From an uncultured virus (IMG/VR IMGVR_UViG_3300038828_000030) (lineage: Duplodnaviria; Heunggongvirae; Uroviricota; Caudoviricetes), in the IMG/VR virus record IMGVR_UViG_3300038828_000030: a DNA stretch of 64,000 nucleotides; one strand, 5' to 3'. This document shows positions 1 through 64,000 of the stretch, one piece after another. A program made the translations under genes and the position numbers. The first letter of the stretch is position 1; each line of letters starts with the position of its first letter. The notes beneath the pieces are model-generated. The model did no database searches. It had not been told where the DNA came from and worked only from the letters and a program-made list of their open reading frames with translations.

Positions 1-638
1 CCGCCATTGGCGCCCCATCCACCGCCGCCGCCGCCGCCCCACCAGTTCGGGCTTGTACCGTTATATGTTCCAGGCCCGGTAGTTCCGCCAATACCCCAAC
101 CACCTTTGCCGTCACCGCCTTTTGTGAATGTGCCCTGATTCGCTCCATAACCGGCGGCTGAGTTTGTTCTACCGGTTCTGCCACCGCCACCACCACCGTC
201 GTAGCTCCCAGCGTTCGAAGCGTCCCCACTACCACCACCACCCCCGCCAGCGATCACTCCGCCAGCAGCATCTATTGAGATGGGGTATTGCGCGCGCAAA
301 GCAGGGCCGCCAATGCCAGCCGGCTTTTGTCCACCGGGGCTGCCGCTTCCGCTCCCGCCAGCGCCACCCATCCCGCAGATGTAGCCCTGACAAATCAGCG
401 TGAGCACTGTCCCCGCCGGGAACGTGGCCCCGGTGTCAAAGCCATAACCTGACGTGGCCGTGGCCGACAGCACGATGCCTGCATTGACCGTGACCGTGGC
501 GCGCAGCGGTGTCACTTGATCCCACCCGGCAGCAATGGCAGCGGCCTTCAGGTTGTAGTTGCTGGTATCGGCGCTGATCGTGGGCGTGAAGACGAAGGCG
601 CCTACGTGTAACCCGATGGGTCGAACAGCAAAAGTCAT
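1..638 (-). CDS. Glycine-rich tail fibre tip/adhesin (T-even gp38-like), runs off the window
   Basis: Not in the ORF track. Read manually from ATG at 638, which overlaps the TGA of the upstream gene: MTFAVRPIGLHVGAFVFTPTISADTSNYNLKAAAIAAGWDQ..., followed by GYICGMGGAGG, GGGGGG and GGGGGGWGANGG glycine-rich motifs. Confidence 0.7.
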   Translation of the reverse strand, partial: MTFAVRPIGLHVGAFVFTPTISADTSNYNLKAAAIAAGWDQVTPLRATVTVNAGIVLSATATSGYGFDTGATFPAGTVLTLICQGYICGMGGAGGSGSGSPGGQKPAGIGGPALRAQYPISIDAAGGVIAGGGGGGSGDASNAGSYDGGGGGGRTGRTNSAAGYGANQGTFTKGGDGKGGWGIGGTTGPGTYNGTSPNWWGGGGGGGWGANG

Positions 639-1790
639 GACGGAATCACCAGCCAGTTGCCTTCCCAGCGCGCCCCACGCGACGAGTAGGTCAGGATCAG
701 CCAGCTCACGCGGTTGGCCGCCGTGTTGATGCTGCCATCCACCTTGGCGCCGGATGGCACAGCTACGGTGCGACCCCCGGTCGCGTCTTGCTGAAACCTG
801 ATCTGCACCGTCTGCCCTGCCGCCGCGTTGGACAGGGTGATCGAGGTCACGTTGCCCGTCAGCGTGGCCGGCTCGAACACGTTGCTGGTCGCACAGTCGA
901 AGGTCGGCGTGGCGCTGTGCGCAGGCGTGGCCGACGCGGTGTAGGCGCCAGCGTGTACCGTGCGGCTCGTAAAAGTCTTGACCCCGGCCACGGTCTGAGC
1001 GCCGGCCAGCTTGACGACGGCGCTGTCGTCGGCCTTGCCTGCCAGGGCCGTGGACAGGCCCGTCACGTCGCTCTGAGCGTGGGTGTGAGAGGCGTCGGCT
1101 TTACCTGCCAAATCCGCAAACGCCTGCTTGATGTTGTTGCGCAGCACTTGGAGGCGCGAGGCAACTGGCTCTGCAGTAGTAGCAGGCAACGTGGCGGTGC
1201 CTGCGGCGTCGGTGAGGGGCACGCTGTTGTCCGCCTTGCCCGCAAGTGCCACGTCCAGCCCCGCTACGTCGCCCATGGCATGCCCGTGCAATGGAATGAC
1301 GTCCGCTGGCAGCTTGTCTCCAGCAGGGAGTTCTCGGACCTCATTGGACTGCCATACGATCGGCCTGCTGCCAACGCTCGGCACAAAGACCGTCGCTGCA
1401 CCGCTCGCAATCGGCCCGCCAGACGAGAAGATCAGCGGAACCGCGGCGGACCAGGTGATACCGTCGTCGGAGTGCTGGAGGCCGAGGCTGATCGGCGGGG
1501 AAGACGGNNNNNNNNNNCGTGATGCGGACATAGACTGGCTCTACCGCCGTCGGATGGGCATATGCCAGCCAAGCCGGTAGCGGCGACCCTGTCGCGGTGC
1601 ACCACCAAGACCCGGATGCATTCTTGTCGAAGGCGGCAGAGGCCGGGTACGCAGCGCTGTACTCAGAACTCGCCGACGCCGTTCCGCCGACAGACAGATC
1701 AGTGAGCCCCGCGGAGAGGAAAGCCACCTCCGCGAGCTGCACATAGTCGAGCCCATCACATGTGATGCGCCAGTGTGTATGAGCTGCCAT
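635..1790 (-). CDS. Tail fibre protein: N-terminal discoidin/F5-8C-like domain plus fibre repeats (one gene split by the N gap)
   Basis: ORF 1341..1790 N-part (TASASSEY..YPASAAFD..WW..PAWLAY) joins ORF 635..1531 C-part (LQHSDDGITW; HTHAQSDVTGLSTALAGKA repeats) across the Ns at 1508-1517. Confidence 0.7.
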
Positions 1791-1801
1791 GGCTTGTTTC
1801 T

Positions 1802-2308
1802 TTATGCGAGCACGATCGGCATACCACGTTCAAAGTTCACGGCTGTTGCGGACACAGCCACGCCGATCTGCTGCACCACGTTGCCTGATGCGCTCGGGAT
1901 CGTGGCGCCGCCCGCGCCCGCCGTGGTCTGCAGATACACCGGGCCGGGCGTCTGACCCGTCACCTGGTTGTTCGTGCCCTCGAAATACACCGTGGCCGGG
2001 TTGCCGCTGGTCACTGCCGAGAGGACAAAGCCGTGGACTTCTTTGCCTGCGGTCGTGGCATCAGCCTTGCGCACTTTGGCGCCAGAGTCGTTCCAGACGT
2101 TCACCCAATCCCCAGCAGCGAGCGTTTCGCTCGCGGTGATCGTGGCCGTGTCGGCGCCAATACCTACCGGCATCATGCTGTTGTCGATGCGCCCGGTGTC
2201 ATCCAGCGACACTAGGTCGCCAGCGTTGCCGGCGCCTGCCGACGTCTGCACGCCGAAGATTTCAGTGAGCACGCCATTGACGAGGCGTAGGAATTTCTTT
2301 GCAGCCAT
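1802..2308 (-). CDS. Virion structural protein (tail/fibre-associated), 168 aa
   Basis: SD GAAGGAG; Gly/Ala/Thr-rich beta protein within the tail operon. Confidence 0.65.
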   Translation of the reverse strand: MAAKKFLRLVNGVLTEIFGVQTSAGAGNAGDLVSLDDTGRIDNSMMPVGIGADTATITASETLAAGDWVNVWNDSGAKVRKADATTAGKEVHGFVLSAVTSGNPATVYFEGTNNQVTGQTPGPVYLQTTAGAGGATIPSASGNVVQQIGVAVSATAVNFERGMPIVLA

Positions 2309-2320
2309 GGTGGCACTCCT

Positions 2321-2800
2321 TCAGGTTAAAACAATGGGGGGTTGAACATCGACACGGATGCGGGTTGGTGCCAGCGCAAAGCCGACGACTTGGGCGAACA
2401 GGGCGCCTGGTGGCAGGGTCTGAACCAATGCCCCAGACAGCCCGGCAAGGACAGGGCCAGGCGCGAACGACCAGCCCGCGTGTACCAGCTCGAAATCCGT
2501 CTGTACCACGGCCAGGTCGCCGGGGCTGTAGGCGTTGCCCACTACACCCTGAACCGCGCCGATGTGCGCTGGGTTGGTGCAGTCCGCGTAGACCAGCAGC
2601 CCGCCCGAGTCCAAGGCAACGGCGGTATGCCCGCTGATGGGGGCTGCGCCAACCATGACCGTGGTGGCTCCACCGGCTGGGCCGGGGATGCCCTGGGGGC
2701 CACGCGGGCCTTGGGCTGCGGCCTCCAGAACCTCGACGTCGGTATCCACCTCGATGATGATTTCCGACTCGTCGTCAATGATGAGCAGTTCGGTATCCAT
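2321..2800 (-). CDS. Virion protein with short collagen-like segment, 159 aa
   Basis: QGPRGPQGIPGPAGG; tightly packed in the operon. Confidence 0.65.
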   Translation of the reverse strand: MDTELLIIDDESEIIIEVDTDVEVLEAAAQGPRGPQGIPGPAGGATTVMVGAAPISGHTAVALDSGGLLVYADCTNPAHIGAVQGVVGNAYSPGDLAVVQTDFELVHAGWSFAPGPVLAGLSGALVQTLPPGALFAQVVGFALAPTRIRVDVQPPIVLT

Positions 2801-2803
2801 GGG

Positions 2804-3283
2804 TCACCTCGCTGCGAATACATCCGCTGCCGTGGCGCGGGAGGAAACATTGGCGTCAATGCGGGCGAGTTCCGCGGCGATGTCCGCACGCACCGCCGCC
2901 GCAATCTCGCTGGCCGTCGGCCCTGTGCTACCGCTGGTTGCGATGCCCTGGGCCTGCACCGGAACGGTGTAGTTCACGTTCACCTGGTAGGTGCCAAGTG
3001 TGCCGACCACGGGGACGCCACCTCCATCGACAAACAGGTTCCCCGTGATGGTCAGGTTGTGGCTGGCCTCCATGGGTCGCACGCGCCAGCCGTTCAGCAG
3101 GAAGAAGTACGGCGGAATGAACAACCCGCCGCCAAGGGCGTTGCCCCCAACAAGCTGAAACGCCAACGGCCACTGCTGATTGGCTTCATGCCAATCCACC
3201 CAGGCGCTCCATATCTGTGCCGCGCTCACGCTGGCACTGTCAAGGAGGATGCGCTTGGCGGCGCCGTTCAGGGTGATCGCCAT
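2804..3283 (-). CDS. Hypothetical virion protein, 159 aa (start MAITLNG)
   Basis: ATG at 3283, 2 nt after the upstream stop; the longer ORF start overlaps the upstream gene. Confidence 0.65.
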   Translation of the reverse strand: MAITLNGAAKRILLDSASVSAAQIWSAWVDWHEANQQWPLAFQLVGGNALGGGLFIPPYFFLLNGWRVRPMEASHNLTITGNLFVDGGGVPVVGTLGTYQVNVNYTVPVQAQGIATSGSTGPTASEIAAAVRADIAAELARIDANVSSRATAADVFAAR

Positions 3284-3285
3284 GT

Positions 3286-4635
3286 TTATGCCACGTAGCT
3301 TGGGTCGGCCTCGGCCACAGCGCTGACGCTGATGCCCTTGGACTGTGTGATCTGGCCGGTACTCACGCCAGGCTTCGCAACGCCAGGGTTGCCCCACACC
3401 AGCGTTACGTCGCGGTTCGTGCTGCCAAGGTAGCCGCCCTGCGTGTTGTCGGAGTAATCGAACGTGAACGCGATGCTGGCCCCGGTGATCGTGCCGGTGA
3501 TGTCAACACCGTCCTTGTCCTTGACGATGATCGCCGTACCCTCGCCGAAGTCGTCGCCGCCCGGTGTAGTGGTGTAGTACAGCGTGTAGTAGCCAGTGCC
3601 GCCGCTGGTCAGGTTGCTGTTGAAATTCAGCGTACCTGCGGAGGCATAGGGGAACACCCGCTCCACGCCGTTGTCGTCAATGAAAACCACGTCGTTGAGG
3701 TCGGCGGCAATCGGCGTGAAGAAGGCGCGCGTGTATAGGGTTGGCCCCACAAACCAGCAAATCAGGTCGGCGGTCTTGCCCGTCACCGTTCCTGCCGTGC
3801 CCCCCGTGTTGATGTTGCTGTTCTGGCGCAGCAGGTACTGCATGCGCGTGTAAATCTGGTGGCGCGTCAGGTTCGTGTGCGTGATGTACTTCTTGAACGG
3901 GTAGCTGCCTGCGCCGATGGTCGCGTTGCTGGTCGCGCTGTTGTAGGCAATGGTGCAGGTGTCGTAGGGCGTCAGCACCACGTTTGTGTCGTTCGCGGTC
4001 AGGTTCAGGTCGGCTGCCGTGTTGATACCGAACGGCAGCTTGTACGGGCCCGTCGCTGTCTCGGAAATGTCCGTCAGCGAAACATCATCGAATGTGTAGC
4101 CATACGTGCGGTTGAACGACTTGAAGAACGTGCGGTGGTCAAAACTTCCGTTGCTCGCATCCCCATACACCTGCCGTGCTTCGTTGGGCAGGTCGGTGAA
4201 GGTGTAGTCGATGGCTGGGCCACTGGCTTCCTTCTGGTAGTAGCACTGCGAACCAGCAGACACGCCGCCCTGCAGCACCGCGCCGAAGTACACCCGGTTC
4301 AGCACCCCGGCGTTGCTGTACTCGTTCCAGCCGCCGTTGCGCAGCATCTGGCGCGTGGTGTTGTCGGCAGGCTTCCAGCCGTTGTAGGTGCCGCCAGGGT
4401 CGCGGCCAAAGATGTACTGGCCCGAACGGTTGTCCACCTTGTTCATCGGGAACGGGAACGGCTTGTAGGTCGCCGTGGCCCACTTGTCCACAAAGAACGA
4501 CCACAGCGCGTTCATGTCCACGCCGTCTTTTGCTACAAGGTTGCCCGCTTCCACCAGCGTGAAGGTGCGCGCTCCGGTGTTGATGGTGATCTCTGTGCCG
4601 ATGTTCAGCAGGTCTGGGTCTTGGATAAGCGCCAT
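3286..4635 (-). CDS. Virion structural/tail protein, 449 aa
   Basis: SD GAAGGA; Thr/Gly/Tyr-rich; strong GC3 codon bias. Confidence 0.7.
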   Translation of the reverse strand: MALIQDPDLLNIGTEITINTGARTFTLVEAGNLVAKDGVDMNALWSFFVDKWATATYKPFPFPMNKVDNRSGQYIFGRDPGGTYNGWKPADNTTRQMLRNGGWNEYSNAGVLNRVYFGAVLQGGVSAGSQCYYQKEASGPAIDYTFTDLPNEARQVYGDASNGSFDHRTFFKSFNRTYGYTFDDVSLTDISETATGPYKLPFGINTAADLNLTANDTNVVLTPYDTCTIAYNSATSNATIGAGSYPFKKYITHTNLTRHQIYTRMQYLLRQNSNINTGGTAGTVTGKTADLICWFVGPTLYTRAFFTPIAADLNDVVFIDDNGVERVFPYASAGTLNFNSNLTSGGTGYYTLYYTTTPGGDDFGEGTAIIVKDKDGVDITGTITGASIAFTFDYSDNTQGGYLGSTNRDVTLVWGNPGVAKPGVSTGQITQSKGISVSAVAEADPSYVA

Positions 4636-4645
4636 GGTGATTCCT

Positions 4646-7216
4646 TCAGGCCAAATAGCTCACGTCCGCCACCTGAGCGCACGGGAGTGATGCGTTGCTA
4701 CTGCCGAGGCTGTAGCCGCGAATGAAGAACGGCATGTAGCCGGGGTTGTAGACCGCAATGTCAACACTCTCTGGCGCCTCGTAGGTGTAGGCGTAGGTCG
4801 TGCCCGCGTTCTCTTCCTGCGTGGCGCGCACGGTTTCTGTGCCTGCAGCCAGGATGGTCACGTCGCTCCCTGCCACCAGGCCCGTCAGCGTCAGCGTGAC
4901 CGTGTCGAGGGGGTATTGCTCGTTCTGTGCCGTGCTGTTCGTCACGGTCGGAATCGCAATCTGCGTCAGCAGGTTGCCAGCGTTCGCCGTGGCACAGGTG
5001 GCCCGCACCTTGAGCTTGACGCCCGTTGCCGGGGTGATCGCGCCTGCGCCGTTCAGGTTCGTCGCATTCAGCGTCAGCCATGTTCCGTTGTAGCCAGCGC
5101 CCTTGTCGTACTGGAACTCGTAGGTCAGGTTGCCGGTGTTCGTGCCGGTGAGCGTCGGGGCAAGGTTTGCCAGCGCTGTGTGCCCCTTGGCGAAGTACGG
5201 CATCTCCCACGTCACCTGCTGGCCCACCACCGTCAGCGCCACTTGACCCGCGCTGTTGAACTTCGGCGAGCCGCTGGTAATCGCGCACTGCGCCGCACTT
5301 GCCGTCGTCGGCTCGTTGCACAGGATTTCGATTTTGCCCACCGTCGCGCTGGTAAAACTGTCCTTCCAGTGCGTGCCGTACACCGAGGTCTGGCCGGTCG
5401 TTGCGCCCGTCAGGCGCACGCCCTTGGCAATGGTGTTCAGCGCCGCGATGACAGACGTATCGGCGTAGTCGCCCGCCACCGTCTCGATGGTGATGTTGTT
5501 GTCCGAGTTCAAAAACGCATACGGCCCGATGCGCGTGTTGCTCACGTAGCAGCGCTGCACAAAGCCTGTGTCGTTGTTGCCGCCACCGTTGATGATGACG
5601 CCACAGGCGTTCGCGCTGCCCATGTTGAGCGCAGACGACGTGCTGCCGATGTTGCGCAGCTTCCAGTCGTAGCAGGCCGAGGTGTTCACAACGCCACTGT
5701 ACGGATGGACGTTCGTGAGGCCCATGAAATCGACGCCATCAACCTTCCAACCAACGCAGCCGGTCGCGAAGTCGAGCGCGTAGTGCGGATTGCCCGTACC
5801 AGTCGTGCCACTGAAGCTGTCGGCGTGGTGGTGATTTGTGATGGTCGGGCGCTGTGCACCAACGTGTGCCATCCGCCCGCCAATGTTCGTGCAGTTGTCC
5901 CATGTGCAATCGACGGTCTGTGTCGCCGCCCATGCCCCCGTGGTCGCGGTGCCACGGTTCAGCAGGGTCTGCGACTTCACGTTGCTGAACGTCACGCCCT
6001 TGCTGTAGTTGCAGATATTGACGTAGGCACCCGAGGTCGCAAGCGAGAAGCGGGTAAATAGCGCGTTCTGCACCGCGCCCCCGGCGAAGCAGGAAAGCAT
6101 GTACAGCGCAAAGTTAAGCTGCGCCTGCGTCGGCGACACGATCACGTTATCCACGTTGATCGGGCTGGCGATTTCTTGCAGGATCAACGAGTCACTGATG
6201 GCGCTGTTCGTCACGTCGGCGCGGTAGGCTTGCAGGAAGTTGCCGTACCACTGAAACACAGCCTTGTCGATGGCGATGTCCCCCGCCGCCGTGGTGACGA
6301 ATTCCTGCCGCGTGGCAAGGGTCGCATTCGGCAACACGCGAGGGCCGGAGCCGCTGGCCGTGCGCGTGCAGCAGGTGAAAATCACGTTCGGGATGCGCAC
6401 CTTGCAGCCCGTGGGCGGCAGGAATCCCACGTTGTTCGTGCCGTCCGAGCCAATGCGGATGCCGCTCGTGGTCTGCCACACGATCTTGCCGCGCTCGTCG
6501 GTCGGAATGGTGGAAAGCGCAACGATGGAACCCGCGCCAGAGAAGCGCTCATAGACGCCGGAGCCTGCCGCCGTCTCGATCCACACGCCGGGGAAAACGC
6601 CCGCCACCGTCGCGGTCGTCGGGCACGGAATCACTTGCCCCCGCGTGCCGTTGGTCGCGCCCAGCTCGAACCAGTCGCCGGTCACTTCAAACGCGCCGAT
6701 ACGCGGCACGGTGACGGCCGCCGTATCAGCCCCGCGCACCTCGATCCAGCCGACCACATCTGCGCCCGTTGCCGATGCGCCGATGCCGGTGAGCGCCCCG
6801 GCAGCGAAGTCGCCACCTGTTTTGCCCTTGACCTTGATGTAGCCCGATGCGGGCATCGCAGCCGCCGCAGCGGTAGGTTCCGCTTGCCAGCCCGACCAGA
6901 CACCCAGCAGCGTAGCGGAGACGCCGCCTTGCGAAACCGTCGTACCGATGGCAGGTACGTTGCCCGTGCCAGTGTTGTACGGGATAACCCGCACGTTCGT
7001 GCCATCGACCTTGAGCTTACCGCCCGTGCCGCTGAACGTGACGGTATCGACCGAGCCGAAAGCCGTGCTATGGTTCGCGCATTGGTACGTGTCGGTGTCG
7101 ATCAGCAGCGTCGTGCCGTTACTGATGGTGTATGAGTCCAGCGTGGCATTGACGCTACCCCCGGTCTTAGAATCCCAGTTCTCGACGCCGCCAGAGTTGC
7201 AGGTGAACGCAGTCAT
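4646..7216 (-). CDS. Tailspike-like/receptor-binding protein, 856 aa
   Basis: Thr/Gly/Asn-rich central region with beta-helix-like periodicity; located in the tail operon. Confidence 0.6.
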   Translation of the reverse strand: MTAFTCNSGGVENWDSKTGGSVNATLDSYTISNGTTLLIDTDTYQCANHSTAFGSVDTVTFSGTGGKLKVDGTNVRVIPYNTGTGNVPAIGTTVSQGGVSATLLGVWSGWQAEPTAAAAAMPASGYIKVKGKTGGDFAAGALTGIGASATGADVVGWIEVRGADTAAVTVPRIGAFEVTGDWFELGATNGTRGQVIPCPTTATVAGVFPGVWIETAAGSGVYERFSGAGSIVALSTIPTDERGKIVWQTTSGIRIGSDGTNNVGFLPPTGCKVRIPNVIFTCCTRTASGSGPRVLPNATLATRQEFVTTAAGDIAIDKAVFQWYGNFLQAYRADVTNSAISDSLILQEIASPINVDNVIVSPTQAQLNFALYMLSCFAGGAVQNALFTRFSLATSGAYVNICNYSKGVTFSNVKSQTLLNRGTATTGAWAATQTVDCTWDNCTNIGGRMAHVGAQRPTITNHHHADSFSGTTGTGNPHYALDFATGCVGWKVDGVDFMGLTNVHPYSGVVNTSACYDWKLRNIGSTSSALNMGSANACGVIINGGGNNDTGFVQRCYVSNTRIGPYAFLNSDNNITIETVAGDYADTSVIAALNTIAKGVRLTGATTGQTSVYGTHWKDSFTSATVGKIEILCNEPTTASAAQCAITSGSPKFNSAGQVALTVVGQQVTWEMPYFAKGHTALANLAPTLTGTNTGNLTYEFQYDKGAGYNGTWLTLNATNLNGAGAITPATGVKLKVRATCATANAGNLLTQIAIPTVTNSTAQNEQYPLDTVTLTLTGLVAGSDVTILAAGTETVRATQEENAGTTYAYTYEAPESVDIAVYNPGYMPFFIRGYSLGSSNASLPCAQVADVSYLA

Positions 7217-7524
7217 GGGGTCGTGTCCTCAATTACAGACAGCAGACCCGCGCCGTCGTAGCCCAAGGTGCGCGTGCGGGTGACGACCATGGAACCGTCG
7301 CGGTAAGTGATGGACGCCAGTCTGCCCTGGCCGTCGTAAGCAAGTTGGCGCACTTCGGACAGGGCTGTGCCGTCCTGGTAAATCCGTACCTCGGACAACT
7401 TCCCAGCGGTGTAGAACAGCTCGCGGCGCAATGGCGGCTGCGCGTCTCCTGGCCCTGGGGGGCCTTGGACAGCCACCTCCAGGATTTCCAGAGTCTCGAG
7501 TTCTTCGACAAGCACATCAGACAC
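7213..7524 (-). CDS. Hypothetical protein with YD-like repeats, 103 aa
   Basis: LAYDGQGRLASI and LGYDGAGLLSVI; overlaps both neighbours, suggesting translational coupling. Confidence 0.6.
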   Translation of the reverse strand: MSDVLVEELETLEILEVAVQGPPGPGDAQPPLRRELFYTAGKLSEVRIYQDGTALSEVRQLAYDGQGRLASITYRDGSMVVTRTRTLGYDGAGLLSVIEDTTP

Positions 7525-7879
7525 GGGTCACCTCCGGCGACACGCTGATGGAGCCCTGGGCAAGTCTGCGCACATCCCCACCGGGGAACTCGATCTCCAA
7601 ATCCCAAACACCCTCCGTCCAAGTGAACAACGTGCTCGCATCGTCCGAGACAAACAGCTCAATGGTTCCGGCCACACCGCCCAGCGTGATGCCGCCGTTG
7701 GCCGTGGTGAGTTCGAGCAGCACAGTGGGCGACTCGACTTCGGGGCGCACCTGCATGCGTGCAGTGCAGCCAGTCAGGTCGATGGGCGTTTGCGCAGGCA
7801 GCGGCCCCTTCCACGTCAGGCGCTTGCGGAACGTCGCGCCCTGGTAGATGGTGAACTTGAGCTTGGCCGGGGATGTCAT
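7517..7879 (-). CDS. Fibre-attachment adaptor (BppU N-terminal-like), 120 aa
   Basis: IYQGATF..PIDLTGCTARMQVR..WDLEI..VRRLAQG pattern typical of phage fibre-anchoring domains. Confidence 0.65.
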   Translation of the reverse strand: MTSPAKLKFTIYQGATFRKRLTWKGPLPAQTPIDLTGCTARMQVRPEVESPTVLLELTTANGGITLGGVAGTIELFVSDDASTLFTWTEGVWDLEIEFPGGDVRRLAQGSISVSPEVTRV

Positions 7880-7929
7880 GCCCCGCAGTATTCCAACTGC
7901 AGGGCATGTGGCAAAACCCTATACCGGGG
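7880..7929 (-). promoter_or_regulatory. Late promoter motif copy 1 (leaderless)
   Basis: Minus strand CCCCGGT-ATAGGGTT (core 7915-7922), -10-like AATACT, ATG 35 nt after the core. Confidence 0.7.
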
Positions 7930-7964
7930 CAAAATGAAGCGCCGTTCCGCAATACCTATGCAAA

Positions 7965-10900
7965 CTAGTCAGTGCCAGCAAACGCGAACCGCCCAGCATC
8001 CATCGCATCACGCCGGTTGCGCGGCAAGTACACCCCGTCCTGCGCCTGGTCGATGCGCTTGTTCCGGTTGCGCACGCTCTGCAACACGTTCAATGGGGTG
8101 ATGCGCCGGGTTGGGTTCTTCTGGTTGAAGCGCTCGATCTCCTTCATGGCTTCGGCCCTGGCCTCGGTGTCCTTGGCCATGGCTGCGCGGGCAGCTTTGG
8201 TCAGCAACTCCTGGCGGCGCTCGCCCAAGGCGCGGTCATGGGCCATCACGGCACTTTTGCCCTCTTGAGCATTGCGCGCCTGCGATGGCGAGAAGCCCAG
8301 CGCCTGCCCGGCTACAGCCGCTGGGCTGACCTCATCCAGAATGCTGATGCCCGATTTGTCTTGCACCCCTTCATTGGCATAGCGAATCGCCTTTACCGTC
8401 CCACGCAGGGCAGAAGGAAGCATCGCCTCCAGGCCCAGGGCATAGCGGCCTTCACTCATGTGCTGCGCGCCCTTGAGCATATTCACTCCAATGCCCGCCA
8501 CTGGCCCCAGGGCGGCTGCCATGGCAGATTCGGCCAGGCGCTGGCCTTCCAGCCCCTCCTGCACATCCGGGAAGATCAGCCGATCCAGCCCCACCCGGCT
8601 GGAAATGTCCCACGGCGTCAGGCGCGACAGGCCATGCGCCAGTACCTCGGCTGGCTTCTGCCCGAAGGCGTCGGCCAACATGTTCTGCAGCGCCACCTTG
8701 GCATCCCACGGCTCGTCGTCGTCGCCACCGATCATCGAGGCCGCAGCCAGCAGTGTCGTTACCATGGGCAACCCCAGCACCCCGGCGGCTGCTGCATGGG
8801 TGGCCAGCAACCCGCCCAGCGCCTTGCGCGCCTGCGCCCGGACTTCTGGTGATTCGCCCTTGATGGACTGCTGCGCGTTGCGCGCCAGGGTGTAAACCAT
8901 GTTCTGGCCGTACTGCTTGAACAGCAGCAACACCTTGGCCACGTTGCCCTGCATGATGCGGGGGCGATTTGCGGCACTGTAATCAAAGTGCCCGTCGTAG
9001 GTTGCCTTGGTCGCCTGCTCGAATGCCGCCTTGTGGTCGGCGCCAGCTTCGCGCGCCAGCCGGTAGGCCGCCACAAACGTCACCTGCCGATTGAAGCGCT
9101 CGGCGTTGTGGAACAGGAAAGAAGCCCAGCGCATCACCGGGCGCAGCTTCCACATCACCCCAGCATCTTCGCCCTGTGCAATACCGGCCAGGTCATGCGC
9201 CATGGTCACGTCAATGGTGCCAGCGCGCACCGCCTCATCGTAGGCCGCGCGCTCGTCTGCATTGAGCGATCCTGTAATGTCGTTCTTTCCTGCTGCTGCC
9301 TGCTTGCTGGCCTTGAGCAGCGCAGCACTGGCTTTACCAAAACCCCACTTTGCTCCCATGATCGGATATGCCACCAGCGCCGTCTGGCTCAGGTTGACCA
9401 TGGCCGATGCGGGCGACAGCCCCAGGTGGAACACGAAACCCAGGCTGGTCAGCGCCGTGGACAGAGGGTTGCTCTTGGGGTTCATCAGCGACTCATGCCG
9501 CTTGTTCATTTCGTCCACCACGCGCTGAGCACTGTTCTGGTCGAAGTCCTCCACCTCGCGCCAGTCGTCCACATGCTTTTGCATGGCGGCCAACTGGTCT
9601 TGCATCAGGTCTGAGTAGCGCAGCTTGGCCAGATACCGTGCGCCGTGGAACATATTTTGAGCAAAGGCCCGGCGCGCGTCCTGGCTGAACCCCGGCGTGC
9701 CCTTGCGGTGAATGCCGTGCTTGGCCCAGCTCAGGTCTGGCAGGCTCGACAGGTAGAGCTGGCCCAGCGTGTCCTCCAGCTCCGCGCGCTGCGCGGCATC
9801 CATATCCTGCTTGTCCAGCACCTGGTACAGCTCGGTCATGAAGCCCCGCCCCACCGCATCGCGGTCGGCGATGAACTCCTTGGACAGCATCACCCGGCCC
9901 ACGGTAAAGCCCTTGTCACGCGGGAAGGCTGCCAGCAGATTGTTGCGCAGCGCCTCGGCCTCGTCCTTGGCTTCTGCCCGGCTCACGCTTTCCACCTTGC
10001 CATCTGGCCCCTTCACCGTTACGGCGTACTGACCGAAACGTGCCAGCGGGAAATACACACCCTTGATGGCTTTGAAAAACTCGTCGTCCATCTGCTTGAG
10101 CAAAGCGGCCTTGCGCTCGCCCTTGATTTCGCTGCGCTCGATGCGCTCCTTGATAGCGCTGCGCACCCTGGCGTGGTGAGCCTGGTAGGAGTCGCGAGTG
10201 TCCGTGTAAACCTGCTTGGCCTCTGCGCTCAGGGCATTGAACCGGCCTTGCAGCGTCATGTACCGGGCCTTGTCGTCGCCATCCACATAGGGTTTTGCGG
10301 GGTCGATCTGCGCCAGTGTTGCGTCGTGCATCAGGTCTGCCAGCTTGGCCTCGTCGGGCAGCTTGGCCCAGCGCGTCACCAGTTGATCCGCCTCAGCGCC
10401 GCCCTCGTTTTTGTCGGCCTCCATCTGCGTCACCAGCGTGTTGTACTCGGCCAGCGGCAGCATGTCGCCGTAGATGTCCACGATCTGGCGGCGGCCAAGG
10501 GCCTGCAAACCAATGCCAAGGTAGTCGGTCAGTTTGAAGCCAGCGCGCTGCTTGACGTTGGCCACCGTGATGGACTTGATTGCGTCTCCCATGCGCGCAG
10601 CAACACCTGCGGTGTCAGCGCTGCGGAAACGAATGTCGGCGGTATCAGGGTCGAAGTCTCCGTTGTTGCCTATGGCGGATTTCACCTGCTCCGGGTAGAA
10701 GGCAACAATCTCGCCGCTGCGCATATCAATCACACCGTCATACCCGCGTGCGATCAATTCCGCCCGTGCGTTTTCCTCACCCTTCCACGAAGCGACACGC
10801 GCAGCCTCTGCGCCGGTTGCTGGGTTCTTGATGGAAACATAGAGCGGGTAAACGGTCGGGCTTTTATAACCGCGATAAATTGCATAGTCGCTGGCACCTT

Positions 10901-13900
10901 TTGTGTCAGGAGTCAAGTAAATGCCGCCGCCATACGTCCCTCGCTCGGACACTTTGAACTCAGTGATGTTGGCATCAGTCCCGTGATACACGCGCAGCGG
11001 ATTTCCATCGGCATCCACCACGCGGCTCCCCGCAAACCAGCGCTTGAACGCCTCGGTCTGTGTCTGGTCGGTGCCCGGCGTGGCCCGCTTGGCGCTCATG
11101 TTGACCGTGCGCCCAGCCTGCACTGGCTCGCCCGACCGGTCAATGGCGCTCATCACAAAGCGCTCGGCCTCGTTGTAGGTCATCGCGCGGATGCCCTGGG
11201 CCAGCTTCTTCATGCCAGCCAGGTCGGCCACCTTCGCCAGCCAGTTGGCCAGGAACCGGATCGTCATGCTCTTGGGCTTGCTGCCCAGCTTGCCCTCGGC
11301 CTTGATTTCCTCGGCCACGGCCGCCAGCGCTTCCTCGATGGCCAGGGCCTCGAATTGCGCCGTCAACTCGGAGCCTGCGTAGCCCATCCGGCGCAGATTC
11401 TCCTTTTGCTTCTGGCCCATTTCGGTGTTCTTCCACTCGATGGCCAGTTGCTGTATTCTGGAATCTCCCTTTGCCAAATCCAGCATGGTCTGCACATACT
11501 GGGCCTTTGGCACCAACACACGCACTCCACGATGGAACAGCTCATGAAAGACGGTCTTGAATACATCCAAATCCGACCCCATGGCCGACTGGAACACATA
11601 AATATCACCACTGCGCAGGGTGACCCCGTAGCCCACGCTACCGGCAGGAACCTTCAGGCCAATGTCGCCAGGGCGAGCCGTGACCTCGACTGGTGGCGCA
11701 CCACGGATACCCGAAAGGGCTTCCTGCACAAGCTGGTTGACGCGATCAAGCGAAAGTGGCTTGGCGGGCGGGGTTGAATCGGCAGAGCTGAAAAGCACGT
11801 CGGCGGTGTTCGCCTCGGGCGAGCCGGTCTGCGCGCGGTTCGTACTGACCCCCTCGGGCACTGGCGCCAGGGCGTCGTCGGTCGTGATGGCTGGCTTTGC
11901 TGGCGCCGCCGGCGCTTGTCCTTCGGCTTTCAGTTCGGCTTCCAGGCGTTTCAGCTCGGCGTATTTCTCGGCCATCTCCTGCTGGTACTCAAACGGTGCG
12001 CCCAGCTTCTTGCGCAGCTTGTTCACGTCCACCTCGTTGCGCACGAGATCTTCTTTCGCCTTGCGCAAGTCTTGGTCCACGCTGTTGATCTGGTTGAAGA
12101 TCCGCCGCGCCAGCCCGGTCGCATCCACATCGGCGCCCATGCCGGAAGATACGCCCATGCCCAGGTTCATGCCGCCGAAGCTTACGGACAGTTCAAACTG
12201 CCCATCTCCCTTGCCTTCACTCACCCCCTCGTCCATGTAGATCGTGATGGCGTCACCAATGGCGGCAATTGGCTTGTCCTTGACCGGCTTTTCTGCCATG
12301 ACAGCATCGGCCGCCGTCTTGTTGAAAGCGTCCTTGATGGCCTGGCCGAACTCGCCGGGCTTGGTGTAGGTGGCGTTGCCCACCTTGCCCTCGGAGAAGG
12401 CAAAGTACCGCTCGCCAATGGCGGCAAACGCCTTGGTGTAGGTGGCAATGCGCTTCTTCGCGCTGTCAACGCCCCATTGCGCACTGCGCAGCGAACTGGC
12501 CACGTTGATCTGCTCGCTGGCGTGGGATGCCTGCAGGCGCTCAAAGCGCTCCACATCCTGCCGCAATCCGGCCAGCTGGATGGCGCGGGGGTCGCCGGAC
12601 GCCACAGCGGCGGCCTGCTCAAACAGCGACGCCTCGCCCAGGTCATCCATGCTGCGCAGGTTCTTGTCGCCAGTGAAAGCCTGGTCGATGAAGCGCTGCT
12701 TGCGCCCCACCATCTGCCACATGGTTGATTGGTAGGTACCCTTGGTGGTGTACCACTCGATGGCGCCCTCGGCGTTTTGGTTGCCCTGGCGAATGATCCG
12801 CCCGTGGGGCTGCTCCACGTCGGCGGGGAACCAGGGCGGGTCTTGGTAGTGCAGCACGGCCAGGCGCTTTTGCACGTTCACGCCCGTGCCCATCTTCTTG
12901 GCGGACCCAATGAGCACCTTCACCTTGCCGTTGCGCACGTCCTTGAATACGGCTTCCTTCTTGGCGTCGGTGTTGGCGTCATCGAACCAGTAGATTTCCC
13001 CGCGCGGGATGCCACCGTCCGTCAGGATCTTGGTGAATGCCGCGCGCGAGTTGAACCCCCGGGTCTTCTGCGATTGCTCGCCAAAGCCCAGGTTGTAGAA
13101 AACAAGCTGGGTGGAGCCTTTGATGGGCTCGTCTTTGCCGGCCTTGTCCTGGTACACGTTGTTCTTGGTGGCGTGGTAGCTCTGCACCACCCCCTTGCCC
13201 ATGTCCATCAGCAGCGAGGTTTCGCCCTCCTCCAGCTTGCCGCCGAAGAAACGTGGGTCCAGTGCCGCGAACCGGCCATCGGTGATGATGGCCACGATGG
13301 GGTCTGGGTTGGCGGGCTCGTCCTTCGATGGCTTCCAGGCCTTGGAAATCTCAATGCGGCGAGCCAACTCGCCCTTCATGTACTCCTGCAGCGCCTTGTT
13401 GGGCGCGGTGATGTTCAGGTTCGGCTTGCCGCCCTTGATGTCGGGTCGCTTCACCAGCGCGCCCAGGTTGTCGGAGGTCAGCACGTCCATGAACTGGCGC
13501 ACGCGCGACATCAGCTCGGGCACGTTGTCGAACTTTGCAAAGCGCTCAATCAGCTCGTACTTGCCGGCCGCGTTGGGCTCCAGCGCCGGAACCACTTCCC
13601 CAAACTGGCGCGCCCAGGCGTCGAAGGTGGAAATTCCGGCCTTGTCCAGGGCGTCGCCCGCGAAGAACCGCATGATGGTGTAAAGCTCGCCCATCGTGTT
13701 GGTCACGGGCGTGCCCGATGCAAACACCATGGAGCGGCCCGGCTTGCGGCTGTCCAGAATGCGCGTCTTGACGTACATATCGAGCGCGCGCTTGGAGCCG
13801 TTGGGGTCGATGCCCTTGATCTGCTGGGCGGTGTGGAAGTCCAGCTTGCGGAACACATGGGCCTCGTCGGCAAACACAAAGTCCACGCCCATGTCCTCGA

Positions 13901-16900
13901 ACTTGACGGTCGAGTCTTTGGCGCCGGCGCCGATGATCCGGTCAAAGCGCTGCTTCACGGCCTCGATCTGCTGCTCCAGCTGGCTGCGGCGCACGCGCGT
14001 GTCGTTGCCCTTGGCGGTTTCGGCCAGCTCGATTTCCAGGTCGGCCAGTATCTCGTCGCGGATCGGTGCCACCGACTCCTCTTTCACGCCGATGCGCTGG
14101 AATGCGTCGTGCGTGATGACGATGGCATCGGGGTTGTTCAGGGTGGCCGCGGCAACAAACGCTTTGCGCCGCTCGGGCGAAAAGTTCTCGTCGTCGGCCA
14201 CCATGATGTTGGCCATGGGGTACAGCTCCATGAACTCATTGCTGAACTGCTCCAGCATGTGATTCGGGACCACGTAGATCGGCTTTTTGATGAGGCCCAG
14301 GCGCTTTTGCTCCATGCCGCCGGCAATCATTTCGATGGTCTTGCCGGCGCCGACAGCGTGTGCAAGGTACGTGTTCCCGGTTTGCACCATGCGCCAGATG
14401 GCGCGCAGCTGGTGCGGATGCAGCTTGAAGCGCAGGCTCACGCCGGGCAGCGTCAGGTGCGAACCGTCAAAGCGGCGCGGGGCAATGTTGTTGAACTGCT
14501 TGTTGTAGCGCTCCACCAGCTCGGTCGATCGGTCGGTGTCGGTCCATACCCAGCCCTTGAACTTGTCCTTGATCTTCTTCGCCATTTCGTTGGCGGCAGT
14601 GGTAGCGGCTTCGTCCGTGACGGTCTTTTTGTCCACCGTCTGCGTCACCTTGATAGAACGGCTGTTCAGCACCGCCTCCAGGATCTCGGAAGGCGAGCGT
14701 GCGGCAGTGCCGTACTCGGCCCCGGCATTGCGCTGGCTGCGCAGGTTGCCGCCGTCCACCTGCCACGTTTCCGTGCGCGGGTCGAAGGTAACGGCGCCTG
14801 CGCCAATCTCTGCAGCAAACTCGTTGACGTGCGACTCGGGCACCCAGGACGCGCCCAGTTTGGCGCTGATCTGCGATGGCCCCAGCTTCTCGGGCTGAAC
14901 GTCCTTGAGAGCCTGCACGTTGCGGCGCAGCTCGGGCTGCAGCCGTGCGGCTTCCTCCGCTTCCTCCAGCTTGGCCACCACGTCACCGGACAGGTATTCA
15001 TCGGCCAGCTGCCATTCGCCCGTGGGCGTCAGGTACACCTGGTCGCCCAGGGCCTCAATGGCTTCCTCACGCGACAAGCCCAGGCGGCGGCCCACGTCCT
15101 CCAGGTTCAGGCTGCCGATTTCATCGAGCGACACGGCCAGCGCATCGCCAATGCTGTGCACCACGCGCTCCACCGGCTTGCCGATGGTCCGCCCCTTGAG
15201 AAAAGCGGCCTTCACGATGTCGCCGTCTTCGGTGATTTCCTCCAGCGAGGTAATCAGGGCATTGTCGTAGTCCTCGCGGTACAGCTTGCGGTTCTTGAAG
15301 ATCCGCGACTCCACGCCGATGATCTTGCCGTCCTCGTCGGTGGACTTGCGCACCTGCACCCGGAAATCCTTGACCGGGCCGTGTTCCTTGCGGAAGGCGT
15401 CATAAGCCTTGTTCAGCGCCGCCAGGCTCTTTTCCCAGGGGCCATCGTTGAGCTGGTCGAAGCGCGCGGCCTGCACCTTGTCGCGCAGCCCCACGTAGCT
15501 CTTGAACCAGGCTTGTTCCTTCTCGCTCAGGTTGACCAAGCCCGCCAGAGGCTTGCCCACACCTTCATCGACCCGCATCAGCGCGCCATCCTTGCCCAGG
15601 TAGATGACGCCCTCGCGCTTCACGGCGGGGTCGAAATCAACGGCCTTGGGCTTGGCAGTGGCCTGCGCCTCCGCCTGCGGGGCATAGGCGCCCGCTGGCA
15701 GCTTATTGACCGCCGCCGCGAACTTGGCGTCCAGCTCGGCCGGCGTCTTGTCGTAGGAGACAACGGTGTACTTCTCGCCACCCATGCCGTTGCTGTTGAT
15801 GCGCCGACCCTCGTCGTCCACATTGCCGCTGATGCGCTGCTGGCCCAGGACCATGTGCGGGTTCGCGGCAAAGTATTCGTTGACCACCACGGGGCCGTCC
15901 GGCGTCTGCACCGTCGCCACATTCGCCCATGCGTGCCCACCAGGTGCCTCGCCAGGGGCGCGCTTCTTGAGGAAAATCACGTCCGTCACCACGCTGGTGC
16001 CGGCGTTGCCCTCGAAGGCTGTGGATGGCAGACGGATGGCGCCCAGCAAGTCGGCGCGCTCGGCCAGGTACTTGCGCGCCTTGTCGCTTTGCTTGTCCAT
16101 CGTGCCCTTGCTGGTCACGAACACCTGGATGCCTCCGGGGCGCACCAGGTCGATGCCCTTGGCAAAGAAGAAGTCATGCAGCATGAACCCCTTCTTCGCG
16201 TACTCGGGGTCGCCGTAGATCTTGGTCTGCGAGAACGGCGGGTTGCCCACGTTCACGTCAAAGAAGTTCTTCGGGAATTTGCGCTTGATGAAGTCGCCAT
16301 GAATCATGTTCTGCTGGGGTGACAGCAGGCCGGCAATCAAGGCGGTGGGGCCGTCGAACTCGATCCCCGTGTAGCGCGACTGCGCGCGCACATCGTTGGG
16401 CATCAGCATCGCAAAGGAGCCGATGCCCATGCCAGGCTCAAACACGTTGCCGCCCTTGAAGCCCATGCGATCCAGCGCGCCCCACACGGAACGAATGATT
16501 CCTTCGCTGGTGTAATGGGCGTACTGGCTGGATTGGAGAATGGACTGCTGCCACTCGCGCGGCAGTGCATCGATGCGCTCGGCCAGTGGCTTCCACCGGG
16601 CTTCGCGCACCAGGTTGGGCCAGATCAGCCGGTTGGGCTCCTGCCTCTTGGCATAGTCGCCCGGGATGGGGAACAGGTCGTTGCGAATGGCGCTGGCGCC
16701 AAAGCCGACATACTTTGCCAGCTGTTCCTGCTCTTGTGGGGTGGCGGGGCGCTTTTCCGAATCAATCTTGATGGCCAGCTCGATCAGGTCGATATTGCGC
16801 TTGGCCGTTTCAAACCACGATCCGGTGCGGGTCAGCCCTTCGGGGCCTGGAACATAGTCTGTTCCAGCATTTTCATTTGGTCCTCGGCCGGCATTGCCAG

Positions 16901-19900
16901 AAGCTGGCTTAGCGTTGCTTCCTCGTACACCTCCAGCATTTCCGCGTACTTTTCGGGGTTTGCCGTCTTGAACGCCTGCGCCTGGGGCGACAGTGGGCTG
17001 TCCTGGTTCGGTGGTGGTGTCTGGGTTAGCATTTTGGGCGTCCTTGGTATCAGTATCTGCCTTTTTATCGGCATCGGCAATGGTGGTTGGCTCAGGCTCC
17101 ACCACGGCCTGCAACTCCTCCAGCGAATCAAACCCGGCCACTTCCTTCTTGGCCGTCACGCCCTTGTCCTTGTGGCGCCCGGCCACGGCGATGTATGCGC
17201 CCTGCAGGGTTTCAAAGGGGATGGCGTCGGCGGTTTCCTGGTCGATGCCCTGCGCAATGAAGTCGCGCACGTAGGCCACGGCCTTCTGGAACGTCACGGC
17301 GCCCAGCTCGATGGCGCCGTCGAACAACTCGATGACGATGGGCAGCAGTTTTTGTTCTTCCTCTGGCGTCCAGTTCATCCGCGTGTTCTTGGATGCCAGG
17401 GCGGCCAGCTTGCCCAGGGCGCCAAGCATCTTTGCCTTGGCGGCCTTCTCGCGCTCGGTCAGTGCGTCGGTCTTGGCGCGGGGCTGGTCGGCGCTGGGCT
17501 TCTTGGCGACCGGCTTTTGCGCAGATGTCTTTTGTTCTTTCGCCTGCGCCTGTTGAATGGCGTCATAGACCATCTTGCGCAATGACGGGAACACGTCAAA
17601 GGCATCCTGCATGTCGATGTTGCGCAGTTTTTTTGGCTGGCGGGCATCTATGCGGTTGTTGATGTCATGCGCCTGCTCGCGGTTCAGCCCGAACGCCTCC
17701 ATCAACAAGTTATCGCGCCCGCTTTTGCCAAGTGGGCTGCTCAGTAATACCTGAGCACGGTCGGTCATTCCATCTAGTTGATTCAGGCTGTACACGAAGT
17801 CTTTTAGATACTTCGCGGCTTCTTCCGGCGTCATGTCGGAAGAAGCACTTTCTGCGGCCTGCGAGGTGGCCGCTGGCTTCTTGTCGCCCACGACAACAAC
17901 CTCCAGCTTGCCGCTGTCTTGGGCTGCCTGCATCAGTGGGTTAGTGGATTGGGCTTCTGGAGCTTGACTGGCGGGGGCTACAGCCTCTTTTGATGCTGAA
18001 ACCGGCTCAAGGAAACCACCAAATCGCGGCTTGCCATCCTGAATCTGATAGATGGATCCATCCTTACGTTCATAAAGCTGGTTGCCATCCACATTCACGC
18101 CAATGTTCTTGTCATCGGCGGGTGTAATGGTTTCACGGGTAGCCTGCTTCGCCTTCAACTCCTGCGCATAGTCGTACTCAATTTTGGTTACTTCAAAGTC
18201 GCCAAGCCAGTAAACATCTTTTTTACCAGCTTCTTTGACCTTGCGGTCGTGTTCAGCTTGCTGGCGGTTGTCTGCGCGAAATATCTGCCTCCGAGACATC
18301 GGCTTGATCTTGTCCTCTTGGGTGATGGACGTTTTGAGGCCATCTGAAACCTTGTTTTCCACCCACTCGCGGCGAGTCATCACATTGCCAGTTTCCGAGT
18401 CGAGAACCTGCTTGGACAGCACCGCATCCTTGCGGTGCTCCATCAATGTCTTGGGGCGGTTCGCCGCCTTGCGGGCTTCCTCAGCATCCAGTCGTGCCTT
18501 GTCGGCCGCATCCTGCTCAGCCTTTGCGGCCTGCTGCTCTGCATCGCGCTTGGCTTCGCGCTCTGCCGCAGCCTGGGCTTGCTCCAGGGTGTCGTGCAGA
18601 GAATCGCCTCCGATGGCGCGCTCACCAGCCGCACGTCGGCGCCGGTTGTCGGGCGACTCCACCGCCCACATGGATTTCACCTCGTCGCCCACCTTGACCT
18701 TGGTGGGGTAGATGCGGGCGCCGTTGTAGGTGGTTTCTTGGGCTGGAGATGCCTCCTGCTGTGGCACTTCAAGCACATATCCCATGCGCCGATCTTCGCC
18801 AGGGTTGTAGCCGGCGAAAGTGTTGCGCTGGTCTGCCAATTCTGCTGGCGTTGCTTTGCGAACGACTGCCTTGCCAGCCAACTGCTTTGACCGGGCCATA
18901 GCGTCTGCCGTTGCCTTGTTCGGCACCACTATTGGCATTCCAGTCCGTGGGTCGGAGAACAGTGGCTTTTGGGTTTCTGCTACACCTTTTGTAGCTTTCT
19001 GCGCTTGACCGGCTGGCGTTTCGGGCTGATTTAGCCCTTGTTTTGTGGCGGGTTCAGTCGCGGATTCGGCCTTGTCCGCCTGCTCCTGCGCGTCCCGAAT
19101 CTGATCTACCAGTTTCTTGCGCTGCGTCTTGAGCGTGACTGGCACCTTGCGGCTTTTCATGGCCGCCTCGATGTCTCCGCCGCCCTTTGCCATGCTGGCT
19201 GGTGCGGCAGCAAGAATCTTGTCTTCAACCTCGCGCAACTGGCGGCGCAGATCGGCCACGGCTTGATCTTCAGTCAGCGCCGCTTTGACCGGCTCGGGCA
19301 GGTCGTTATGCGGGCTGGTGGCGGCTTCGTTGGCGGCTGCCGTGACGCTTTCTGCGGCTTGGGCTACCGGTTGCGTGCTGCGCAACTCGCCCACCAACAC
19401 ATCCAGCTTCTTGCCATCGGCTCCAACCACGCGCGCCATGTCCACCATGCCGAGGCCCGGTGCGGCTTGGCGGAACAACGCTTCAACCGTGCTGCGGCCG
19501 ATGGTGCGGCCATTCACGTCCACCGCGTCACCAACCTTGAACCCGTCCAACTCCCGCAAGGGCGCGCTGTTGATTGGGTCAGGCTTGCCGGTGAACAACG
19601 ATGACACCGGCTGCTCTGTTGTCGCACCATCCAGCCGGCCGGCATCACCTGTCTGCCGCTGTCCAGCACCGACAACAGGTGCCTCGCCTGCAACCGATTC
19701 GCCTGGCCCGTGCGGCGCAGCAGCGCCAGCGCCCGGTGTGCGCTCATCTGCCAGCCGTAGATTTCGTGCAGTTGCACCATGCTGTTCCCCCGTTTTCTTG
19801 ATCCTGCCAACAAACCCACCGCCCGCCTCAACCACCTCGTGACTGTCCTGCAAGCCCAGCCGGTTCACCTCGCGCTGCGCCGCCGCCTGACTGGCAAACG

Positions 19901-22430
19901 CGCCGCCATCCTTGGTGGTGACCGTATGGAACAACAGGTTCTTGGCGTTCTCCTTGGCCCGCTCGGCGGACTTCTCGCCAGTCAGATCAAGGTTGTCGCG
20001 GTGGATTGCGGGTACGGCCTTTGCCTTGCCCGCCTTGGTGTACTGGCGCAAGCGCGGCGCATCGCCTTGCAAATCGCTCGTGCGCACCGTCACCGAATCA
20101 CCGTGCACCGTCTTGATGGTGGTGAACTCGGGTGCGGCGAGGGCTGGGCCAGCCGCCTGTGGCTGGGGTGAGATCGTCCCACTGAGTGGCGGCTGTGCAG
20201 TGCTCGTCTTCTCGGCACCGTCTGGCTTGAGCGCCTGCATCAGCGCATCGTCGCTCATCGCGCTGGCTGCTTGCGGCGCGAGCCCCAAGAACTTGCGCTC
20301 CCCGGCGATCTCCCGCTCGATGCCATCCACCGTCACCTGGCGCGTGGCGCGCTCGGCGTCCGTCTTGGCTGCGCGCAACCGCCCGCGTTCGTGCGACAGC
20401 CGCAGCTCAAGCGCGTTCAGGTGGCTTTCGTCTCGCGCTCCTGCCTGCGCTGCTCGCGCTTCCTGTTGTCCCTGGCCTGCTTGCTGGGTTTCTTGGGCTT
20501 GAGTGCCACTGCTTGCCTCCTTCGGCTGTTGAGAAACGGTAGGTTGCCTGCCCTTGTCGGCCACTCCATCTGCAACGGAGTGGCTGGGGCCGTCCTGCAA
20601 ATTCGGCGCGCCCGCGTCCTCGCGCACATTGGCGAAAGCGTCATCCGGCGCATCTTGCATATCCATTGCTGCTTGCTCGGCGTCCATCTCCTGCCGCAGC
20701 GCCTGCTGCTCGCGCACGTCACGTCGGCGCGACAGCTCGACGGCCAATTGACGGCGCACATCCGGCGCTTGGGCGGCGCGGAACGTGTCTGACAGTTGCT
20801 GATCGCTCCAGCCCGACAAATCGGGCGCTGCTGTTTTTGCCTCGCCCGCTGGTGTTTTGGGTGCGGCTTTCACGGCCTCGGCCAACGCGGCCGCCTGCTG
20901 CATCTGCTCGCTCACGCCAGTGTCCACGGCAAGAGCCGCGCCGGTGGACAGCGGGCCGTCGGCCGGGTTGATGCCCATGGCCTCGGAGGGCTTGGCCGTG
21001 ATGCGCTCGCCGGTCAGCGGGTTGGTCGTGTCGCCGGGCTGGTACAGCTCGCCCGCCACTGGCGCAGCAGCTGACTTGTCAAAAATCTTGCCATCGTCGA
21101 TGGGCGGTGCAATGGCGCTCGGATCGGCCGCCCGCTGATTCATCGCCTCCAGCAGCGGATTGGCTGGCGCCAGCATGCCCGCCATATCCGCCCCCGCGCC
21201 AGTCGGCGCGCCAAGGCCGCCTCCTGGGCCAGCTTGGCCGTCGCCCGGCGGAACATCGGCCGGCGGCGTGTCGGCGGCGGGCGTTCCCAGCGTGCCGCCA
21301 TCTTCTGCGCCCTTGGCGGCATCCTGCGCACGCTTTTGCGCCATCGCCTCGCGCGCGCCATGCACGCCGCCGCCAACCCCCAGCAGCGCGCCGCCGGCAA
21401 AGCCCATGCCGGCGTTCTCGCCCACGCCGTCCCAGGTGTCGTGCCCCGGCATCGCCTGCTGCTGCGCCGCCAGGTTGGCCCCGAGGCGGCCGCCGCCTTC
21501 CTCGACGAACTCCTGTCCACCCTCGCCCAGCACGCCCCGAGCAAAGCCACGCGCCGCGCCAAAACGCCCCACTTCCTTGGCCCCGGTGCGCAGCGGTGCC
21601 CCAACCAGGGCGCGCTCCAGATAGGTCGCCCCCGGAATCGCGTTGGCCGCCACCGAAATGCCCGCCGTCGGCAGGAAAGCCGCTCGCGCCGTCGCGTTCG
21701 CCAGCTCGCTCTTGGCCGCTTGCCGATCCCCGCCATGGCGCTGCAAAGCCGCCTGAAAGTCCGGGCTCGCATCCCACTCGGCGTCCGTCTTCTTCATCAG
21801 GTCGCCATAGATGTCGCCCGAGACATCCGCGCCTTGTTGCACCGCGCCTGTGCCAATGGCAGCGCCCGTGGCGTACTTGCCGGCCTGCTTGGCAATGGCT
21901 TCACGCGCCGCCAGCGATGCCGGCCCAAACTCGGACGCCGCCTGAAACCCGCGCGCGTATTTGGCCGCGCCAACCGCCCGGCCCACGCCAGCACCCGGCA
22001 GCATCGTCGCCACGTTCTCCGCAACGGTATCGGCCGCAAGGGCTGGGTCGGTCAGCGTGTCCTTGACCGCCGTCCAGGCCTTGCCCAGCGTCGATTCCTG
22101 CGCGTCGATGTTGGCCTTGCGCTGCGCGATCTTGGTCTGCAGCGCCTGCGACTTGGCGTCGCTCCAGTATTCCTGCGCGTTGCGCCCCAGCTCGGACGCG
22201 GCATTGTCCATGTTGCCGCTGGCCAGGCCGTACAGATCGCCGCCGGTCTTGACCAGGCCGGCCAGGCCGCCCATCACCGCCGCGCCGGTGTCCTTGGCGG
22301 CTTCGCCCCAGGTGCGCTTTGGCTCCTTCCCAAACTCGGGATCGGAAAACGGGTTTTTCTTGCTGGCCGGCTTGGCGCCTTTTGCGGCATCGGCGCCAAA
22401 CTCGGGGTCGGAAAAAGGATTTGCAGCCAT
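7965..22430 (-). CDS. Giant polyvalent virion/ejection protein, DarB-like (N6-adenine MTase, SNF2/SF2 helicase, HExxH peptidase-like, ART-PolyVal-like, PLxRFG domain), 4821 aa
   Basis: FEPGMGIG (~16440) and NPPF (~16238); AHAVGAGKT (~14350), DEAH (~13863), QPHGRIIRQGN (~12800); HELFH (~11538); FKRWF..VYHGT..GIYLT..GYDGVI..EIVAF (10630-11070); YFPLARFG (~10040). Confidence 0.85.
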   Translation of the reverse strand: MAANPFSDPEFGADAAKGAKPASKKNPFSDPEFGKEPKRTWGEAAKDTGAAVMGGLAGLVKTGGDLYGLASGNMDNAASELGRNAQEYWSDAKSQALQTKIAQRKANIDAQESTLGKAWTAVKDTLTDPALAADTVAENVATMLPGAGVGRAVGAAKYARGFQAASEFGPASLAAREAIAKQAGKYATGAAIGTGAVQQGADVSGDIYGDLMKKTDAEWDASPDFQAALQRHGGDRQAAKSELANATARAAFLPTAGISVAANAIPGATYLERALVGAPLRTGAKEVGRFGAARGFARGVLGEGGQEFVEEGGGRLGANLAAQQQAMPGHDTWDGVGENAGMGFAGGALLGVGGGVHGAREAMAQKRAQDAAKGAEDGGTLGTPAADTPPADVPPGDGQAGPGGGLGAPTGAGADMAGMLAPANPLLEAMNQRAADPSAIAPPIDDGKIFDKSAAAPVAGELYQPGDTTNPLTGERITAKPSEAMGINPADGPLSTGAALAVDTGVSEQMQQAAALAEAVKAAPKTPAGEAKTAAPDLSGWSDQQLSDTFRAAQAPDVRRQLAVELSRRRDVREQQALRQEMDAEQAAMDMQDAPDDAFANVREDAGAPNLQDGPSHSVADGVADKGRQPTVSQQPKEASSGTQAQETQQAGQGQQEARAAQAGARDESHLNALELRLSHERGRLRAAKTDAERATRQVTVDGIEREIAGERKFLGLAPQAASAMSDDALMQALKPDGAEKTSTAQPPLSGTISPQPQAAGPALAAPEFTTIKTVHGDSVTVRTSDLQGDAPRLRQYTKAGKAKAVPAIHRDNLDLTGEKSAERAKENAKNLLFHTVTTKDGGAFASQAAAQREVNRLGLQDSHEVVEAGGGFVGRIKKTGEQHGATARNLRLADERTPGAGAAAPHGPGESVAGEAPVVGAGQRQTGDAGRLDGATTEQPVSSLFTGKPDPINSAPLRELDGFKVGDAVDVNGRTIGRSTVEALFRQAAPGLGMVDMARVVGADGKKLDVLVGELRSTQPVAQAAESVTAAANEAATSPHNDLPEPVKAALTEDQAVADLRRQLREVEDKILAAAPASMAKGGGDIEAAMKSRKVPVTLKTQRKKLVDQIRDAQEQADKAESATEPATKQGLNQPETPAGQAQKATKGVAETQKPLFSDPRTGMPIVVPNKATADAMARSKQLAGKAVVRKATPAELADQRNTFAGYNPGEDRRMGYVLEVPQQEASPAQETTYNGARIYPTKVKVGDEVKSMWAVESPDNRRRRAAGERAIGGDSLHDTLEQAQAAAEREAKRDAEQQAAKAEQDAADKARLDAEEARKAANRPKTLMEHRKDAVLSKQVLDSETGNVMTRREWVENKVSDGLKTSITQEDKIKPMSRRQIFRADNRQQAEHDRKVKEAGKKDVYWLGDFEVTKIEYDYAQELKAKQATRETITPADDKNIGVNVDGNQLYERKDGSIYQIQDGKPRFGGFLEPVSASKEAVAPASQAPEAQSTNPLMQAAQDSGKLEVVVVGDKKPAATSQAAESASSDMTPEEAAKYLKDFVYSLNQLDGMTDRAQVLLSSPLGKSGRDNLLMEAFGLNREQAHDINNRIDARQPKKLRNIDMQDAFDVFPSLRKMVYDAIQQAQAKEQKTSAQKPVAKKPSADQPRAKTDALTEREKAAKAKMLGALGKLAALASKNTRMNWTPEEEQKLLPIVIELFDGAIELGAVTFQKAVAYVRDFIAQGIDQETADAIPFETLQGAYIAVAGRHKDKGVTAKKEVAGFDSLEELQAVVEPEPTTIADADKKADTDTKDAQNANPDTTTEPGQPTVAPGAGVQDGKPRKVRGNAGGVRGSNAKPASGNAGRGPNENAGTDYVPGPEGLTRTGSWFETAKRNIDLIELAIKIDSEKRPATPQEQEQLAKYVGFGASAIRNDLFPIPGDYAKRQEPNRLIWPNLVREARWKPLAERIDALPREWQQSILQSSQYAHYTSEGIIRSVWGALDRMGFKGGNVFEPGMGIGSFAMLMPNDVRAQSRYTGIEFDGPTALIAGLLSPQQNMIHGDFIKRKFPKNFFDVNVGNPPFSQTKIYGDPEYAKKGFMLHDFFFAKGIDLVRPGGIQVFVTSKGTMDKQSDKARKYLAERADLLGAIRLPSTAFEGNAGTSVVTDVIFLKKRAPGEAPGGHAWANVATVQTPDGPVVVNEYFAANPHMVLGQQRISGNVDDEGRRINSNGMGGEKYTVVSYDKTPAELDAKFAAAVNKLPAGAYAPQAEAQATAKPKAVDFDPAVKREGVIYLGKDGALMRVDEGVGKPLAGLVNLSEKEQAWFKSYVGLRDKVQAARFDQLNDGPWEKSLAALNKAYDAFRKEHGPVKDFRVQVRKSTDEDGKIIGVESRIFKNRKLYREDYDNALITSLEEITEDGDIVKAAFLKGRTIGKPVERVVHSIGDALAVSLDEIGSLNLEDVGRRLGLSREEAIEALGDQVYLTPTGEWQLADEYLSGDVVAKLEEAEEAARLQPELRRNVQALKDVQPEKLGPSQISAKLGASWVPESHVNEFAAEIGAGAVTFDPRTETWQVDGGNLRSQRNAGAEYGTAARSPSEILEAVLNSRSIKVTQTVDKKTVTDEAATTAANEMAKKIKDKFKGWVWTDTDRSTELVERYNKQFNNIAPRRFDGSHLTLPGVSLRFKLHPHQLRAIWRMVQTGNTYLAHAVGAGKTIEMIAGGMEQKRLGLIKKPIYVVPNHMLEQFSNEFMELYPMANIMVADDENFSPERRKAFVAAATLNNPDAIVITHDAFQRIGVKEESVAPIRDEILADLEIELAETAKGNDTRVRRSQLEQQIEAVKQRFDRIIGAGAKDSTVKFEDMGVDFVFADEAHVFRKLDFHTAQQIKGIDPNGSKRALDMYVKTRILDSRKPGRSMVFASGTPVTNTMGELYTIMRFFAGDALDKAGISTFDAWARQFGEVVPALEPNAAGKYELIERFAKFDNVPELMSRVRQFMDVLTSDNLGALVKRPDIKGGKPNLNITAPNKALQEYMKGELARRIEISKAWKPSKDEPANPDPIVAIITDGRFAALDPRFFGGKLEEGETSLLMDMGKGVVQSYHATKNNVYQDKAGKDEPIKGSTQLVFYNLGFGEQSQKTRGFNSRAAFTKILTDGGIPRGEIYWFDDANTDAKKEAVFKDVRNGKVKVLIGSAKKMGTGVNVQKRLAVLHYQDPPWFPADVEQPHGRIIRQGNQNAEGAIEWYTTKGTYQSTMWQMVGRKQRFIDQAFTGDKNLRSMDDLGEASLFEQAAAVASGDPRAIQLAGLRQDVERFERLQASHASEQINVASSLRSAQWGVDSAKKRIATYTKAFAAIGERYFAFSEGKVGNATYTKPGEFGQAIKDAFNKTAADAVMAEKPVKDKPIAAIGDAITIYMDEGVSEGKGDGQFELSVSFGGMNLGMGVSSGMGADVDATGLARRIFNQINSVDQDLRKAKEDLVRNEVDVNKLRKKLGAPFEYQQEMAEKYAELKRLEAELKAEGQAPAAPAKPAITTDDALAPVPEGVSTNRAQTGSPEANTADVLFSSADSTPPAKPLSLDRVNQLVQEALSGIRGAPPVEVTARPGDIGLKVPAGSVGYGVTLRSGDIYVFQSAMGSDLDVFKTVFHELFHRGVRVLVPKAQYVQTMLDLAKGDSRIQQLAIEWKNTEMGQKQKENLRRMGYAGSELTAQFEALAIEEALAAVAEEIKAEGKLGSKPKSMTIRFLANWLAKVADLAGMKKLAQGIRAMTYNEAERFVMSAIDRSGEPVQAGRTVNMSAKRATPGTDQTQTEAFKRWFAGSRVVDADGNPLRVYHGTDANITEFKVSERGTYGGGIYLTPDTKGASDYAIYRGYKSPTVYPLYVSIKNPATGAEAARVASWKGEENARAELIARGYDGVIDMRSGEIVAFYPEQVKSAIGNNGDFDPDTADIRFRSADTAGVAARMGDAIKSITVANVKQRAGFKLTDYLGIGLQALGRRQIVDIYGDMLPLAEYNTLVTQMEADKNEGGAEADQLVTRWAKLPDEAKLADLMHDATLAQIDPAKPYVDGDDKARYMTLQGRFNALSAEAKQVYTDTRDSYQAHHARVRSAIKERIERSEIKGERKAALLKQMDDEFFKAIKGVYFPLARFGQYAVTVKGPDGKVESVSRAEAKDEAEALRNNLLAAFPRDKGFTVGRVMLSKEFIADRDAVGRGFMTELYQVLDKQDMDAAQRAELEDTLGQLYLSSLPDLSWAKHGIHRKGTPGFSQDARRAFAQNMFHGARYLAKLRYSDLMQDQLAAMQKHVDDWREVEDFDQNSAQRVVDEMNKRHESLMNPKSNPLSTALTSLGFVFHLGLSPASAMVNLSQTALVAYPIMGAKWGFGKASAALLKASKQAAAGKNDITGSLNADERAAYDEAVRAGTIDVTMAHDLAGIAQGEDAGVMWKLRPVMRWASFLFHNAERFNRQVTFVAAYRLAREAGADHKAAFEQATKATYDGHFDYSAANRPRIMQGNVAKVLLLFKQYGQNMVYTLARNAQQSIKGESPEVRAQARKALGGLLATHAAAAGVLGLPMVTTLLAAASMIGGDDDEPWDAKVALQNMLADAFGQKPAEVLAHGLSRLTPWDISSRVGLDRLIFPDVQEGLEGQRLAESAMAAALGPVAGIGVNMLKGAQHMSEGRYALGLEAMLPSALRGTVKAIRYANEGVQDKSGISILDEVSPAAVAGQALGFSPSQARNAQEGKSAVMAHDRALGERRQELLTKAARAAMAKDTEARAEAMKEIERFNQKNPTRRITPLNVLQSVRNRNKRIDQAQDGVYLPRNRRDAMDAGRFAFAGTD

Positions 22431-22478
22431 GCGCCCATTGGGCGTGACGCATGGCCGCAGATCAAACCCTATGCCGGG
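22431..22478 (-). promoter_or_regulatory. Late promoter motif copy 2 (leaderless, giant gene)
   Basis: CCCGGC-ATAGGGTT (core 22465-22472), CCCAAT, ATG 34 nt after the core. Confidence 0.7.
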
Positions 22479-24620
22479 TTACTTCCCAAGCACGCGCTTG
22501 GCGGCGCCAGCACCGTAGGTTTCGTCGAACTGCGCGGCCAGACTTGGGTCTTTGCGCAGCGCCGCGACGTGGTTGGCGCTCGGCGCCGACGCTTGCCCAT
22601 CCACCCGCTGCACATCGCCCGTGCGCTTGTTGTAGCGATAGATGCTCGCCTCGGAGGTAGAACCATCCGGGTTCTTCGTAGCGGGCGTCACCTGCACAGC
22701 CCATTCTGAACCTGAATCCTTGCCCGACAAGTCCCTGATCGTCTTGGCAATGCGTGCGCGCTCCTCGTCCGTCTTGGCGTTGGCGTACTGCTCGAACAGC
22801 TTTTCCTGCCGCCCAGCCGCCCGGACCTCGGCCCCCTTGACCTTCTCATCCAGCGCCAGCCGGCGCTCGTCCAGCCCGCGCCGCGCCTGCGCATCGAAGC
22901 CGCGCGCTGCCAGTTCGGCCGCACTGCGCGTGTTCAAACCCTGCTCGCGCATGCCCTCGCGCTGCAGACCGGCGTTTTCCTGCATGGCCTTGCCCGCCAG
23001 TTCAGGCTCCAGGCCGCGCGCCTTCATGTCCTGCGCCAGCAGGGCGGCGTATTGCTGGGAAGCGGGGCCACCACCCTGCTGCCCGCCGACGACGCCTCTG
23101 CGGGTGACGATGCCACCATATCCAGGCTGCTCTGTCATGCTACTGGCGCTCACCTGCGCATTGCGCAGTTCATTCCGCCGCGCCCAGCTGTTGCCGCTGT
23201 GCTCCACCTGCGGCGCCTGCATCGGCTGAAAGCCGGCGGCTGTCGGCTGTTGCAGCCGGGCCGCCATGGCGCTCACCTCCTGCGCGCTGCGGTTGGCCAG
23301 GGCGTCAGCCGCCGCCAGATCGTTCGCATTCGGGTTCTTGCTGCCGCGCGCGCCCCAGGATGCCGCCTCGGGCGAATCACCGAAGCTATTGCCCTGGCGA
23401 TAGATGCCAGGCGCCACCTGCTGCGGCTTGGATTGGTCGTTGGCCGCCGGCAGCGCCAAGCCACGCGCACCCGTGTCCATCGCGGGCATGTTGGCGTCGC
23501 CCGAGCGGTCGGTGGTGTTTATGTCGGCACCCCGCGCTGGCGCAACGGGCGCTGCATTTGCAACGCCAGGCTGTTGGCCCGGTGCAGCAGCTACCGACGA
23601 CTGGGCGAAATCGACCTTCCCCACATCACGCGCCGGCATGTCTGCGTCTCCCGGAACAAACCCAACCGGGTGGATTGGAGTGGCGGGTGAACTTGCCGGA
23701 CGCATTATTGCATTGCCAATGCGCCTTGCCGCAGCTTCCCGCGCGTCGGCAGCCATCTGTGCGCCAGCTCGGTCGTAGTCCGCGCTCCAACTCGCACGAT
23801 TGGCTGCGGCGGCCCTTTGCTGTTCAGCGAACTCTGCGCCACGAACATCTCGTTGTCGCTGGACACGGACAGGCGCGGCACTCGGCGCGCCGGCTTGATG
23901 GTCAGTTTCGACCGCCGGAGCCGTGGCAACCGGAGGTGATACCGTGGACGCGACTGGAACGGGCGCCCTTTGACCCGAAATCCCGGTCGGAATCTGGTTG
24001 ACTGCCGCCTGAATGCGAGCCGGCGCATCCATCTGCTGGCCAATCGCGGCTCGCACTGCGGGCGCCGCCGTCATCTGCGTGGCCTGTCCCATCACCTGCT
24101 GCACACCATAGTCGTTGGCCGCGGCTGCGGCGTCGCCAAAGCTGTTGCGCTTGCGCTCGTCGTCTACCAAACCAGCGTTGGCAAACAGAGGCTCGCCCGC
24201 TCTGTTTTTGTCCGGCTTCGCAACCGGAGTGTGTGTCGCATCCTTGAGCGCATCCAGCGCATCGACGCCCACCGCCGCCACCGTGTCGGCCGGCAGCACG
24301 TACTCGCCATCCGACAGCCGCGCCTTGATCGAGTCGCTGGTGCCAGTGCCCGGCCCGGCCACAAAGCCGCGCGGGCGTACCCGGCCGCCATCGGCCAGGC
24401 CAGCCTCGCGCTCGCGCTTGTCTTGTCGGCTTCGGGGATCAAAGACCGTGCCAGAAAAAATCTGCCGCAGGCTCTGCATTGGGCTGCTCTCAGGCTTCGG
24501 CGGCTCGGCTTGTGGCGCAGTCTGCTGCTGGTTTTGGCGTGCAATGGCTGCCATCACCGCGTCACGGCCCATGTTTCCACCTTGCGGCTGGCGCTGATCA
24601 TCTGGCTTGAAACCACGCAT
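22479..24620 (-). CDS. Internal virion/ejection protein, 713 aa
   Basis: SD AAGGAG; Ala/Gln-rich; motif GPGTGTSDSI.ARLSDGEYV seen in tape-measure/ejection proteins. Confidence 0.7.
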   Translation of the reverse strand: MRGFKPDDQRQPQGGNMGRDAVMAAIARQNQQQTAPQAEPPKPESSPMQSLRQIFSGTVFDPRSRQDKREREAGLADGGRVRPRGFVAGPGTGTSDSIKARLSDGEYVLPADTVAAVGVDALDALKDATHTPVAKPDKNRAGEPLFANAGLVDDERKRNSFGDAAAAANDYGVQQVMGQATQMTAAPAVRAAIGQQMDAPARIQAAVNQIPTGISGQRAPVPVASTVSPPVATAPAVETDHQAGAPSAAPVRVQRQRDVRGAEFAEQQRAAAANRASWSADYDRAGAQMAADAREAAARRIGNAIMRPASSPATPIHPVGFVPGDADMPARDVGKVDFAQSSVAAAPGQQPGVANAAPVAPARGADINTTDRSGDANMPAMDTGARGLALPAANDQSKPQQVAPGIYRQGNSFGDSPEAASWGARGSKNPNANDLAAADALANRSAQEVSAMAARLQQPTAAGFQPMQAPQVEHSGNSWARRNELRNAQVSASSMTEQPGYGGIVTRRGVVGGQQGGGPASQQYAALLAQDMKARGLEPELAGKAMQENAGLQREGMREQGLNTRSAAELAARGFDAQARRGLDERRLALDEKVKGAEVRAAGRQEKLFEQYANAKTDEERARIAKTIRDLSGKDSGSEWAVQVTPATKNPDGSTSEASIYRYNKRTGDVQRVDGQASAPSANHVAALRKDPSLAAQFDETYGAGAAKRVLGK

Positions 24621-24642
24621 GGGTTCTCCTTTTTCTCACGTT

Positions 24643-24690
24643 GGACGCATTCTTTGTCCTACGAGCGACGGCGGCAAACCCTATGGGCTG
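24643..24690 (-). promoter_or_regulatory. Late promoter motif copy 3
   Basis: CCC-ATAGGGTT (core 24677-24684) with AAGAAT at the same spacing as the other copies. Confidence 0.65.
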
Positions 24691-24713
24691 CATTCTGGTG
24701 CGACCAGGCGGCC

Positions 24714-24994
24714 CTACACGCTGATGTTCAGGTTCGTGTTGTCCGTGACGCCGGCGTTCGCCGACACCATCGACCACGCGCTGGCCAGCCGCTGCGCCCC
24801 GGTGGCCAGGCCAACCTTCGCCGCCTCCATTCTGGCGTCGTTGGCGTGCGTGATCGAGTCAGCGTTGGCCTTCGCCACGTTGAATGTGATCTGCGCTCCG
24901 GCCCGCTGTAGCCGCCCTTGCCGTGCACCTGGTTCATCAGCGTCGTGACCATGTTGCCGAACAGATCGACCACCTCGTTGGCGTTCGCCGCATC
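24714..24994 (-). pseudogene. Remnant 3' ends of paralogous ejection-protein genes
   Basis: 24714-~24900 encodes TFNVAKANADSITHANDARMEAAKVGLATGAQRLASAWSMVSA, a diverged copy of the C-terminus of 24995..26806. It is preceded out of frame by another coding-like fragment (VVDLFGNMVTTLMNQVHG). No credible start. Confidence 0.65.
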
Positions 24995-26806
24995 TCACAG
25001 ATTGATATGCGTGCTCGTGCTGTCCGACACCCGCGCATCCGCAGACACCATTGCCCAGGCACTGGCCACACGCTGTGCTGATGTGGCCAAGCCCACCTTC
25101 GCGGCCTCCATCCGCGCATCGTTGGCGTGGGTAATGGCATCGGCGTTAACCTTCGCAACGTTGAACGTCAGCGTCTGCCCAGCCTCATACTGCTTGATGT
25201 CCGCCTCCCAGCGGCGCATGTACGACCCGGCCTGTGCCTCGGCGGCCGACGCCCCCAGCCGGTAGCCGTCCACCGTGATGCTGGCGCTGCGCGCCTTGAT
25301 TTCAGCCTCCGACACCGCCGCCTGCAGCCGCGCCTTCCAGCCGTCCCACTCCATGCCCTTGGCTGTCACGTTGGCTTGGTAGGCTGCGATGTTCACGCGC
25401 GCGCGCTCCGCCTGCGCGCCAACTTTGGCGCTGTAGGCCCGTACCGTGCTGGCGTACGCCTCCTGCTTCACCCCCTCGGCCTGCACCGCCGCCTTGTACA
25501 GATCGGCCTTCGCCGTCTCGGCATTCACTGTGGCCACGAATGCCTTGATCTGCTCGCCGCCAGCCTGCACCTTGGTGCGCTCCAGCTCCACCAGGGTCTG
25601 CGCCGCACCCACCCGCGCCTTGTAAATCTCCACCACCGCCATTCGCCCCTCGACCTCGGCCTTGTAGCGGTCCACCAGTGCTTTGTTGATGCTGGCCTTG
25701 GTCTCTTCGGCCGCCAGCAGCGCCCTGAACACTTCGACCTTGGTCATCTCCGATTTGATCAGCGTGTCGTAGGCCCCGGCGTAGGCCTGGTAGCCCACCA
25801 ACAGTGCTTTGAACCGCTCCAGCGCCGCGTTGTGCGCCTGAATCGCGTTGTCCGCCGCCGCCTTCGTCGCCTCGAACGCCAGCATCTCCAGCTTGTAGCA
25901 GTCCTCCAGCAGCGTGCTCTCCAACTGCAGCGCCGCCTGGATGGCGTTCTTCACATTCTCCTGCTCCAGCTCTGCCTGCTTGATGGCGATGTCGCGGCTC
26001 AGGCCCGAGAGCTTGTCCAGGTACTCCCTGCGCGCGTCCGCCAGCTGGCCCGCCAGCACCCCGGAGGGCAGCGGATAGCCCAGCGCCTCAGCCCCGCGCA
26101 GTGCTTCCTGCTCGCGCGCCAGCGCCAACGCCGTTTCCCGGTCGCGCGCCCGACCCCATATCTGCTGCTCGACCTCCGGCGCAAGCCCAGTGCCGCCGTG
26201 GATGCGCGCATTCAGCGTCGCCTTCAGGCTGTCCAGCAGTTGCGAGGCGTAGCGCGCGCCCGGCGAGTAGTTGAACGGAGTCGGCTCCAACACCGACAAC
26301 TCGGGGATTTCGTCCAACTTGTCCAGCCACGCCTCGTGCAGGTCGATCCCGCCGAAGCTATGCGTCGTCATCGACAAAAACGTCGGCGCCGCCGGCAGCT
26401 CCACAGTCGGCTCGGTCGGGATGCTCACACTGCCGACCGCCGGGATAGGGGGAGCCGAGCCGATCGTCAGTGATGGCGCGGATGGGAAGCTCAGCGCCGG
26501 CTCCGAGACCGCAAAGTCATCGATCGAGAGGTCGCCCATCGCAGGCACCGCGGACGCCGGTACTCCAGGTATCGCCCCCACGCTCAGGTTCGGCAGCGAT
26601 GGCAGCTTCGGCACTGCCGGCAGGTTGGGAGCCGGCAGGCTCTGCCACTTCACGTCAATCTGCGGAGGGGCATACACGCTATGCTCCAGCGCTGTCTGCA
26701 TCGCTGATGCCTGCGCACTGGCCGTGTTGGCCAGCACGACGGATTGGTTGTACTTCTCGGTGACGATCTGCGCGCCAAGTCCGGCGCCGCTCGGTGCTGT
26801 TGCCAT
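24995..26806 (-). CDS. Internal virion/ejection protein, coiled-coil, 603 aa
   Basis: Pro-rich N-part, long Ala/Glu/Lys helical C-part; lies between tail genes and ejection genes. Confidence 0.7.
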   Translation of the reverse strand: MATAPSGAGLGAQIVTEKYNQSVVLANTASAQASAMQTALEHSVYAPPQIDVKWQSLPAPNLPAVPKLPSLPNLSVGAIPGVPASAVPAMGDLSIDDFAVSEPALSFPSAPSLTIGSAPPIPAVGSVSIPTEPTVELPAAPTFLSMTTHSFGGIDLHEAWLDKLDEIPELSVLEPTPFNYSPGARYASQLLDSLKATLNARIHGGTGLAPEVEQQIWGRARDRETALALAREQEALRGAEALGYPLPSGVLAGQLADARREYLDKLSGLSRDIAIKQAELEQENVKNAIQAALQLESTLLEDCYKLEMLAFEATKAAADNAIQAHNAALERFKALLVGYQAYAGAYDTLIKSEMTKVEVFRALLAAEETKASINKALVDRYKAEVEGRMAVVEIYKARVGAAQTLVELERTKVQAGGEQIKAFVATVNAETAKADLYKAAVQAEGVKQEAYASTVRAYSAKVGAQAERARVNIAAYQANVTAKGMEWDGWKARLQAAVSEAEIKARSASITVDGYRLGASAAEAQAGSYMRRWEADIKQYEAGQTLTFNVAKVNADAITHANDARMEAAKVGLATSAQRVASAWAMVSADARVSDSTSTHINL

Positions 26807-26809
26807 GGG

Positions 26810-27247
26810 TCAAACCCTCCGGGCCGTTGATTTACGCTCCAGCACCTCCACCCGGTCGAGCGCGAAGGGCTGGCCTTGGGGCGTGCTGATGCTCAGCCCC
26901 AGGTAGTTCTCACGGATGCCTCGGCCCACCTGACATCGGGCCTGGCCGTTCGCCCGCAGTGCGAAGTCGTAGCTCCAATCCTGCGCCGGCGCATGCACCG
27001 TCAGCCGGGCGGCGCCAGCGCCCTGGATCGACACGTACACCATCTCGACGAACGTCCTGCGCGTGTCCTCGCGCAGCGTCTTCGGCAGGCGGATCGTGCT
27101 CACAATGGGCTGCCCGTTGTCGGTATCACCGCCGAGCGTGAACAGGCCCGCCGTGTCGCCGGCATGCGTGGGCGTGATGCTCTGAAAGCTGAATCCGGCG
27201 TATTCGGAGACAGCGCCGGTCATGGTGTTGCAGACGATGGTGTTCAT
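26810..27247 (-). CDS. Tail protein, 145 aa (start MNTIVCN)
   Basis: ATG 2 nt after the upstream stop; operon context. Confidence 0.65.
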   Translation of the reverse strand: MNTIVCNTMTGAVSEYAGFSFQSITPTHAGDTAGLFTLGGDTDNGQPIVSTIRLPKTLREDTRRTFVEMVYVSIQGAGAARLTVHAPAQDWSYDFALRANGQARCQVGRGIRENYLGLSISTPQGQPFALDRVEVLERKSTARRV

Positions 27248-27249
27248 GC

Positions 27250-28329
27250 CTATCCTGTGGTGTGGGCATAGGGGCTTTTCTTCAGCTCCGCAAGAGCCGC
27301 CTCGTATGCACTTCGCCGAGCGTTGTACGCGGCGGAGCACTCCATGAGCAGCAACGCTTCGTACTCAAGGACGAGCGCGTCCTTCCGCTGGTTCAGCTCC
27401 TGGGCTGTGGCTTCAGCGGCTGCCTTGTTGGCTGCAGTCTGGGCGGCGGCGGTAGCGATAGCCGACGCAAGTTCAGGCAGCGGTTCGCGCGGCAACACGT
27501 ATGACCTCCACTCCAAACTGCCGTCAGCGCCATACACCCGCGCGGTTACCTCTTTTTTATCTGGAGCGACGCCGATGCCGGGGCCGTCAACCAGAGAGTA
27601 ATAATACGTGTAGCTTCCTGCCGACGTTATGTAGGGGTCCCTGTCGCTCCATGATGGGATGCCTAAATCGATCCAGTTCTCTTCGTTGACGTCTACGTTG
27701 ACGGCTATGGAATTAAACGTCACGATGCCGACTGTATAGCTGTAGTGCACCAGGGCGGTTGTACTGGTTTTGACCGACGTAATGGTGTGCACGACAGAGT
27801 TATCTAGCAGGACCTCCCACACGACCGTATCCCTCCACGAAGCGTATTGCTCCTCCCCGTCCTTCGGGGGGCCTGTGTAGTATGTGACCACGCTCCCATC
27901 GCTGGAAACTTCGGCATAGAGAGAAAATACGTCGAGGACGACGGTCTCGGAACTCGCCTGTCTGAACAAGGCGCTGACAGCCTTGTACGGGACCGTGAAG
28001 TCCACATTCGGCCTGGACGGCGGCAGGCAGATCATCCCGCCGCCTTCCTCCGAGCCCCCGTCACCTTCGCTCGCCCACACCAACATCGTCCGGTTTCCAG
28101 CCACATCGACGATCTTGTACTGGGAGCCATCGGGGAGCTGGCCATACTCAGTGGGGTTCGGCACGCTCGACAGGCGTGCGCTGTTGCAGAGCTTGGCGAA
28201 TACGTTCTGCGCGCTCAAGGCCTGAACCTCGGTCAGTGTCCCGCCCTGCACCCGCAGCTGCGGTGGCGCCACGATCGGATTCGGGTTGCCGAAGATGTCG
28301 AAGGCAAGCGGGTTCCAGATGCGGCTCAT
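27250..28329 (-). CDS. Tail-associated protein, 359 aa (start MSRIWNP)
   Basis: ATGA overlap with the upstream gene; central Tyr/Val/Ser-rich segment with visibly lower GC. Confidence 0.65.
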   Translation of the reverse strand: MSRIWNPLAFDIFGNPNPIVAPPQLRVQGGTLTEVQALSAQNVFAKLCNSARLSSVPNPTEYGQLPDGSQYKIVDVAGNRTMLVWASEGDGGSEEGGGMICLPPSRPNVDFTVPYKAVSALFRQASSETVVLDVFSLYAEVSSDGSVVTYYTGPPKDGEEQYASWRDTVVWEVLLDNSVVHTITSVKTSTTALVHYSYTVGIVTFNSIAVNVDVNEENWIDLGIPSWSDRDPYITSAGSYTYYYSLVDGPGIGVAPDKKEVTARVYGADGSLEWRSYVLPREPLPELASAIATAAAQTAANKAAAEATAQELNQRKDALVLEYEALLLMECSAAYNARRSAYEAALAELKKSPYAHTTG

Positions 28330-29495
28330 TGCGGCACCGCCAGGTATTGAGGCCCGACGCCTGGCAGGTCGCGGAATGTTGCGCACACTTCCTGGACGTC
28401 GGTGCAGTAGCGCCCATCGGTCAGGCTGACCGTCTGTCCGCCTGCGAACCCGGCCACGACTTCGCCGCCAGCGATGCACAGCATGGCTGCCCCGCGCCCG
28501 GTTCCCTCGCCAAGCTGGATGTCTTGCCCTGGCGCCGAAACACCGGAGCCAGGAACCACGCTGCCGTGGCCCGTCGCCGTGAACGACAGAGCATCCCAGG
28601 ACGTGCCGGCGAGGAACACCAGCTCTTTCTCCGTGCCCACGTAGATGCCGTCATCCACCGGCTGAACGGCCGTGATCGGCGAGCCAAGTGGCTTGAAGTC
28701 GCGCCAGTCCGCCAGGTGCGGCGCGCTCGGGCGGCTGGCCCACAGTGCGTCGCCCACGGCCACCAGCACACGCCCACGCCAGGCGGCGGTGATCGTGCCC
28801 ACTGGAAACGGCTGCGCGCCAAGCGTGCGGCATGGCAGCACCAGATCGTGGTTCGCGCCAGTGCATTCGACCGCAGTGTCGGTCGTCGTGGTGGCCAGAT
28901 AGGCCCCCTCGCCGTCGCGCCCGCTCAGATAGACGTTGATCGCGTGTCCGTCGATCTGCGGCAGCGCGTCCAGCCGCAGGCCGCCGTCGCTGATTTCGAC
29001 CATCCCTGAGCTGATGGCCGGCCCCTCCAGTCGGTCGCTCAGGCGAACGTGCGTCAGGTAGTACCGATACTCGCCAGCATGCAGCGCGCCGAACGCCGCG
29101 CTGTGTATGCCCAGGGATACCGGCGACGGGATGCTGCGTTCGGCCCCCACCAGCCCATCGGTCACCCCCTGAATCAGACCATTGGTGAATGTCGTCCGGC
29201 CATCGGGCAGGTTGCAGTACCACACGCGGGCATAGCCGAGCGCTGGGTGGATGACGTGCCGCGCCCCGTCCGGGTGAATTGCGGTCAGCACGCTGCCGCA
29301 CGTCGCCAGCATGAAGCCATCGGCCTGCCAAAGGTTCTTGTGACACTGATCCGACACCTCGGTGAACCCGCCGCGCCGCGTGATCTCGCCGGTCAGACCG
29401 ATATTCACGTTCTCCGCGCGTCGCAGATCGCTCGCGCCCTGGCGGTGCTCCGGCAAGACGTTGTTGATGCCAGTGAAGCCGCCGAACGTCAGCAT
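28326..29495 (-). CDS. Tail tubular/nozzle-like protein, 389 aa
   Basis: GFTGINN..LRRAENVNIG..GEITRRGG N-terminal pattern of podoviral tail tube B/gp10-like proteins. Confidence 0.6.
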   Translation of the reverse strand: MLTFGGFTGINNVLPEHRQGASDLRRAENVNIGLTGEITRRGGFTEVSDQCHKNLWQADGFMLATCGSVLTAIHPDGARHVIHPALGYARVWYCNLPDGRTTFTNGLIQGVTDGLVGAERSIPSPVSLGIHSAAFGALHAGEYRYYLTHVRLSDRLEGPAISSGMVEISDGGLRLDALPQIDGHAINVYLSGRDGEGAYLATTTTDTAVECTGANHDLVLPCRTLGAQPFPVGTITAAWRGRVLVAVGDALWASRPSAPHLADWRDFKPLGSPITAVQPVDDGIYVGTEKELVFLAGTSWDALSFTATGHGSVVPGSGVSAPGQDIQLGEGTGRGAAMLCIAGGEVVAGFAGGQTVSLTDGRYCTDVQEVCATFRDLPGVGPQYLAVPQ

Positions 29496-30193
29496 GTCGA
29501 TCCCAGCCCAATTGCAGCCCGGCCAAATTCAAGCGCCGACGCCGGACGCGCAGACAATGCCACCAAGGGCATGCCCGGCGCGCCGAACTCCAATGCCTGT
29601 GCTGTCGGCGCCGGAAACGACGAGCCGCCAAAGCGCACGGTCGGGGGCGTCCACCGCGCCAGGTCAAACCCGGCCGCCGGGTGCGCCCAGCTCACCAACG
29701 GTTCGCCGAACTCAAGCCCCATGAACCCGCCAGCAAAAAGCGCCGTGGCTGAAGGTCCAGGTTCGCCCAGCTCCAGCGTGGTACCTGCCGTCGCGGGACA
29801 AAGCACCGTCTGAACACTGGGTCGCCCCAGCCCCAGCGCCTGGGCCGTCGGCGCCCCGAGCGATACATCGCTGCGCGCCGATGCGTCCCCGAACTCTAGG
29901 GCTGTGTCGGATGGGGCCGCAAACGTCATGTCCGCAGGCGGCTGGCCGTAGAAGACCCACGGCAGGCCGTCGTTGCGGCACAGGTCGATGCCGTCATAAG
30001 GCGTCGCCGCGACGTCCACCCCGAGCTTGATCGCCCCGCCGTCGCTGATCTCCAGCGACGGGTCCTGGGCCGGCGCCGGCACCGCCGCGTACATCGTCGG
30101 CGCTGACCACGACACGAGGGAGAGACCGGACGACGCCAAGGCCCCTTCGTCATCGCCGTTGATTACGGCGCCGTTGATGAGCGGGTAGGACAC
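29489..30193 (-). CDS. Virion protein with repeated 'ALEFG' units, 234 aa
   Basis: ALEFGD, LELGE, GLEFGE, ALEFGA and ALEFGR repeats; operon packing. Confidence 0.6.
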   Translation of the reverse strand: MSYPLINGAVINGDDEGALASSGLSLVSWSAPTMYAAVPAPAQDPSLEISDGGAIKLGVDVAATPYDGIDLCRNDGLPWVFYGQPPADMTFAAPSDTALEFGDASARSDVSLGAPTAQALGLGRPSVQTVLCPATAGTTLELGEPGPSATALFAGGFMGLEFGEPLVSWAHPAAGFDLARWTPPTVRFGGSSFPAPTAQALEFGAPGMPLVALSARPASALEFGRAAIGLGSTC

Positions 30194-30202
30194 AACTACG
30201 CC

Positions 30203-31264
30203 TTAAGCATAGACCGAACTTTGGATGATGAAGCCCCGGAAGAAAAAATTCCCGACAAGGCTCACATCCGCCGGCGTATGCACCGTGAATATCAGATCGT
30301 CGTTATCAGAGCTGTCAGCAATCGGGACCGTCAGGCGCGTGAAGCCGTCAGAAATGTTTCCGTGGTCGAGGAATTTCGTGGTGTCGCCGGTCACGCCGAT
30401 CGACACCACGGCGGGCGTGCTCAGGCCGGTGGCAGAGCCAAGGAACCCAATCTCAGTCAGGACAAAGCTATCGCCTGGCAGCGACTCTTCAAGAACGATC
30501 GGCGTGCTTGTTGGTATCCACCAGCCGACGTGTTCAGGTGGGTCGTCATCCGTGAGCGCCTCTACCTCGCTCCCGTCTCCTGGGAATGCGACAGTGCCGG
30601 TTGCGCCGTATCCGCCATCAGGGCTTCGGAGCAGTTGATACTGATATCCATCGGCCACCGCCGGCACCACGATGACGCCGTGGGAGTACGAAGACCCATC
30701 CGAGTATCCCGCTGGGACCCCGATGTCCACAGCCCGTGTGCGGAAGATCAGCTCAGCGCCGGCTGGATATTCCTTGGCTGAGTAGTGCGTCCGATACTCG
30801 TCTGCAAACGGCGCGACCACAGACAGCGCTGGGAGCGAGCCGAACGTGATGTTGCGCTGTACGCCAGACCGCCCCACCCGCACCGTGTACACATGATCAG
30901 GGGCGATCGACTCAGTTTGGGGGAACGACTCCAGCATCTGCGCAGTCACCCGCGCGGAGATGGAGGCGCCGGATGACCAGACAGCTCTGGCCGACGTATC
31001 GGCAAAACGCGCCAGTGTGAACTTCACGGTCGGCCCCGCCGTTATTGTCACAGCACGCAGCCTGGCTATCTCATACTCACCAGGTGCGTTCGCTTCGTCC
31101 GTGATCGTGACGTCCATTTCGGCGTCATACGCATTCAGCCACGTCGGAAAAATGCCCTGTGAGCCGGGGTCAACCTCAACCTCGTCCACTCGGGCCTCAT
31201 TGGCCTCCAACGAAGCCAGCGCTTCGAGCGTTTCGGTCTCCGCGTTGTTGATAAATACGAGCAT
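30203..31264 (-). CDS. Tail fibre/spike-like protein, 353 aa
   Basis: SD GGAGG; N-terminal F.NNAET.L...EIARL...WSSGASISARVTA anchor-like motif; acidic C-part. Confidence 0.6.
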   Translation of the reverse strand: MLVFINNAETETLEALASLEANEARVDEVEVDPGSQGIFPTWLNAYDAEMDVTITDEANAPGEYEIARLRAVTITAGPTVKFTLARFADTSARAVWSSGASISARVTAQMLESFPQTESIAPDHVYTVRVGRSGVQRNITFGSLPALSVVAPFADEYRTHYSAKEYPAGAELIFRTRAVDIGVPAGYSDGSSYSHGVIVVPAVADGYQYQLLRSPDGGYGATGTVAFPGDGSEVEALTDDDPPEHVGWWIPTSTPIVLEESLPGDSFVLTEIGFLGSATGLSTPAVVSIGVTGDTTKFLDHGNISDGFTRLTVPIADSSDNDDLIFTVHTPADVSLVGNFFFRGFIIQSSVYA

Positions 31265-31277
31265 GGTGCCCCTCCGA

Positions 31278-32075
31278 TCAGGCAGGAACCAGCGAGAAGA
31301 CCTTGCTGGCCGAGTCCGACCAGACCACCTTCAGCCCGCCGCCATTCAGTGTGTGCGGGAACCCGACAACGCCAGCGATGTGCAGAAGCAGCGGCGACGT
31401 GGCTGCATCGGCCGTGTCCTTGAACAGCACAATCGCGCCGGCAACGCCAGGCCCAGTCATCGCCCCGAAATCAGCGTCATCGGCATCAAACACCCCGTTC
31501 GTCACCGACCGATTACTCAGCGCGACGATCCCGAGCGGCACACCGACCGCCGACAAGAACTCGTGCCCAGCGTCGTAGCTGTAGCTGTTCGGCACCAGTG
31601 CTGCCTTGATATTGTCCGAGCCCCAAGCGATGCCCCCGGACAGTGTTTTTTCCGCCCCCTTCGGGTAGAACGGCGCGGTGATGCGGGCGATTTTTTTGGG
31701 GCCGTCGTCCCACGGAACAGTGACCGCGCCCCCGTTCGTCTCCATCGGGAACCCCGCAAGCTGGTCCATATAGAACAGTAGCGGCGACGTTGTGGGGTTG
31801 CCCGTGTCCTTGTATACCGCGATGGCCTTGAGTGTGCTGCCCGGCGCCAGAGTCCCGAAGTCCACGTCATCGGCGTCGAACACGCCGCCGGTGACCGACT
31901 TGTTGGTCAGTACCTGGTCCGTGCCAATGCGGGAGCCCAAATCGCTCACGAACTCGTGCGCCGCGCTGTACGTGTACGTGTTCGGCAGCAAGCACACTTT
32001 GATCGTGTCGCCAGCAAAATCAATCGTGGCCGACAACAGTTTCTGCATGCCCTTTGGGTACGAATTATTTGCCAT
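31278..32075 (-). CDS. Virion protein with two tandem ~130-aa domains, 265 aa
   Basis: YPKG..IK..L.PN.Y.Y...HEF...L.N.SVT.GVFDADD.DFG..KDT....TSPLL occurs twice; SD AAGGAG. Confidence 0.7.
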   Translation of the reverse strand: MANNSYPKGMQKLLSATIDFAGDTIKVCLLPNTYTYSAAHEFVSDLGSRIGTDQVLTNKSVTGGVFDADDVDFGTLAPGSTLKAIAVYKDTGNPTTSPLLFYMDQLAGFPMETNGGAVTVPWDDGPKKIARITAPFYPKGAEKTLSGGIAWGSDNIKAALVPNSYSYDAGHEFLSAVGVPLGIVALSNRSVTNGVFDADDADFGAMTGPGVAGAIVLFKDTADAATSPLLLHIAGVVGFPHTLNGGGLKVVWSDSASKVFSLVPA

Positions 32076-32230
32076 CACTGGCTCCTTTTGGTTGTCCCGA
32101 CTTTCTGTCGGCCTGGTTGCACAGCAAGCGCCGTGCTTGCGTCATCGGGCAACTTGAGCTGATAGTCCGGCACGCGGTTGTCCATCCCGAGTGGGAATGG
32201 GCCGAGGCGCTGGGTTGAATCGAGCGTCAT
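32075..32230 (-). pseudogene. Truncated 5' remnant of a tail tubular protein paralog (51 codons)
   Basis: MTLDSTQRLGPFPLGMDNRVPD resembles the N-terminus of 28326..29495 (FGGFTGINNVLPE). It sits at the leaderless position of promoter copy 4 but ends early. Confidence 0.5.
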
Positions 32231-32280
32231 GTCGGCAAGTCTCGCGGGCAGCCACTGGAGCGGCAAACCCTATGCGGGGG
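32231..32280 (-). promoter_or_regulatory. Late promoter motif copy 4 (leaderless)
   Basis: CCCCCGC-ATAGGGTT (core 32266-32273), GAGACT, ATG 35 nt after the core. Confidence 0.7.
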
Positions 32281-32297
32281 CAAACCGTCCGTATCGG

Positions 32298-32963
32298 TTA
32301 CGGCAAGATTGCCGCGTTGTGATGCGGCACGTCGATGCGCGTCACGCGCCGCAGATCGCTGTCGGGCAGCGTGCCGAAATAGCGCGTGAACTCATTTTCG
32401 GCGCGCTCTGAGCGTTGGGCGTCGAACGTCTCCGCGTCCACCACGCTGAACGCCTTGTGCAGCGCCCACTGAATCAGGTACTCGTGGTGCGCCTCGTGAA
32501 TCTCCGGCTTGTCGGTGTCGTTGGCCAGCAGCTTGAGTGGCGTGCGATAACACTCGATCGCCAGTTTATCGCCGGCCGTGATGGCGCCGGACACGCGGAT
32601 GCTGGTGTCATCTTGAATGGCGAACTCGGCCGGCCCGTGATCATCGCGCCAGCCTGGCATGTTCTCGTCCAACCACTCGCGTGAGGCCAGAAACACCGGG
32701 CGCGACCGTCCACTGACAGGAACGATGCGAGCATTGATGATCTCGTAGACCGCCTTGTGCAGCGGGTAGGTCTTCTGCGACGGGTCGAGTGCAATCTCGC
32801 ACACCGCCGGGTTGGCGTCCTCGCGCAGCAGCCGACCGCGGATGCAGGCCTGGCGTTGGGCATCGTTCAGCCAGTCCGTCACATCCTCATCGGCGAACAG
32901 GTACGGCTGCACCTTGTCCACCGCCAGGGTGCGGAAGCGCCGGATCAAGTCTTCCAGAGTCAC
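32298..32963 (-). CDS. Head-tail adaptor protein, 221 aa
   Basis: W.NDAQRQACIR..PEIHEAHHEYLIQWALHKAF..D pattern; located after the capsid genes. Confidence 0.65.
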   Translation of the reverse strand: MTLEDLIRRFRTLAVDKVQPYLFADEDVTDWLNDAQRQACIRGRLLREDANPAVCEIALDPSQKTYPLHKAVYEIINARIVPVSGRSRPVFLASREWLDENMPGWRDDHGPAEFAIQDDTSIRVSGAITAGDKLAIECYRTPLKLLANDTDKPEIHEAHHEYLIQWALHKAFSVVDAETFDAQRSERAENEFTRYFGTLPDSDLRRVTRIDVPHHNAAILP

Positions 32964-33388
32964 GAGGGCATCCCGTACTGGTCAACCAGGCCTTTGACCT
33001 GCTCGCGCATCTTGGCCTCGCCCAACGCGCCCGGGAATTCCACCTTGAAATTGGTCTTGGCAAAGTCGCGCATCGCGGCCTTGTCCATCTTGTCGATCTG
33101 CTGGTGCACCTCGAAGCGGGTGTTTTCCTGCTCGCGGCGCTCACTCTCGGCCTTCTCGGCGGCCTCCAGCTGCTCCTGCGTGTCGTCCTTGGACTTGGCC
33201 GGCTTCTTGGCCTTGGCCTCGCCGGCAGCCTGGAACACATCGGCGTGCTGCAAGAACTTCGCCGCCAGCTCGGGCGGCAGCTCGCGCGTCTGGCCGTGCT
33301 CGAACGTCAGGCGCGAGCGGTAGATGCGATCGACAAACGGGTCTTCGCGTCCCGTGTAGGTCACGCCAACCAGTTGTTCTTCCGCCAT
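32960..33388 (-). CDS. Hypothetical head-associated protein, 142 aa
   Basis: SD GGAG; overlaps the next gene by 4 nt. Confidence 0.65.
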   Translation of the reverse strand: MAEEQLVGVTYTGREDPFVDRIYRSRLTFEHGQTRELPPELAAKFLQHADVFQAAGEAKAKKPAKSKDDTQEQLEAAEKAESERREQENTRFEVHQQIDKMDKAAMRDFAKTNFKVEFPGALGEAKMREQVKGLVDQYGMPS

Positions 33389-33449
33389 GTGATCGCTCCG
33401 TGTGAATGTTCATGGATGGGCGGGCCGCCATGACCCGCCCGAGTTGGAC

Positions 33450-33929
33450 TTACTTCGGCCCCATGCGCTCGCCATGGACGATCACGTCGATGCGCGAGGC
33501 CTTGGCGTTGGCCGCGCCGCCGGTGGTCAGCACCAGGAAGGCTTCCTTGGGCAGCTTGACCGGCGCCTTGGCTGTTGCACAGCGCAAGCGCCCGGCCGCG
33601 TTGAGCACCAGGCCAGCGCCAAAGTAGGCCGCGTCCTGCGGCGCTTCGGTGCTGTCCACGCCGTCGGCATAGACAAAGCCCAGCGAGCCCGTGACCGCCG
33701 CGGTCATGGCCGTGGACACAATCACCTGAGCGTCCTCCAGCACAAAGCCTGCGGGCAGCTTCTCCAGCACCACCACATCACCCGAGGCGATGGGGGCTGC
33801 GCTGTCCGCGCCAATGGCGCCGCCGTTGGCAGCGGTTTGCAGCGTCGCGCGGATGCTCGTGACGTTGCCATAGGGGGTGAAGCCGCCGAACTGCTGCGCG
33901 CCCAGACCCAGTTTCTTGATGGTTGCCAT
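33450..33929 (-). CDS. Capsid decoration/cement protein, 159 aa
   Basis: SD AGGAGG; small Ala/Gly-rich beta protein immediately after the capsid gene. Confidence 0.65.
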   Translation of the reverse strand: MATIKKLGLGAQQFGGFTPYGNVTSIRATLQTAANGGAIGADSAAPIASGDVVVLEKLPAGFVLEDAQVIVSTAMTAAVTGSLGFVYADGVDSTEAPQDAAYFGAGLVLNAAGRLRCATAKAPVKLPKEAFLVLTTGGAANAKASRIDVIVHGERMGPK

Positions 33930-33994
33930 GTTGGCCTCCTGAAAACGATGATTTCAAACCCGGGGCCGGCGGGTGTGCCAGCCCCGCCGGGTCA

Positions 33995-35287
33995 TCAGCC
34001 GCGTGGCTTGATGATCTTGACGGCCGTGTCCAGCACCGTCACGCCGTGGTCGGTGAACTGCTTGGCGTCGCCGTGATCCACCGCGAAGCGCACCTTTGAC
34101 ATTCCAAGGATCGCGCCGATCAAGATTTCCATCTTGTCGCCGTGATCGCCCTTTTCCTCCGACCAGAAGAACGGCACGCCGCTGTGCTCCGAGCGCCCGA
34201 AGGCTTGCGCCAGCGCCTGGCCGCCCAGCAGCAGCGCGCGATCCACCGCGAAGGTCGTGCCGAAAGCGGCAGGAACCTTCACGGTCGATTCGACCTCGCT
34301 GTCGTAGGCCGCGCAGTAAGCGATGTCGTCGCCTGCGTAAAAGCGGATCGGCTTGGGCATCTTGACAATCAGGATGCCATTCCAAAGACCCACGTCGCCG
34401 AGGAACAGCGGGTGATCCTTGGCCAACCGGGCGCGTGCATACGCATTCGCCTGGAAGCTGCGGAAGTCCGCGTTGGTGGCAAAGCCGCTGTACTGCGCAG
34501 GCGACACCAGCGCCACGCGGATCGGGCTGTCGGTGGCCGCCAGGTCGCCATCGAACTCCACCGGGGGCGGCGGCAGCGCGATCTGATCCATCCACGCGCG
34601 CAGCGAGTCCACCACGCTCATGCTGAACAGGTCGGTGGTGGCAATGGTCAGGTCGCCAGCATTGGGGATAACCTCGCTCACGCTGCCGGCGGCTGCCACC
34701 AGGTGGCGGTTCTTTGTCGGGGCTTTCACCTTGTTGACCATGATCTGGCTGAACCGGGGGTCGGCCGCCAGCGGCACGCGCCACTCGATCTTGTTGTCGT
34801 GAAAGCCGCGCGCGCCCGCCAAGTGAACGAGAATCGACTGGTCGATGTAGTCGTTCATCAGCTGCTGCGCCTTCGGGCGGCCCATGCGTCGCATTTCGAA
34901 GGGACTGCGAATCTGGGTCATGGTGTTGCCCATGTCGATCGGGAAGCGCGCCTGGTTCACGCGCAGGCGATCCTCGGAGAACGACATGCCCACGCCCTTG
35001 CCCTCGGCGTACTCGCTGCCCATGATCGGGTAGCCGCTGATCGGGTTGTCCAGGTGGAAGGTGATCTCGTCACCCTTGTTCTTGGACAGATCTTCGGCGC
35101 GCACGATCGGCATCGTCGGCTTCGACTGGCGCTTGGCGCCCGCGATCGCGTTCTCGATCGTCGGCATCTTGCCGGTCAGTCGGTTCAGCGTGGTGTTGCG
35201 CTGCATGCAGGTGTGGAAAACACCCATTGCCTGCTGGATCATGGCGCCGGTTGCACCGGATGCCACGTTGGTCTTGCTTTCAGCCAT
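33995..35287 (-). CDS. Major capsid protein, N4-gp56/DUF4043-like, 430 aa
   Basis: SD AAGGAGG; DLSKNKGDEITF, GLWNGILI, DRALLLGGQAL, DHG..GMSKVRF..DHGV motifs. Confidence 0.85.
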   Translation of the reverse strand: MAESKTNVASGATGAMIQQAMGVFHTCMQRNTTLNRLTGKMPTIENAIAGAKRQSKPTMPIVRAEDLSKNKGDEITFHLDNPISGYPIMGSEYAEGKGVGMSFSEDRLRVNQARFPIDMGNTMTQIRSPFEMRRMGRPKAQQLMNDYIDQSILVHLAGARGFHDNKIEWRVPLAADPRFSQIMVNKVKAPTKNRHLVAAAGSVSEVIPNAGDLTIATTDLFSMSVVDSLRAWMDQIALPPPPVEFDGDLAATDSPIRVALVSPAQYSGFATNADFRSFQANAYARARLAKDHPLFLGDVGLWNGILIVKMPKPIRFYAGDDIAYCAAYDSEVESTVKVPAAFGTTFAVDRALLLGGQALAQAFGRSEHSGVPFFWSEEKGDHGDKMEILIGAILGMSKVRFAVDHGDAKQFTDHGVTVLDTAVKIIKPRG

Positions 35288-35338
35288 GATTGGCCTCCTT
35301 CAAAGTGTTCGGCCCCGAATGAACGGCGCCCGTTGTGG

Positions 35339-36379
35339 TCACATTTGCTTGTTCAGATAGGCCTCGATCTGCGCCGGACTCATGTGCTCCATGGCCGAAT
35401 ACAGCTCTTCGCCTGCCAAGCTCGCCATACGCTCTTGCGGGCTGAGACCATCCGCTCGCCCGCCGGGAATCCCCGACAGACTCACGGGTGGCTCGGTCCG
35501 CGCGGACGCTGCGGCGGCCTCTGCCTTGGCCTTCTCAGGGGCCTCGGTGGTGGGAGCTGATTTACCGGACGACTTCACAAAAGCGTCGAACACCTCGACG
35601 ATCTGCTCCGCCGTGCCGCCCTCTTTCGGATCGAACAGTTGCCAGTAGGCGTTGCGCACCACGCTCGGCTGCGCGTCCACCCATGCCTTGAACTCCGCGC
35701 TTTGCGCGATGCTGTCGGCGTTCGGGTGCGCCTTGTAGATGGCGTCGTAGTGCGCTTGCGCCTCGCTTTGCTGCTGCTTGGCCTGTAGCGGTTCCAGGGC
35801 CTTGTTGACCTGGGCTGCTACCTGCTGCGTCACCAGCTTGGCGATGCCGGAAGCCAGGGCTTCCTCCGAGAAGTCGCCAAACATGCCCACATCCGCGCCC
35901 GCTTCAATGGCAGCCTCAGCCTGCGCCACCATGTTGTCGGTCTTGGTCGGGGCCTGGCCGGCATCGGCTCGGGCCTGCGCTTCGCGCTGCAGCTCGGCCA
36001 GCTGTTGCTGGGCGGCTTCTGCCTGCGCTCGCCAGTGCTGCTCGCCTTGCCTGGCCTTCTCCAAGCGGTCATAGGGGATGGTGTGAACACCGTCCTTTGC
36101 CAGCACCACGGCTTTGGCCGGGTCGATGCCCGTCTCGTCCGTCGTGCCTGCCTTGCCGCCGTTGTTGGCTTTGTCTTGGCTTGCTGCCTGCGCTTGTTCG
36201 CTCTGATCTTGGGTCGTCGTGGTGCTCTTGTCGTCCGTCGCAGCGGTGATCGCGGGCGCGTCACCGGTTTCCGTTTTCACGGTATCGCCCTGCTCCGCCA
36301 GCGCGAACGCCTGCGAAGCCTGCTCCGGCGTCAGCGCGCCGTCGATGTCTGCAAAAAAGCTCTCGTTTGTTGCCGTCAT
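35339..36379 (-). CDS. Capsid scaffolding protein, 346 aa (start MTATNES)
   Basis: Acidic, Ala/Gln-rich coiled-coil with HTIPYDRL motif; directly upstream of the capsid gene. Confidence 0.7.
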   Translation of the reverse strand: MTATNESFFADIDGALTPEQASQAFALAEQGDTVKTETGDAPAITAATDDKSTTTTQDQSEQAQAASQDKANNGGKAGTTDETGIDPAKAVVLAKDGVHTIPYDRLEKARQGEQHWRAQAEAAQQQLAELQREAQARADAGQAPTKTDNMVAQAEAAIEAGADVGMFGDFSEEALASGIAKLVTQQVAAQVNKALEPLQAKQQQSEAQAHYDAIYKAHPNADSIAQSAEFKAWVDAQPSVVRNAYWQLFDPKEGGTAEQIVEVFDAFVKSSGKSAPTTEAPEKAKAEAAAASARTEPPVSLSGIPGGRADGLSPQERMASLAGEELYSAMEHMSPAQIEAYLNKQM

Positions 36380-36514
36380 GCTTGTCCGCCACCTATCGCT
36401 GTGGCCGCAAAGGACAACCGCATTCAAGGCTTGGGCTTGCGCCCGCACCCATCCAGCAGCGGGTGCCGGGTCTTTCGATCCGGCGGTTCACGACCGGCTC
36501 GTCGCCGGGCGCTT

Positions 36515-36563
36515 GGCGGCAATGTGCCTGGGGTGTGGCAAAGCGTCCAACCCCACAGGGGGT
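36515..36563 (-). promoter_or_regulatory. Late promoter motif copy 5
   Basis: CCCCCT-GTGGGGTT (core 36549-36556) with CACATT at the conserved spacing. Confidence 0.7.
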
Positions 36564-36580
36564 AGATGTCATGTGGGCGC

Positions 36581-36606
36581 AAAAAAGCCGCCTCGGTGGG
36601 CGGCTT
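36581..36606 (-). terminator. Rho-independent terminator
   Basis: Minus strand AAGCCGCCC-ACCG-AGGCGGCTTTTTT. Confidence 0.8.
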
Positions 36607-36636
36607 ATCTTGTCTATAAGGGCTAGCTACTTGTTC

Positions 36637-36930
36637 TCACTCTGACCCCTTGTACTCAGGGAACAGCGCAGCAAAGTGCGCGGCTTTGTTGGTGGCCGCC
36701 AGTACAGGTAGACGTAGACGACCATAACTCGCCACCACCATCACCTCATTCGGCGCTGTCACTTTTGCCGCCAGAGTTGTGCCCTCAGATTCCAGCGCCT
36801 TGCGGGCTTCGATTGTTTCAGCGTCGTCCATGATGGCCCTGCCTAGATTGAGCAGCAAAGCTCTTACGCGCTCAGTTGCTGCAATTTCTTCCTCTGTCAT
36901 GTCGCTGTGATTTTTGTAGAGGCTTTTCAT
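36637..36930 (-). CDS. Moron-like hypothetical protein, 97 aa (start MKSLYKN)
   Basis: SD AAGGAG; lower GC; lies between portal and scaffold genes and is followed by a terminator. Confidence 0.55.
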   Translation of the reverse strand: MKSLYKNHSDMTEEEIAATERVRALLLNLGRAIMDDAETIEARKALESEGTTLAAKVTAPNEVMVVASYGRLRLPVLAATNKAAHFAALFPEYKGSE

Positions 36931-37062
36931 TGCTTGGCTCCTTGCAGGTTGTCTGCCGTGGTTGGTGTCTCGATGCCGTTCATGCCGGTGCCATGACGAC
37001 TCCTTAACAGTCTGATTGGTTAGAGCCCACACCAGATGCCAGTCCGGTGTGGGCTCGCTATT

Positions 37063-39309
37063 TTAATCCGTGCGAAGGGTTTCCATGCCCTCGTTCGCTC
37101 CAACGTTGGCGCTATACGGTGCCTGCGGTGTCATCGGTGACGTGTCGCCCGGCTCTCCGCCAGGATCAACCACTGGCGTCGCCTGCGCCGGCGTCGGGAT
37201 GTTGGGGTCAGCGCCTTCCGGGTTTGGTGGCTGCCACCCAGCCTGCTTCATCACGATGTCGCCAATTGGCGCCACAGCAGGATTCAACGCGATCTTCTCG
37301 CCAGCCTGCATTGCAGCGAACGCGCCGGAAATGCCAGTCTGCACCGCCTTGGCCATCAGTTCCTTGATCTGCGCCTCGCTCAAGCGTTCCTTGATGTCCA
37401 GCTCGCGCGCCTTCAACTCGTTGCCGGCCTGCTTGAGCGCATCCTGCACTGCCTGCTTGATGCGCTGCTCGATCTGCTCGGGTGATTCCTGCGCCGATGC
37501 TGCGCGCAACGCCTCGACCAAATCTCTTTTGAAGGGCACGTCCATAAGGCTCGCCAAGAACGGCATCGCCGCCGCCTGGTACTGCGCCGGCAGGCTCTTG
37601 ATCGCCTCGCTCATCGCGTTGAGCTGCTGGCCGCGATAGGTGTTCGTGCTCGGCACATCCTCCAGGCCAACTTTCAGCACCGTGCGCTGCAAGTCGTTGG
37701 ACAGGTACTCCAGCCCGGTCACTGGGTCAATCTCGGGCTGATTGATCGTCACCGTGCGGTCAGCCGTCACCGCATCCCCTTCGATCACGACCGTCACAGG
37801 CTCCTTGCCCATGTCCTGCACGATCATGCTCATCAGCAGCTCGCCAACCTGTGTGCGCGCGCGCTTGAAGTTGCCCGTCATGTGCGACAGCGACTGGTTG
37901 GCCTGCTCGACCTGGGTCTGCTCCTGAATCCCGCTGGTGGCCGTGCCGCGCCGGCCCGAGAACGCGCCCGATGCCGCCGGATTGATGCGCTCGATCGAGT
38001 TGCGGGCGTTCTGCAGCTGCTCCAACTGCTGCGCGTTGGCCTGAAAGTCCCGCTTGACCTCGAACTTCGCGCCCGGCTGGGCCATGTGCTGCGCATCGAG
38101 CACGATGTCCGCGTCCGGCCGTGCCACCGTGCGCCTGAAAACGTCATCCGCCATCGCCACCGCGCCCTTGGTGCGCTCCGTGCGGTACGAACTCATGCCC
38201 CAGCGCAGCCGAGCATTGCCATTGTTCAGGGTGTCCTGCTGGTCGATCAACCCGCGCACGTAGCCAAAGGGCACGCCCGTGCCGTCCTCGCGGAAGCCCC
38301 AGAACGGCACGTAGGGGAAATGCCGGTGGTTGTAGATCGTCGGGCCATCGAACAGGCAGTGCGGGCCGAGCCAGTAGCTGCGGCGCACCCTGGGCACCGC
38401 CGCGCGCATGTGCTGCACGCGGCCATTGGCCAGCGCGAAGACGTGCGCCGGGTTGTTGGCGTCGTACTCCACCACGCGCCCATCCGGGCTTTTGAGCACC
38501 ACCACGTCCGACCAGCGCCGATACCACAGCTCCGATACACAGACCTCTTTGCTCAATGGGTTGAACCAGCGGTCTTCCATCCGCGTCCATTCGCGCGCGA
38601 TATTCCAGGCCCGGTTCAGTCCTGTACTTCCACCACCGTAGCTCGTCTCGTCGTACTCGGCCCACCAGTTGATCCCGGCCCGGCCGTAACGGCGGATCAG
38701 CTCCTTTTGATCAGGGAAAACCCGCGCCAGCCGCGAAGGGTGCAGCCAGCGCTGGCGCCGCAGCCAACGGGCGTCGCTCAAATCGTCGCGCGTGCTCGTC
38801 CAATCCCAGTGAATCTCGTTGCGATGCACCGCCTTGCACTGGTAGGCGTAGTCGAACGGATCGGGGTTGCGCGCCACCTCCACCCAGCCGATGCCCACGG
38901 CGATCTGCGGGTAAAACGCCGCCGAGCAGGCATCATCGGCGTGGCTCTGGCGCTCGGCCTCATTCAGCCGGAAGTTGATCGCGTCCGCCACGTCCTGGCC
39001 GCCCTGCTGTCCGTTGGGCGTCACCCGCCAGTCCGTGCGCGTGGCCACCTCATAGCCGCGAATTCCCTCCAGCGCCGCGCCGATCAGGTTCTCCATCGTC
39101 GTTGGGATGCCCTGCGCCTTCATTGCCCGGATCAACTCGGTATCCAGCTGATTGCCCTCGGCGTAGTCCATCTCCTTGTCCGCGTCGCGGCGCCAGGTTC
39201 GCGGCTGCGCCTCGATTTCCTCGACGATCTCGCGGTACTCGGCCAGCGTCAGCGGCACATCACCATCTGGCGTGTCCACGGGATCGAGTTCGGGGTTGTT
39301 GTCGGTCAT
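37063..39309 (-). CDS. Portal protein (P22-like podoviral), 748 aa
   Basis: DYAEGNQL, GIGWVEV, FPYVPFWG..G.PFGYVRGLIDQQD, ATSGI motifs; follows TerL. Confidence 0.85.
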   Translation of the reverse strand: MTDNNPELDPVDTPDGDVPLTLAEYREIVEEIEAQPRTWRRDADKEMDYAEGNQLDTELIRAMKAQGIPTTMENLIGAALEGIRGYEVATRTDWRVTPNGQQGGQDVADAINFRLNEAERQSHADDACSAAFYPQIAVGIGWVEVARNPDPFDYAYQCKAVHRNEIHWDWTSTRDDLSDARWLRRQRWLHPSRLARVFPDQKELIRRYGRAGINWWAEYDETSYGGGSTGLNRAWNIAREWTRMEDRWFNPLSKEVCVSELWYRRWSDVVVLKSPDGRVVEYDANNPAHVFALANGRVQHMRAAVPRVRRSYWLGPHCLFDGPTIYNHRHFPYVPFWGFREDGTGVPFGYVRGLIDQQDTLNNGNARLRWGMSSYRTERTKGAVAMADDVFRRTVARPDADIVLDAQHMAQPGAKFEVKRDFQANAQQLEQLQNARNSIERINPAASGAFSGRRGTATSGIQEQTQVEQANQSLSHMTGNFKRARTQVGELLMSMIVQDMGKEPVTVVIEGDAVTADRTVTINQPEIDPVTGLEYLSNDLQRTVLKVGLEDVPSTNTYRGQQLNAMSEAIKSLPAQYQAAAMPFLASLMDVPFKRDLVEALRAASAQESPEQIEQRIKQAVQDALKQAGNELKARELDIKERLSEAQIKELMAKAVQTGISGAFAAMQAGEKIALNPAVAPIGDIVMKQAGWQPPNPEGADPNIPTPAQATPVVDPGGEPGDTSPMTPQAPYSANVGANEGMETLRTD

Positions 39310-39323
39310 GGTGGTGGTTCTCG

Positions 39324-40583
39324 TCAGATGCAGGCCGGCTCCGGCGCTTCCACGTACTCACTCTGGTTCTCGTTGCGCATCAACTCGACCGCCTGGCCGA
39401 CGTAGCGAAAGCAGTCAGCGCCGTGGCTGAATTCGTCATGCAGCGGCGCCATCGGCTCGTCGGTCTTCAAATGCAGCGCGCGTCGATAGCGTCGCAGGCA
39501 CTCGATCAACCGCTCGGTCTTGCCCCGGTCGAAGTAGCAGCGCGGAAACAGCATGCGCGCACCCTTGATACCTTCCTCGACGCTCACCTGCCCCAGCACC
39601 ACCACCTGGCGCCGGCCCATGCCCATCAGTTGCTGCTGCGTGCTCTTGCCAGTCTGGAAGTTCTTTGTGCGCCCGTCGTGCGGCAGGAAGTCCGTTCCCC
39701 AGCGGAAGGGGCGCTTCTCCAGCTTGGCCACATACCAGTCAAGCGTCCTGTGGCTGTCCTCGATGTAGTCGATGATCCGCACGTCCTGCGGGCCGCGCTG
39801 CACCATGGCAATCGCCATCGCGTCGTTCCAGCCCAAATCCCAGACGGTATGCACCGCCAGGCCGGGGTCGTAAGGCACTGGGCACACCCGCTCTTCGGCA
39901 TACAGTGCGTCGATCTCGTGGCGGTAAATCGCACCCTCGGCCACGCGACGCGGCTTTCCTTCCCAGATGTGCTCGTAGTCCTCGCTGTCGCCAGACCGGG
40001 CTTTGCGGCGCTCCAGGTCCAGTACCTGCGGAAACCACGGGTTGTCGCGCCAGTTGACCTGGCACACCCAGGTGTCCACGCTTCGTTTGTCGATGAATCG
40101 GACGTAGGTCTCGTCCGTGTCCATGTCGGGGTTCAGCGTCAGCCAGATTTCCGAGTTCTCCTTGCGGATCGTCGGAATCAGCACGTCCCACGACTTCTTG
40201 CTCACACCGTGGGCTTCTTCCACCCACACAATGTCCACGCCTTCGTATGACTTGATCGAGTCCACGGTGTGGCTCTGCAGGCCTGTGAACAGGAACAGCG
40301 AACCGTTGGCGCCCCTGATTTCGGTGTCCGTGATCTCATAGAACGCCGTCAGGCCCATTTGCACGATCTTGTCGCGCAGCAGCCGGTGCACCGAGTCGCG
40401 CATCGACCTCTGAATTTCCCGTGCACACAGCACCCGCAAAGGGTTGCGCGCTGCCATATCCAGCAGCACCATCGCCACGCCGTGCGACTTGCCACCGCCG
40501 CGCCCGCCGTGCAACACCTTGTAGCGGCGCGGCTCGTACAGGCCAGCCAGCTTCTCAGGCAGCTTCAACTCAAGGGCCAGCAT
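39324..40583 (-). CDS. terL: Terminase large subunit (PBSX-type), 419 aa
   Basis: Walker A GGRGGGKS, CAREIQ, Walker B WVEEA, LTLNP; nuclease WDLG, LPHDG, SHGAD. Confidence 0.92.
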   Translation of the reverse strand: MLALELKLPEKLAGLYEPRRYKVLHGGRGGGKSHGVAMVLLDMAARNPLRVLCAREIQRSMRDSVHRLLRDKIVQMGLTAFYEITDTEIRGANGSLFLFTGLQSHTVDSIKSYEGVDIVWVEEAHGVSKKSWDVLIPTIRKENSEIWLTLNPDMDTDETYVRFIDKRSVDTWVCQVNWRDNPWFPQVLDLERRKARSGDSEDYEHIWEGKPRRVAEGAIYRHEIDALYAEERVCPVPYDPGLAVHTVWDLGWNDAMAIAMVQRGPQDVRIIDYIEDSHRTLDWYVAKLEKRPFRWGTDFLPHDGRTKNFQTGKSTQQQLMGMGRRQVVVLGQVSVEEGIKGARMLFPRCYFDRGKTERLIECLRRYRRALHLKTDEPMAPLHDEFSHGADCFRYVGQAVELMRNENQSEYVEAPEPACI

Positions 40584-41221
40584 CAGGCGTCATCCTCATC
40601 GTCGCGCAATGGCGCCCGGACAAACGTCACTGTGCTGTGAACCTGCACAGGACCACCATTGGCGCCGGTCACCGTCGTGTCCACCCGGTCACGCCACAGG
40701 TCCGCGCGCCGGTTCTTCAGCCAGAAGATGGCCGCCGTTGTGTCAGGGGGATAGTGTTTTACGGTCGGCGTGATGACTATCGCTCCGTTCATCGCACGAA
40801 TATCATCTTCTGGATGCTCGTAGCCTGTTGCCCGGTGGTACAAACTCCCGGCCACGCGGGCGTCAGCTATCTCGCGTCCGCTTTTTATGGCGCTTGAGAA
40901 TTCTGGGTGTCTTGCCATCCAGCCCTCCAGGGTAGACAAGCCGATGCCCAGCGCCTGCGCCAGCTGCTCGTTGGTCGTCCCCAGCATCGAGAACTTGGCC
41001 GCCAGTTCGCAATGCGCCTCGGCGTCATACAAAGTGGGCTGGCCCGCAGTGCGCTTGTAGCGCTCCACAACCCCCTTTGGATCACGATTCAGCGATTCCT
41101 TCGGCTTCGGTGGTACTGGCTTCTTGCGCGCAGGAGCGGCCACCTTCTTCAAGGTGGCCTTGATGGCTGGGGCCTTTTTGGTCGGTTTTGCCGGCTTCTT
41201 GTCCGGCTTGCGTGCAGTCAT
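40583..41221 (-). CDS. terS: Terminase small subunit, 212 aa (start MTARKPD)
   Basis: GQPTLY..HTH..HPEF..IKSGR..AD.RV..SLY.RATGY..PPDTTAAIFWLKNR; stop overlaps the terL start. Confidence 0.8.
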   Translation of the reverse strand: MTARKPDKKPAKPTKKAPAIKATLKKVAAPARKKPVPPKPKESLNRDPKGVVERYKRTAGQPTLYDAEAHCELAAKFSMLGTTNEQLAQALGIGLSTLEGWMARHPEFSSAIKSGREIADARVAGSLYHRATGYEHPEDDIRAMNGAIVITPTVKHYPPDTTAAIFWLKNRRADLWRDRVDTTVTGANGGPVQVHSTVTFVRAPLRDDEDDA

Positions 41222-41269
41222 GCGCGCAGTGTCCCGACGCCCCGTGCGCCCGTCCAACCCCACAGGGGA
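41222..41269 (-). promoter_or_regulatory. Late promoter motif copy 6 (leaderless, terS)
   Basis: CCCCT-GTGGGGTT (core 41256-41263), GACACT, ATG 34 nt after the core. Confidence 0.7.
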
Positions 41270-41271
41270 CA

Positions 41272-41430
41272 GGAATCAGCCGATCCGGCTACGCGGGGAG
41301 GTGCGCGCTCGGCTGTGCGGTTCTCGCTCCACCCGTGCTGACCCCGGAGCGCGCGGGGTGGAAATACTGGATCGACTTACCCCTCGATCCAGCGCCTGGG
41401 CTCGCGCCTATGAGTGGGGGCCGTTGCTGG
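41272..41430 (-). ncRNA. Candidate structured small RNA
   Basis: Follows promoter copy 7; no credible ORF; stems CTGGATCGA/TCGATCCAG, GCTCC/GGAGC, CAGCCGA/TCGGCTG. Confidence 0.4.
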
Positions 41431-41478
41431 CATGCCATGCTCGCGCCGCGCGGTCGAATCACGAAACCCTACGCGGGT
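41431..41478 (-). promoter_or_regulatory. Late promoter motif copy 7
   Basis: CCCGC-GTAGGGTT (core 41465-41472) with GAGCAT at the conserved spacing. Confidence 0.6.
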
Positions 41479-41527
41479 GCCGCTTTAAGTTAATCCCGAG
41501 TGAAATAGAAGGGTTTGCGTTGATGTG

Positions 41528-41556
41528 TTGACATACCGCGCGGCATGTCACAGAAT
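41528..41556 (+). promoter_or_regulatory. Sigma70 promoter with overlapping palindromic operator
   Basis: TTGACA-17nt-CAGAAT; palindrome TGACATaCCGC|GCGGcATGTCA at 41529-41550. Confidence 0.7.
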
Positions 41557-41627
41557 ATAGCCATGGTGATCGAGATTGACCACCACCCGCCCCGGCGGCA
41601 CCGGGAGCACCTCAAGAGGTACACGCC

Positions 41628-41951
41628 ATGATCTACATCGTCGAAATCCCCCACCGCCTCCCGGCCGCGTGCTGGACGGCCCGCGACGAATCCGACGTCA
41701 TCGACGTCGCCAGCCGGGACGCCCAGCGCAGCGGCGAAGACATCAACTCTTTTGACGATGCCATCCAGTGGCTTGCCAACGATCTGCACAACTTCGCGGT
41801 CTTCACCACCGCCGATGCGGCCGTCGCGGCCCTCGATTCTCACCCCATTTTCAGCGGACACCAGGGCGCCCGCGCCGAAGGTGCGCTGCGCAAAAAGCTG
41901 ATCCGCGACAGCGCGATCGCCGCCCCCGCCGAAGATGACGACGAATCCTAA
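41628..41951 (+). CDS. Hypothetical protein (counter-oriented accessory operon), 107 aa
   Basis: SD GAGG; downstream of the sigma70 promoter. Confidence 0.65.
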   Translation: MIYIVEIPHRLPAACWTARDESDVIDVASRDAQRSGEDINSFDDAIQWLANDLHNFAVFTTADAAVAALDSHPIFSGHQGARAEGALRKKLIRDSAIAAPAEDDDES

Positions 41952-42531
41952 ACCCAAGGGCCGCGAGGCCATCCATTCTGCCGTCGGCGCCGTCATCCAC
42001 ATCACCGTCCCACGCGCCCTAAAGGCGCGCTGGGTCAAGGCCAGCCAGGCGCGCGGGCAAAAGCTCACAGACTGGATCATTGAGCGCTTGGAGCGCGAGG
42101 AGAAAGAAATGGACGCAGCAGCACACATAGCCAAAACCCTGGCAAGCGCCAGCGCCCGAGAAGGCGAAGGGGACACCTTGCCCCTTCCGCCGAACAATCT
42201 TCCCGCCCTGCGGTCCATACCTGGCGCAGGGATCGCGGGGGCCGCGGTGCTCGGGTACACCGTCCGCAAGACCACCATCCGGGACTGCATTGGCCCTGAT
42301 GGACGGATCAGAGTGCCCGGAGACGATGGCTTTCGGGCAGCTCAAGAGGGGCGGCTTGGCGTGGCCCCCATGCCCGCCGGGTGGCGCTTCATCGAGCGCG
42401 AGGCGCACAAGCTGTATGCGCTGGTCGATGGTAATCCGGTGTTGCTCGAAGCGCCCGCAAGGCGCCTTGGCTACGCCAGGGCGATTGCCACCGGCCCGCA
42501 GACCCTGGACATGGGCGAGATTGAGCTGTGA
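41935..42531 (+). CDS. Protein with N-terminal ribbon-helix-helix-like domain, 198 aa
   Basis: VIHITVPRALKARWVKASQARGQKLTDWIIERL; possible internal restart at ATG 42109 after GGAG. Confidence 0.55.
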   Translation: MTTNPKPKGREAIHSAVGAVIHITVPRALKARWVKASQARGQKLTDWIIERLEREEKEMDAAAHIAKTLASASAREGEGDTLPLPPNNLPALRSIPGAGIAGAAVLGYTVRKTTIRDCIGPDGRIRVPGDDGFRAAQEGRLGVAPMPAGWRFIEREAHKLYALVDGNPVLLEAPARRLGYARAIATGPQTLDMGEIEL

Positions 42532-42806
42532 AAACCTACCCCATACCAGACACCATGTCCAGCCAGTACCACGGCGCCGGCTACGCCCTGGCCGCCACCG
42601 CAAGCGGCCAGCTGGTGGCCCTGCGCTACCTGGTCGACGTCGCGCCCGAGCTGGACGAGCCCCTGGCCGATGGCGGCCAGACGGCTCGCGCTGCGGTGCA
42701 GAGCTGGATCAAATCCGATGCAGCCGCCACCGCCGTGCGCGAGCTGCAGGCGCTTGGACAAGTGCGCGTGGGCATGTGCTCAAGCTGGGAGTTCTGCGAG
42801 CTCTAG
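42528..42806 (+). CDS. Hypothetical protein, 92 aa
   Basis: GTGA overlap with the upstream gene; strong GC3 bias. Confidence 0.6.
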   Translation: MKTYPIPDTMSSQYHGAGYALAATASGQLVALRYLVDVAPELDEPLADGGQTARAAVQSWIKSDAAATAVRELQALGQVRVGMCSSWEFCEL

Positions 42807-42810
42807 CCCC

Positions 42811-43008
42811 ATGCCCAGCAACCCATCCCCCAAGCACACCCGCGCCTACGAAGCACGCCAGATCGAGGACGGCGCCCGGCGCCTGCCAGGCGGCCTGTTG
42901 CCGGCCGAGGCGGCCCAGGCCCTGCAGCAGCTGCTGGACGCGGGCTACGCCGACAGCAAGGTCGGCGTGATCACTCGCGCCCTGCTGGATGCGCGCGCCA
43001 CCCTTTAA
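42811..43008 (+). CDS. Small DNA-binding-like protein, 65 aa (start MPSNPSP)
   Basis: ATG 4 nt after the upstream stop; LPAEAAQALQQL..GYADSKVGVITRALL is RHH-like. Confidence 0.55.
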   Translation: MPSNPSPKHTRAYEARQIEDGARRLPGGLLPAEAAQALQQLLDAGYADSKVGVITRALLDARATL

Positions 43009-43241
43009 AAATCTACGTACCGAAGAGGTGCCCCTGCCCCGGCTCCACCTTCTCCTGCAGCGCCCGCACCCGGCGGCGCAGCTGCTTGATTTCCTCGCCC
43101 AACTCGGCTGCCAGCACCGTTGCGGCGCGACCGGCCTCGATATGAGTGGGGTGCCGGTTGCCGCCCGGCGCCGGCTGCACCAGCACAAGGGCTGGAATCC
43201 GCCGGCGGCTTCCCATTACTGGGGCTCGCCCTTGGGTTGTC

Positions 43242-43319
43242 TGGTTGCGGCGGCCGGCTTCGCTCCGGCGGACCTCCAGGGTATGAACCTGGCGCTCTAC
43301 TTGACTGAGCTACGCCGCG
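43242..43319 (-). tRNA. tRNA with CAT anticodon, fMet-like, with non-canonical T- and D-loops
   Basis: CGCGGCG TA GCTC AGTCAAGTA GAGC G CCAGG TTCATAC CCTGG AGGTCC GCCGG AGCGAAG CCGGC CGCCGCA ACCA: all four stems pair, C1.A72 mismatch, encoded CCA. Confidence 0.8.
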
Positions 43320-43367
43320 GTGTGAACTGTGCAACGTTGGCGGTCTGTGCGCCAACCCCACACGGTG
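43320..43367 (-). promoter_or_regulatory. Late promoter motif copy 8 (tRNA)
   Basis: CCGT-GTGGGGTT (core 43354-43361), CACAGT, tRNA 5' end 34 nt after the core. Confidence 0.65.
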
Positions 43368-43370
43368 CGG

Positions 43371-43716
43371 TCAGCGCGAGCCCATCAGATTGGCCAGCAT
43401 CCGATCTTCGCGCGGCGTCAGCGTCAGGATGTCGTCGCCAATCTCCAACTTTACCGAGCCATCCGGGATCACTGTCTTGGACATCGGCCTCGCCGGCGGG
43501 TGCTTNNNNNNNNNNCACCGCCGGCACAAACACTCCACGCTCCACCCGGATGATGTCGCCCTCTCCCACCAGCACATCCAGTCGGTCGTCAATGGTCGTC
43601 AGCTTGAGCCCCGTCAGCTCGGCCAGCGCCGCGCGTGTGACGATCTGCTCCTGAGCGTGCAGGTCTTGCACCGCCTCCAGCACCAGCATCAGGGTCGATT
43701 TCTTTGGTTCAGTCAT
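43371..43716 (-). CDS. Winged-helix DNA-binding protein, candidate late activator (spans the N gap)
   Basis: VTRAALAELTGLKLTTIDDRLDVLVGEGDIIRVERGVF (wHTH) joins KHPPARPMSKT..LEIGDD across the Ns at 43506-43515; last gene before the late region. Confidence 0.65.
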
Positions 43717-43732
43717 GGGCTCGCGCTCCTTT

Positions 43733-44008
43733 TCACGGCTTCGGGGTTGGTTGATCGTTGTCGACGGGATTTTTCATGGTCTGCAGCCGATCGAACTCCG
43801 CCCGCACCTCTCGATGCGATGCCTGCCAGTCCGGCCCAAGCAGCTTTTCCAGCGCCGCGCGGTAGGCCGGGCTGATGCGTTGCGCCCGCGCCGACTCGAA
43901 AAACGCCGGCCCATTGGCCATGGCGCGCACCTGGCAGCCCCGGCACATGGCCTGATAGCCCGGCCAGTTGGCATCGGTTTGGGCCTCGGTGCAGTGCTCG
44001 CAGCTCAT
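43733..44008 (-). CDS. Hypothetical Cys-motif protein, 91 aa (start MSCEHC)
   Basis: CxxC..CxxC; ATGA overlap with the upstream gene. Confidence 0.6.
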   Translation of the reverse strand: MSCEHCTEAQTDANWPGYQAMCRGCQVRAMANGPAFFESARAQRISPAYRAALEKLLGPDWQASHREVRAEFDRLQTMKNPVDNDQPTPKP

Positions 44009-44487
44009 GCGGCGATCCCTTCCACCAAGCCAAGCAGGGCTTGATAGTCGCTCGCCCACACGTCGCCGCGATCCAGTTTGTACCTCAAGTCCACCGCCGC
44101 ATCCACCCTGGCTTTGCGCGGCAGTACCGCCAGCAGTTGCCCAGCTGCCTCCAGCCCGGCGCGGATCGACGCCCGCCGCTGCGGGTCGATGCGCGGCTCG
44201 CCCGCTTGCTCGATCAGCGCGTTGCAGGCCCCACGCACGATGCGCACCTCCACCATGTCGGGGTCGATCTGCTCGATCAACAGCGCGCCAAGTACCACGA
44301 TCAACACTCTCCCGGCCGCACTCACGAACTGATCCGAGTCCTGGCCGATCAAGGCGTGGATACGCGCCCGCACCGCCGTGTCCTCCCACTGCTGGGCGAT
44401 GATGGCCCGCTCCACCGGGGAGCAGCCGCTGAATTTGCGGCGCCTGGGCTTCAAGTGATTTCCCCCGTCTCTGGATTGATTTCCCAT
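44005..44487 (-). CDS. Hypothetical protein, ~160 aa
   Basis: Operon packing and codon bias. Confidence 0.55.
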   Translation of the reverse strand: MGNQSRDGGNHLKPRRRKFSGCSPVERAIIAQQWEDTAVRARIHALIGQDSDQFVSAAGRVLIVVLGALLIEQIDPDMVEVRIVRGACNALIEQAGEPRIDPQRRASIRAGLEAAGQLLAVLPRKARVDAAVDLRYKLDRGDVWASDYQALLGLVEGIAA

Positions 44488-44915
44488 TGCCGCGCATCGC
44501 GTAGCGCCACGTCGTGTTCAGCGCACCAGGCCTGCATGTACGTCTGCAAACTGGCACACCGCGCCCGGCTCATTTGCGCCGTCGATTCGCGGATGTTCAC
44601 GAATTCGCCCTCAAGGCCCGGGATAACGTCGGCACCCAGTCCAGTAGCCATGGCGTGCCCGGACACGAAAAGCGTTTTCCACTGCACCGGCGCGAGCCTG
44701 CGGTTCATCCACTGGGCCTGCTTCGCAACATCCCCGAACGCTGCGTGAATCCAGTTGTTTTGCAGGTCGCTGCGAGTTTCCTCGCGCGCTACAACAATCA
44801 GTGAGCGGGCGCGCGGAACGATCAGGCGCGGCTTTGTCCACGGCCACAGCACGTCACGCATGGATGCGTGGGCTTGTACCGGCTCCCACCAGCGCAGGGT
44901 TAGGCGCTCAGACAT
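44451..44915 (-). CDS. ninB: NinB/Orf-family recombination protein, 154 aa (start MSERLTL)
   Basis: RSDLQNNWIHA..DVAKQ..W..WK..F..PGLEGEFV..STAQMS motif. Confidence 0.75.
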   Translation of the reverse strand: MSERLTLRWWEPVQAHASMRDVLWPWTKPRLIVPRARSLIVVAREETRSDLQNNWIHAAFGDVAKQAQWMNRRLAPVQWKTLFVSGHAMATGLGADVIPGLEGEFVNIRESTAQMSRARCASLQTYMQAWCAEHDVALRDARQWEINPETGEIT

Positions 44916-45366
44916 TGGCCGCCTCCCATGCGTAGCCAGGATGGATGGCTTTCGGTATCTGCCAACGACCGTAGTACGGCGCCTCTCCGAGAGGGGTTCC
45001 GCGAATAGCCTCGCGAATGCGACGTAACGCCCGCCTCTCAATCTGCAACACCCGGCTCGCAGTCACGCCCGAACCGACATATTCAGCCGTTTCTGCAAGC
45101 GTGTTTCCAAGGCAAAAGCGGTGAATGACCACCGTAGCCTCGTCGCAGTCCTTCCCCCGATAGACGCGCGCGAACGTCTCCCACAATCCAGCGCCATGCT
45201 CGATTTCGGCTTCCCGCACCATGTCAGTGACGTAGTGATCGGCAGTCCAGGCTGGCTCGCACGGCTCGGGCTCCACGTGGCGCGAGCGCCATATTGCAGC
45301 CGCCTCCGGGTTGTCCTTGCATTGAATCTGCCCATACCACGGCAGCAATCGGCCGCGCTCAGACAC
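44908..45366 (-). CDS. Protein with sigma70 region-4-like HTH, 152 aa
   Basis: VVIHRFCLGNTLAETAEYVG..VTASRVLQIERRALRRIR. Confidence 0.6.
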   Translation of the reverse strand: MSERGRLLPWYGQIQCKDNPEAAAIWRSRHVEPEPCEPAWTADHYVTDMVREAEIEHGAGLWETFARVYRGKDCDEATVVIHRFCLGNTLAETAEYVGSGVTASRVLQIERRALRRIREAIRGTPLGEAPYYGRWQIPKAIHPGYAWEAANV

Positions 45367-45934
45367 TTTCTGCCCCCCGCTTCAATTCCCTCGCCTTGGC
45401 CCGGTATTCGTCCCTGATGGCCTTCAGTGCTTCGACAGTGTACTTGCGCGGCGTCTGGTCGGCCTCCAGCGCCTCGACGGCTTCCAGCCCGATCCTGGCT
45501 ATCAGGCCCAGCCGGTAATCGACGGCCCGGCCTGCGCCCCAACGGTTGCACTGCTTTCGCTGGGCGTGGGCGTTGTCTTCGTGAAACCGCAGATGCGGCG
45601 CGCTCCCGACGCTGCGGTAATGGCCGCAGTCGTAGTGCCCGCCCACGTCACCAGCCGACAGCGGCAGGCCGCAGCAGATACACGGCTGATCTATGTCCCT
45701 TGCCCGGATGTAGGCGTTGAACGCCGCCTGCGCCTCTTTCTCCCAGTCGCGCCGGGTTTTCAGCCGCTCCTTGCGCGCCCGGTCTTTGCGCACACCGTCC
45801 AGGCGGTCGCACTCGGCAACCTTGGCGCGGTGACTGTGGGCAAGAGCCATGGCGCAGTCGATTCCGCAGGCCGTTTGCGTTGACCGGGCCGGCGTGAAGG
45901 GCTGGAGGCAGTTTTTGCACTTGCGTTGCTTCAT
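45359..45934 (-). CDS. ninG: NinG/Rap-family endonuclease, 191 aa
   Basis: AQAAFNAYIRARD..PCICCG..DCGHYRSVGSAPHLRFHEDNAHAQ..CN. Confidence 0.88.
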   Translation of the reverse strand: MKQRKCKNCLQPFTPARSTQTACGIDCAMALAHSHRAKVAECDRLDGVRKDRARKERLKTRRDWEKEAQAAFNAYIRARDIDQPCICCGLPLSAGDVGGHYDCGHYRSVGSAPHLRFHEDNAHAQRKQCNRWGAGRAVDYRLGLIARIGLEAVEALEADQTPRKYTVEALKAIRDEYRAKARELKRGAESV

Positions 45935-46398
45935 ACCGCCACCACCACGTCACCAGGCTTTTTCTTGCCGCGCACCAGCTCGGAAATCCGCTTCTCCGTG
46001 GCGATATGCACCTTCACAATTTCCCGGTGCGGCAGCTGCGCCATGATTTCGCCCATGTCGGCAATCAAGGCCCGCATGGCCTGAATACCGGCCCCATCAA
46101 AGCCCATGCGCTTGCCCTCCAGGTATCTCGCACCGGCAATTGCCATGGCCGCCTTGCCGCGCTCCTTGATGCCTTCCTCGTCCGTCACGATGCCATGCAC
46201 CAGCATGGTTTCCATCAGGTTCACCACGTCGGACAAGATGCGCCAATCGGCCTCGGTCGAGCTGGGCGCGCGCTCGATTGATTCAAGCGCCAGATAAACC
46301 CGGGTCAGCCAGCTTTGCCGGGTTGCTTCGGGCATGGGGTCAACCGGGGACGCAAACAGCGCGTCCAGGTAGGTATAAAACGTGCGCTGCTTTTTCAC
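45931..46398 (-). CDS. Hypothetical protein, 155 aa
   Basis: SD GAGGGAG; ATGA overlap with ninG. Confidence 0.6.
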   Translation of the reverse strand: MKKQRTFYTYLDALFASPVDPMPEATRQSWLTRVYLALESIERAPSSTEADWRILSDVVNLMETMLVHGIVTDEEGIKERGKAAMAIAGARYLEGKRMGFDGAGIQAMRALIADMGEIMAQLPHREIVKVHIATEKRISELVRGKKKPGDVVVAV

Positions 46399-46516
46399 TG
46401 CTCAATCTCCCTCATTTCTTCAGCCGAAGGCTTGAATTTCGGGCCTATGGCGCGTTTTCCTGCTTCGCCGCTACCCATGTAGCAAAACGCCAGCGTTCGT
46501 GCCTTGTGGCGGCAGT

Positions 46517-47017
46517 TCATCGCGCACCCATTCCAGCCCACGGCGACACGGAGTGATCGCGCCACTTGGTGCGGGCCTGAATGCCGCTCACATGCGAACG
46601 GCTCACCCCATAGCGTTCGGCCAGGATGTGGTCGGCTTCATCGCTGGCGCGAATGGCAGCCACGTCATCGGCGGTCAGCTTGGCGCTTTTTCGCCTGGCC
46701 TTGGCAATCTTGGCCGCGCGAATCTGGTGATTGGTGTTCGCCACCAGGCGCTCACGCACGAACTTCGCCAATGGCACGATGGCGATGTGATCCGCGTTTA
46801 CACAGCGGTGGTTTTCGCAGGTGCAGACCAGCTTGTGTTTGAGCGGTACTTCGCTGGGCTTGCCGTGGGCTTGCAGCACCAGCTTTCGAGCCGATTGCAT
46901 CTTGCCGTCGTGGTACATGCGCGGCGATCCGCCAGCCGAAATGTGGCCTTGCCATTCAAGGCAGTCGCCTACTTCCTCGCATCGGCTTTCGATTTTCTTC
47001 AACAGCTCCGTATTCAT
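46517..47017 (-). CDS. HNH-like zinc-binding protein with C-terminal HTH, 166 aa
   Basis: DCLEWQG..TCENHRCVNADHI; KLTADDVAAIR..LAERYGVSRSHVSGI. Confidence 0.7.
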   Translation of the reverse strand: MNTELLKKIESRCEEVGDCLEWQGHISAGGSPRMYHDGKMQSARKLVLQAHGKPSEVPLKHKLVCTCENHRCVNADHIAIVPLAKFVRERLVANTNHQIRAAKIAKARRKSAKLTADDVAAIRASDEADHILAERYGVSRSHVSGIQARTKWRDHSVSPWAGMGAR

Positions 47018-47275
47018 CCCTTGCTTTCCTCAGTCCTTGTCTTTCCTGCGCTGCCAGCGCAATGCGCTCTTCCAGGCTCAAATCGATGTGCCATTCCTTC
47101 GCTTCCTCCGGTGATGGCCGGAAGTCGCCCAGAAGCGCGCGTACCTTCGCCAGCAGCCCCACGTAGACGCCGGAATCGTCGGCCTCGCATTCCCGCGCTT
47201 GCGCGCGCGCGTACTGCCACCAGCCGGGCATTCGCGCTTTCGCGGCGATGTCTTGTGCCATTTCGTCGCATGGGG

Positions 47276-49060
47276 TCAAACAGCCTCCACAGCACCGCTT
47301 GCGCTGTAGTCCACATAAGCCACCGGCTGTCGGCGGCTGTAGGTGCAAAACTGCTGAGCCGATTTGTTGAACCACAGCTTCAAGCTGTAGTGCTGCATAT
47401 CGCCGTTGCGCTGCTTTTGCAGTTCCAGGCGTGCGTCTGGTTCGTCGGGATCGACTTCCTTTGACTCATCCCGGCGGGCGCTCCAAACGGTGAACACGTT
47501 GTCTGCGCCATCGGTGATCTTGGAACTCCCGGCAACGTCCAACTTTCCCGGCCCTTTGCTTTCGTCAACGCCTTTGCGTGGGTGGGCGACAAGGTGGATA
47601 TGGCAGTTGTTCCGCTTGGCGAAGTCGCACAGCTTTCTGACGGCCTCTTTCTGCGCCGTCATTGCTCCCGCGCCATCCTCAGGAACGTCCGTCATCATCA
47701 AACTGTCAATGACGAAGTGCCGCGTTCCGTACCGCTTGCTGGCGTACAGAAACACCGTCAACAGGCGTTCAATCGAGGCACTGCCGACCACGTTGAACAG
47801 CCACATCTTGTCGTGAAGCCACCGACCGATGGCGTCTAGATAGCCCATCGTCGGCCGGTCAAGGCCGGAGGCTTGCTTGGCGATCCGCTTCAACTGGCGC
47901 TCCGGTGTCATCTCGCCGGAAAACACCACCACGCGCTCGCCTTGCTGCATCAGGCCCAGCAGAGTCTGAGACAGCATCAGGCTCTTGCCGTGGCCGTTGT
48001 ATCCCGTCCATACTGTCAACTCCCCGGTACGGAACTCGAACCACTCAACGTCACGATCCAACCTCAGAACCGGATCGCGCTCGTCGCCATGGGCCGGGTA
48101 GAACATGGCCTTCACGCGATCAATGAAGTCGCTGGCCTGCCTCAATTCCTCGGGGTCTTGCGGTTTCGCCGTCTTGACGCACTCCCAAAAGTCGGAACCG
48201 TCAGCACCCGACAGCAGGTACTCGTTCGCATCCTTGGCTGGGAGAATCACCCGCTTGCATCGTTCAGCGCCGATGCGGTGCATCACCTCCCTGGCTCCTT
48301 TTTCGCCCGACTCGTCGTTGTCGAAAAAGATCAGGATTTCGCTGAACCGATCCAGCCGTGACCAGTCGTTTTCGATCCACTGGTGATTCCCGGCACCGGC
48401 ATTTACCGACAGCGCCGGAACACCGACTTGATGCAAGGTCATTGCGTCAATCTCGCCCTCGCAGATTGCTACGGTGCGGGCTTTCGGGTCGATCAGGTGC
48501 CAGCCGAAAAGGCAAGGCTCTGCACCGCCCTCTTGCCGCATGTCGCGCTTTTCTGCGACGTTGCGGTACTTCACGTTCACCAGTTCGCCATCCCGTAGGT
48601 ACGGGAACAGTGCGTAGGTTTTGCCATCGCGCAGTTGTTCGGCGATCTTGAACGCGGCGATGGTTTCCGTCGTCAGGCCGCGCTTTTGCAGCCATTCCAT
48701 CGCGCCTGCCTTGGCAGCTTGTCCCGATGGCTTGGCGGGCCGCTTGAACGGCTGTGCGGTCTTTTCCGGCATGGTGTCGCGGATGCCCAAGTACTGCATC
48801 GCCTCGGACATCGCAGCCGACATGGACAACCCACGCACGGCCATCCACAGGTCAAGCAGATCACCACCCTCGCCGCTGGCGAAGTCAGCCCACACACCCG
48901 CCTTGGCACCAGACAGCCGCACCGACAGCGACTTGCCTTCCTCGCCGCCAGTGCTCCCGGCCTTCCACTCGCCCGACTGGCGCTTGCCTTTCGGCAGCAG
49001 GTACTGCGCGATTGACGCGGCCTCGGACGCCATGCGCTGCGAAAGTTCGGCGGCGTTCAC
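47276..49060 (-). CDS. Bifunctional primase-helicase (TOPRIM plus SF4 helicase, T7 gp4/Twinkle-like), 594 aa
   Basis: CEGEIDAMT, FFDNDESG, KDANE; Walker A TGYNGHGKS, FVIDSL, LVAHPRK, KQRNG. Confidence 0.9.
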   Translation of the reverse strand: MNAAELSQRMASEAASIAQYLLPKGKRQSGEWKAGSTGGEEGKSLSVRLSGAKAGVWADFASGEGGDLLDLWMAVRGLSMSAAMSEAMQYLGIRDTMPEKTAQPFKRPAKPSGQAAKAGAMEWLQKRGLTTETIAAFKIAEQLRDGKTYALFPYLRDGELVNVKYRNVAEKRDMRQEGGAEPCLFGWHLIDPKARTVAICEGEIDAMTLHQVGVPALSVNAGAGNHQWIENDWSRLDRFSEILIFFDNDESGEKGAREVMHRIGAERCKRVILPAKDANEYLLSGADGSDFWECVKTAKPQDPEELRQASDFIDRVKAMFYPAHGDERDPVLRLDRDVEWFEFRTGELTVWTGYNGHGKSLMLSQTLLGLMQQGERVVVFSGEMTPERQLKRIAKQASGLDRPTMGYLDAIGRWLHDKMWLFNVVGSASIERLLTVFLYASKRYGTRHFVIDSLMMTDVPEDGAGAMTAQKEAVRKLCDFAKRNNCHIHLVAHPRKGVDESKGPGKLDVAGSSKITDGADNVFTVWSARRDESKEVDPDEPDARLELQKQRNGDMQHYSLKLWFNKSAQQFCTYSRRQPVAYVDYSASGAVEAV

Positions 49061-49935
49061 GCTGCGACTCCGATCCGCTTGCCGTCACGGAATTCGTGGG
49101 CGTTGCGCTCGAAGCAAAGCGCGTTTTCTGCCTCCCACACGGTCGGGAAACCGGCATCCAGCGCCCACTGCGGACGGCTGGTTTCTGCCTTCGCGTTTCC
49201 GCCAGCGTCGTCTTGCCACCGGCCCTCGTTCAGCCATGTGGTCGGGTGCGGGATGTACTGCCCGCCGTCCTTCGCCCATTGCGCCGACTTGGCCTGCACC
49301 GCGATGGCAGCCAGCATCGCAGCCAGCATCGCATCGTCGGGCTTTCGTTTTCCCCACCATCGCCTCGCCGCGTCCTTCCCGACTTTTTTCGGGTACGCAG
49401 ACCAGAACCGCTCGAACCGCAACTCAACACCCGAAGGGGGTTTGGGGGTTGTTTCTTTATCTTTATCTTTATCTTTATCTGTAGTGACTTTGTGTGACTC
49501 AGCGTGACTTGCTGGATCTGTGTCATCTGTCACGCAATCGTCGGCATCGTCACGATCCGACAAAACATCTCTATCTCGTTGTCGTTGTTGACGTTTTCTC
49601 TCAGCAGCACTCTTTGTGCCGGTATCTGGATTGCCCAAATCTTCGCGCTTCGGCTGTCGGCGATCCCACCCGGTAAGCACATCACCATCGATCACGCGGC
49701 CCTGCATCGCATCGAAAATCGCTTCGATTTCCGTATGTGTCACATCAAGCGCGCTTGCTAAATCTTCGTGCGTGACACTGACGTGACCGCGCGTGACATT
49801 GCGTGACGCATCAACCATTAGATGCAGAAACACGGCCTGCACCAGCGCCAGCGGCTGGCCGCTGATGCGGGCTATCGTTCGCCACTTCGGATCGTTCGGC
49901 ATGTCGTGCCATAGCCTTAGCCACTCGTTTGCCAT
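49057..49935 (-). CDS. Replication initiator (lambda O-like), 292 aa (start MANEWLR)
   Basis: WLRLWHDMPNDPKWR N-domain, DKDKDK linker, FERFWSAYPKKVGK..YIPHPTTWLNEGRWQD C-domain. Confidence 0.82.
   Translation of the reverse strand: MANEWLRLWHDMPNDPKWRTIARISGQPLALVQAVFLHLMVDASRNVTRGHVSVTHEDLASALDVTHTEIEAIFDAMQGRVIDGDVLTGWDRRQPKREDLGNPDTGTKSAAERKRQQRQRDRDVLSDRDDADDCVTDDTDPASHAESHKVTTDKDKDKDKETTPKPPSGVELRFERFWSAYPKKVGKDAARRWWGKRKPDDAMLAAMLAAIAVQAKSAQWAKDGGQYIPHPTTWLNEGRWQDDAGGNAKAETSRPQWALDAGFPTVWEAENALCFERNAHEFRDGKRIGVAA
49454..49807. repeat. Candidate replication origin: phased GTGAC iterons plus AT-rich tract
   Basis: (TCTTTA)4 at 49454-49477; GTGACT at 49484/49494/49504; CGTGAC at 49771/49782/49792/49802. 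Confidence 0.55.
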
Positions 49936-50049
49936 GTTCGGAAACCTCTTGTTCGTGCCACGGCACATGCCGCTCGTATTCATCAACCCACCGCGCACGT
50001 GCAATCGAGCGCAACTTGACGCATCGCCACAGAAAGAGCAGCGTTTGCC

Positions 50050-50262
50050 TCATGACAGCCCGCTCTCCGCTTCCATCCGCGCCACCGTCGCCGGCTCGCG
50101 CAGTGCCACCAATCGAGCCACGTCAGACGCTGCCCGGCGTGCCTCATCGCGCCACACCTTCGCCATCTCTGGCATAGCGGCATCAGCCTTGGCTTTGAGC
50201 CTGAGAACATCACCACTGCGCGACGTGATCAGGTCTTCCAGCCCCATCTCGCGGTCGTTCAT
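50050..50262 (-). CDS. Hypothetical protein, 70 aa
   Basis: ATGA overlap with the upstream ORF; operon context. Confidence 0.5.
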   Translation of the reverse strand: MNDREMGLEDLITSRSGDVLRLKAKADAAMPEMAKVWRDEARRAASDVARLVALREPATVARMEAESGLS

Positions 50263-50649
50263 GACGCACCCCGCAGCTTCTTGCGCCCCGCATCCCCACG
50301 CCGGCGAAGCACAGCGCTCGCATCGCGCATCGAGCCGGCGCGCGGCGCGTCGGTCAGCTCATGCGCCTGGCCGGCAACCATTTCCTTCGCCTCAACGATG
50401 CGTGTGACGGCGGACTTCTTGCCCTCGGTCCAGTCGATCTTGGGCTGGTATCCGCGCCCGACGTAGAACGGGCTGGTTCGTGCTGCTGGCAGGTGTTTCT
50501 TCACTTCATTCCTCCATGGCGCTTGCGCAACTTGCGCGCGCGTCCGATGCGCTCCTGGCGCTTGTCGCGCTCGTCGTAGGCGCGCTTGATTTCGTATGGA
50601 GCCGGGTTGTCCTTGCGCTTGACCCGGCGCTTGGTGGTGTTGGTTTGCA

Positions 50650-52341
50650 TCAGGGCGCCCGCCTTTTTTGCTGGTTGGGCTGAGCGTCCAAAATGGCCTC
50701 AACCGCCTCGATGCGCTCACCGATCCACCTAGCGACTGGAACGGCCCAACTGTTACCCAAACTTTTATACCTTGGCCCGTCCGGGCACTCGCTGGCGGGC
50801 TTGCCGCGCCAGGGGATTGCGGTGTAGCCGGGTTCAAATCCCTGCAATTTTTCGCACTCCGTTGGAGTCAGGCGGCGCACTTGCATGGCACTTTGAACTG
50901 CCTGAACCTCCGCGCGGGCTTCCAGCGTGTATGCGTGATCCGCCTGCACGCCTACGCCGTCCGGGCCGCTTGCCGGGTTTGTTCGCAGTGCGCCAGCCTG
51001 GATGGCGAAAGCCACAGCAACCTGCCCGCCGCCATTCGCATGGCTGTCGCCGTGCCCCATGGCACGCAGCGTGGGCGCGATGCTGCCGGCGTCGCCGCCG
51101 TAGTCCTTGGCTGAGAATGCCACCGCCACGCCTTGCGCGCAATCCAGGGTGTGCGTGCATTCTTCTTGGATACCCCACCCGTTACTGCTGGTGTTGGCGG
51201 TGCGGATTCCGTAGGCCACAGGCACCGCAACAGCAGACTGCGCGTGGCCGTCTGTGGTCAGGGTTTCCACAATTGGCTTAACGCTTACCATTTCGGTGTG
51301 CGCGCTTTGCCGCCCTGCTGGTCGGCCTTTGTTGGCGTGCAGGAACATCGGCACCAGCGGCGTGCCGCGCCCCGTGCCACCCTCGCTGGCGTCGAAGCCT
51401 TCGCCGCGCAGGCTGCGCGCCACATACGGCGCTTCGTGGTTGCAGTTCAGCGTCGGCGCCATGTCGGCACCGATTTCGGCACCGGCCTGACCCGTGGCTA
51501 CGCACAAAGTTTCAACCGGAATCATGTATCCAGCCGCCGCATGGTCTGCGCTGTTTGACCAGCCGCCCGAGTCTTTGCACGCCTTCATTGTTCCGGCGAC
51601 TTGCAGCCCTCCATCGCAGTCGAAGTCCGTTCCAAGGCCACCGCCTGCAGTGCTGCGTGAAGGGATGGTGGGAGCTGTTTGCCGCGCTTCTCGGCTCGGC
51701 GCAGTATCCCGGCGCACGCCGTCCCACTCAAAAAGAACCTGGGCGGGATCGAACCCTTTTCGAGCACTTGCGACAACGAACACACGGCGGCGTCGTTGGG
51801 CCAGGCCGAAAAATTGGGCGTCGAAGAGTCTCCACGCCACTGCTCTTTCGGGTCCAAACACACAACCAGCGTCCGTCCACCGCTTCCCTGGTGGGACAAC
51901 TGGTACGTCTTCGCCGGCAAGACCTCCAACCAGGCAGCCAAAGGCGTTGGTTCTGTCGCTGAAGATTCCAGGCACGTTCTCGTAAAGAGCAACAATTGGC
52001 GGCTTGCCATACTTTCTTCTGATGTCATCAGCATGGTCGAGTAGCTCCACATAGATCAGGGTGAGATTTCCTCTGGCATCGAGCAGCCCGCGGCGCGCGC
52101 CAGCGACGGAAAACGCTTGGCATGGCGGGCCGCCAACGATGGCGTCAGCATCGGCAAACAGTTCATCGGGCCAGTCACGAAACAGGGACATGTCGCCGAG
52201 GTTCGGCACATCGGGGTGGTGGTGGGCCAGCACGGCGCACGGGAACGGCTCGATTTCGCTGAACGCCACCGGCTGCCAGCCCAGCGGCATCCATGCGGCG
52301 CTGGCGGCCTCGATGCCAGAGCAGATACTCAAATAGCGCAT
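50650..52341 (-). CDS. DNA (cytosine-5) methyltransferase with long variable region, 563 aa (start MRYLSIC)
   Basis: Motifs I SICSGIE, IV GGPPCQAFS, VI ENVPG, VIII QRRRRVF, IX RRLTPTECEKLQGF, X KSLGNS. Confidence 0.9.
   Translation of the reverse strand: MRYLSICSGIEAASAAWMPLGWQPVAFSEIEPFPCAVLAHHHPDVPNLGDMSLFRDWPDELFADADAIVGGPPCQAFSVAGARRGLLDARGNLTLIYVELLDHADDIRRKYGKPPIVALYENVPGIFSDRTNAFGCLVGGLAGEDVPVVPPGKRWTDAGCVFGPERAVAWRLFDAQFFGLAQRRRRVFVVASARKGFDPAQVLFEWDGVRRDTAPSREARQTAPTIPSRSTAGGGLGTDFDCDGGLQVAGTMKACKDSGGWSNSADHAAAGYMIPVETLCVATGQAGAEIGADMAPTLNCNHEAPYVARSLRGEGFDASEGGTGRGTPLVPMFLHANKGRPAGRQSAHTEMVSVKPIVETLTTDGHAQSAVAVPVAYGIRTANTSSNGWGIQEECTHTLDCAQGVAVAFSAKDYGGDAGSIAPTLRAMGHGDSHANGGGQVAVAFAIQAGALRTNPASGPDGVGVQADHAYTLEARAEVQAVQSAMQVRRLTPTECEKLQGFEPGYTAIPWRGKPASECPDGPRYKSLGNSWAVPVARWIGERIEAVEAILDAQPNQQKRRAP
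51585..52052 (-). CDS. Nested alternative-frame ORF resembling the M.EcoHK31I beta polypeptide
   Basis: Same strand, shifted frame inside the MTase; CSLSQVLE..PPRFFLS..ACAGILRRAEKRGKQLP motif; start uncertain. Confidence 0.55.
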   Translation of the reverse strand: MWSYSTMLMTSEESMASRQLLLFTRTCLESSATEPTPLAAWLEVLPAKTYQLSHQGSGGRTLVVCLDPKEQWRGDSSTPNFSAWPNDAAVCSLSQVLEKGSIPPRFFLSGTACAGILRRAEKRGKQLPPSLHAALQAVALERTSTAMEGCKSPEQ

Positions 52342-52396
52342 CACGCCGCGCCGACTTTGAGATGACCGTTGCTGAACAGGCAGACGTAGAGGGAGC

Positions 52397-52597
52397 TCAT
52401 GCGGCCTCCTGAGACTCGTTCTCACGCAGCCATGCGTACAGCTTTTCTACGGTCTTTATCCCAGGGTTCTTTCTGTCCCCGTAGGCGATCTTGCGCATGA
52501 GATGAACACTCACGCCAGAGCCTTCTTGGATGGCCGGCCAGCCAGCCGGCCCGGCCTCTTTCAGTTTGCGGACAAGGTATTCAGAGATGCTTTCCAT
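52397..52597 (-). CDS. cro: Cro-like HTH repressor, 66 aa, leaderless
   Basis: IQEGSGVSVHLMRKIAYGDRKNPGIKTVEKL HTH; first gene of the leftward operon. Confidence 0.7.
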   Translation of the reverse strand: MESISEYLVRKLKEAGPAGWPAIQEGSGVSVHLMRKIAYGDRKNPGIKTVEKLYAWLRENESQEAA

Positions 52598-52604
52598 GCC
52601 CGGG

Positions 52605-52640
52605 ATTGTAGTCCCGAATCTGGGAAATGATCAATCCCGA
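52605..52640 (-). promoter_or_regulatory. PR-like promoter with operator and half operator
   Basis: Minus strand TTGATC-18nt-TACAAT-7nt-ATG; operator TCCCGAATCTGGGA 52612-52625; half site TCCCGA 52635-52640. Confidence 0.75.
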
Positions 52641-52666
52641 AAAATAACCATGCGCTCTTGTCGGAT

Positions 52667-52710
52667 TCCCGCATCTGGGATTGACTTCGTCCCGCATTTG
52701 GGACAACAAT
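52667..52710 (+). promoter_or_regulatory. PL-like promoter with two operators
   Basis: TTGACT-18nt-AACAAT; operators TCCCGCATCTGGGA 52667-52680 and TCCCGCATTTGGGA 52690-52703. Confidence 0.75.
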
Positions 52711-52768
52711 AGACCCATCGCAACAACCAATCGCCACCCACACCGGGCGGCCAACAGGAGAGACAGCA

Positions 52769-53053
52769 ATGATTGATCACGGAATGCTCAATCTGCCGCT
52801 AGCCAAGCGCGGCTGCATTGATGCCCAGATTGACGCCTACAAGGCGCAGAAGGCCCGCAACGCCAAGGCAGAGGCAAAGGCATTGCATGAGGCCCGCCAG
52901 CAAGCCCGCGCGGCTGTGGTGGCAATGAGCGACGAGCGCTGCATCGCATTCAGCAAGGGCCAGATGACGGCCAAGCAAGCGCGAGCAAAGCTGCTGTCTA
53001 TTGCCCGCTTCACACCCGCGTCGATTCTGAATGTGGTGGGAGGTGCGGCATGA
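52769..53053 (+). CDS. Hypothetical early protein, 94 aa
   Basis: SD AGGAG; first gene after the PL-like promoter. Confidence 0.65.
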   Translation: MIDHGMLNLPLAKRGCIDAQIDAYKAQKARNAKAEAKALHEARQQARAAVVAMSDERCIAFSKGQMTAKQARAKLLSIARFTPASILNVVGGAA

Positions 53054-53430
53054 GCAACAGCACCAAAGCTGTAGCAGCCGCGCTCGCAGCAGCGCTGCTT
53101 GCCGGCTGCGCCACCGCACCAGGCGGTGCGAATTACGCGCCCATGGTTGATACCGGCCATCGCATCGGCGTGTACGAGCAAGACCTGGCCGAGTGCCAGC
53201 AGTACGCCCAGCGCGCGGCAGGCGCGGGTGACGGCGCTGTCGCGGGCGCGGTTGGCGGCGCAATCGTCATGGGCGTGCTGAGCGCCATCCTGGGCGGAGG
53301 TGGCCATGGCCGCTGGGCGGCTGCAGGCGCTGTTGCTGGTGGGCTGCAAGGAGCTGGCGCAGGCGAGGCCAATCAACGCGCCGTGGTTGTTCGCTGCATG
53401 AGCGTACGCGGTTATCAGGTTTTGAGCTGA
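53050..53430 (+). CDS. Glycine-zipper lipoprotein, 126 aa
   Basis: Lipobox LLAGC; DLAECQQYA; GAVAGAVGGA..GAVAGGLQG; CMSVRGY. Confidence 0.75.
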   Translation: MSNSTKAVAAALAAALLAGCATAPGGANYAPMVDTGHRIGVYEQDLAECQQYAQRAAGAGDGAVAGAVGGAIVMGVLSAILGGGGHGRWAAAGAVAGGLQGAGAGEANQRAVVVRCMSVRGYQVLS

Positions 53431-53440
53431 GGAGCGCACC

Positions 53441-53845
53441 ATGGACAACCCCGACAACCCCATGGCCCGGCCCCTGAGCCGCGCCGAGGAAGAGCGCCTG
53501 TACGGCGACGACGTTGCCGACGCGCAGCGCGCCGACTTCGCCATCGAGCGAACGCTGAACGTCATCAAGAGCGGCATCGACGCTGCATTCGACGAGCTGG
53601 AAATCGGCGAGTACGGCCGCGAGCGCGATCTGATCGTGCAGGTGCTGAAACTCGCTGCCGGCCGGCGTGACGCCGACGTGGTTGCCTCGGCCGTCAATGA
53701 GCTGCTGGCCGAAATCGTGAAGAACCGCGATGCCGACTACTGGAACGCGGTCGACGAACAAGCCCGCCGTCTCCGTGATGTGTGGCACCTGTCGAACAGC
53801 ATCGCCAGCGTGGCCTGCGGCCTGAGCATCAGGAGCAAGGCATGA
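53441..53845 (+). CDS. Hypothetical protein, 134 aa
   Basis: SD GAGGAG; strong codon bias. Confidence 0.65.
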   Translation: MDNPDNPMARPLSRAEEERLYGDDVADAQRADFAIERTLNVIKSGIDAAFDELEIGEYGRERDLIVQVLKLAAGRRDADVVASAVNELLAEIVKNRDADYWNAVDEQARRLRDVWHLSNSIASVACGLSIRSKA

Positions 53846-54030
53846 GCGCCCTGCACCGCTCATGGCTGGCCGACCAGGCCGCCCAGGCCGCCCAGGCCCA
53901 CGAAGGCCCGCAGACGGCCGAGGACTGGGGCAACGCCCTGGACAAGCCAACCCCCGAAATGCTGGCCGCAGCCGAGCGGCTGCGCCAGTCGATCAATCAG
54001 CGCCGCGCACAGCGGCAGGAGGCGATATGA
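53842..54030 (+). CDS. Hypothetical protein, 62 aa (start MSALHRS)
   Basis: ATGA overlaps on both sides. Confidence 0.55.
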   Translation: MSALHRSWLADQAAQAAQAHEGPQTAEDWGNALDKPTPEMLAAAERLRQSINQRRAQRQEAI

Positions 54031-54800
54031 GTAAAGATATTTTTGGCGACGACGCCAAGCTGGGCGACAGGGCCAAGCTGGGCAACGGGGCCACGCTGGG
54101 CAACGGGGCCAAGCTGGGCAACTGGGCCACGCTGGGCAACTGGGCCACGCTGGGCGACAGGGCCAAGCTGGGCAACGGGGCCACGCTGGGCGACGGGGCC
54201 ACGCTGGGCGACGACGCCACGCTGGGCGACGGGGCCACGCTGGGCGACGGGGCCACGCTGGGCGACGGGGCCAAGCTGGGCGACTGGGCCAAGCTGGGCG
54301 ACGGGGCCACGCTGGGCAACGGGGCCACGCTGGGCGACAGGGCCACGCTGGGCGACGGGGCCACGCTGGGCGACGGGGCCACGCTGGGCGACGGGGCCAT
54401 GCTGGGCAAATGGGCCACGCTGGGCGACGGGGCCACGCTGGGCGACGGGGCCATGCTGGGCAAATGGGCCACGCTGGGCGACGGGGCCACGCTGGGCGAC
54501 GACGCCACGCTGGGCGACGGGGCCACGCTGGGCGACAGGCTCACATCCGAGGGCGTCAGGGTGTACGCGACGATGACCATGAGCAATGTGGACGGGTCTG
54601 GTCGTCGAATACAGATATACGTGCACCCGGCCGGCATCCTGATCCGAGCAGGGTGTTTCAGGGGCAGCCTGGACGAGTTCTGCGACAAGGCGCGGCTCGA
54701 AGGCAAGGTGCGTTACGCAACAGTCGTCCGTGCTGCTGCAGCGGCACTGGCTGAGGATTGCCGCGAACGCGGCATCACCGGCGGCTGGGGCGAGGAATGA
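54027..54800 (+). CDS. Hexapeptide-repeat (left-handed beta-helix) protein, 257 aa (start MSKDIFG)
   Basis: SD AGGAGG; 27 G-D/N-x-A-T/K-L repeats, then IRAGCFRGSLDEF C-domain. Confidence 0.8.
   Translation: MSKDIFGDDAKLGDRAKLGNGATLGNGAKLGNWATLGNWATLGDRAKLGNGATLGDGATLGDDATLGDGATLGDGATLGDGAKLGDWAKLGDGATLGNGATLGDRATLGDGATLGDGATLGDGAMLGKWATLGDGATLGDGAMLGKWATLGDGATLGDDATLGDGATLGDRLTSEGVRVYATMTMSNVDGSGRRIQIYVHPAGILIRAGCFRGSLDEFCDKARLEGKVRYATVVRAAAAALAEDCRERGITGGWGEE
54045..54540 (+). repeat. 18-bp coding tandem repeat, ~27 copies
   Basis: Consensus GGCGACGGGGCCACGCTG. Confidence 0.95.
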
Positions 54801-55129
54801 AAACCATCCACGCCCCCGAGATGCGCAGCACCACCGAGCGCTGCATCACCACCAGCACCGGCATCGCCATCGGACGATGCCACGTCCGCAAACCGCCGGC
54901 CCGTGTGGCCGGCAGTGTGAGCGGCCCGCACCGTCGCCCTGGCATCGCCGCCCGCGTGCTGGGCGTGATGGGCAGCATGCGCGCGCTGTTTGTCTGCATC
55001 GCCATCTGCGCGGCCGCGCTGCTCTTGAGCGCGTGCGGCCCGACAGACACCGAGGCGCTGCAGGACGTGGCGCTTGATCTGCAAGACGCGCAGGCTGCGG
55101 CCGTAGTCGCGGCGGCCAGCCGCAAGTGA
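54797..55129 (+). CDS. Hypothetical membrane/lipoprotein-like protein, 110 aa (start MKTIHAP)
   Basis: ATGA overlap; hydrophobic stretch ending LLLSACG. Confidence 0.5.
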   Translation: MKTIHAPEMRSTTERCITTSTGIAIGRCHVRKPPARVAGSVSGPHRRPGIAARVLGVMGSMRALFVCIAICAAALLLSACGPTDTEALQDVALDLQDAQAAAVVAAASRK

Positions 55130-55146
55130 TCAACCACGAGGAAACC

Positions 55147-56136
55147 ATGAACGCCATCACGAAACACGAGGGCCGCCTGCCTGCCCTGCAAATGGACGAA
55201 CAGGAGCTGATTCAGGTGCTGCAATCGAGCCTGTACCCGGGGGCATCACTGTCCAGCATCAAGATGGTGCTTGGATACTGCAGGGCGTCTGGGCTCGATC
55301 CGATGCGCAAGCCCGTCCACATCGTGCCCATGTGGGACAGCAAGGCCAAGCAAATGCGGGACGTGACGATGCCGGGGATAGGCCTGTATCGAACGGATGC
55401 AGCCCGCACTGGCGAGCACGTCGGCACGGATGATCCGGTGTTTGGACCCATGGTCGAGTACGAACTCAGCGGCTCAAAAGTCACGGTGCCGGAGTGGTGC
55501 AAGGTCACTGTCTATCGTCTCAAAAACGGCATGAAGTGCGCTTTCACAGCCACCGAATACTGGATCGAGAACTACGCCACGGCCGGCAAGGACAGCGCCG
55601 CGCCAAACACCATGTGGAAGAAACGCGGTCGCGGTCAATTGGCGAAATGCGCCGAGGCCCAGGCTCTGCGCAAGGCGTTTCCCGAAGTCGGCAGCCAGCC
55701 CACCGCCGATGAAATGGAGGGCAAGGTGCTGGACATGGGGCCGGCCGAAGTCGTGCCGCAATCGCCTGCGCACTACCCCGCCGCCGAGTTCGACAAGAAC
55801 TTGCCCGCCTGGCGCAGGGCCATCGAGGCCGGCAAGAAGGCCGCCGAAGACCTGATCGCCATGGTCGAAACCAAGGGCGCACTCACCGACGAACAGAAGG
55901 CCGCGCTGCGCGCCATCAAGCCGCCGCAGCCTGCCTCTGACGTGCAAGACGTGCAGCCCAAGGACGAAGCGCCAGCATTCACCTACGCCCAAGTGGCCGA
56001 CAAGCTGTCCGCCGCCACCGACGTGGAGCAATTGGCCGAAGCCGGCAGCCTGATCGGAGCCGTGTCCAACGCGGATCACCGCGCCGAACTCGTGACCCTG
56101 TACGAACAACGCAGCGCCGAAATGGAGGCCGCATGA
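55147..56136 (+). CDS. bet: ssDNA-annealing recombinase, Red-beta/Bet family
   Basis: YCRASGLDPM.KPVHIVP, GIGLYR..AARTG, MWKKR..GQLAKCAEAQALRKAFP; SD GAGG. Confidence 0.88.
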   Translation: MNAITKHEGRLPALQMDEQELIQVLQSSLYPGASLSSIKMVLGYCRASGLDPMRKPVHIVPMWDSKAKQMRDVTMPGIGLYRTDAARTGEHVGTDDPVFGPMVEYELSGSKVTVPEWCKVTVYRLKNGMKCAFTATEYWIENYATAGKDSAAPNTMWKKRGRGQLAKCAEAQALRKAFPEVGSQPTADEMEGKVLDMGPAEVVPQSPAHYPAAEFDKNLPAWRRAIEAGKKAAEDLIAMVETKGALTDEQKAALRAIKPPQPASDVQDVQPKDEAPAFTYAQVADKLSAATDVEQLAEAGSLIGAVSNADHRAELVTLYEQRSAEMEAA

Positions 56137-57923
56137 AGACCCTGACCCTGCAACAAGGATCGCCCGAATGGGCTGCTCACCGCGCTCGAAGCCTAAACGC
56201 CAGCGAGCTATCTGCGGCCATGGGCCTGTCCTCGTACATCACCAGGTCGGCCCTCGTCAAACAGAAGGCGACAGGCATCGCCCCAGAGATTGACGCGGCC
56301 ACTCAACACCGATTCAACAAGGGCCACGAGTTCGAGGCTATCGCGCGTCCATGGGCAGAGGAAATCATCGGGGAAGAACTTTTCCCTGTCGTACTGGCTG
56401 GCGAAGTTGATGCCCTGCCGCTGTCTGCGTCGCTTGATGGACAAACCTTGACGGGTGATGTGACGTGGGAACACAAGAGCGGCAACGCGACGCTTCTGGC
56501 CCGTTTGGATGCTGGCGTCATCCCTGACGAATATCACCCCCAGATGGAGCAGGGCCTGCTGCTGTCTGGTGCAACTCGGTGCCTATTCATGGCGTCCAGT
56601 GGAGACCGTGAAGCCATGCGCTATGCGTGGTACGAGTCAAATCCTGAGTTGCGAGCCAAGATTGTTCCGACCTGGAGGCAATTTCAAGCGGATGTTGCCG
56701 CCTACGTCCCCACCGAACCCGCCGCGCCCGTCATGGCCGCGCCCATCGAAAGCCTGCCCGCCGTCGTGGTGCAGGTGCAAGGCGCGCTGACCGTTGGCGG
56801 CAACCTGGACGCCTTCGGTCAGGCCCTGCGCTCGTTCATCGAGCGCATCCCCGCAAGACCGGCAACTGATATTGAGTTCGCAAACTGCGAAGCCGCCTGC
56901 AAGGCGCTGAAGAGGGCCGAGGACGCACTGACCCAGGCCGAAGACGGCGCGCTGGCGCAGATCAGCGACGTGGAGCTGATGCGCCGCACCGTGGCCGACC
57001 TCAAGGAGCTGGCACGGTCAACCCGCCTCGCGACTGAAAAGCTGGTCAAAGCCGAGAAAGACGCGCGCCGCACCGAGAAGGTCATGGCCGCGCGCCAAGC
57101 GTTTGAAACCCACGTCACGCGCCTGCAGATGGACATCAAAGGCGTGCGCCTGATCGTGCCCATGCCAGACTTCGGCGGCTCCATCAAGGGCCTGAGCAGC
57201 CTGGCAAGCATCGACGACAAGCTGACCGCCGCGCTGATCGCCGGCAAGGCCGAGGCCAACACCCTCGCCAGCCGGATCGCGGGCAACCTGCAAACGCTCG
57301 ACAGCGTGCCGCAGTACGCCCACCTGTTTGCTGACCGGCAGGAGCTGGCCTACAAGGACGCCGAGACGCTTGAGCTGCTGATGCAGAAGCGCGTCGATGC
57401 CGAGCGCGACCGCATCGAAGCCGAGCGCCAGCGTATCCAGCAGGACGAGGAACGCAAGGCCCGCGAAGCCGCCGAGCGCCAGGCCGAAGCGGAGCGCCAG
57501 CGCATCCGCGCCGAAGAGCAGCACAAGGCGCAGATGGAAGTCGCCGAAAAGCTGAAGGCTGAACAAGAGGCCGAGCGCCAAGCCAACGAAGACCGCCGCC
57601 GCATAGAAGCCCAGGCCGCAGAAGCCAAGAAGGCCGAAGCCGCCGCCCAGGCACAGCAGGCGATCCAGCAGGCCGAAGCGCCAGCCGCGCCAGCACCGGC
57701 GCCATGGGACGCCGACGAGGCGGCCACGCTCAAGTTGGGCGATGTGAACGCGCGCCTGGCGCCGATCCACGTCACCGCTGATGGCCTGCGCTCCATCGGC
57801 ATTGAGCCGGCCGGGCGCGAGAAGAACGCGACGCTGTACCGCGAAAGCCAGTTCGCGGAAATCTGCCAGGTGCTGGTGCTGCACCTGCAATCCGTCGTGC
57901 AGCCATCCGAGGCCACGGCATGA
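56133..57923 (+). CDS. YqaJ/lambda-exonuclease family protein with long coiled-coil, 596 aa
   Basis: QGSPEW..R..NASE, GHEFE..AR, SASLDG, WEHK, Q.EQGLL. Confidence 0.88.
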   Translation: MKTLTLQQGSPEWAAHRARSLNASELSAAMGLSSYITRSALVKQKATGIAPEIDAATQHRFNKGHEFEAIARPWAEEIIGEELFPVVLAGEVDALPLSASLDGQTLTGDVTWEHKSGNATLLARLDAGVIPDEYHPQMEQGLLLSGATRCLFMASSGDREAMRYAWYESNPELRAKIVPTWRQFQADVAAYVPTEPAAPVMAAPIESLPAVVVQVQGALTVGGNLDAFGQALRSFIERIPARPATDIEFANCEAACKALKRAEDALTQAEDGALAQISDVELMRRTVADLKELARSTRLATEKLVKAEKDARRTEKVMAARQAFETHVTRLQMDIKGVRLIVPMPDFGGSIKGLSSLASIDDKLTAALIAGKAEANTLASRIAGNLQTLDSVPQYAHLFADRQELAYKDAETLELLMQKRVDAERDRIEAERQRIQQDEERKAREAAERQAEAERQRIRAEEQHKAQMEVAEKLKAEQEAERQANEDRRRIEAQAAEAKKAEAAAQAQQAIQQAEAPAAPAPAPWDADEAATLKLGDVNARLAPIHVTADGLRSIGIEPAGREKNATLYRESQFAEICQVLVLHLQSVVQPSEATA

Positions 57924-58123
57924 GCAGCACCGTCGCCGACCTCTACGACGATGACCTGGATGCCTTCGAGAGCGACCTTGAGGACGCTCGCATGCAGGCT
58001 GAAAGTGACTGGGACGAGCAGTTCGTCGCCGACATGAAGGCGCGCTACGACCAGTACCAAGGCCGCATGTTCATCAGCCCCGCGCAGCACGAGCAACTGC
58101 TGCGCATTGGAGGAAACGAATGA
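57920..58123 (+). CDS. Hypothetical acidic protein, 67 aa
   Basis: ATGA overlap. Confidence 0.65.
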   Translation: MSSTVADLYDDDLDAFESDLEDARMQAESDWDEQFVADMKARYDQYQGRMFISPAQHEQLLRIGGNE

Positions 58124-58311
58124 ACGCCACCCTCTACGACCCCTCCGACGTGGCATTCGGCGCACAGCCGCGCCTGGTGTGCGCCGGCTGCGGCCAGATT
58201 GAAGTCGGCACCTACGAACCCGTCTGCCCCGAGTGCCGCAAGTCGCTGGAGCAGGCCGGAATCCTGAAACCAAAAAGCGAGCCGGCTCAGACCGGCCCGC
58301 TGGGTGAATGA
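58120..58311 (+). CDS. Small zinc-ribbon protein, 63 aa
   Basis: CAGCG..CPEC; SD GGAGG. Confidence 0.6.
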   Translation: MNATLYDPSDVAFGAQPRLVCAGCGQIEVGTYEPVCPECRKSLEQAGILKPKSEPAQTGPLGE

Positions 58312-58320
58312 AAGCACAGC

Positions 58321-58551
58321 ATGAAAAACACTGATCAATCGCGCCCGCCGTTCAAAATCAGCGGCGTCGCCACCATCAAGCACCTGAATGTCCGCAAGGA
58401 AGGCCCGGAGGACGAGAAGGTTCTGGCTGACGATGCTGCGCCCGAATGCACTTGTGCAGCGAAAGACATGACCTTTGGCCGATGCTGCAAGGTGACGCCC
58501 AACGCCCCGAGTTCAGCCGACGCGAAGCGGTCGGCTGGAATGAACTGTTAG
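58321..58551 (+). pseudogene. Chimeric/truncated ORF at the duplication junction
   Basis: N-part MKNTDQ..HLNVRKEGPEDEKVL is fused at 58426 to the same C-terminus as ORF 61187..61555. Confidence 0.5.
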
Positions 58552-58553
58552 AA
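58497..58553 (-). mobile_element. attC: Integron attC-like site a
   Basis: Minus strand TTCTAAC AGTTC ATTCCAGC CGACCGC TTC GCGTCG GCTGAAC TCGGGGC GTTGGGC. Confidence 0.8.
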
Positions 58554-58563
58554 GGCTGTATCC

Positions 58564-58800
58564 ATGAACAGACCAGAGCGAATTTACAACGTGAGCCAAA
58601 CGCAATTGAGCGTTGCTAGGTTTTACGGCGGCTGCAAATTCAACGGCGCGGATTATCACTACGACGCCGAAAGCGACACGCTGACACGCATGGACATTTG
58701 GCAAGCGCGATGCGCCAGCAGCAAGAAAGAAGCCGCGAAAGCAGCAAAGGCAGAGCGAGAAAAATGGATGAAGGCACAGCAGAGTTTTGCCGCCTTCTAA
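58564..58800 (+). CDS. Cassette gene B, hypothetical, 78 aa
   Basis: Starts 10 nt after core site GTTAGAA; stop TAA lies inside the complementary TTCTAAC. Confidence 0.75.
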   Translation: MNRPERIYNVSQTQLSVARFYGGCKFNGADYHYDAESDTLTRMDIWQARCASSKKEAAKAAKAEREKWMKAQQSFAAF

Positions 58801-58847
58801 CGCCGGAAATAAGCCGCCGCAGGTCGGCCTTGATTGACCTGTTATGC
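58795..58847 (-). mobile_element. attC: Integron attC-like site b
   Basis: Minus strand GCATAAC AGGTC AATCAAGG CCGACCTGCGGCG GCTTATT TCCGGC GTTAGAA. Confidence 0.82.
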
Positions 58848-58867
58848 AGAAACTTTAGGAATACCAA

Positions 58868-59119
58868 ATGGACACGATACAGCAAGAGCTTCGCAAGCCA
58901 GCGCACTATCTGAGCATGAGAAAGCGCGAGCAGGCTGCAAACTACATTGATAAGTTGCAAGCCGCCTTGAACCAGTACAGCGCAGACGAAGTGATGCTTA
59001 CGCACCAATCAACTATCGCAGCGCAGGCCGAGCAAATCGAAGCCTTGACGCAGGCGATAGTCGAGCGAGACGCGATCATTTCGCAGTACATCGCAGCACT
59101 TGGCTATGTTGCGGCATAA
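58868..59119 (+). CDS. Cassette gene A, coiled-coil hypothetical, 83 aa
   Basis: SD AGGA after core site GTTATGC; stop TAA lies inside the complementary GCATAAC. Confidence 0.7.
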   Translation: MDTIQQELRKPAHYLSMRKREQAANYIDKLQAALNQYSADEVMLTHQSTIAAQAEQIEALTQAIVERDAIISQYIAALGYVAA

Positions 59120-59165
59120 CCCGTGATTAGGCGACAAGCCCGCCCCGCGCCACGTCGCCTAATCA
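59114..59165 (-). mobile_element. attI-like site with 12-bp inverted repeat
   Basis: Minus strand GTC-GCCTAAT-CACGG-GTTATGC (L, 5 bp, R); inverted repeat TGATTAGGCGAC 59124-59135 / GTCGCCTAATCA 59154-59165. Confidence 0.55.
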
Positions 59166-59217
59166 GCCACTGGCGCAAGCAAACCCCAATAGGCAAACCT
59201 AAAAAACCGAGGACGTA

Positions 59218-59886
59218 ATGACCCCGCTTGTACGTGAAATGGCAGCCATCGTGCCGGAACCAGAAACCGCGCACTGGTTCGATCTGGGCACGATCCCCGG
59301 GCGCATCGAAGCCCAACGGGTGTATTGGGATGACATTCGCCACATGCCGTACCCGCGCACCATCGTGGTATTCATCACCGACAAAGGCAGCAAGGCCGCA
59401 TGCTGGATACAGGCATCGGAACATTCGCTGTCCATGGCCTACCTGATGGTCGATCCAGGCAAAGCGCCTCGCTTTTCCATCCCCATTGTCATCACCGAGG
59501 TGGATGGCGAGCTGCGCTATGAAGCCAAGGGCGGCGACGGCAAGGCCGCTGCGGGCGTGCTGTGTGCCATCGCCAAGCGCCTGCAAACCGCCAGTGCCGC
59601 CTACCGCCCCGAGTCGATTGGCACACCAGCGCAGCAGCGCAAGCGCGCGGCCAAAGGCAAGAGGCCACTGTTTGCATGGCACACCGTCACCATCGGCGCT
59701 ACGCCCAAAGTAGCCATTGCTACGTCAGATGTAGCTGGCACGCACGCCAGCCCACGCGCGCACGACAGGCGCGGGCACTGGCGCACCTACCCCAGCGGCA
59801 AACGCAGCTGGGTCAAGCACTGCCGCGTCGGCAATCCTGCGGACGGGGTGGTGTTCAAGGATTACCGGATCAGGAGCGAGAAATGA
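59218..59886 (+). CDS. Hypothetical phage protein, 222 aa
   Basis: SD GAGG; C-terminal SPRAHDRRGHWR..GKRSWVK..VG motif common in phage early proteins. Confidence 0.75.
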   Translation: MTPLVREMAAIVPEPETAHWFDLGTIPGRIEAQRVYWDDIRHMPYPRTIVVFITDKGSKAACWIQASEHSLSMAYLMVDPGKAPRFSIPIVITEVDGELRYEAKGGDGKAAAGVLCAIAKRLQTASAAYRPESIGTPAQQRKRAAKGKRPLFAWHTVTIGATPKVAIATSDVAGTHASPRAHDRRGHWRTYPSGKRSWVKHCRVGNPADGVVFKDYRIRSEK

Positions 59887-60155
59887 GCACATACACACCA
59901 CCCGACAAGATCGAGATTTACGCCGCCGCGCTGAAAAGCGACATCAACTCTGAGCGCTTCCAGGTTGTGGAGAGCGGCAGGCTCGAAACCTACTGGATCG
60001 GCACGGTATATGGCGGCGGCGTCGCAACCGAGCGCGGGCACAAATTTCGGACTGCAGAAGAGGCGTGGGACAACGCAAGCAAATTTGTGGAGCGCTGCGC
60101 GGAGATCGTCAGCGAGCGCGACCGCGCAGCCAAGGCAGGAGATCAGCATGGCTGA
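59883..60155 (+). CDS. Hypothetical protein, 90 aa (start MSTYTPP)
   Basis: SD AGGAG; ATGA overlap. Confidence 0.6.
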   Translation: MSTYTPPDKIEIYAAALKSDINSERFQVVESGRLETYWIGTVYGGGVATERGHKFRTAEEAWDNASKFVERCAEIVSERDRAAKAGDQHG

Positions 60156-60229
60156 AAGCACGGTCTGGCGCGTGATGCACCCAGACGGCTCGCGCACGGT
60201 GGTGGGCGGTGGTTGCTCGGAGAAAGACA

Positions 60230-60838
60230 ATGTCGCGTGCGCTTGATGTGGTGACGCTGACCGGCGAGGAATACGACGACCTCATGGAATGCAAAGAGAT
60301 GGTCGCCTCACTACTAGCCCAGTTGAGCGCCGCGAAAGACCGAATTGCCGAATTGACGCCAGTTGCTGGAATGGACTGGCGGGAAACGATGCAGCGCATG
60401 CTGACACGCATGGAGGAAACAGACCGCTGGCCTGCGATATGCGACGAGGCGCGGGCCGTCCTGTCGCTGGCGAATGATGCCACCAGGGAGCCTGCCGCCT
60501 ACCTGTGGGGCGGCTGCCTCTGGCGCACGGACGAAATGGGGCGCGGCAGACCTGGGGCAGTCGAACTGTATCGAGCGCAAACGCCGCTGACCGATGCCGA
60601 CATTACCGCATTGCTTCCGATATGGCAGCAGGGATCATGGACGCTGCCAGACTACGGCAGATGGGTAGCGCGGGCCGTCGAGCGGGCGCACGGGATCAAG
60701 ACATCGCACAACCTATGCCTATCCTGCGGGCACAGCATCGATGCCCACGACAAGCAATACGGCTGCGCAGAGGACGGGTGCGATTGCGAGACGCCCAACG
60801 ATCAGCATAACCGGCCCGCTTCAGCGGGTCCGGGTTGA
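60230..60838 (+). CDS. Mosaic hypothetical protein, 202 aa (start MSRALDV)
   Basis: SD GGAG; PLTDADI..RAVERAHGI module and Cys-rich tail; reads into attC-c. Confidence 0.65.
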   Translation: MSRALDVVTLTGEEYDDLMECKEMVASLLAQLSAAKDRIAELTPVAGMDWRETMQRMLTRMEETDRWPAICDEARAVLSLANDATREPAAYLWGGCLWRTDEMGRGRPGAVELYRAQTPLTDADITALLPIWQQGSWTLPDYGRWVARAVERAHGIKTSHNLCLSCGHSIDAHDKQYGCAEDGCDCETPNDQHNRPASAGPG

Positions 60839-60852
60839 TGCGCCAGTTGGGC
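60793..60852 (-). mobile_element. attC: Integron attC-like site c
   Basis: Minus strand GCCCAAC TGGCG CATCAACC CGGACCCGC TGAA GCGGGCC GGTTATG CTGATC GTTGGGC. Confidence 0.82.
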
Positions 60853-60866
60853 GCGGGAGGTGAGAG

Positions 60867-61190
60867 ATGGGGACATACGTTGTTTGGTGCCCGGACCTGG
60901 GCCAGGATCAGGAAGACGGTGCGACGATCCCGGCGACCGACCCCGCCGATGCGGCGGAAGGGTGGGCCGAATGGCACGACCGCAGCAGTGCCGAATACCG
61001 GATTGCCAGCGGGCGCGAGGAGATCGTGATCGTCCGCGACGTTGAGACAGGCGAGCAGCGCGAATGGATTGTGCGCGGCGAGGCGATGCCGTACTACACG
61101 GCGCAGCCTGGGGAGTCCGCGACGATCCGGGCGCAAGTGGCGCCGGGCCGATGGGAGGATGTTCCTAGACGTAGCGAGGCCAACGAATGA
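60867..61190 (+). CDS. Cassette C gene 1, hypothetical, 107 aa
   Basis: SD GGAGGT right after core site GTTGGGC. Confidence 0.7.
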   Translation: MGTYVVWCPDLGQDQEDGATIPATDPADAAEGWAEWHDRSSAEYRIASGREEIVIVRDVETGEQREWIVRGEAMPYYTAQPGESATIRAQVAPGRWEDVPRRSEANE

Positions 61191-61555
61191 AATGGCAGCC
61201 GATTGAAACCGCACCTACAGACGGCACCCGCATCCTGCTGCGCGGCAGGGGCGGCAAGATTGCGGATGGGCACTACGGACAGCCGGATGGGTGGGCAAAC
61301 CCGAAGCGTTTTGTCTGGCCGTACATCCATGCTAATCCGACGCACTGGGCTCCGCTCCCGTTGATTGCTGCTGCGCCGGAAAACAAGAAATTGCGTGCCG
61401 CCATCGCAAAAGCAACAGGACGTGTGGTCGCTGACGATGCTGCGCCCGAATGCACTTGTGCAGCGAAAGACATGACCTTTGGCCGATGCTGCAAGGTGAC
61501 GCCCAACGCCCCGAGTTCAGCCGACGCGAAGCGGTCGGCTGGAATGAACTGTTAG
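61187..61555 (+). CDS. Cassette C gene 2, DUF551-like, 122 aa
   Basis: WQPIETAP.DGT.ILL..PTHW.PLP; reads through attC-a'. Confidence 0.75.
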   Translation: MKWQPIETAPTDGTRILLRGRGGKIADGHYGQPDGWANPKRFVWPYIHANPTHWAPLPLIAAAPENKKLRAAIAKATGRVVADDAAPECTCAAKDMTFGRCCKVTPNAPSSADAKRSAGMNC

Positions 61556-61557
61556 AA
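61501..61557 (-). mobile_element. attC: attC-like site a' (copy of a)
   Basis: Identical to 58497-58553. Confidence 0.8.
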
Positions 61558-61567
61558 GGCTGTATCC

Positions 61568-61804
61568 ATGAACAGACCAGAGCGAATTTACAACGTGAGC
61601 CAAACGCAATTGAGCGTTGCTAGGTTTTACGGCGGCTGCAAATTCAACGGCGCGGATTATCACTACGACGCCGAAAGCGACACGCTGACACGCATGGACA
61701 TTTGGCAAGCGCGATGCGCCAGCAGCAAGAAAGAAGCCGCGAAAGCAGCAAAGGCAGAGCGAGAAAAATGGATGAAGGCACAGCAGAGTTTTGCCGCCTT
61801 CTAA
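61568..61804 (+). CDS. Cassette gene B, second copy
   Basis: Identical to 58564..58800. Confidence 0.7.
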   Translation: MNRPERIYNVSQTQLSVARFYGGCKFNGADYHYDAESDTLTRMDIWQARCASSKKEAAKAAKAEREKWMKAQQSFAAF

Positions 61805-61851
61805 CGCCGGAAATAAGCCGCCGCAGGTCGGCCTTGATTGACCTGTTATGC
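61799..61851 (-). mobile_element. attC: attC-like site b' (copy of b)
   Basis: Identical to 58795-58847. Confidence 0.8.
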
Positions 61852-61871
61852 AGAAACTTTAGGAATACCAA

Positions 61872-62123
61872 ATGGACACGATACAGCAAGAGCTTCGCAA
61901 GCCAGCGCACTATCTGAGCATGAGAAAGCGCGAGCAGGCTGCAAACTACATTGATAAGTTGCAAGCCGCCTTGAACCAGTACAGCGCAGACGAAGTGATG
62001 CTTACGCACCAATCAACTATCGCAGCGCAGGCCGAGCAAATCGAAGCCTTGACGCAGGCGATAGTCGAGCGAGACGCGATCATTTCGCAGTACATCGCAG
62101 CACTTGGCTATGTTGCGGCATAA
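61872..62123 (+). CDS. Cassette gene A, second copy
   Basis: Identical to 58868..59119. Confidence 0.68.
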   Translation: MDTIQQELRKPAHYLSMRKREQAANYIDKLQAALNQYSADEVMLTHQSTIAAQAEQIEALTQAIVERDAIISQYIAALGYVAA

Positions 62124-62169
62124 CCCGTGATTAGGCGACAAGCCCGCCCCGCGCCACGTCGCCTAATCA
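62118..62169 (-). mobile_element. attI-like site, second copy
   Basis: Identical to 59114-59165. Confidence 0.55.
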
Positions 62170-62221
62170 GCCACTGGCGCAAGCAAACCCCAATAGGCAA
62201 ACCTAAAAAACCGAGGACGTA

Positions 62222-62890
62222 ATGACCCCGCTTGTACGTGAAATGGCAGCCATCGTGCCGGAACCAGAAACCGCGCACTGGTTCGATCTGGGCACGATCC
62301 CCGGGCGCATCGAAGCCCAACGGGTGTATTGGGATGACATTCGCCACATGCCGTACCCGCGCACCATCGTGGTATTCATCACCGACAAAGGCAGCAAGGC
62401 CGCATGCTGGATACAGGCATCGGAACATTCGCTGTCCATGGCCTACCTGATGGTCGATCCAGGCAAAGCGCCTCGCTTTTCCATCCCCATTGTCATCACC
62501 GAGGTGGATGGCGAGCTGCGCTATGAAGCCAAGGGCGGCGACGGCAAGGCCGCTGCGGGCGTGCTGTGTGCCATCGCCAAGCGCCTGCAAACCGCCAGTG
62601 CCGCCTACCGCCCCGAGTCGATTGGCACACCAGCGCAGCAGCGCAAGCGCGCGGCCAAAGGCAAGAGGCCACTGTTTGCATGGCACACCGTCACCATCGG
62701 CGCTACGCCCAAAGTAGCCATTGCTACGTCAGATGTAGCTGGCACGCACGCCAGCCCACGCGCGCACGACAGGCGCGGGCACTGGCGCACCTACCCCAGC
62801 GGCAAACGCAGCTGGGTCAAGCACTGCCGCGTCGGCAATCCTGCGGACGGGGTGGTGTTCAAGGATTACCGGATCAGGAGCGAGAAATGA
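62222..62890 (+). CDS. Hypothetical 222-aa protein, second copy
   Basis: Identical to 59218..59886. Confidence 0.7.
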   Translation: MTPLVREMAAIVPEPETAHWFDLGTIPGRIEAQRVYWDDIRHMPYPRTIVVFITDKGSKAACWIQASEHSLSMAYLMVDPGKAPRFSIPIVITEVDGELRYEAKGGDGKAAAGVLCAIAKRLQTASAAYRPESIGTPAQQRKRAAKGKRPLFAWHTVTIGATPKVAIATSDVAGTHASPRAHDRRGHWRTYPSGKRSWVKHCRVGNPADGVVFKDYRIRSEK

Positions 62891-63159
62891 GCACATACAC
62901 ACCACCCGACAAGATCGAGATTTACGCCGCCGCGCTGAAAAGCGACATCAACTCTGAGCGCTTCCAGGTTGTGGAGAGCGGCAGGCTCGAAACCTACTGG
63001 ATCGGCACGGTATATGGCGGCGGCGTCGCAACCGAGCGCGGGCACAAATTTCGGACTGCAGAAGAGGCGTGGGACAACGCAAGCAAATTTGTGGAGCGCT
63101 GCGCGGAGATCGTCAGCGAGCGCGACCGCGCAGCCAAGGCAGGAGATCAGCATGGCTGA
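62887..63159 (+). CDS. Hypothetical 90-aa protein, second copy
   Basis: Identical to 59883..60155. Confidence 0.58.
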   Translation: MSTYTPPDKIEIYAAALKSDINSERFQVVESGRLETYWIGTVYGGGVATERGHKFRTAEEAWDNASKFVERCAEIVSERDRAAKAGDQHG

Positions 63160-63233
63160 AAGCACGGTCTGGCGCGTGATGCACCCAGACGGCTCGCGCA
63201 CGGTGGTGGGCGGTGGTTGCTCGGAGAAAGACA

Positions 63234-63842
63234 ATGTCGCGTGCGCTTGATGTGGTGACGCTGACCGGCGAGGAATACGACGACCTCATGGAATGCAAAG
63301 AGATGGTCGCCTCACTACTAGCCCAGTTGAGCGCCGCGAAAGACCGAATTGCCGAATTGACGCCAGTTGCTGGAATGGACTGGCGGGAAACGATGCAGCG
63401 CATGCTGACACGCATGGAGGAAACAGACCGCTGGCCTGCGATATGCGACGAGGCGCGGGCCGTCCTGTCGCTGGCGAATGATGCCACCAGGGAGCCTGCC
63501 GCCTACCTGTGGGGCGGCTGCCTCTGGCGCACGGACGAAATGGGGCGCGGCAGACCTGGGGCAGTCGAACTGTATCGAGCGCAAACGCCGCTGACCGATG
63601 CCGACATTACCGCATTGCTTCCGATATGGCAGCAGGGATCATGGACGCTGCCAGACTACGGCAGATGGGTAGCGCGGGCCGTCGAGCGGGCGCACGGGAT
63701 CAAGACATCGCACAACCTATGCCTATCCTGCGGGCACAGCATCGATGCCCACGACAAGCAATACGGCTGCGCAGAGGACGGGTGCGATTGCGAGACGCCC
63801 AACGATCAGCATAACCGGCCCGCTTCAGCGGGTCCGGGTTGA
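63234..63842 (+). CDS. Mosaic 202-aa protein, second copy
   Basis: Identical to 60230..60838. Confidence 0.62.
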   Translation: MSRALDVVTLTGEEYDDLMECKEMVASLLAQLSAAKDRIAELTPVAGMDWRETMQRMLTRMEETDRWPAICDEARAVLSLANDATREPAAYLWGGCLWRTDEMGRGRPGAVELYRAQTPLTDADITALLPIWQQGSWTLPDYGRWVARAVERAHGIKTSHNLCLSCGHSIDAHDKQYGCAEDGCDCETPNDQHNRPASAGPG

Positions 63843-63856
63843 TGCGCCAGTTGGGC
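63797..63856 (-). mobile_element. attC: attC-like site c' (copy of c)
   Basis: Identical to 60793-60852. Confidence 0.8.
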
Positions 63857-63870
63857 GCGGGAGGTGAGAG

Positions 63871-64000
63871 ATGGGGACATACGTTGTTTGGTGCCCGGAC
63901 CTGGGCCAGGATCAGGAAGACGGTGCGACGATCCCGGCGACCGACCCCGCCGATGCGGCGGAAGGGTGGGCCGAATGGCACGACCGCAGCAGTGCCGAAT
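63871..64000 (+). CDS. Cassette C gene 1, second copy (partial)
   Basis: Identical to the start of 60867..61190. Confidence 0.62.
   Translation, partial: MGTYVVWCPDLGQDQEDGATIPATDPADAAEGWAEWHDRSSAE

Follow-up and report, generated by a model that had tools for sequence, protein, structure and literature searches.

The window, that is, the whole 64-kb stretch of DNA analysed here, belongs to a phage genome of the P22-like/lambdoid type. Its early-left operon encodes a RecT-like protein and a RecE/YqaJ-like exonuclease (Pfam RecT 2.6e-22 and YqaJ 3.7e-05; PHROG 2449 at 1.1e-94 and 7655 at 4.8e-145), followed by p67 and the zinc-ribbon p63, which reaches position 58311. Downstream of recT-recE lies an array of small genes with three attC-like hairpins (E1, E2 and E3), each of which has a second copy 3004 bp further on, all within 58497-63856 (Table 1). 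The positions of these palindromes and the limits of the cassettes B, A and C had been predicted from the sequence, and both are borne out. No promoter-like site was found, terminator-like sites were no commoner than in shuffled sequences (7 versus a mean of 8.1), and neither attI nor Pc was recognisable in the window.

Table 1. Positions of the array, its components and the adjoining operon in the window.
Feature	Position	Second copy	Strand	Content
Early operon backbone	55126-57923		+	RecT-like, 55126-56136; RecE/YqaJ-like exonuclease, 56133-57923
Chimeric 76-aa ORF	58321-58551		+	unrelated N-terminus (58321-58425), then last 77 bp of cassette C (58426-58502)
Exact tandem duplication, period 3004 bp	58426-64000	61430 to window end		unit 58426-61429
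attC-type site E1	58497-58553	61501-61557	+ (bottom strand)	cores GCCCAAC (left), GTTAGAA (right); GAA loop
Cassette B, 298 bp	58503-58800	61507-61804	+	E1, 78-aa ORF (58564-58800), TTCTAA end
attC-type site E2	58795-58847	61799-61851	+	cores TTCTAAC (left), GTTATGC (right)
Cassette A, 319 bp	58801-59119	61805-62123	+	E2, 83-aa ORF (58868-59119), GCATAA end
E4, degenerate site	59114-59180	62118-62184	+	left core GCATAAC, 12-bp perfect stem, no GTT right core
Multi-gene block	59120-60798		+	p222, 59218-59886; p90, 59883-60155; p32, 60148-60246; p202, 60230-60838; GCCCAA end
attC-type site E3	60793-60852	63797-63856	+	cores GCCCAAC, GTTGGGC
Cassette C, 708 bp	60799-61506		+	E3, 107-aa phrog_21008 protein (60867-61190), 122-aa DUF551-like ORF (61187-61555)

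The cores that bound the cassettes are mutually complementary 7-mers, again as predicted: GTTAGAA (58547) is answered by TTCTAAC (58795) in cassette B, GTTATGC (58841) by the expected closing core GCATAAC (59114) in A, and GTTGGGC (60846) by GCCCAAC (61501) in C, so that this core rule holds for 3/3 cassettes of the window. One detail of the original prediction needed correction. It had placed an extra C in the 5' arm (L''), whereas the bulged bases on the + strand are a G and a T in the 3' arm; this makes the + strand the bottom strand of attC and means that the labels R'' and R' had been swapped.

The ORF of cassette B had no match in the Pfam or PHROG search. In cassette C, the 107-aa protein matches PHROG 21008 at 4.9e-41 and the DUF551-like ORF has its stop codon inside the next site; the second copy of this cassette begins at 63803 and is interrupted by the window end. 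The genes of the multi-gene block have weak PHROG matches only, and the last of them, p202, meets no stop codon within the block, so that its frame continues into E3. In one contig from run X4, 12 other letters stand in place of 59214-59891. The C-terminal part of the chimeric ORF is a DUF551-like tail and its reading frame runs on into E1; identity of this region with 61430-61506 begins exactly at 58426, and tblastn matches in relatives cover residues 33/37-76 only.

The three hairpins recur at +3004 because the end of the window is an exact tandem duplication. Its copies are identical at 2571/2571 bases, and the identity does not extend to the left of 58426; this left edge does not coincide with a core site, and the cassette boundary is 77 bp further to the right. 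The duplication is a separate, recent event and not the product of an attC x attC reaction, and it originated most likely by unequal homologous exchange between copies of about 81 bp (58426-58506 and 61430-61510). On the contig of run X1, the depth was 14.6 in the flank, 24.2 in the unit and 48.2 over 58426-58506; in run X4 the unit depth was about that of the flank, and a different attC-like continuation followed position 58506.

A bare AAC-hairpin-GTT pattern is common (a loose finder gave 22 matches on the + strand of the window, 18 of them outside the array), and the hairpin energies of the sites are not extreme. The case for attC is carried by the architecture. According to PMC5027507, the R' of an attC bottom strand reads 5'-RYYYAAC-3' and is cleaved within AAC, the extrahelical bases are close to L'', and GAA is a frequent loop of the bottom strand. 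In an alignment of 25 phage sites, AAC, GTT and the T on the bulge side are invariant and the bulged base lies in the 3' arm, which is also where real attC bottom strands have it, going by the strand on which the covariance-model matches described below are found. Compensatory change is seen at 6/12 pairs of this alignment and two-sided change at 6/9 L-box pairs. Over 65 distinct sites, pairing extends to 94.8% of cells (75.4% after shuffling) and is complete (100%) in helix 1, and the covariation score is 0.467 versus 0.129 (reached by 0/500 shuffles; slid registers give at most 0.081). The spacer between R and L is unpaired, with 5-6 nt on each side, the terminal structure varies, and site length ranges from 52 to 123 nt.

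Two covariance models were used: R1 was built from the phage sites and R2 only from 16 real attC sites, which were chosen and aligned using R1, so that R2 is not fully independent of it. E1 scored 46.7 bits with R1 (E 7e-10) and 23.9 bits with R2 (E 0.02), and E2 scored 44.8 bits (E 2e-09) and 26.0 bits (E 0.007). E3 obtained 42.5 bits with R1 (E 1e-08) and was not listed in the window by R2 at E<=1; E3 copies in the related loci L042, L026, L017 and L012 reach 22.6-24.3 bits. E4 was absent from the matches of both models at E<=1. Searching both strands, R2 thus recovered E2 and E1, on the + strand, and nothing else in the window at E<=1; over the window and six loci (120,751 b, both strands) it gave 41 matches, all on the + strand and all at R1 sites. 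Conversely, R1 finds 8 matches in Vibrio phage Va_90-11-286_p16, within its cassette array and without exception on the strand that encodes intI, 4 matches left of intI in Stutzerimonas stutzeri KOS6 and 2 beside intI of a Hydrogenophilales MAG, also on the intI strand. The KOS6 integron satisfies the core rule, and its ORFs lie on the strand opposite to the R1 sites. In phage TJE1, for which Qi et al. 2023 (PMC9892861) validated two attC sites by experiment, R1 has three further matches, which coincide with the 3' ends of orf1-3 and lie on the opposite strand to these genes. One phage-locus site (L040:2125-2211) is nearly identical to an attC of a host integron (L053:8233-8307). This mutual recognition, together with the architecture and covariation, upholds the proposal that the hairpins bear the signature of IntI substrates and shows the phage sites to be, at the level of sequence and predicted structure, equivalent to true attC sites both structurally and statistically. 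Among relatives of the phrog_21008 gene, the majority (about 19 loci) have another hairpin upstream, T2, which is detected by neither R1 nor R2.

Core complementarity goes far beyond chance. Among loosely defined elements, 13/118 unique adjacent pairs are exact, against a shuffled mean of 1.8 and a maximum of 8 (0/5000 shuffles reach 13), and among sites defined by the covariance model in the window and related loci, 43/55 adjacent pairs are perfect over 7/7 positions. The remaining 12 violate the rule, and the expected core was located in between for only 3 of them.

The genes are inverted with respect to canonical cassettes, which have the CDS on the attC top strand and the attC downstream of the gene. 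Here the bottom strand is the gene strand for 69/70 R1 matches, and GC content by codon position over 56 cassettes points to the + strand in 33 and to the minus strand in 1 (22 are ambiguous). With the attC bottom strand serving as coding strand, each attC precedes the gene with which it travels. The reverse orientation is seen in the KOS6 integron, the Vibrio phage integron and TJE1. Read along the + strand, a cassette begins with the C of RYYYAA|C, followed by some 5-6 nt of unpaired spacer and by an L-box stem with a bulged G and a bulged T on its 3' arm; next come a GC-rich stem-loop that varies, a second unpaired spacer (about 5 nt) and GTTRRRY, and then a ribosome-binding site, the phage gene(s) and, at the end, RYYYAA.

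Altogether, 57 cassettes were delimited, 46 of which are singletons. Cassette C, with E3, the phrog_21008 gene and the DUF551-like gene, occurs in 7 loci beside different neighbours; the way in which the loci were ascertained partly accounts for the link between E3 and the gene downstream. The cassette has its edges at AA|C, with an identity of 0.98 inside and 0.33-0.35 outside, and its phrog_21008 protein is 94-98% identical across contigs labelled Stutzerimonas, Thiobacillus, Thauera, Hydrogenophilales, Gammaproteobacteria and Acetobacteraceae. The loose ends of metagenome contigs concentrate at cores (58494-58506, 58553, 58846 and 60797), and contigs of several metagenome studies differ exactly there. 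By such sequence comparisons, cassettes are shown to have travelled as separate units whose crossovers fall in the AAC triplet of the + strand. The expectation that relatives would break at core sites holds for the edges of cassette C in its 7 contexts. Some other breaks lie at the right core (E1-like hairpins before the phrog_21008 gene in L007 and L030, L032 compared with L043, and the contig ends at 58553 and 58846) and are not explained by bottom-strand cleavage alone. Homology also breaks away from the cores, e.g., at 60862, 61201 and 61381.

Arrays with different cassette sets are found in at least three unrelated phage backbones, characterized by RecT/RecE (lambdoid), by DNA polymerase A and primase, and by an SNF2 helicase, and among relatives these genes are seen to pass as separate cassettes between unrelated phages. 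At one locus (L040), cassette C adjoins IS transposase and efflux genes in a chromosomal-looking context. PHROG matches at E<=1e-5 were obtained for 13/48 cassette ORFs of the + strand, including three methyltransferases, a Lar-like protein, a Mom-like protein and a polynucleotide kinase; the cargo of the relatives is enriched in counter-defence functions (DNA methyltransferases, Lar-like and Mom-like proteins).

As for the enzyme, none of the 35 large ORFs scanned in the window carries a Phage_integrase domain (PF00589), in agreement with the array having been described as lacking an integrase, and no intI (TIGR02249), which a complete integron has beside its array, was found within the window. 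What is present, six sites (three distinct) in 5.4 kb with no integrase among these ORFs, corresponds to a CALIN. The 59 ORFs of 14 related loci contain only one tyrosine recombinase (in L027), which is not IntI-like and has no TIGR02249 match. IntI scored above the family cut-off in 2/5 genomes containing relatives and in none of the other three, most of which are incomplete MAGs. Taking together the site architecture, cross-recognition by the models, the core rule, the contexts of cassette C and the lack of Phage_integrase among the 35 ORFs scanned, the region is very probably, as its sequence suggests and as the original prediction had it, an integron-type cassette array (CALIN) in a phage early-left operon. 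The likely enzyme is a host IntI acting in trans: excision of circles and their insertion would be catalysed by it, or by an IntI encoded beyond the window, and the cassette genes would be expressed from the phage early promoter and not from an integron Pc. IntI genes are under SOS control, and the enzyme could therefore be made at prophage induction, when single-stranded phage DNA is abundant.

Other explanations must be weighed against this one. The array could be a fossil, namely a stretch of bacterial integron or CALIN acquired once by illegitimate recombination, its sites now inert in phages and its diversity having arisen only inside bacterial integrons. The window without an integrase among the ORFs scanned is compatible with such an origin, as are the left end of the array at the non-core junction 58425|58426, the context of cassette C in L040 and the attC type common to a phage locus and a host integron. 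We consider it improbable, because the arrays occupy several unrelated backbones with distinct cassette sets, the phage-type cargo is co-oriented with the phage operon and opposite to the host integrons tested, and contigs of several metagenome studies vary exactly at cores. Alternatively, a recombinase other than IntI, phage-encoded or otherwise an enzyme that recognises hairpins in single-stranded DNA by their structure, could act on the same sites. It would be in keeping with searches of the window and of related phage loci that yielded no IntI, with the inverted sites and with the vicinity of recT/recE, which create single-stranded DNA. That enzyme is still less probable: no candidate gene is common to the different backbones, every attC feature read by IntI is retained, including both bulged bases and the AAC triplet, and the sites are near-identical to those beside true intI genes.

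The least credible proposal, with hardly any probability left, is that the hairpins act in RNA only, as processing, stabilising or terminator signals, and that mosaicism arises by homologous recombination at conserved intergenic sequence. The hairpins are indeed transcribed within the operon and overlap stop codons, and the homology breaks outside the cores would agree with it; it leaves unexplained, however, why the 7-mers bounding a cassette are complementary, why edges fall in the AAC triplet and why the models recognise phage sites and attC of real integrons alike, and terminator-like sites occur at shuffle frequency. The core rule (43/55), the AAC-triplet edges and the R2 matches already contradict it.

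Integron-type arrays in phages have precedents. The original prediction regarded attC arrays as rare or absent in phages; they are rare, since integron components were reported in 21/10,705 phage genomes, and they are not absent, since Qi, Rajabal, Ghaly, Tetu and Gillings (2023, PMC9892861) describe 17 phage CALINs, i.e., attC clusters without a nearby integrase, and show that IntI1 recombined 5/6 phage attC sites. Those CALINs resemble the present arrays in their attC cassettes, the absence of a nearby intI and the DNA methyltransferases in their cargo; they differ in having 2-4 predicted sites per phage, compared with up to 13 here (in L030). A further difference concerns the strand: TJE1, the sole published phage compared in this respect, has its genes in the canonical position, on the top strand of attC, whereas here they lie on the bottom strand.

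With sedentary chromosomal and mobile integrons the arrays share the attC architecture, the complementarity of core and inverse core, highly diverse cassettes, an attC type found also in host integrons, and similar cassette sizes (263-1029 bp for whole cassettes here, the gaps between adjacent detected sites being 16-2939 nt). In contrast to integrons, which consist of intI, attI, Pc and cassettes, the window lacks intI as well as any recognisable attI or Pc, expression would depend on the phage early operon, the genes are inverted with respect to attC, and some ORFs lack a stop codon of their own and end inside the neighbouring site.

Some likeness exists to the PeSLs, the mobile regulatory cassettes of T4-type phages reportedly described by Arbiol, Comeau and Krisch in 2010, which are said to combine an early promoter with a stem-loop and to rely on homologous recombination. 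In both cases small phage ORFs lie between repeated stem-loops and are shuffled among phages, possibly (for PeSLs, reportedly) via circles; unlike PeSLs, the present cassettes have no promoter-like site and a crossover in a fixed triplet.

Tentatively, and with some doubt about the proposal as a whole, we suggest that phages of wastewater Proteobacteria may keep a cassette pool of their own, made up of integron cassettes in "phage format". Their attC would be flipped relative to the gene, which makes the recombinogenic bottom strand the coding strand and, provided that operon and replication fork run in the same direction, the lagging-strand template as well; the cassettes would be read from the phage early promoter and carry a largely counter-defence cargo; and a host IntI, induced by the same SOS signal as the prophages, would shuffle them between unrelated phages and exchange them with host integrons. 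Defence-system "biobanks" have been reported in bacterial integrons, and such a pool, if real, would be their mirror image.

The last cassettes of several arrays terminate in the expected RYYYAAC core end, followed by DNA that is not attC-like. Such ends may be the leftover expected from IntI-catalysed insertion of cassettes at non-att genomic sites, by analogy with what is described in bioRxiv 2022.09.11.507474.

The stretch is phage DNA of ~63% GC that encodes a P22-like portal, a terminase, NinG, a primase-helicase and, on the minus strand, a polyvalent protein of 4821 amino acids. An early operon on the + strand starts at ~55.1 kb with RecT-like and then RecE/YqaJ-like genes, followed by small ORFs, most of which have no family match. 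Three imperfect palindromes (E1, E2 and E3) lie between ORFs at exactly the coordinates of the original prediction, and the limits it gave for the cassettes are right. Each site recurs at +3004, as had been noticed, because the DNA from 58426 to the end of the window is an exact tandem duplication with a period of 3004 bp (2571/2571 bases identical). Neither blastn of 57900-61600 nor tblastn of the chimeric ORF found a match in 50,697 phage records, an exact 37-mer of the window was absent from the viral contigs searched, and Rfam at E<=10 over 54000-64000 returned chance-level matches only.

Coordinates of the attC-like sites and of the cassettes (first copies)
Feature	Coordinates	Strand	Description
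E1	58497-58553	+	imperfect palindrome between ORFs, exactly as originally predicted
E2	58795-58847	+	imperfect palindrome between ORFs, exactly as originally predicted
E3	60793-60852	+	imperfect palindrome between ORFs, exactly as originally predicted
E4	59114-59180	+	degenerate palindrome, left core only
Cassette B	58503-58800		298 bp
Cassette A	58801-59119		319 bp
Cassette C	60799-61506		708 bp: E3, phrog_21008 gene and DUF551-like gene

The architecture of the sites was characterized on an alignment of 25 of them. Their + strand opens with RYYYAAC and an unpaired spacer beginning with G, closes with a 5-nt spacer and GTTRRRY, and contains a strongly covarying stem with one bulged base in its 3' arm and an invariant T ahead of a variable GC-rich stem-loop, frequently with a GAA loop. 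Compensatory changes occur at 6 of the 12 predicted pairs. For 65 distinct sites, 94.8% of cells are paired versus 75.4% in shuffles, and the covariation score is 0.467 versus 0.129 (0/500 shuffles reach the observed value, and slid registers give <=0.081). This layout is that of the folded attC bottom strand as outlined in Nivina et al. 2016 (PMC5027507), where R' reads 5'-RYYYAAC-3' and is cut in AAC, and where extrahelical bases near L'', an unpaired central spacer and a variable terminal structure, often GAA, are described. The attC_aadA7 oligonucleotides that Qi et al. 2023 (PMC9892861) list in their supplement present the same layout, one strand being closely like the + strand of several phage sites.

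The original prediction called for a covariance-model check of both strands. In the 64 kb of the window, the model built from phage sites (R1) found E1, E2 and E3 only, in two copies each, on the + strand, with E from 7e-10 to 1e-8; the sole additional match was partial (E 0.78). The same model recovered 8 sites in the cassette array of the Vibrio phage Va_90-11-286_p16, 4 to the left of intI in Stutzerimonas stutzeri KOS6, 2 beside intI of a Hydrogenophilales MAG and 3 at the ends of orf1-orf3 in phage TJE1, whose attC sites are reported as experimentally validated (Qi et al. 2023, PMC9892861). Searched on both strands, the window and six related loci (120,751 bases) gave 41 matches to a second model, R2, built only from 16 of these real attC sites; every match is on the + strand and coincides with an R1 site. 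Because R1 served to choose and align the training sites of R2, the two models are not fully independent, and neither is IntegronFinder's own. In the window R2 found E2 (26.0 bits, E 0.007) and E1 (23.9 bits, E 0.02); the window copy of E3 was not among its listed matches, and E3 copies in four loci scored 22.6-24.3 bits. One site on the phage side (L040:2125-2211) has nearly the same sequence as a site that adjoins intI in a host integron (L053:8233-8307).

How much of this could arise by chance was considered separately for the sites and for their relation to each other. The bare AAC-hairpin-GTT pattern was rejected as evidence, a loose finder giving 22 matches on the + strand of the window, 18 of these away from the sites in question, and covariance models were used instead. 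Folding energy alone is uninformative in DNA of 63% GC: in a sliding-window scan E3 fell within the top 1.5% and E1 and E2 outside. The bare attC-like architecture is thus not beyond chance; the relation between neighbouring sites is far beyond it. The 7-mer to the right of one hairpin is the reverse complement of the 7-mer to the left of the next, and the complementarity first claimed for the cores bounding each block holds for all three window pairs (GTTAGAA/TTCTAAC, GTTATGC/GCATAAC and GTTGGGC/GCCCAAC). We extended the comparison to 34 viral contigs and 7 genome contigs encoding relatives of the 107-aa phrog_21008 protein (60867-61190). With loosely defined elements, an exact 7-mer match was found in 13 of 118 unique adjacent pairs, versus a mean of 1.8 and a maximum of 8 in shuffles (0/5000 reach 13). 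With sites defined by covariance model, the match was perfect (7/7) in 43 of 55 adjacent pairs, over many different 7-mers; of the 12 pairs that did not match, 3 had the expected core in between, at a site missed by the model.

Comparison of the related loci also showed that cassettes change place. Among 57 cassettes delimited core to core, of which 46 are singletons, cassette C was found in 7 loci with different neighbours each time. Over 21 pairs, ungapped identity was 0.98 in the first and last 30 nt inside its edges and dropped to 0.35 and 0.33 over the 30 nt beyond them, with a sharp break at AA/C on both sides. The phrog_21008 protein is 94-98% identical across contigs labelled Stutzerimonas, Thiobacillus, Thauera, Hydrogenophilales, Gammaproteobacteria and Acetobacteraceae, and arrays occur in backbones that are unrelated to each other (RecT/RecE lambdoid; DNA polymerase A and primase; SNF2 helicase), the largest having 13 sites (L030). 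The stretch is present in activated-sludge, wastewater and freshwater metagenomes from 11 studies, and loose contig ends in four metagenome runs concentrate at the cores (58494-58506, 58553, 58846 and 60797). The linkage between hairpins and flanks lends weak support only, biased as it is by the choice of loci through the phrog_21008 gene. The closest RecE relatives (L001-L004) gave no model matches, so no empty-site comparison of the backbone was possible. In six loci (L005, L015, L018, L027, L030 and L044) the array closes with the expected core and the DNA beyond it does not resemble attC, a trace of the sort expected from insertion at a secondary site. E4 and the DNA past the last cassette of L017 (from ~6314) both open with RYYYAAC and have the TAGGCGACAA motif in common.

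The orientation of the genes relative to the sites is inverted. In three real integrons the R1 strand is the intI-coding strand and is opposite to the cassette genes (annotated CDS in L046, ORFs in KOS6), and in TJE1 it is likewise opposite to the genes; in the phage family of the window, 69 of 70 R1 matches are on the gene strand. That the + strand is coding is supported by PHROG matches for 13 of 48 + strand cassette ORFs, by that of the 107-aa protein (4.9e-41), and by codon-position GC, which over 56 cassettes pointed to + for 33, to minus for 1 and was ambiguous for 22. The genes therefore lie on the bottom strand of attC, opposite to the arrangement in canonical cassettes, and in linear form each attC is upstream of its gene. 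Since the + strand is the bottom strand, the R''/R' labels and the extra C in L'' originally read on it are features of the other strand.

The 3004-bp duplication probably has a different origin from the cassette junctions. Its identity begins exactly at 58426, and this left edge (58425/58426) is not at a core but attaches the last 77 bp of cassette C to an unrelated N-terminus; comparison with the relatives shows the intact DUF551-like gene to be ancestral. In the metagenome run X1, possibly that of the source sample, contigs covered the flank at a depth of 14.6, the unit at 24.2 and 58426-58506 at 48.2; in run X4, unit and flank were about equally deep and a different attC-like sequence followed 58506. 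Because of these depths and of this continuation, the contigs, which carry no phase, suggest that a direct repeat of ~81 bp arose first and that the 3-kb duplication followed by unequal homologous exchange. It is possible that the duplication signal reflects instead an assembly effect or a circular form. The contig joint 61429->58426 was discarded as evidence of duplication, since contigs were compared over 57000-61440 only and the joint equals the intact DUF551-like gene.

Some breaks do not fit recombination of the bottom strand only. Breakpoints right after the right core separate L032 from L043 and place other hairpins before the phrog_21008 gene in L007 and L030, and contigs end at this position at 58553 and 58846; these may be seams at which one attC type was joined to various genes, or may show that the other strand recombines in rare cases. 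Homology also breaks at 60862, 61201 and 61381, remote from any core. A further hairpin, T2, found in ~19 loci, was rejected as attC: it has the left core but lacks the GTT core and any model match. From the T2 loci and the breaks away from cores, we conclude that ordinary recombination also shapes the cassette regions. T2 is conserved and lies in the ~60 nt upstream of the phrog_21008 gene in L006, L008-L011, L013, L014, L016, L019-L025 and L033 (twice each in L006, L011 and L025), and consists of an RYYYAAC-like core with the upstream stop codon inside, then a GC-rich stem. At 59213-59892, one X4 contig has 12 other letters instead of the whole of ORF p222 (59218-59886). This contig has a depth of 6.1, with 24 letters on the joint's shorter side, and the presence/absence difference, which is the size of a gene, does not coincide with an attC core.

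The array was said to lack an integrase, and indeed no Phage_integrase domain was found in the 35 large window ORFs scanned. Among 59 ORFs from 14 related loci none is IntI-like: the only tyrosine recombinase, directly downstream of the array in L027, was rejected as IntI for its lack of a TIGR02249 match (versus 494 bits for the Vibrio phage IntI), and L005 has a serine recombinase. IntI above the family cut-off is present in 2 of the 5 genomes holding relatives. From this distribution we infer that a host IntI would recombine the phage sites in trans. IntI is under SOS control and would be co-induced with prophages. In KOS6, the intI-like frame (G001:C2:1916320-1916985; L048/L052) is without model positions 135-225 and has at least 4 attC sites to its left; a phrog_21008 homologue (L039) lies ~30 kb away on the same scaffold, with no model match around it.

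The cassette cargo of the relatives includes, by PHROG, three DNA methyltransferases, a Lar-like restriction-alleviation protein, a polynucleotide kinase and a Mom-like protein, the latter with a Pfam match too, a content that points to counter-defence. For the cassette ORFs of the window itself (78, 83 and 107 aa, and the second ORF of cassette C, which we take to be DUF551-like), matches gave no function, and Pfam returned no match for the DUF551-like ORF. This ORF (61187-61555) and p202 (60230-60838) have no stop codon within their own block and end inside the neighbouring site; because both read across AA/C into the next attC, their C-terminal tails vary with the neighbouring cassette. Both present a Cys-rich motif at the end, then T-P-N, for which the core sequence itself codes.

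Integrons are familiar as platforms of bacteria, and for phages only a few small attC clusters have been reported so far. Qi et al. 2023 (PMC9892861) report, in a screen of 10,705 phage genomes, integron components in 21, including 17 clusters of attC sites lacking an integron integrase (CALINs). In their hands 5 of 6 phage attC sites recombined in an IntI1-dependent manner, and they noted methyltransferases among the cargo. The arrays were thus rightly thought to be rare in phages, and wrongly to be possibly absent. The arrays of the window fit this known kind; the original observation is confirmed, and the integron interpretation is supported, with corrections. Their size and spread are new: published phage CALINs have 2-4 predicted sites in that account, whereas relatives of the window reach 13 over a whole set of phage backbones. 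New as well is what the compared sequences offer as proof of transplantation at AA/C, one cassette having demonstrably moved between contigs labelled with three proteobacterial classes, in arrays that also carry methyltransferases and anti-restriction genes of Lar-like and Mom-like type. The third novelty is the inverted gene/attC arrangement, for which the comparison with published phage CALINs covered the orientation in TJE1; a literature search for inverted or large phage attC arrays found only PMC9892861 and no description of the inversion. Because the integron model predicts otherwise for expressible cassettes, this arrangement bears on the origin of cassettes, on which strand and which state of replication or transcription lets attC fold, and on whether phages exploit host IntI, questions for which the phage arrays constitute a concrete, testable system.

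Other repetitive or composite genes were observed in the window. Just upstream of the early operon, the internally repetitive DNA of 53862-54800 codes for a hexapeptide-repeat (left-handed beta-helix) protein of 312 aa. Within the RecE-like protein, a charged and repetitive segment has much Ala, Glu, Arg and Gln (DNA 57390-57610); the underlying DNA consists of imperfect direct repeats spaced 69 and 99 nt apart. Finally, the single ORF of 4821 aa at 7965-22430 (minus) combines LPD39, ART-PolyVal (ADP-ribosyltransferase), Eco57I-type methylase and SNF2/ResIII helicase domains and is a giant 'polyvalent' protein, of a type injected by some phages.

What the first reader, a model, noticed from the sequence alone, without database searches (positions are those of the whole stretch)
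58497..61557. All attC sites point opposite to their genes (reverse-polarity cassettes)
Seen: the extrahelical bases and the spacer asymmetry make all three sites canonical only on the minus strand (e.g. AAT-C-AAG-G-CCG pairing with CGGCTTATT), while every cassette gene is on the plus strand. The genes are nevertheless fitted to the sites: an RBS just after plus-strand GTTRRRY, and TAA stops inside TTCTAAC and GCATAAC. Established: in bacterial integrons genes normally run toward their own attC, and strand polarity determines which strand folds and recombines. Inference: this is a phage-specific cassette class read from the phage PL-like promoter. Such genes would be antisense to Pc, and so silent, if captured by a host integron. 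The polarity may also tune excision relative to the phage replication direction.
Basis: partly seen in the sequence, partly recalled or inferred. Interest (0 to 1): 0.82.

Follow-up and report, generated by a model that had tools for sequence, protein, structure and literature searches.

The report
Backwards integron cassettes in a phage
A wastewater phage keeps several small early genes as integron-type swappable cassettes whose recombination hairpins (attC) face the opposite way to those of bacterial integrons, and many other phage contigs share this layout.

Summary
Confirmed and extended. I built a covariance model from 17 attC sites that were oriented only by their neighbouring integron-integrase gene. 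It finds three attC sites per repeat unit in the window (58497-58553, 58795-58847, 60793-60852). All score 34-45 bits on the minus strand and 10 bits or less on the plus strand. Every gene there is on the plus strand.

Cassette borders sit exactly at the integrase crossover (plus strand NNNNAA|C). Cassette A (58503-58800) is near-identical in four different neighbourhoods and always travels with the attC upstream of its gene, so the gene is inverted inside its cassette. Cassettes B, C and D show the same borders.

The rule holds beyond the window. 108 of 108 sites beside gene A relatives and 42 of 42 beside relatives of the 107-aa gene lie opposite to those genes. Coding-strand calls in related and independently chosen viral arrays were 61 opposite, 0 same and 31 unclear.

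It is not universal: phage TJE1 has the canonical layout.

No integrase was found in the window, but two related arrays lie beside a true IntI gene.

The span also holds an exact 3004-bp tandem duplication, equal to cassettes A+B+C+D.

Phage attC clusters are published; I found no report of this inverted polarity. Other windows of this scan noted the same layout on other DNA.

The parts
55126..57923 (+). RecT-type annealing protein (55126-56136) and RecE/YqaJ-type exonuclease (56133-57923). These are the upstream genes of the same plus-strand early operon.
   Evidence: Pfam RecT 2.6e-22 and YqaJ 3.7e-5; phrog_2449 1e-94 and phrog_7655 5e-145.
58426..58502 (+). Last 77 bases of cassette D, fused to a backbone ORF (58321-58551). 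This is where the 3004-base identity begins.
   Evidence: Contigs of runs X7 and X14 cross 58425|58426.
58497..58553 (-). attC site 1. It belongs to cassette A. The crossover lies at 58502|58503.
   Evidence: R1 gives 40.0 bits (E 1e-7) on minus and 8.8 bits on plus. The border is mapped by four contexts.
58503..58800 (+). Cassette A (298 bp): attC site 1, an SD-like motif, and gene A (58564-58800, 78 aa). The TAA stop lies in the revcomp R' box of the next site.
   Evidence: Near-identical in the window, L030, L031 and L032, with unrelated flanks on both sides (A5). 107 protein relatives. Codon score +17.8 on plus against -25.7 on minus.
58795..58847 (-). attC site 2. It belongs to cassette B. 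The crossover lies at 58800|58801.
   Evidence: R1 gives 44.6 bits (E 8e-9) on minus and no listed match on plus.
58801..59119 (+). Cassette B (319 bp): attC site 2 and gene B (58868-59119, 83 aa). The stop lies in GCATAA|C.
   Evidence: Identical in L149 from ..AA|CGCCGG to GCATAA|C, with different flanks (A6).
59114..59176 (.). Site 3: GCATAAC followed by a perfect 10-bp hairpin. It has no GTT partner box and no bulged bases. It marks the border of the C block.
   Evidence: Not found by R1 at E<=10. Fold z -3.8. Four contexts diverge exactly left of TAA|C (A6). Contig ends at 59113-59117.
59120..60798 (+). C block (1679 bp): gene C (59218-59886, 222 aa), an ORF at 59883-60155, and an ORF at 60230-60838 that runs 40 bases into site 4. 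There are no attC sites inside.
   Evidence: There are internal contig break points that are not at attC sites.
60793..60852 (-). attC site 4. It belongs to cassette D. The crossover lies at 60798|60799.
   Evidence: R1 gives 34.4 bits (E 3e-6) on minus and 10.2 bits on plus. Four contexts share the site and differ left of AA|C (A7).
60799..61506 (+). Cassette D (708 bp): site 4, the 107-aa gene (60867-61190, phrog_21008), and a 122-aa ORF (61187-61555) that reads through GCCCAA|C into the next attC.
   Evidence: The right border ..GCCCAA|C is followed by a different sequence in each of seven relatives (A8).
61430..64000 (+). Second, exact copy of 58426-60996, running off the window. It holds sites 1' (61501-61557), 2' (61799-61851) and 4' (63797-63856). 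The period of 3004 equals 298+319+1679+708, the lengths of cassettes A to D.
   Evidence: The joint 61429->58426 is present in a contig of run X4.

Best explanation
The span is an integrase-less cluster of integron-type gene cassettes (a CALIN). It sits in the early-left operon of a lambdoid-type phage, downstream of RecT/RecE.

Each cassette is one attC plus one or more small phage genes, but the genes lie on the attC bottom strand. In the direction of transcription each attC therefore precedes its gene and supplies sequence up to the SD-like motif. The gene ends at, or reads through, the crossover box of the next site (..TAA|C).

Shown here:
- The sites are attC sites with minus-strand polarity.
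- The genes are on the plus strand.
- Cassettes A, B, C and D recur in different neighbourhoods, with borders exactly at the position where IntI cuts (G|TT on the minus strand).
- The layout recurs in many viral contigs.

Inferred:
- An integron integrase supplied in trans moves the cassettes. It could come from the host, from a co-infecting relative, or from a gene beyond the window's end. Related arrays L076 and L016 carry a true intI.
- Phage early transcription reads the cassettes.
- The inversion puts the recombining bottom strand on the sense strand, which is the lagging-strand template for a fork coming from the replication module. This would favour folding and exchange. It would also keep phage cassettes silent in host integrons, and host cassettes silent in phage arrays.
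For: Canonical reference: in R100, the aadA1 attC has its bulged bases in the 5' arm of the coding strand.

Model R1 was built from 17 sites oriented only by intI. It called 92 of 92 control sites on the strand that intI predicts. In the window it finds three sites, each present twice, all on the minus strand.

Fold conservation: across 87 phage-array sites, 90.5% of cells pair and 17 of 22 pairs show compensatory changes. 294 cells changed on both sides, against 96.8+-7.3 in shuffles (0 of 500 shuffles reach it).

Borders and contexts:
- Cassette A in 4 contexts.
- Cassette B in 2 and C in 4.
- Cassette D's left border in 4 contexts, and its right border with a different continuation in each of 7 relatives.
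- Contigs of other runs end at 58501-58506, 58798 and 60797. One joins 58798 to 60797, skipping 1998 bases, which equals B+C.

Polarity elsewhere:
- 108 of 108 sites opposite gene A relatives.
- 42 of 42 opposite relatives of the 107-aa gene.
- Coding strand 38 opposite, 0 same, 22 unclear of 60 spacers.
- 23 opposite, 0 same, 9 unclear of 32 spacers in nine viral loci chosen by attC type alone.

IntI: L076 scores 411.7 bits and L016 370.7 bits, against a cut-off of 265. In L076 the intI lies next to the array with canonical intI/attC geometry and is co-directional with the inverted ORFs.
Against: - No tyrosine recombinase was found in the window's ORFs that I scanned. None was found in 11 viral records, 3 of them at least 90% complete, nor within +-5 kb in 34 relatives. 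The mover is therefore not identified.
- Site 3 lacks a second box and fails the model, yet it is a border.
- Sites 1 and 2 fold no better than shuffled sequence.
- A cruder ORF-length/GC rule called 19 'same', 27 'opposite' and 15 unclear of 61 spacers in the gene A arrays.
- In the nine attC-type-selected loci, long frames ending in a box stop were 13 of 35 on the attC strand and 7 of 33 on the opposite strand.
- The codon model was trained on one phage. It had little power on the control arrays: 10 same, 1 opposite, 53 unclear of 64.
- All contexts are metagenome contigs, where shared cassettes can mislead assemblers.
- No recombination, transcription or replication data exist.
Confidence: 0.8

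Rival explanations
1. The polarity has no function. All these arrays descend from one founder array that happened to be inserted backwards, and attC x attC exchange can only add cassettes of the same build.
For: Within every locus all sites share one strand. The attC sequence types are related: window site 1 resembles sites of L076 and L134. Phage TJE1 works with canonical polarity.
Against: The layout occurs in phages with different replication and recombination modules: RecT/RecE in the window, and DNA polymerase/Sak4/Cas4 in L009. Cassette genes are fitted to the inverted frame: 40 of 76 long frames end at the TAA in the box, against 6 of 85 in control arrays.
Confidence: 0.3
2. The hairpins are only conserved linker sequences. 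The phage's own RecT/RecE shuffles genes at them by short-homology recombination, and no integron integrase is involved.
For: The array lies directly downstream of an annealing-protein/exonuclease pair in the window and in L009. No integrase was found in the window or in 11 viral records. The C block has break points away from attC sites.
Against: Junctions fall at one nucleotide position (AA|C), between attC sites that share only the 3-7 base box. That is too short for annealing-based exchange and is the position IntI cuts. Bulged bases and spacer asymmetry are conserved. True IntI genes adjoin two related arrays.
Confidence: 0.1
3. The cassettes are ordinary: the real genes are on the minus strand and the plus-strand ORFs are shadows.
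For: In GC-rich DNA both strands are often open. The crude rule gave 19 'same strand' calls of 61.
Against: Gene A has 107 relatives of conserved length, with third-position changes in the plus frame. Codon scores are positive on plus and negative on minus for all seven ORFs of the span. The plus-strand ORFs hit PHROG families. Cassette A carries the attC upstream of the plus-strand gene.
Confidence: 0.02
4. Chance hairpins or terminators, or a bacterial integron that merely abuts a prophage or was mis-joined to it.
For: Sites 1 and 2 have weak folding z-scores. The record's origin is unknown and no whole genome is held.
Against: E-values of 8e-9 to 3e-6, with no other hit below E 2.7 in 64 kb. 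Phage genes flank the array on both sides (phrog_7521, phrog_21008). The same arrays lie inside viral records judged complete, one with terminal repeats. No T-run terminators are present.
Confidence: 0.03

Closest known systems
CALINs (clusters of attC sites lacking an integron integrase) in phage genomes: Qi et al. 2023, PMC9892861 (outline, section 3.4 and found passages read; supplements not read)
   Same: attC sites in a row in a phage, with no integrase nearby. In that study five of six tested sites were recombined by IntI1. Orphan methyltransferases are among the cargo there, and also here in L088.
   Different: That paper reports 17 CALINs in 10,705 phages and calls the arrays typical in structure. 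I found no remark there on gene strand against attC strand. Its phage TJE1 is canonical by my model. Here every cassette is inverted, and the cassettes are shared by many wastewater viral contigs.
Canonical integron cassettes (class 1 mobile integrons, e.g. aadA1 of R100, and sedentary chromosomal integrons)
   Same: The attC architecture: boxes, 5/6-base spacers and bulged bases. The crossover at G|TT. One attC per cassette. Tight packing of the ORF, with a stop inside a box.
   Different: The ORF lies on the bottom strand, so the attC is 5' of its gene. There is no intI, attI or Pc in the window. Expression must come from the far end of the array.
Inverted cassettes within chromosomal integrons (toxin-antitoxin cassettes with their own promoter). 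Richard et al. 2024, PMC13108822: passages on own promoters and on strand effects seen. That such cassettes are often inverted is recalled, not seen.
   Same: A gene that is antisense to the attC top strand inside a true cassette.
   Different: In chromosomal integrons these are a minority among canonical cassettes and bring their own promoters. Here whole arrays are inverted, and only 10-70 bases separate the attC from the start codon.
Integrons with an inverted integrase gene (Cury et al. 2016, PMC4889954, passage seen)
   Same: A departure from the standard relative orientation of integron parts. In L076 intI and the cassette genes are co-directional.
   Different: [quoted passage not shown] In L076 the intI/attC geometry is standard and only the ORFs are turned.

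Membership tests
integron attC recombination site | Scores with a covariance model of attC sites on one strand only | tested here: met
   Sites 1, 2 and 4 score 40.0, 44.6 and 34.4 bits on minus and 10.2 bits or less on plus. The model is my own (R1), not IntegronFinder's. Site 3 is not met.
integron attC recombination site | Terminal boxes RYYYAAC / GTTRRRY that pair through AAC/GTT | tested here: met
   On the minus strand: TTCTAAC..GTTGGGC, GCATAAC..GTTAGAA and GCCCAAC..GTTGGGC. AAC/GTT is invariant in 85 of 85 related sites. Site 3 has only one box.
integron attC recombination site | Bulged (extrahelical) bases and a 5/6-base spacer asymmetry that mark the bottom strand | tested here: met
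   The placement is the same as in the R100 aadA1 attC and in the intI-anchored sites, but on the minus strand.
integron attC recombination site | Recombined by an integron integrase as a folded bottom strand | not testable with these tools
   Indirect evidence only: the borders lie at the cut position.
integron gene cassette | A discrete unit with one attC, bounded by G|TT crossovers and found in different neighbourhoods | tested here: met
   Cassette A in 4 contexts, B in 2, C in 4. Cassette D has 4 contexts at its left border and a different continuation in each of 7 relatives at its right border.
integron gene cassette | ORF co-oriented with the attC top strand and read from Pc | tested here: not met
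   All ORFs of the span are on the opposite strand. Related arrays give 61 opposite, 0 same and 31 unclear of 92 spacers.
complete integron | intI with attI and Pc next to the array | tested here: not met
   No tyrosine recombinase was found among the window ORFs scanned. The window ends inside the array, so a gene beyond 64000 is not excluded. L076 and L016 do have intI.
CALIN | Two or more attC sites on one strand within 4 kb, with no intI nearby (definition from Cury et al. 2016, passages seen) | tested here: met
   Six hits on the minus strand between 58497 and 63856.

The most novel reading that the evidence does not exclude
Phages run an integron system of their own. Its cassette pool is built back-to-front so that the genes are read by early phage transcription running toward a co-directional intI, as in L076. 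The inversion places the recombining strand on the sense, lagging-template strand, which makes phage arrays hot spots of exchange during replication. It also acts as an expression barrier: host cassettes are silent in phages, and phage accessory (probably anti-defence) genes are silent in host integrons.
Probability: 0.4. Interest if true: 0.9.

Novelty: new variant of a known kind. Interest (0 to 1): 0.8.

Why it matters
Integrons are regarded as a bacterial device whose cassettes face one way so that Pc can read them. Whole arrays of inverted cassettes, carrying phage genes and shared among many phages, would be a second, separate pool of mobile genes that uses the same recombination chemistry.

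This gives a site-specific mechanism for the mosaic small-gene regions of phage early operons. It points to where new phage accessory and anti-defence genes could be harvested. It also makes the role of strand polarity in attC folding testable in a replicon other than a chromosome.

For annotation, cassette finders that assume gene-then-attC will pair these genes with the wrong site.

Tried and rejected
- Folding energy as a test: sites 1 and 2 are no better than shuffles, so it was dropped in favour of a covariance model.
- Rfam has no attC family. The only hit in the window is a tRNA.
- Megablast of 57900-61600 against the 'phages' collection: no match.
- Exact-match searches of viral contigs for site 2 and for a stretch of the 122-aa gene: none found. 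The sequence beyond the window's end was therefore not obtained.
- No whole genome is held for the window. Metagenome records behind L032, L054, L076 and L087 are not held either.
- The ORF-length plus GC3/GC1 rule for the coding strand was unreliable in GC-rich 250-bp cassettes. I replaced it with a codon model.
- The codon model has little power on the lower-GC control arrays.
- R1 misses some attC types: no hit in 6 of 23 control sources, for example the AT-rich 81-84-nt sites of L137 seen.
- Gene A function: no Pfam or PHROG family. The model is good (pLDDT 86.9) but Foldseek against the PDB gave nothing at E<=0.001.
- The promoter scan gave 2 sites where 2.1 are expected by chance.
- RNA libraries hold the stretch only as contigs, so neither strand nor expression can be read from them.
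- The idea that the 3004-base repeat is a wrap-around of a circular record was rejected: the window's head is unique.
Full report
**What the window is.** The window is a GC-rich phage of lambdoid layout. The minus strand carries a replication initiator, primase/helicase, NinB, NinG, terminase subunits, portal, major head and tail genes, and a 4821-aa polyvalent protein. From about 53.9 kb the genes turn to the plus strand: a hexapeptide transferase, a RecT-type annealing protein (55126-56136), a RecE/YqaJ-type exonuclease (56133-57923), and then many small ORFs. The finding lies in this early-left operon. No whole genome is held for the window.

**A canonical yardstick.** To avoid relying on memory for what 'canonical' means, I took two kinds of reference.
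- Plasmid R100: on the coding strand of aadA1 its attC reads GTCTAAC-5 nt-GTT[C]AAGCCG[A]CGCCGC..GCGGCGCGGCTTAAC-6 nt-GTTAGAT. The two extra bases sit in the 5' arm.
- Integron integrase genes found with TIGR02249: 119 of 301 genomes of one class had a match over the family cut-off. That count includes three unpublished genomes, from which I took no sequence. I fetched 20 intI-adjacent stretches, and a strand-symmetric script listed hairpins bounded by ..AAC/GTT...

Seventeen short sites, oriented only by the position of intI, gave alignment A4 and covariance model R1.

On 23 control sources R1 gave 102 matches at E<=0.01. These are 92 distinct sites, 17 of them seeds. All 92 score best on the strand that intI predicts. 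The 10 mirror matches are at least 33 bits lower. Six of the 23 sources had no hit, so R1 does not see every attC type.

**The sites in the window.** With filters off, R1 gives 13 matches at E<=10. Six are significant and all six are on the minus strand:

| Site | Bits | E-value |
|---|---|---|
| 58795-58847 | 44.6 | 8e-9 |
| 58497-58553 | 40.0 | 1e-7 |
| 60793-60852 | 34.4 | 3e-6 |

Each has an exact copy 3004 bases downstream. On the plus strand the same places reach 8.8 and 10.2 bits, or nothing. The printed alignments place the bulged bases and the 5/6-base spacers as in the controls. The hairpin at 59114-59176 is not found, and it has no GTT partner box. Single-strand folding energies are unremarkable for sites 1 and 2 (z -0.7 to -1.4) and better for the other two.

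**The genes are on the plus strand.** Gene A (58564-58800) has 107 protein relatives of the same length. Its DNA alignment shows third-position changes in the plus frame. A codon log-odds model trained on 14 genes elsewhere in the window called the strand of all 16 held-out ORFs correctly. All seven ORFs of the span score positive on plus and negative on minus, or have no qualifying open frame on minus. TAA at 58798-58800 lies in TTCTAAC, TAA at 59117-59119 lies in GCATAAC, and SD-like motifs follow the plus-strand GTT boxes.

**The units move, and which attC goes with which gene.**
- Gene A is 100% identical in the window, L030, L031 and L032. In alignment A5 the identity runs from the C of NNNNAA|C, at the far end of the attC upstream of gene A, to TTCTAA|C at its stop. 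Left of the first point and right of the second, the four sequences are unrelated, and the downstream attC differs in all four.
- So cassette A is 58503-58800. It carries the attC that precedes the gene, and its borders are where IntI cuts (G|TT on the minus strand).
- Cassette B (58801-59119) recurs in L149 with other flanks. The C block (from 59120) recurs in L150, L151 and L152, each with a different sequence left of TAA|C.
- Cassette D (60799-61506) shares site 4 with L161, L164 and L166, which differ left of AA|C. Its right end ..GCCCAA|C is followed by a different sequence in each of seven relatives.

**Evidence from sequencing runs.** Twenty runs from 13 studies hold the stretch. They come from activated sludge, wastewater, freshwater and biofilm, and three of the runs may be the source. 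Laying Logan contigs from four runs gave the following:
- Contig ends fall at 58501-58506, 58798, 60797 and 59113-59117.
- One contig in an RNA library joins 58798 to 60797 and skips 1998 bases, which is exactly B plus C. Only 26 bases lie on its shorter side, so this is weak.
- Contigs cannot show strand or expression.

**The duplication.** 58426-60996 equals 61430-64000 without a mismatch. The period of 3004 is the sum of the four cassettes (298+319+1679+708). The identity starts 77 bases left of cassette A because the left flank carries the last 77 bases of D, fused to a backbone ORF. A contig of run X4 holds the joint 61429->58426. In run X1 the unit's depth is 24.2 against 14.6 for the flank. 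An unequal exchange would give this product, either between the two copies of the D end or between the attC sites that follow them. I cannot tell which. Sites 1', 2' and 4' are therefore copies, not independent evidence.

**How general the polarity is.**
- In 100 loci oriented with a gene A relative on plus, R1 gave 117 matches. 108 are on minus and 9 are weaker mirrors of minus hits. Hits fell in 36 loci, and none fell in the 19 bacterial-genome loci.
- After I dropped 19 matches from loci that duplicate others, the codon model called 38 of 60 spacers as sense opposite to attC, 0 as same and 22 as unclear. Without the gene A cassettes the counts are 30, 0 and 17.
- Nine viral loci picked only by an attC-type pattern held 41 sites, all on one strand within each locus. 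Of their 32 spacers, 23 were called opposite, 0 same and 9 unclear.
- In 34 viral loci with a 93-97% identical relative of the 107-aa gene, 42 of 42 matches are on minus. They fall in 12 loci; the other 22 loci have the gene without any attC within 5 kb.

Results that pull the other way:
- A cruder rule gave 19 same, 27 opposite and 15 unclear of 61 spacers.
- In the nine pattern-picked loci, long frames ending in a box stop were 13 of 35 on the attC strand and 7 of 33 opposite. In the gene A arrays the same counts were 21 of 79 and 40 of 76. In control arrays they were 30 of 82 and 6 of 85.
- On the control arrays the codon model was mostly undecided: 10 same, 1 opposite, 53 unclear.

Other points:
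- Phage TJE1, a published CALIN, has its three sites on the gene strand, so the inversion is not a property of all phages.
- The 87 best phage-array sites keep the fold by compensation: 90.5% of cells pair, 17 of 22 pairs change on both sides, and no shuffle of 500 reaches the observed value. That alignment was fitted to the model.

**Context and cargo.** L009 lies in a 62-kb viral record judged complete. Its array follows DNA polymerase, a Sak4-type annealing protein, SSB, a Cas4-type exonuclease and a resolvase, all on the gene strand. L010's array flanks a helicase and a methyltransferase. Of 23 cassette ORFs from related arrays, 7 hit PHROG families at E<=0.001, including a DNA methyltransferase. 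Gene A itself has no family and no structural match.

**The integrase.** None was found among the window ORFs scanned, in 11 viral records, or within 5 kb in 34 relatives. The window ends inside the array, so a gene further on is not excluded.

tblastn with 20 control IntI proteins against 124 loci found L076, L016 and a weak generic hit in L109. The L076 and L016 proteins pass the curated integron-integrase cut-off (411.7 and 370.7 bits against 265). In L076, intI (from 4194, plus strand) lies directly after the array. The attC top strands read away from it, as in any integron, but the cassette ORFs run toward it. One of L076's attC sites closely resembles window site 1. A viral contig, L153, encodes a 64% identical IntI preceded by co-directional small genes and one weak minus-strand site.

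**Why backwards? (inference only).** Richard et al. 2024 state that bottom strands on the lagging-strand template fold and excise more, and that the Vibrio array keeps them on the leading-strand template (passages). Here the replication genes lie at 47-50 kb and the cumulative GC skew turns at 52-53 kb. A fork leaving that region would therefore use the plus strand as lagging template, and the plus strand is the attC bottom strand. An inverted cassette is the only build that is both co-directional with the fork and 'hot'. The geometry also makes phage cassettes antisense to Pc in a host integron, and host cassettes antisense in the phage. A founder effect with no function remains a serious rival.

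**Literature.** Five searches found phage CALINs (Qi et al. 2023) but no report of inverted polarity in phage arrays. Of that paper I read section 3.4 and found passages, not the supplements. Notes of this scan describe the same layout in at least 16 other windows. They are unchecked AI notes and are not counted as evidence here. One of them prompted the integrase search.

Noticed in passing
window 7965-22430 (-): A 4821-aa ORF with LPD39, ART-PolyVal (ADP-ribosyltransferase), Eco57I-type methylase and a weak SNF2 match. This looks like a 'polyvalent' protein of the kind phages carry.
   Followed up: no
window 58426-64000: An exact tandem duplication of 3004 bases that runs off the window. Its period equals the four cassettes A-D. 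The repeat joint is present in a contig of another run.
   Followed up: partly
L076 2404-5195: A metagenome contig with a true integron integrase directly downstream of, and co-directional with, five inverted cassettes. GTCTAAC and GCATAAC motifs lie in the last 60 bases before the intI start and may be the attI crossover.
   Followed up: partly
L155 and L159, about 4940-4995: Relatives without a model-detected attC have a different GC-rich hairpin (CCTAAC..CCCCCGCAGC..GCTGCAGCGGGG..ATTAAC) in front of the 107-aa gene. It could be a decayed site or another element.
   Followed up: no
window 57390-57660: Imperfect direct repeats with spacings of 69-99 bases inside the C-terminal half of the RecE-like gene. 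They encode a charged AEAERQR-type repeat.
   Followed up: no
window 43245-43319 (-), 1508-1517, 43506-43515: One tRNA gene inside the phage (49.8 bits) and two runs of 10 N.
   Followed up: no
window, place not determined: Repeated 25-mers at offsets of 54, 90, 180, 234 and 288 bases (multiples of 18) point to a tandem repeat somewhere in the window.
   Followed up: no
proteins P0045, P0059, P0071, P0077: One source names some gene A relatives 'outer membrane protein W'. This does not fit a 78-aa soluble-looking protein and looks like a carried-over misannotation.
   Followed up: no
window 52605-52710: A back-to-back pair of sigma-70-like matches in the gap between the minus and plus gene blocks. 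This is the expected place for divergent early promoters, but the count is no more than chance gives.
   Followed up: no
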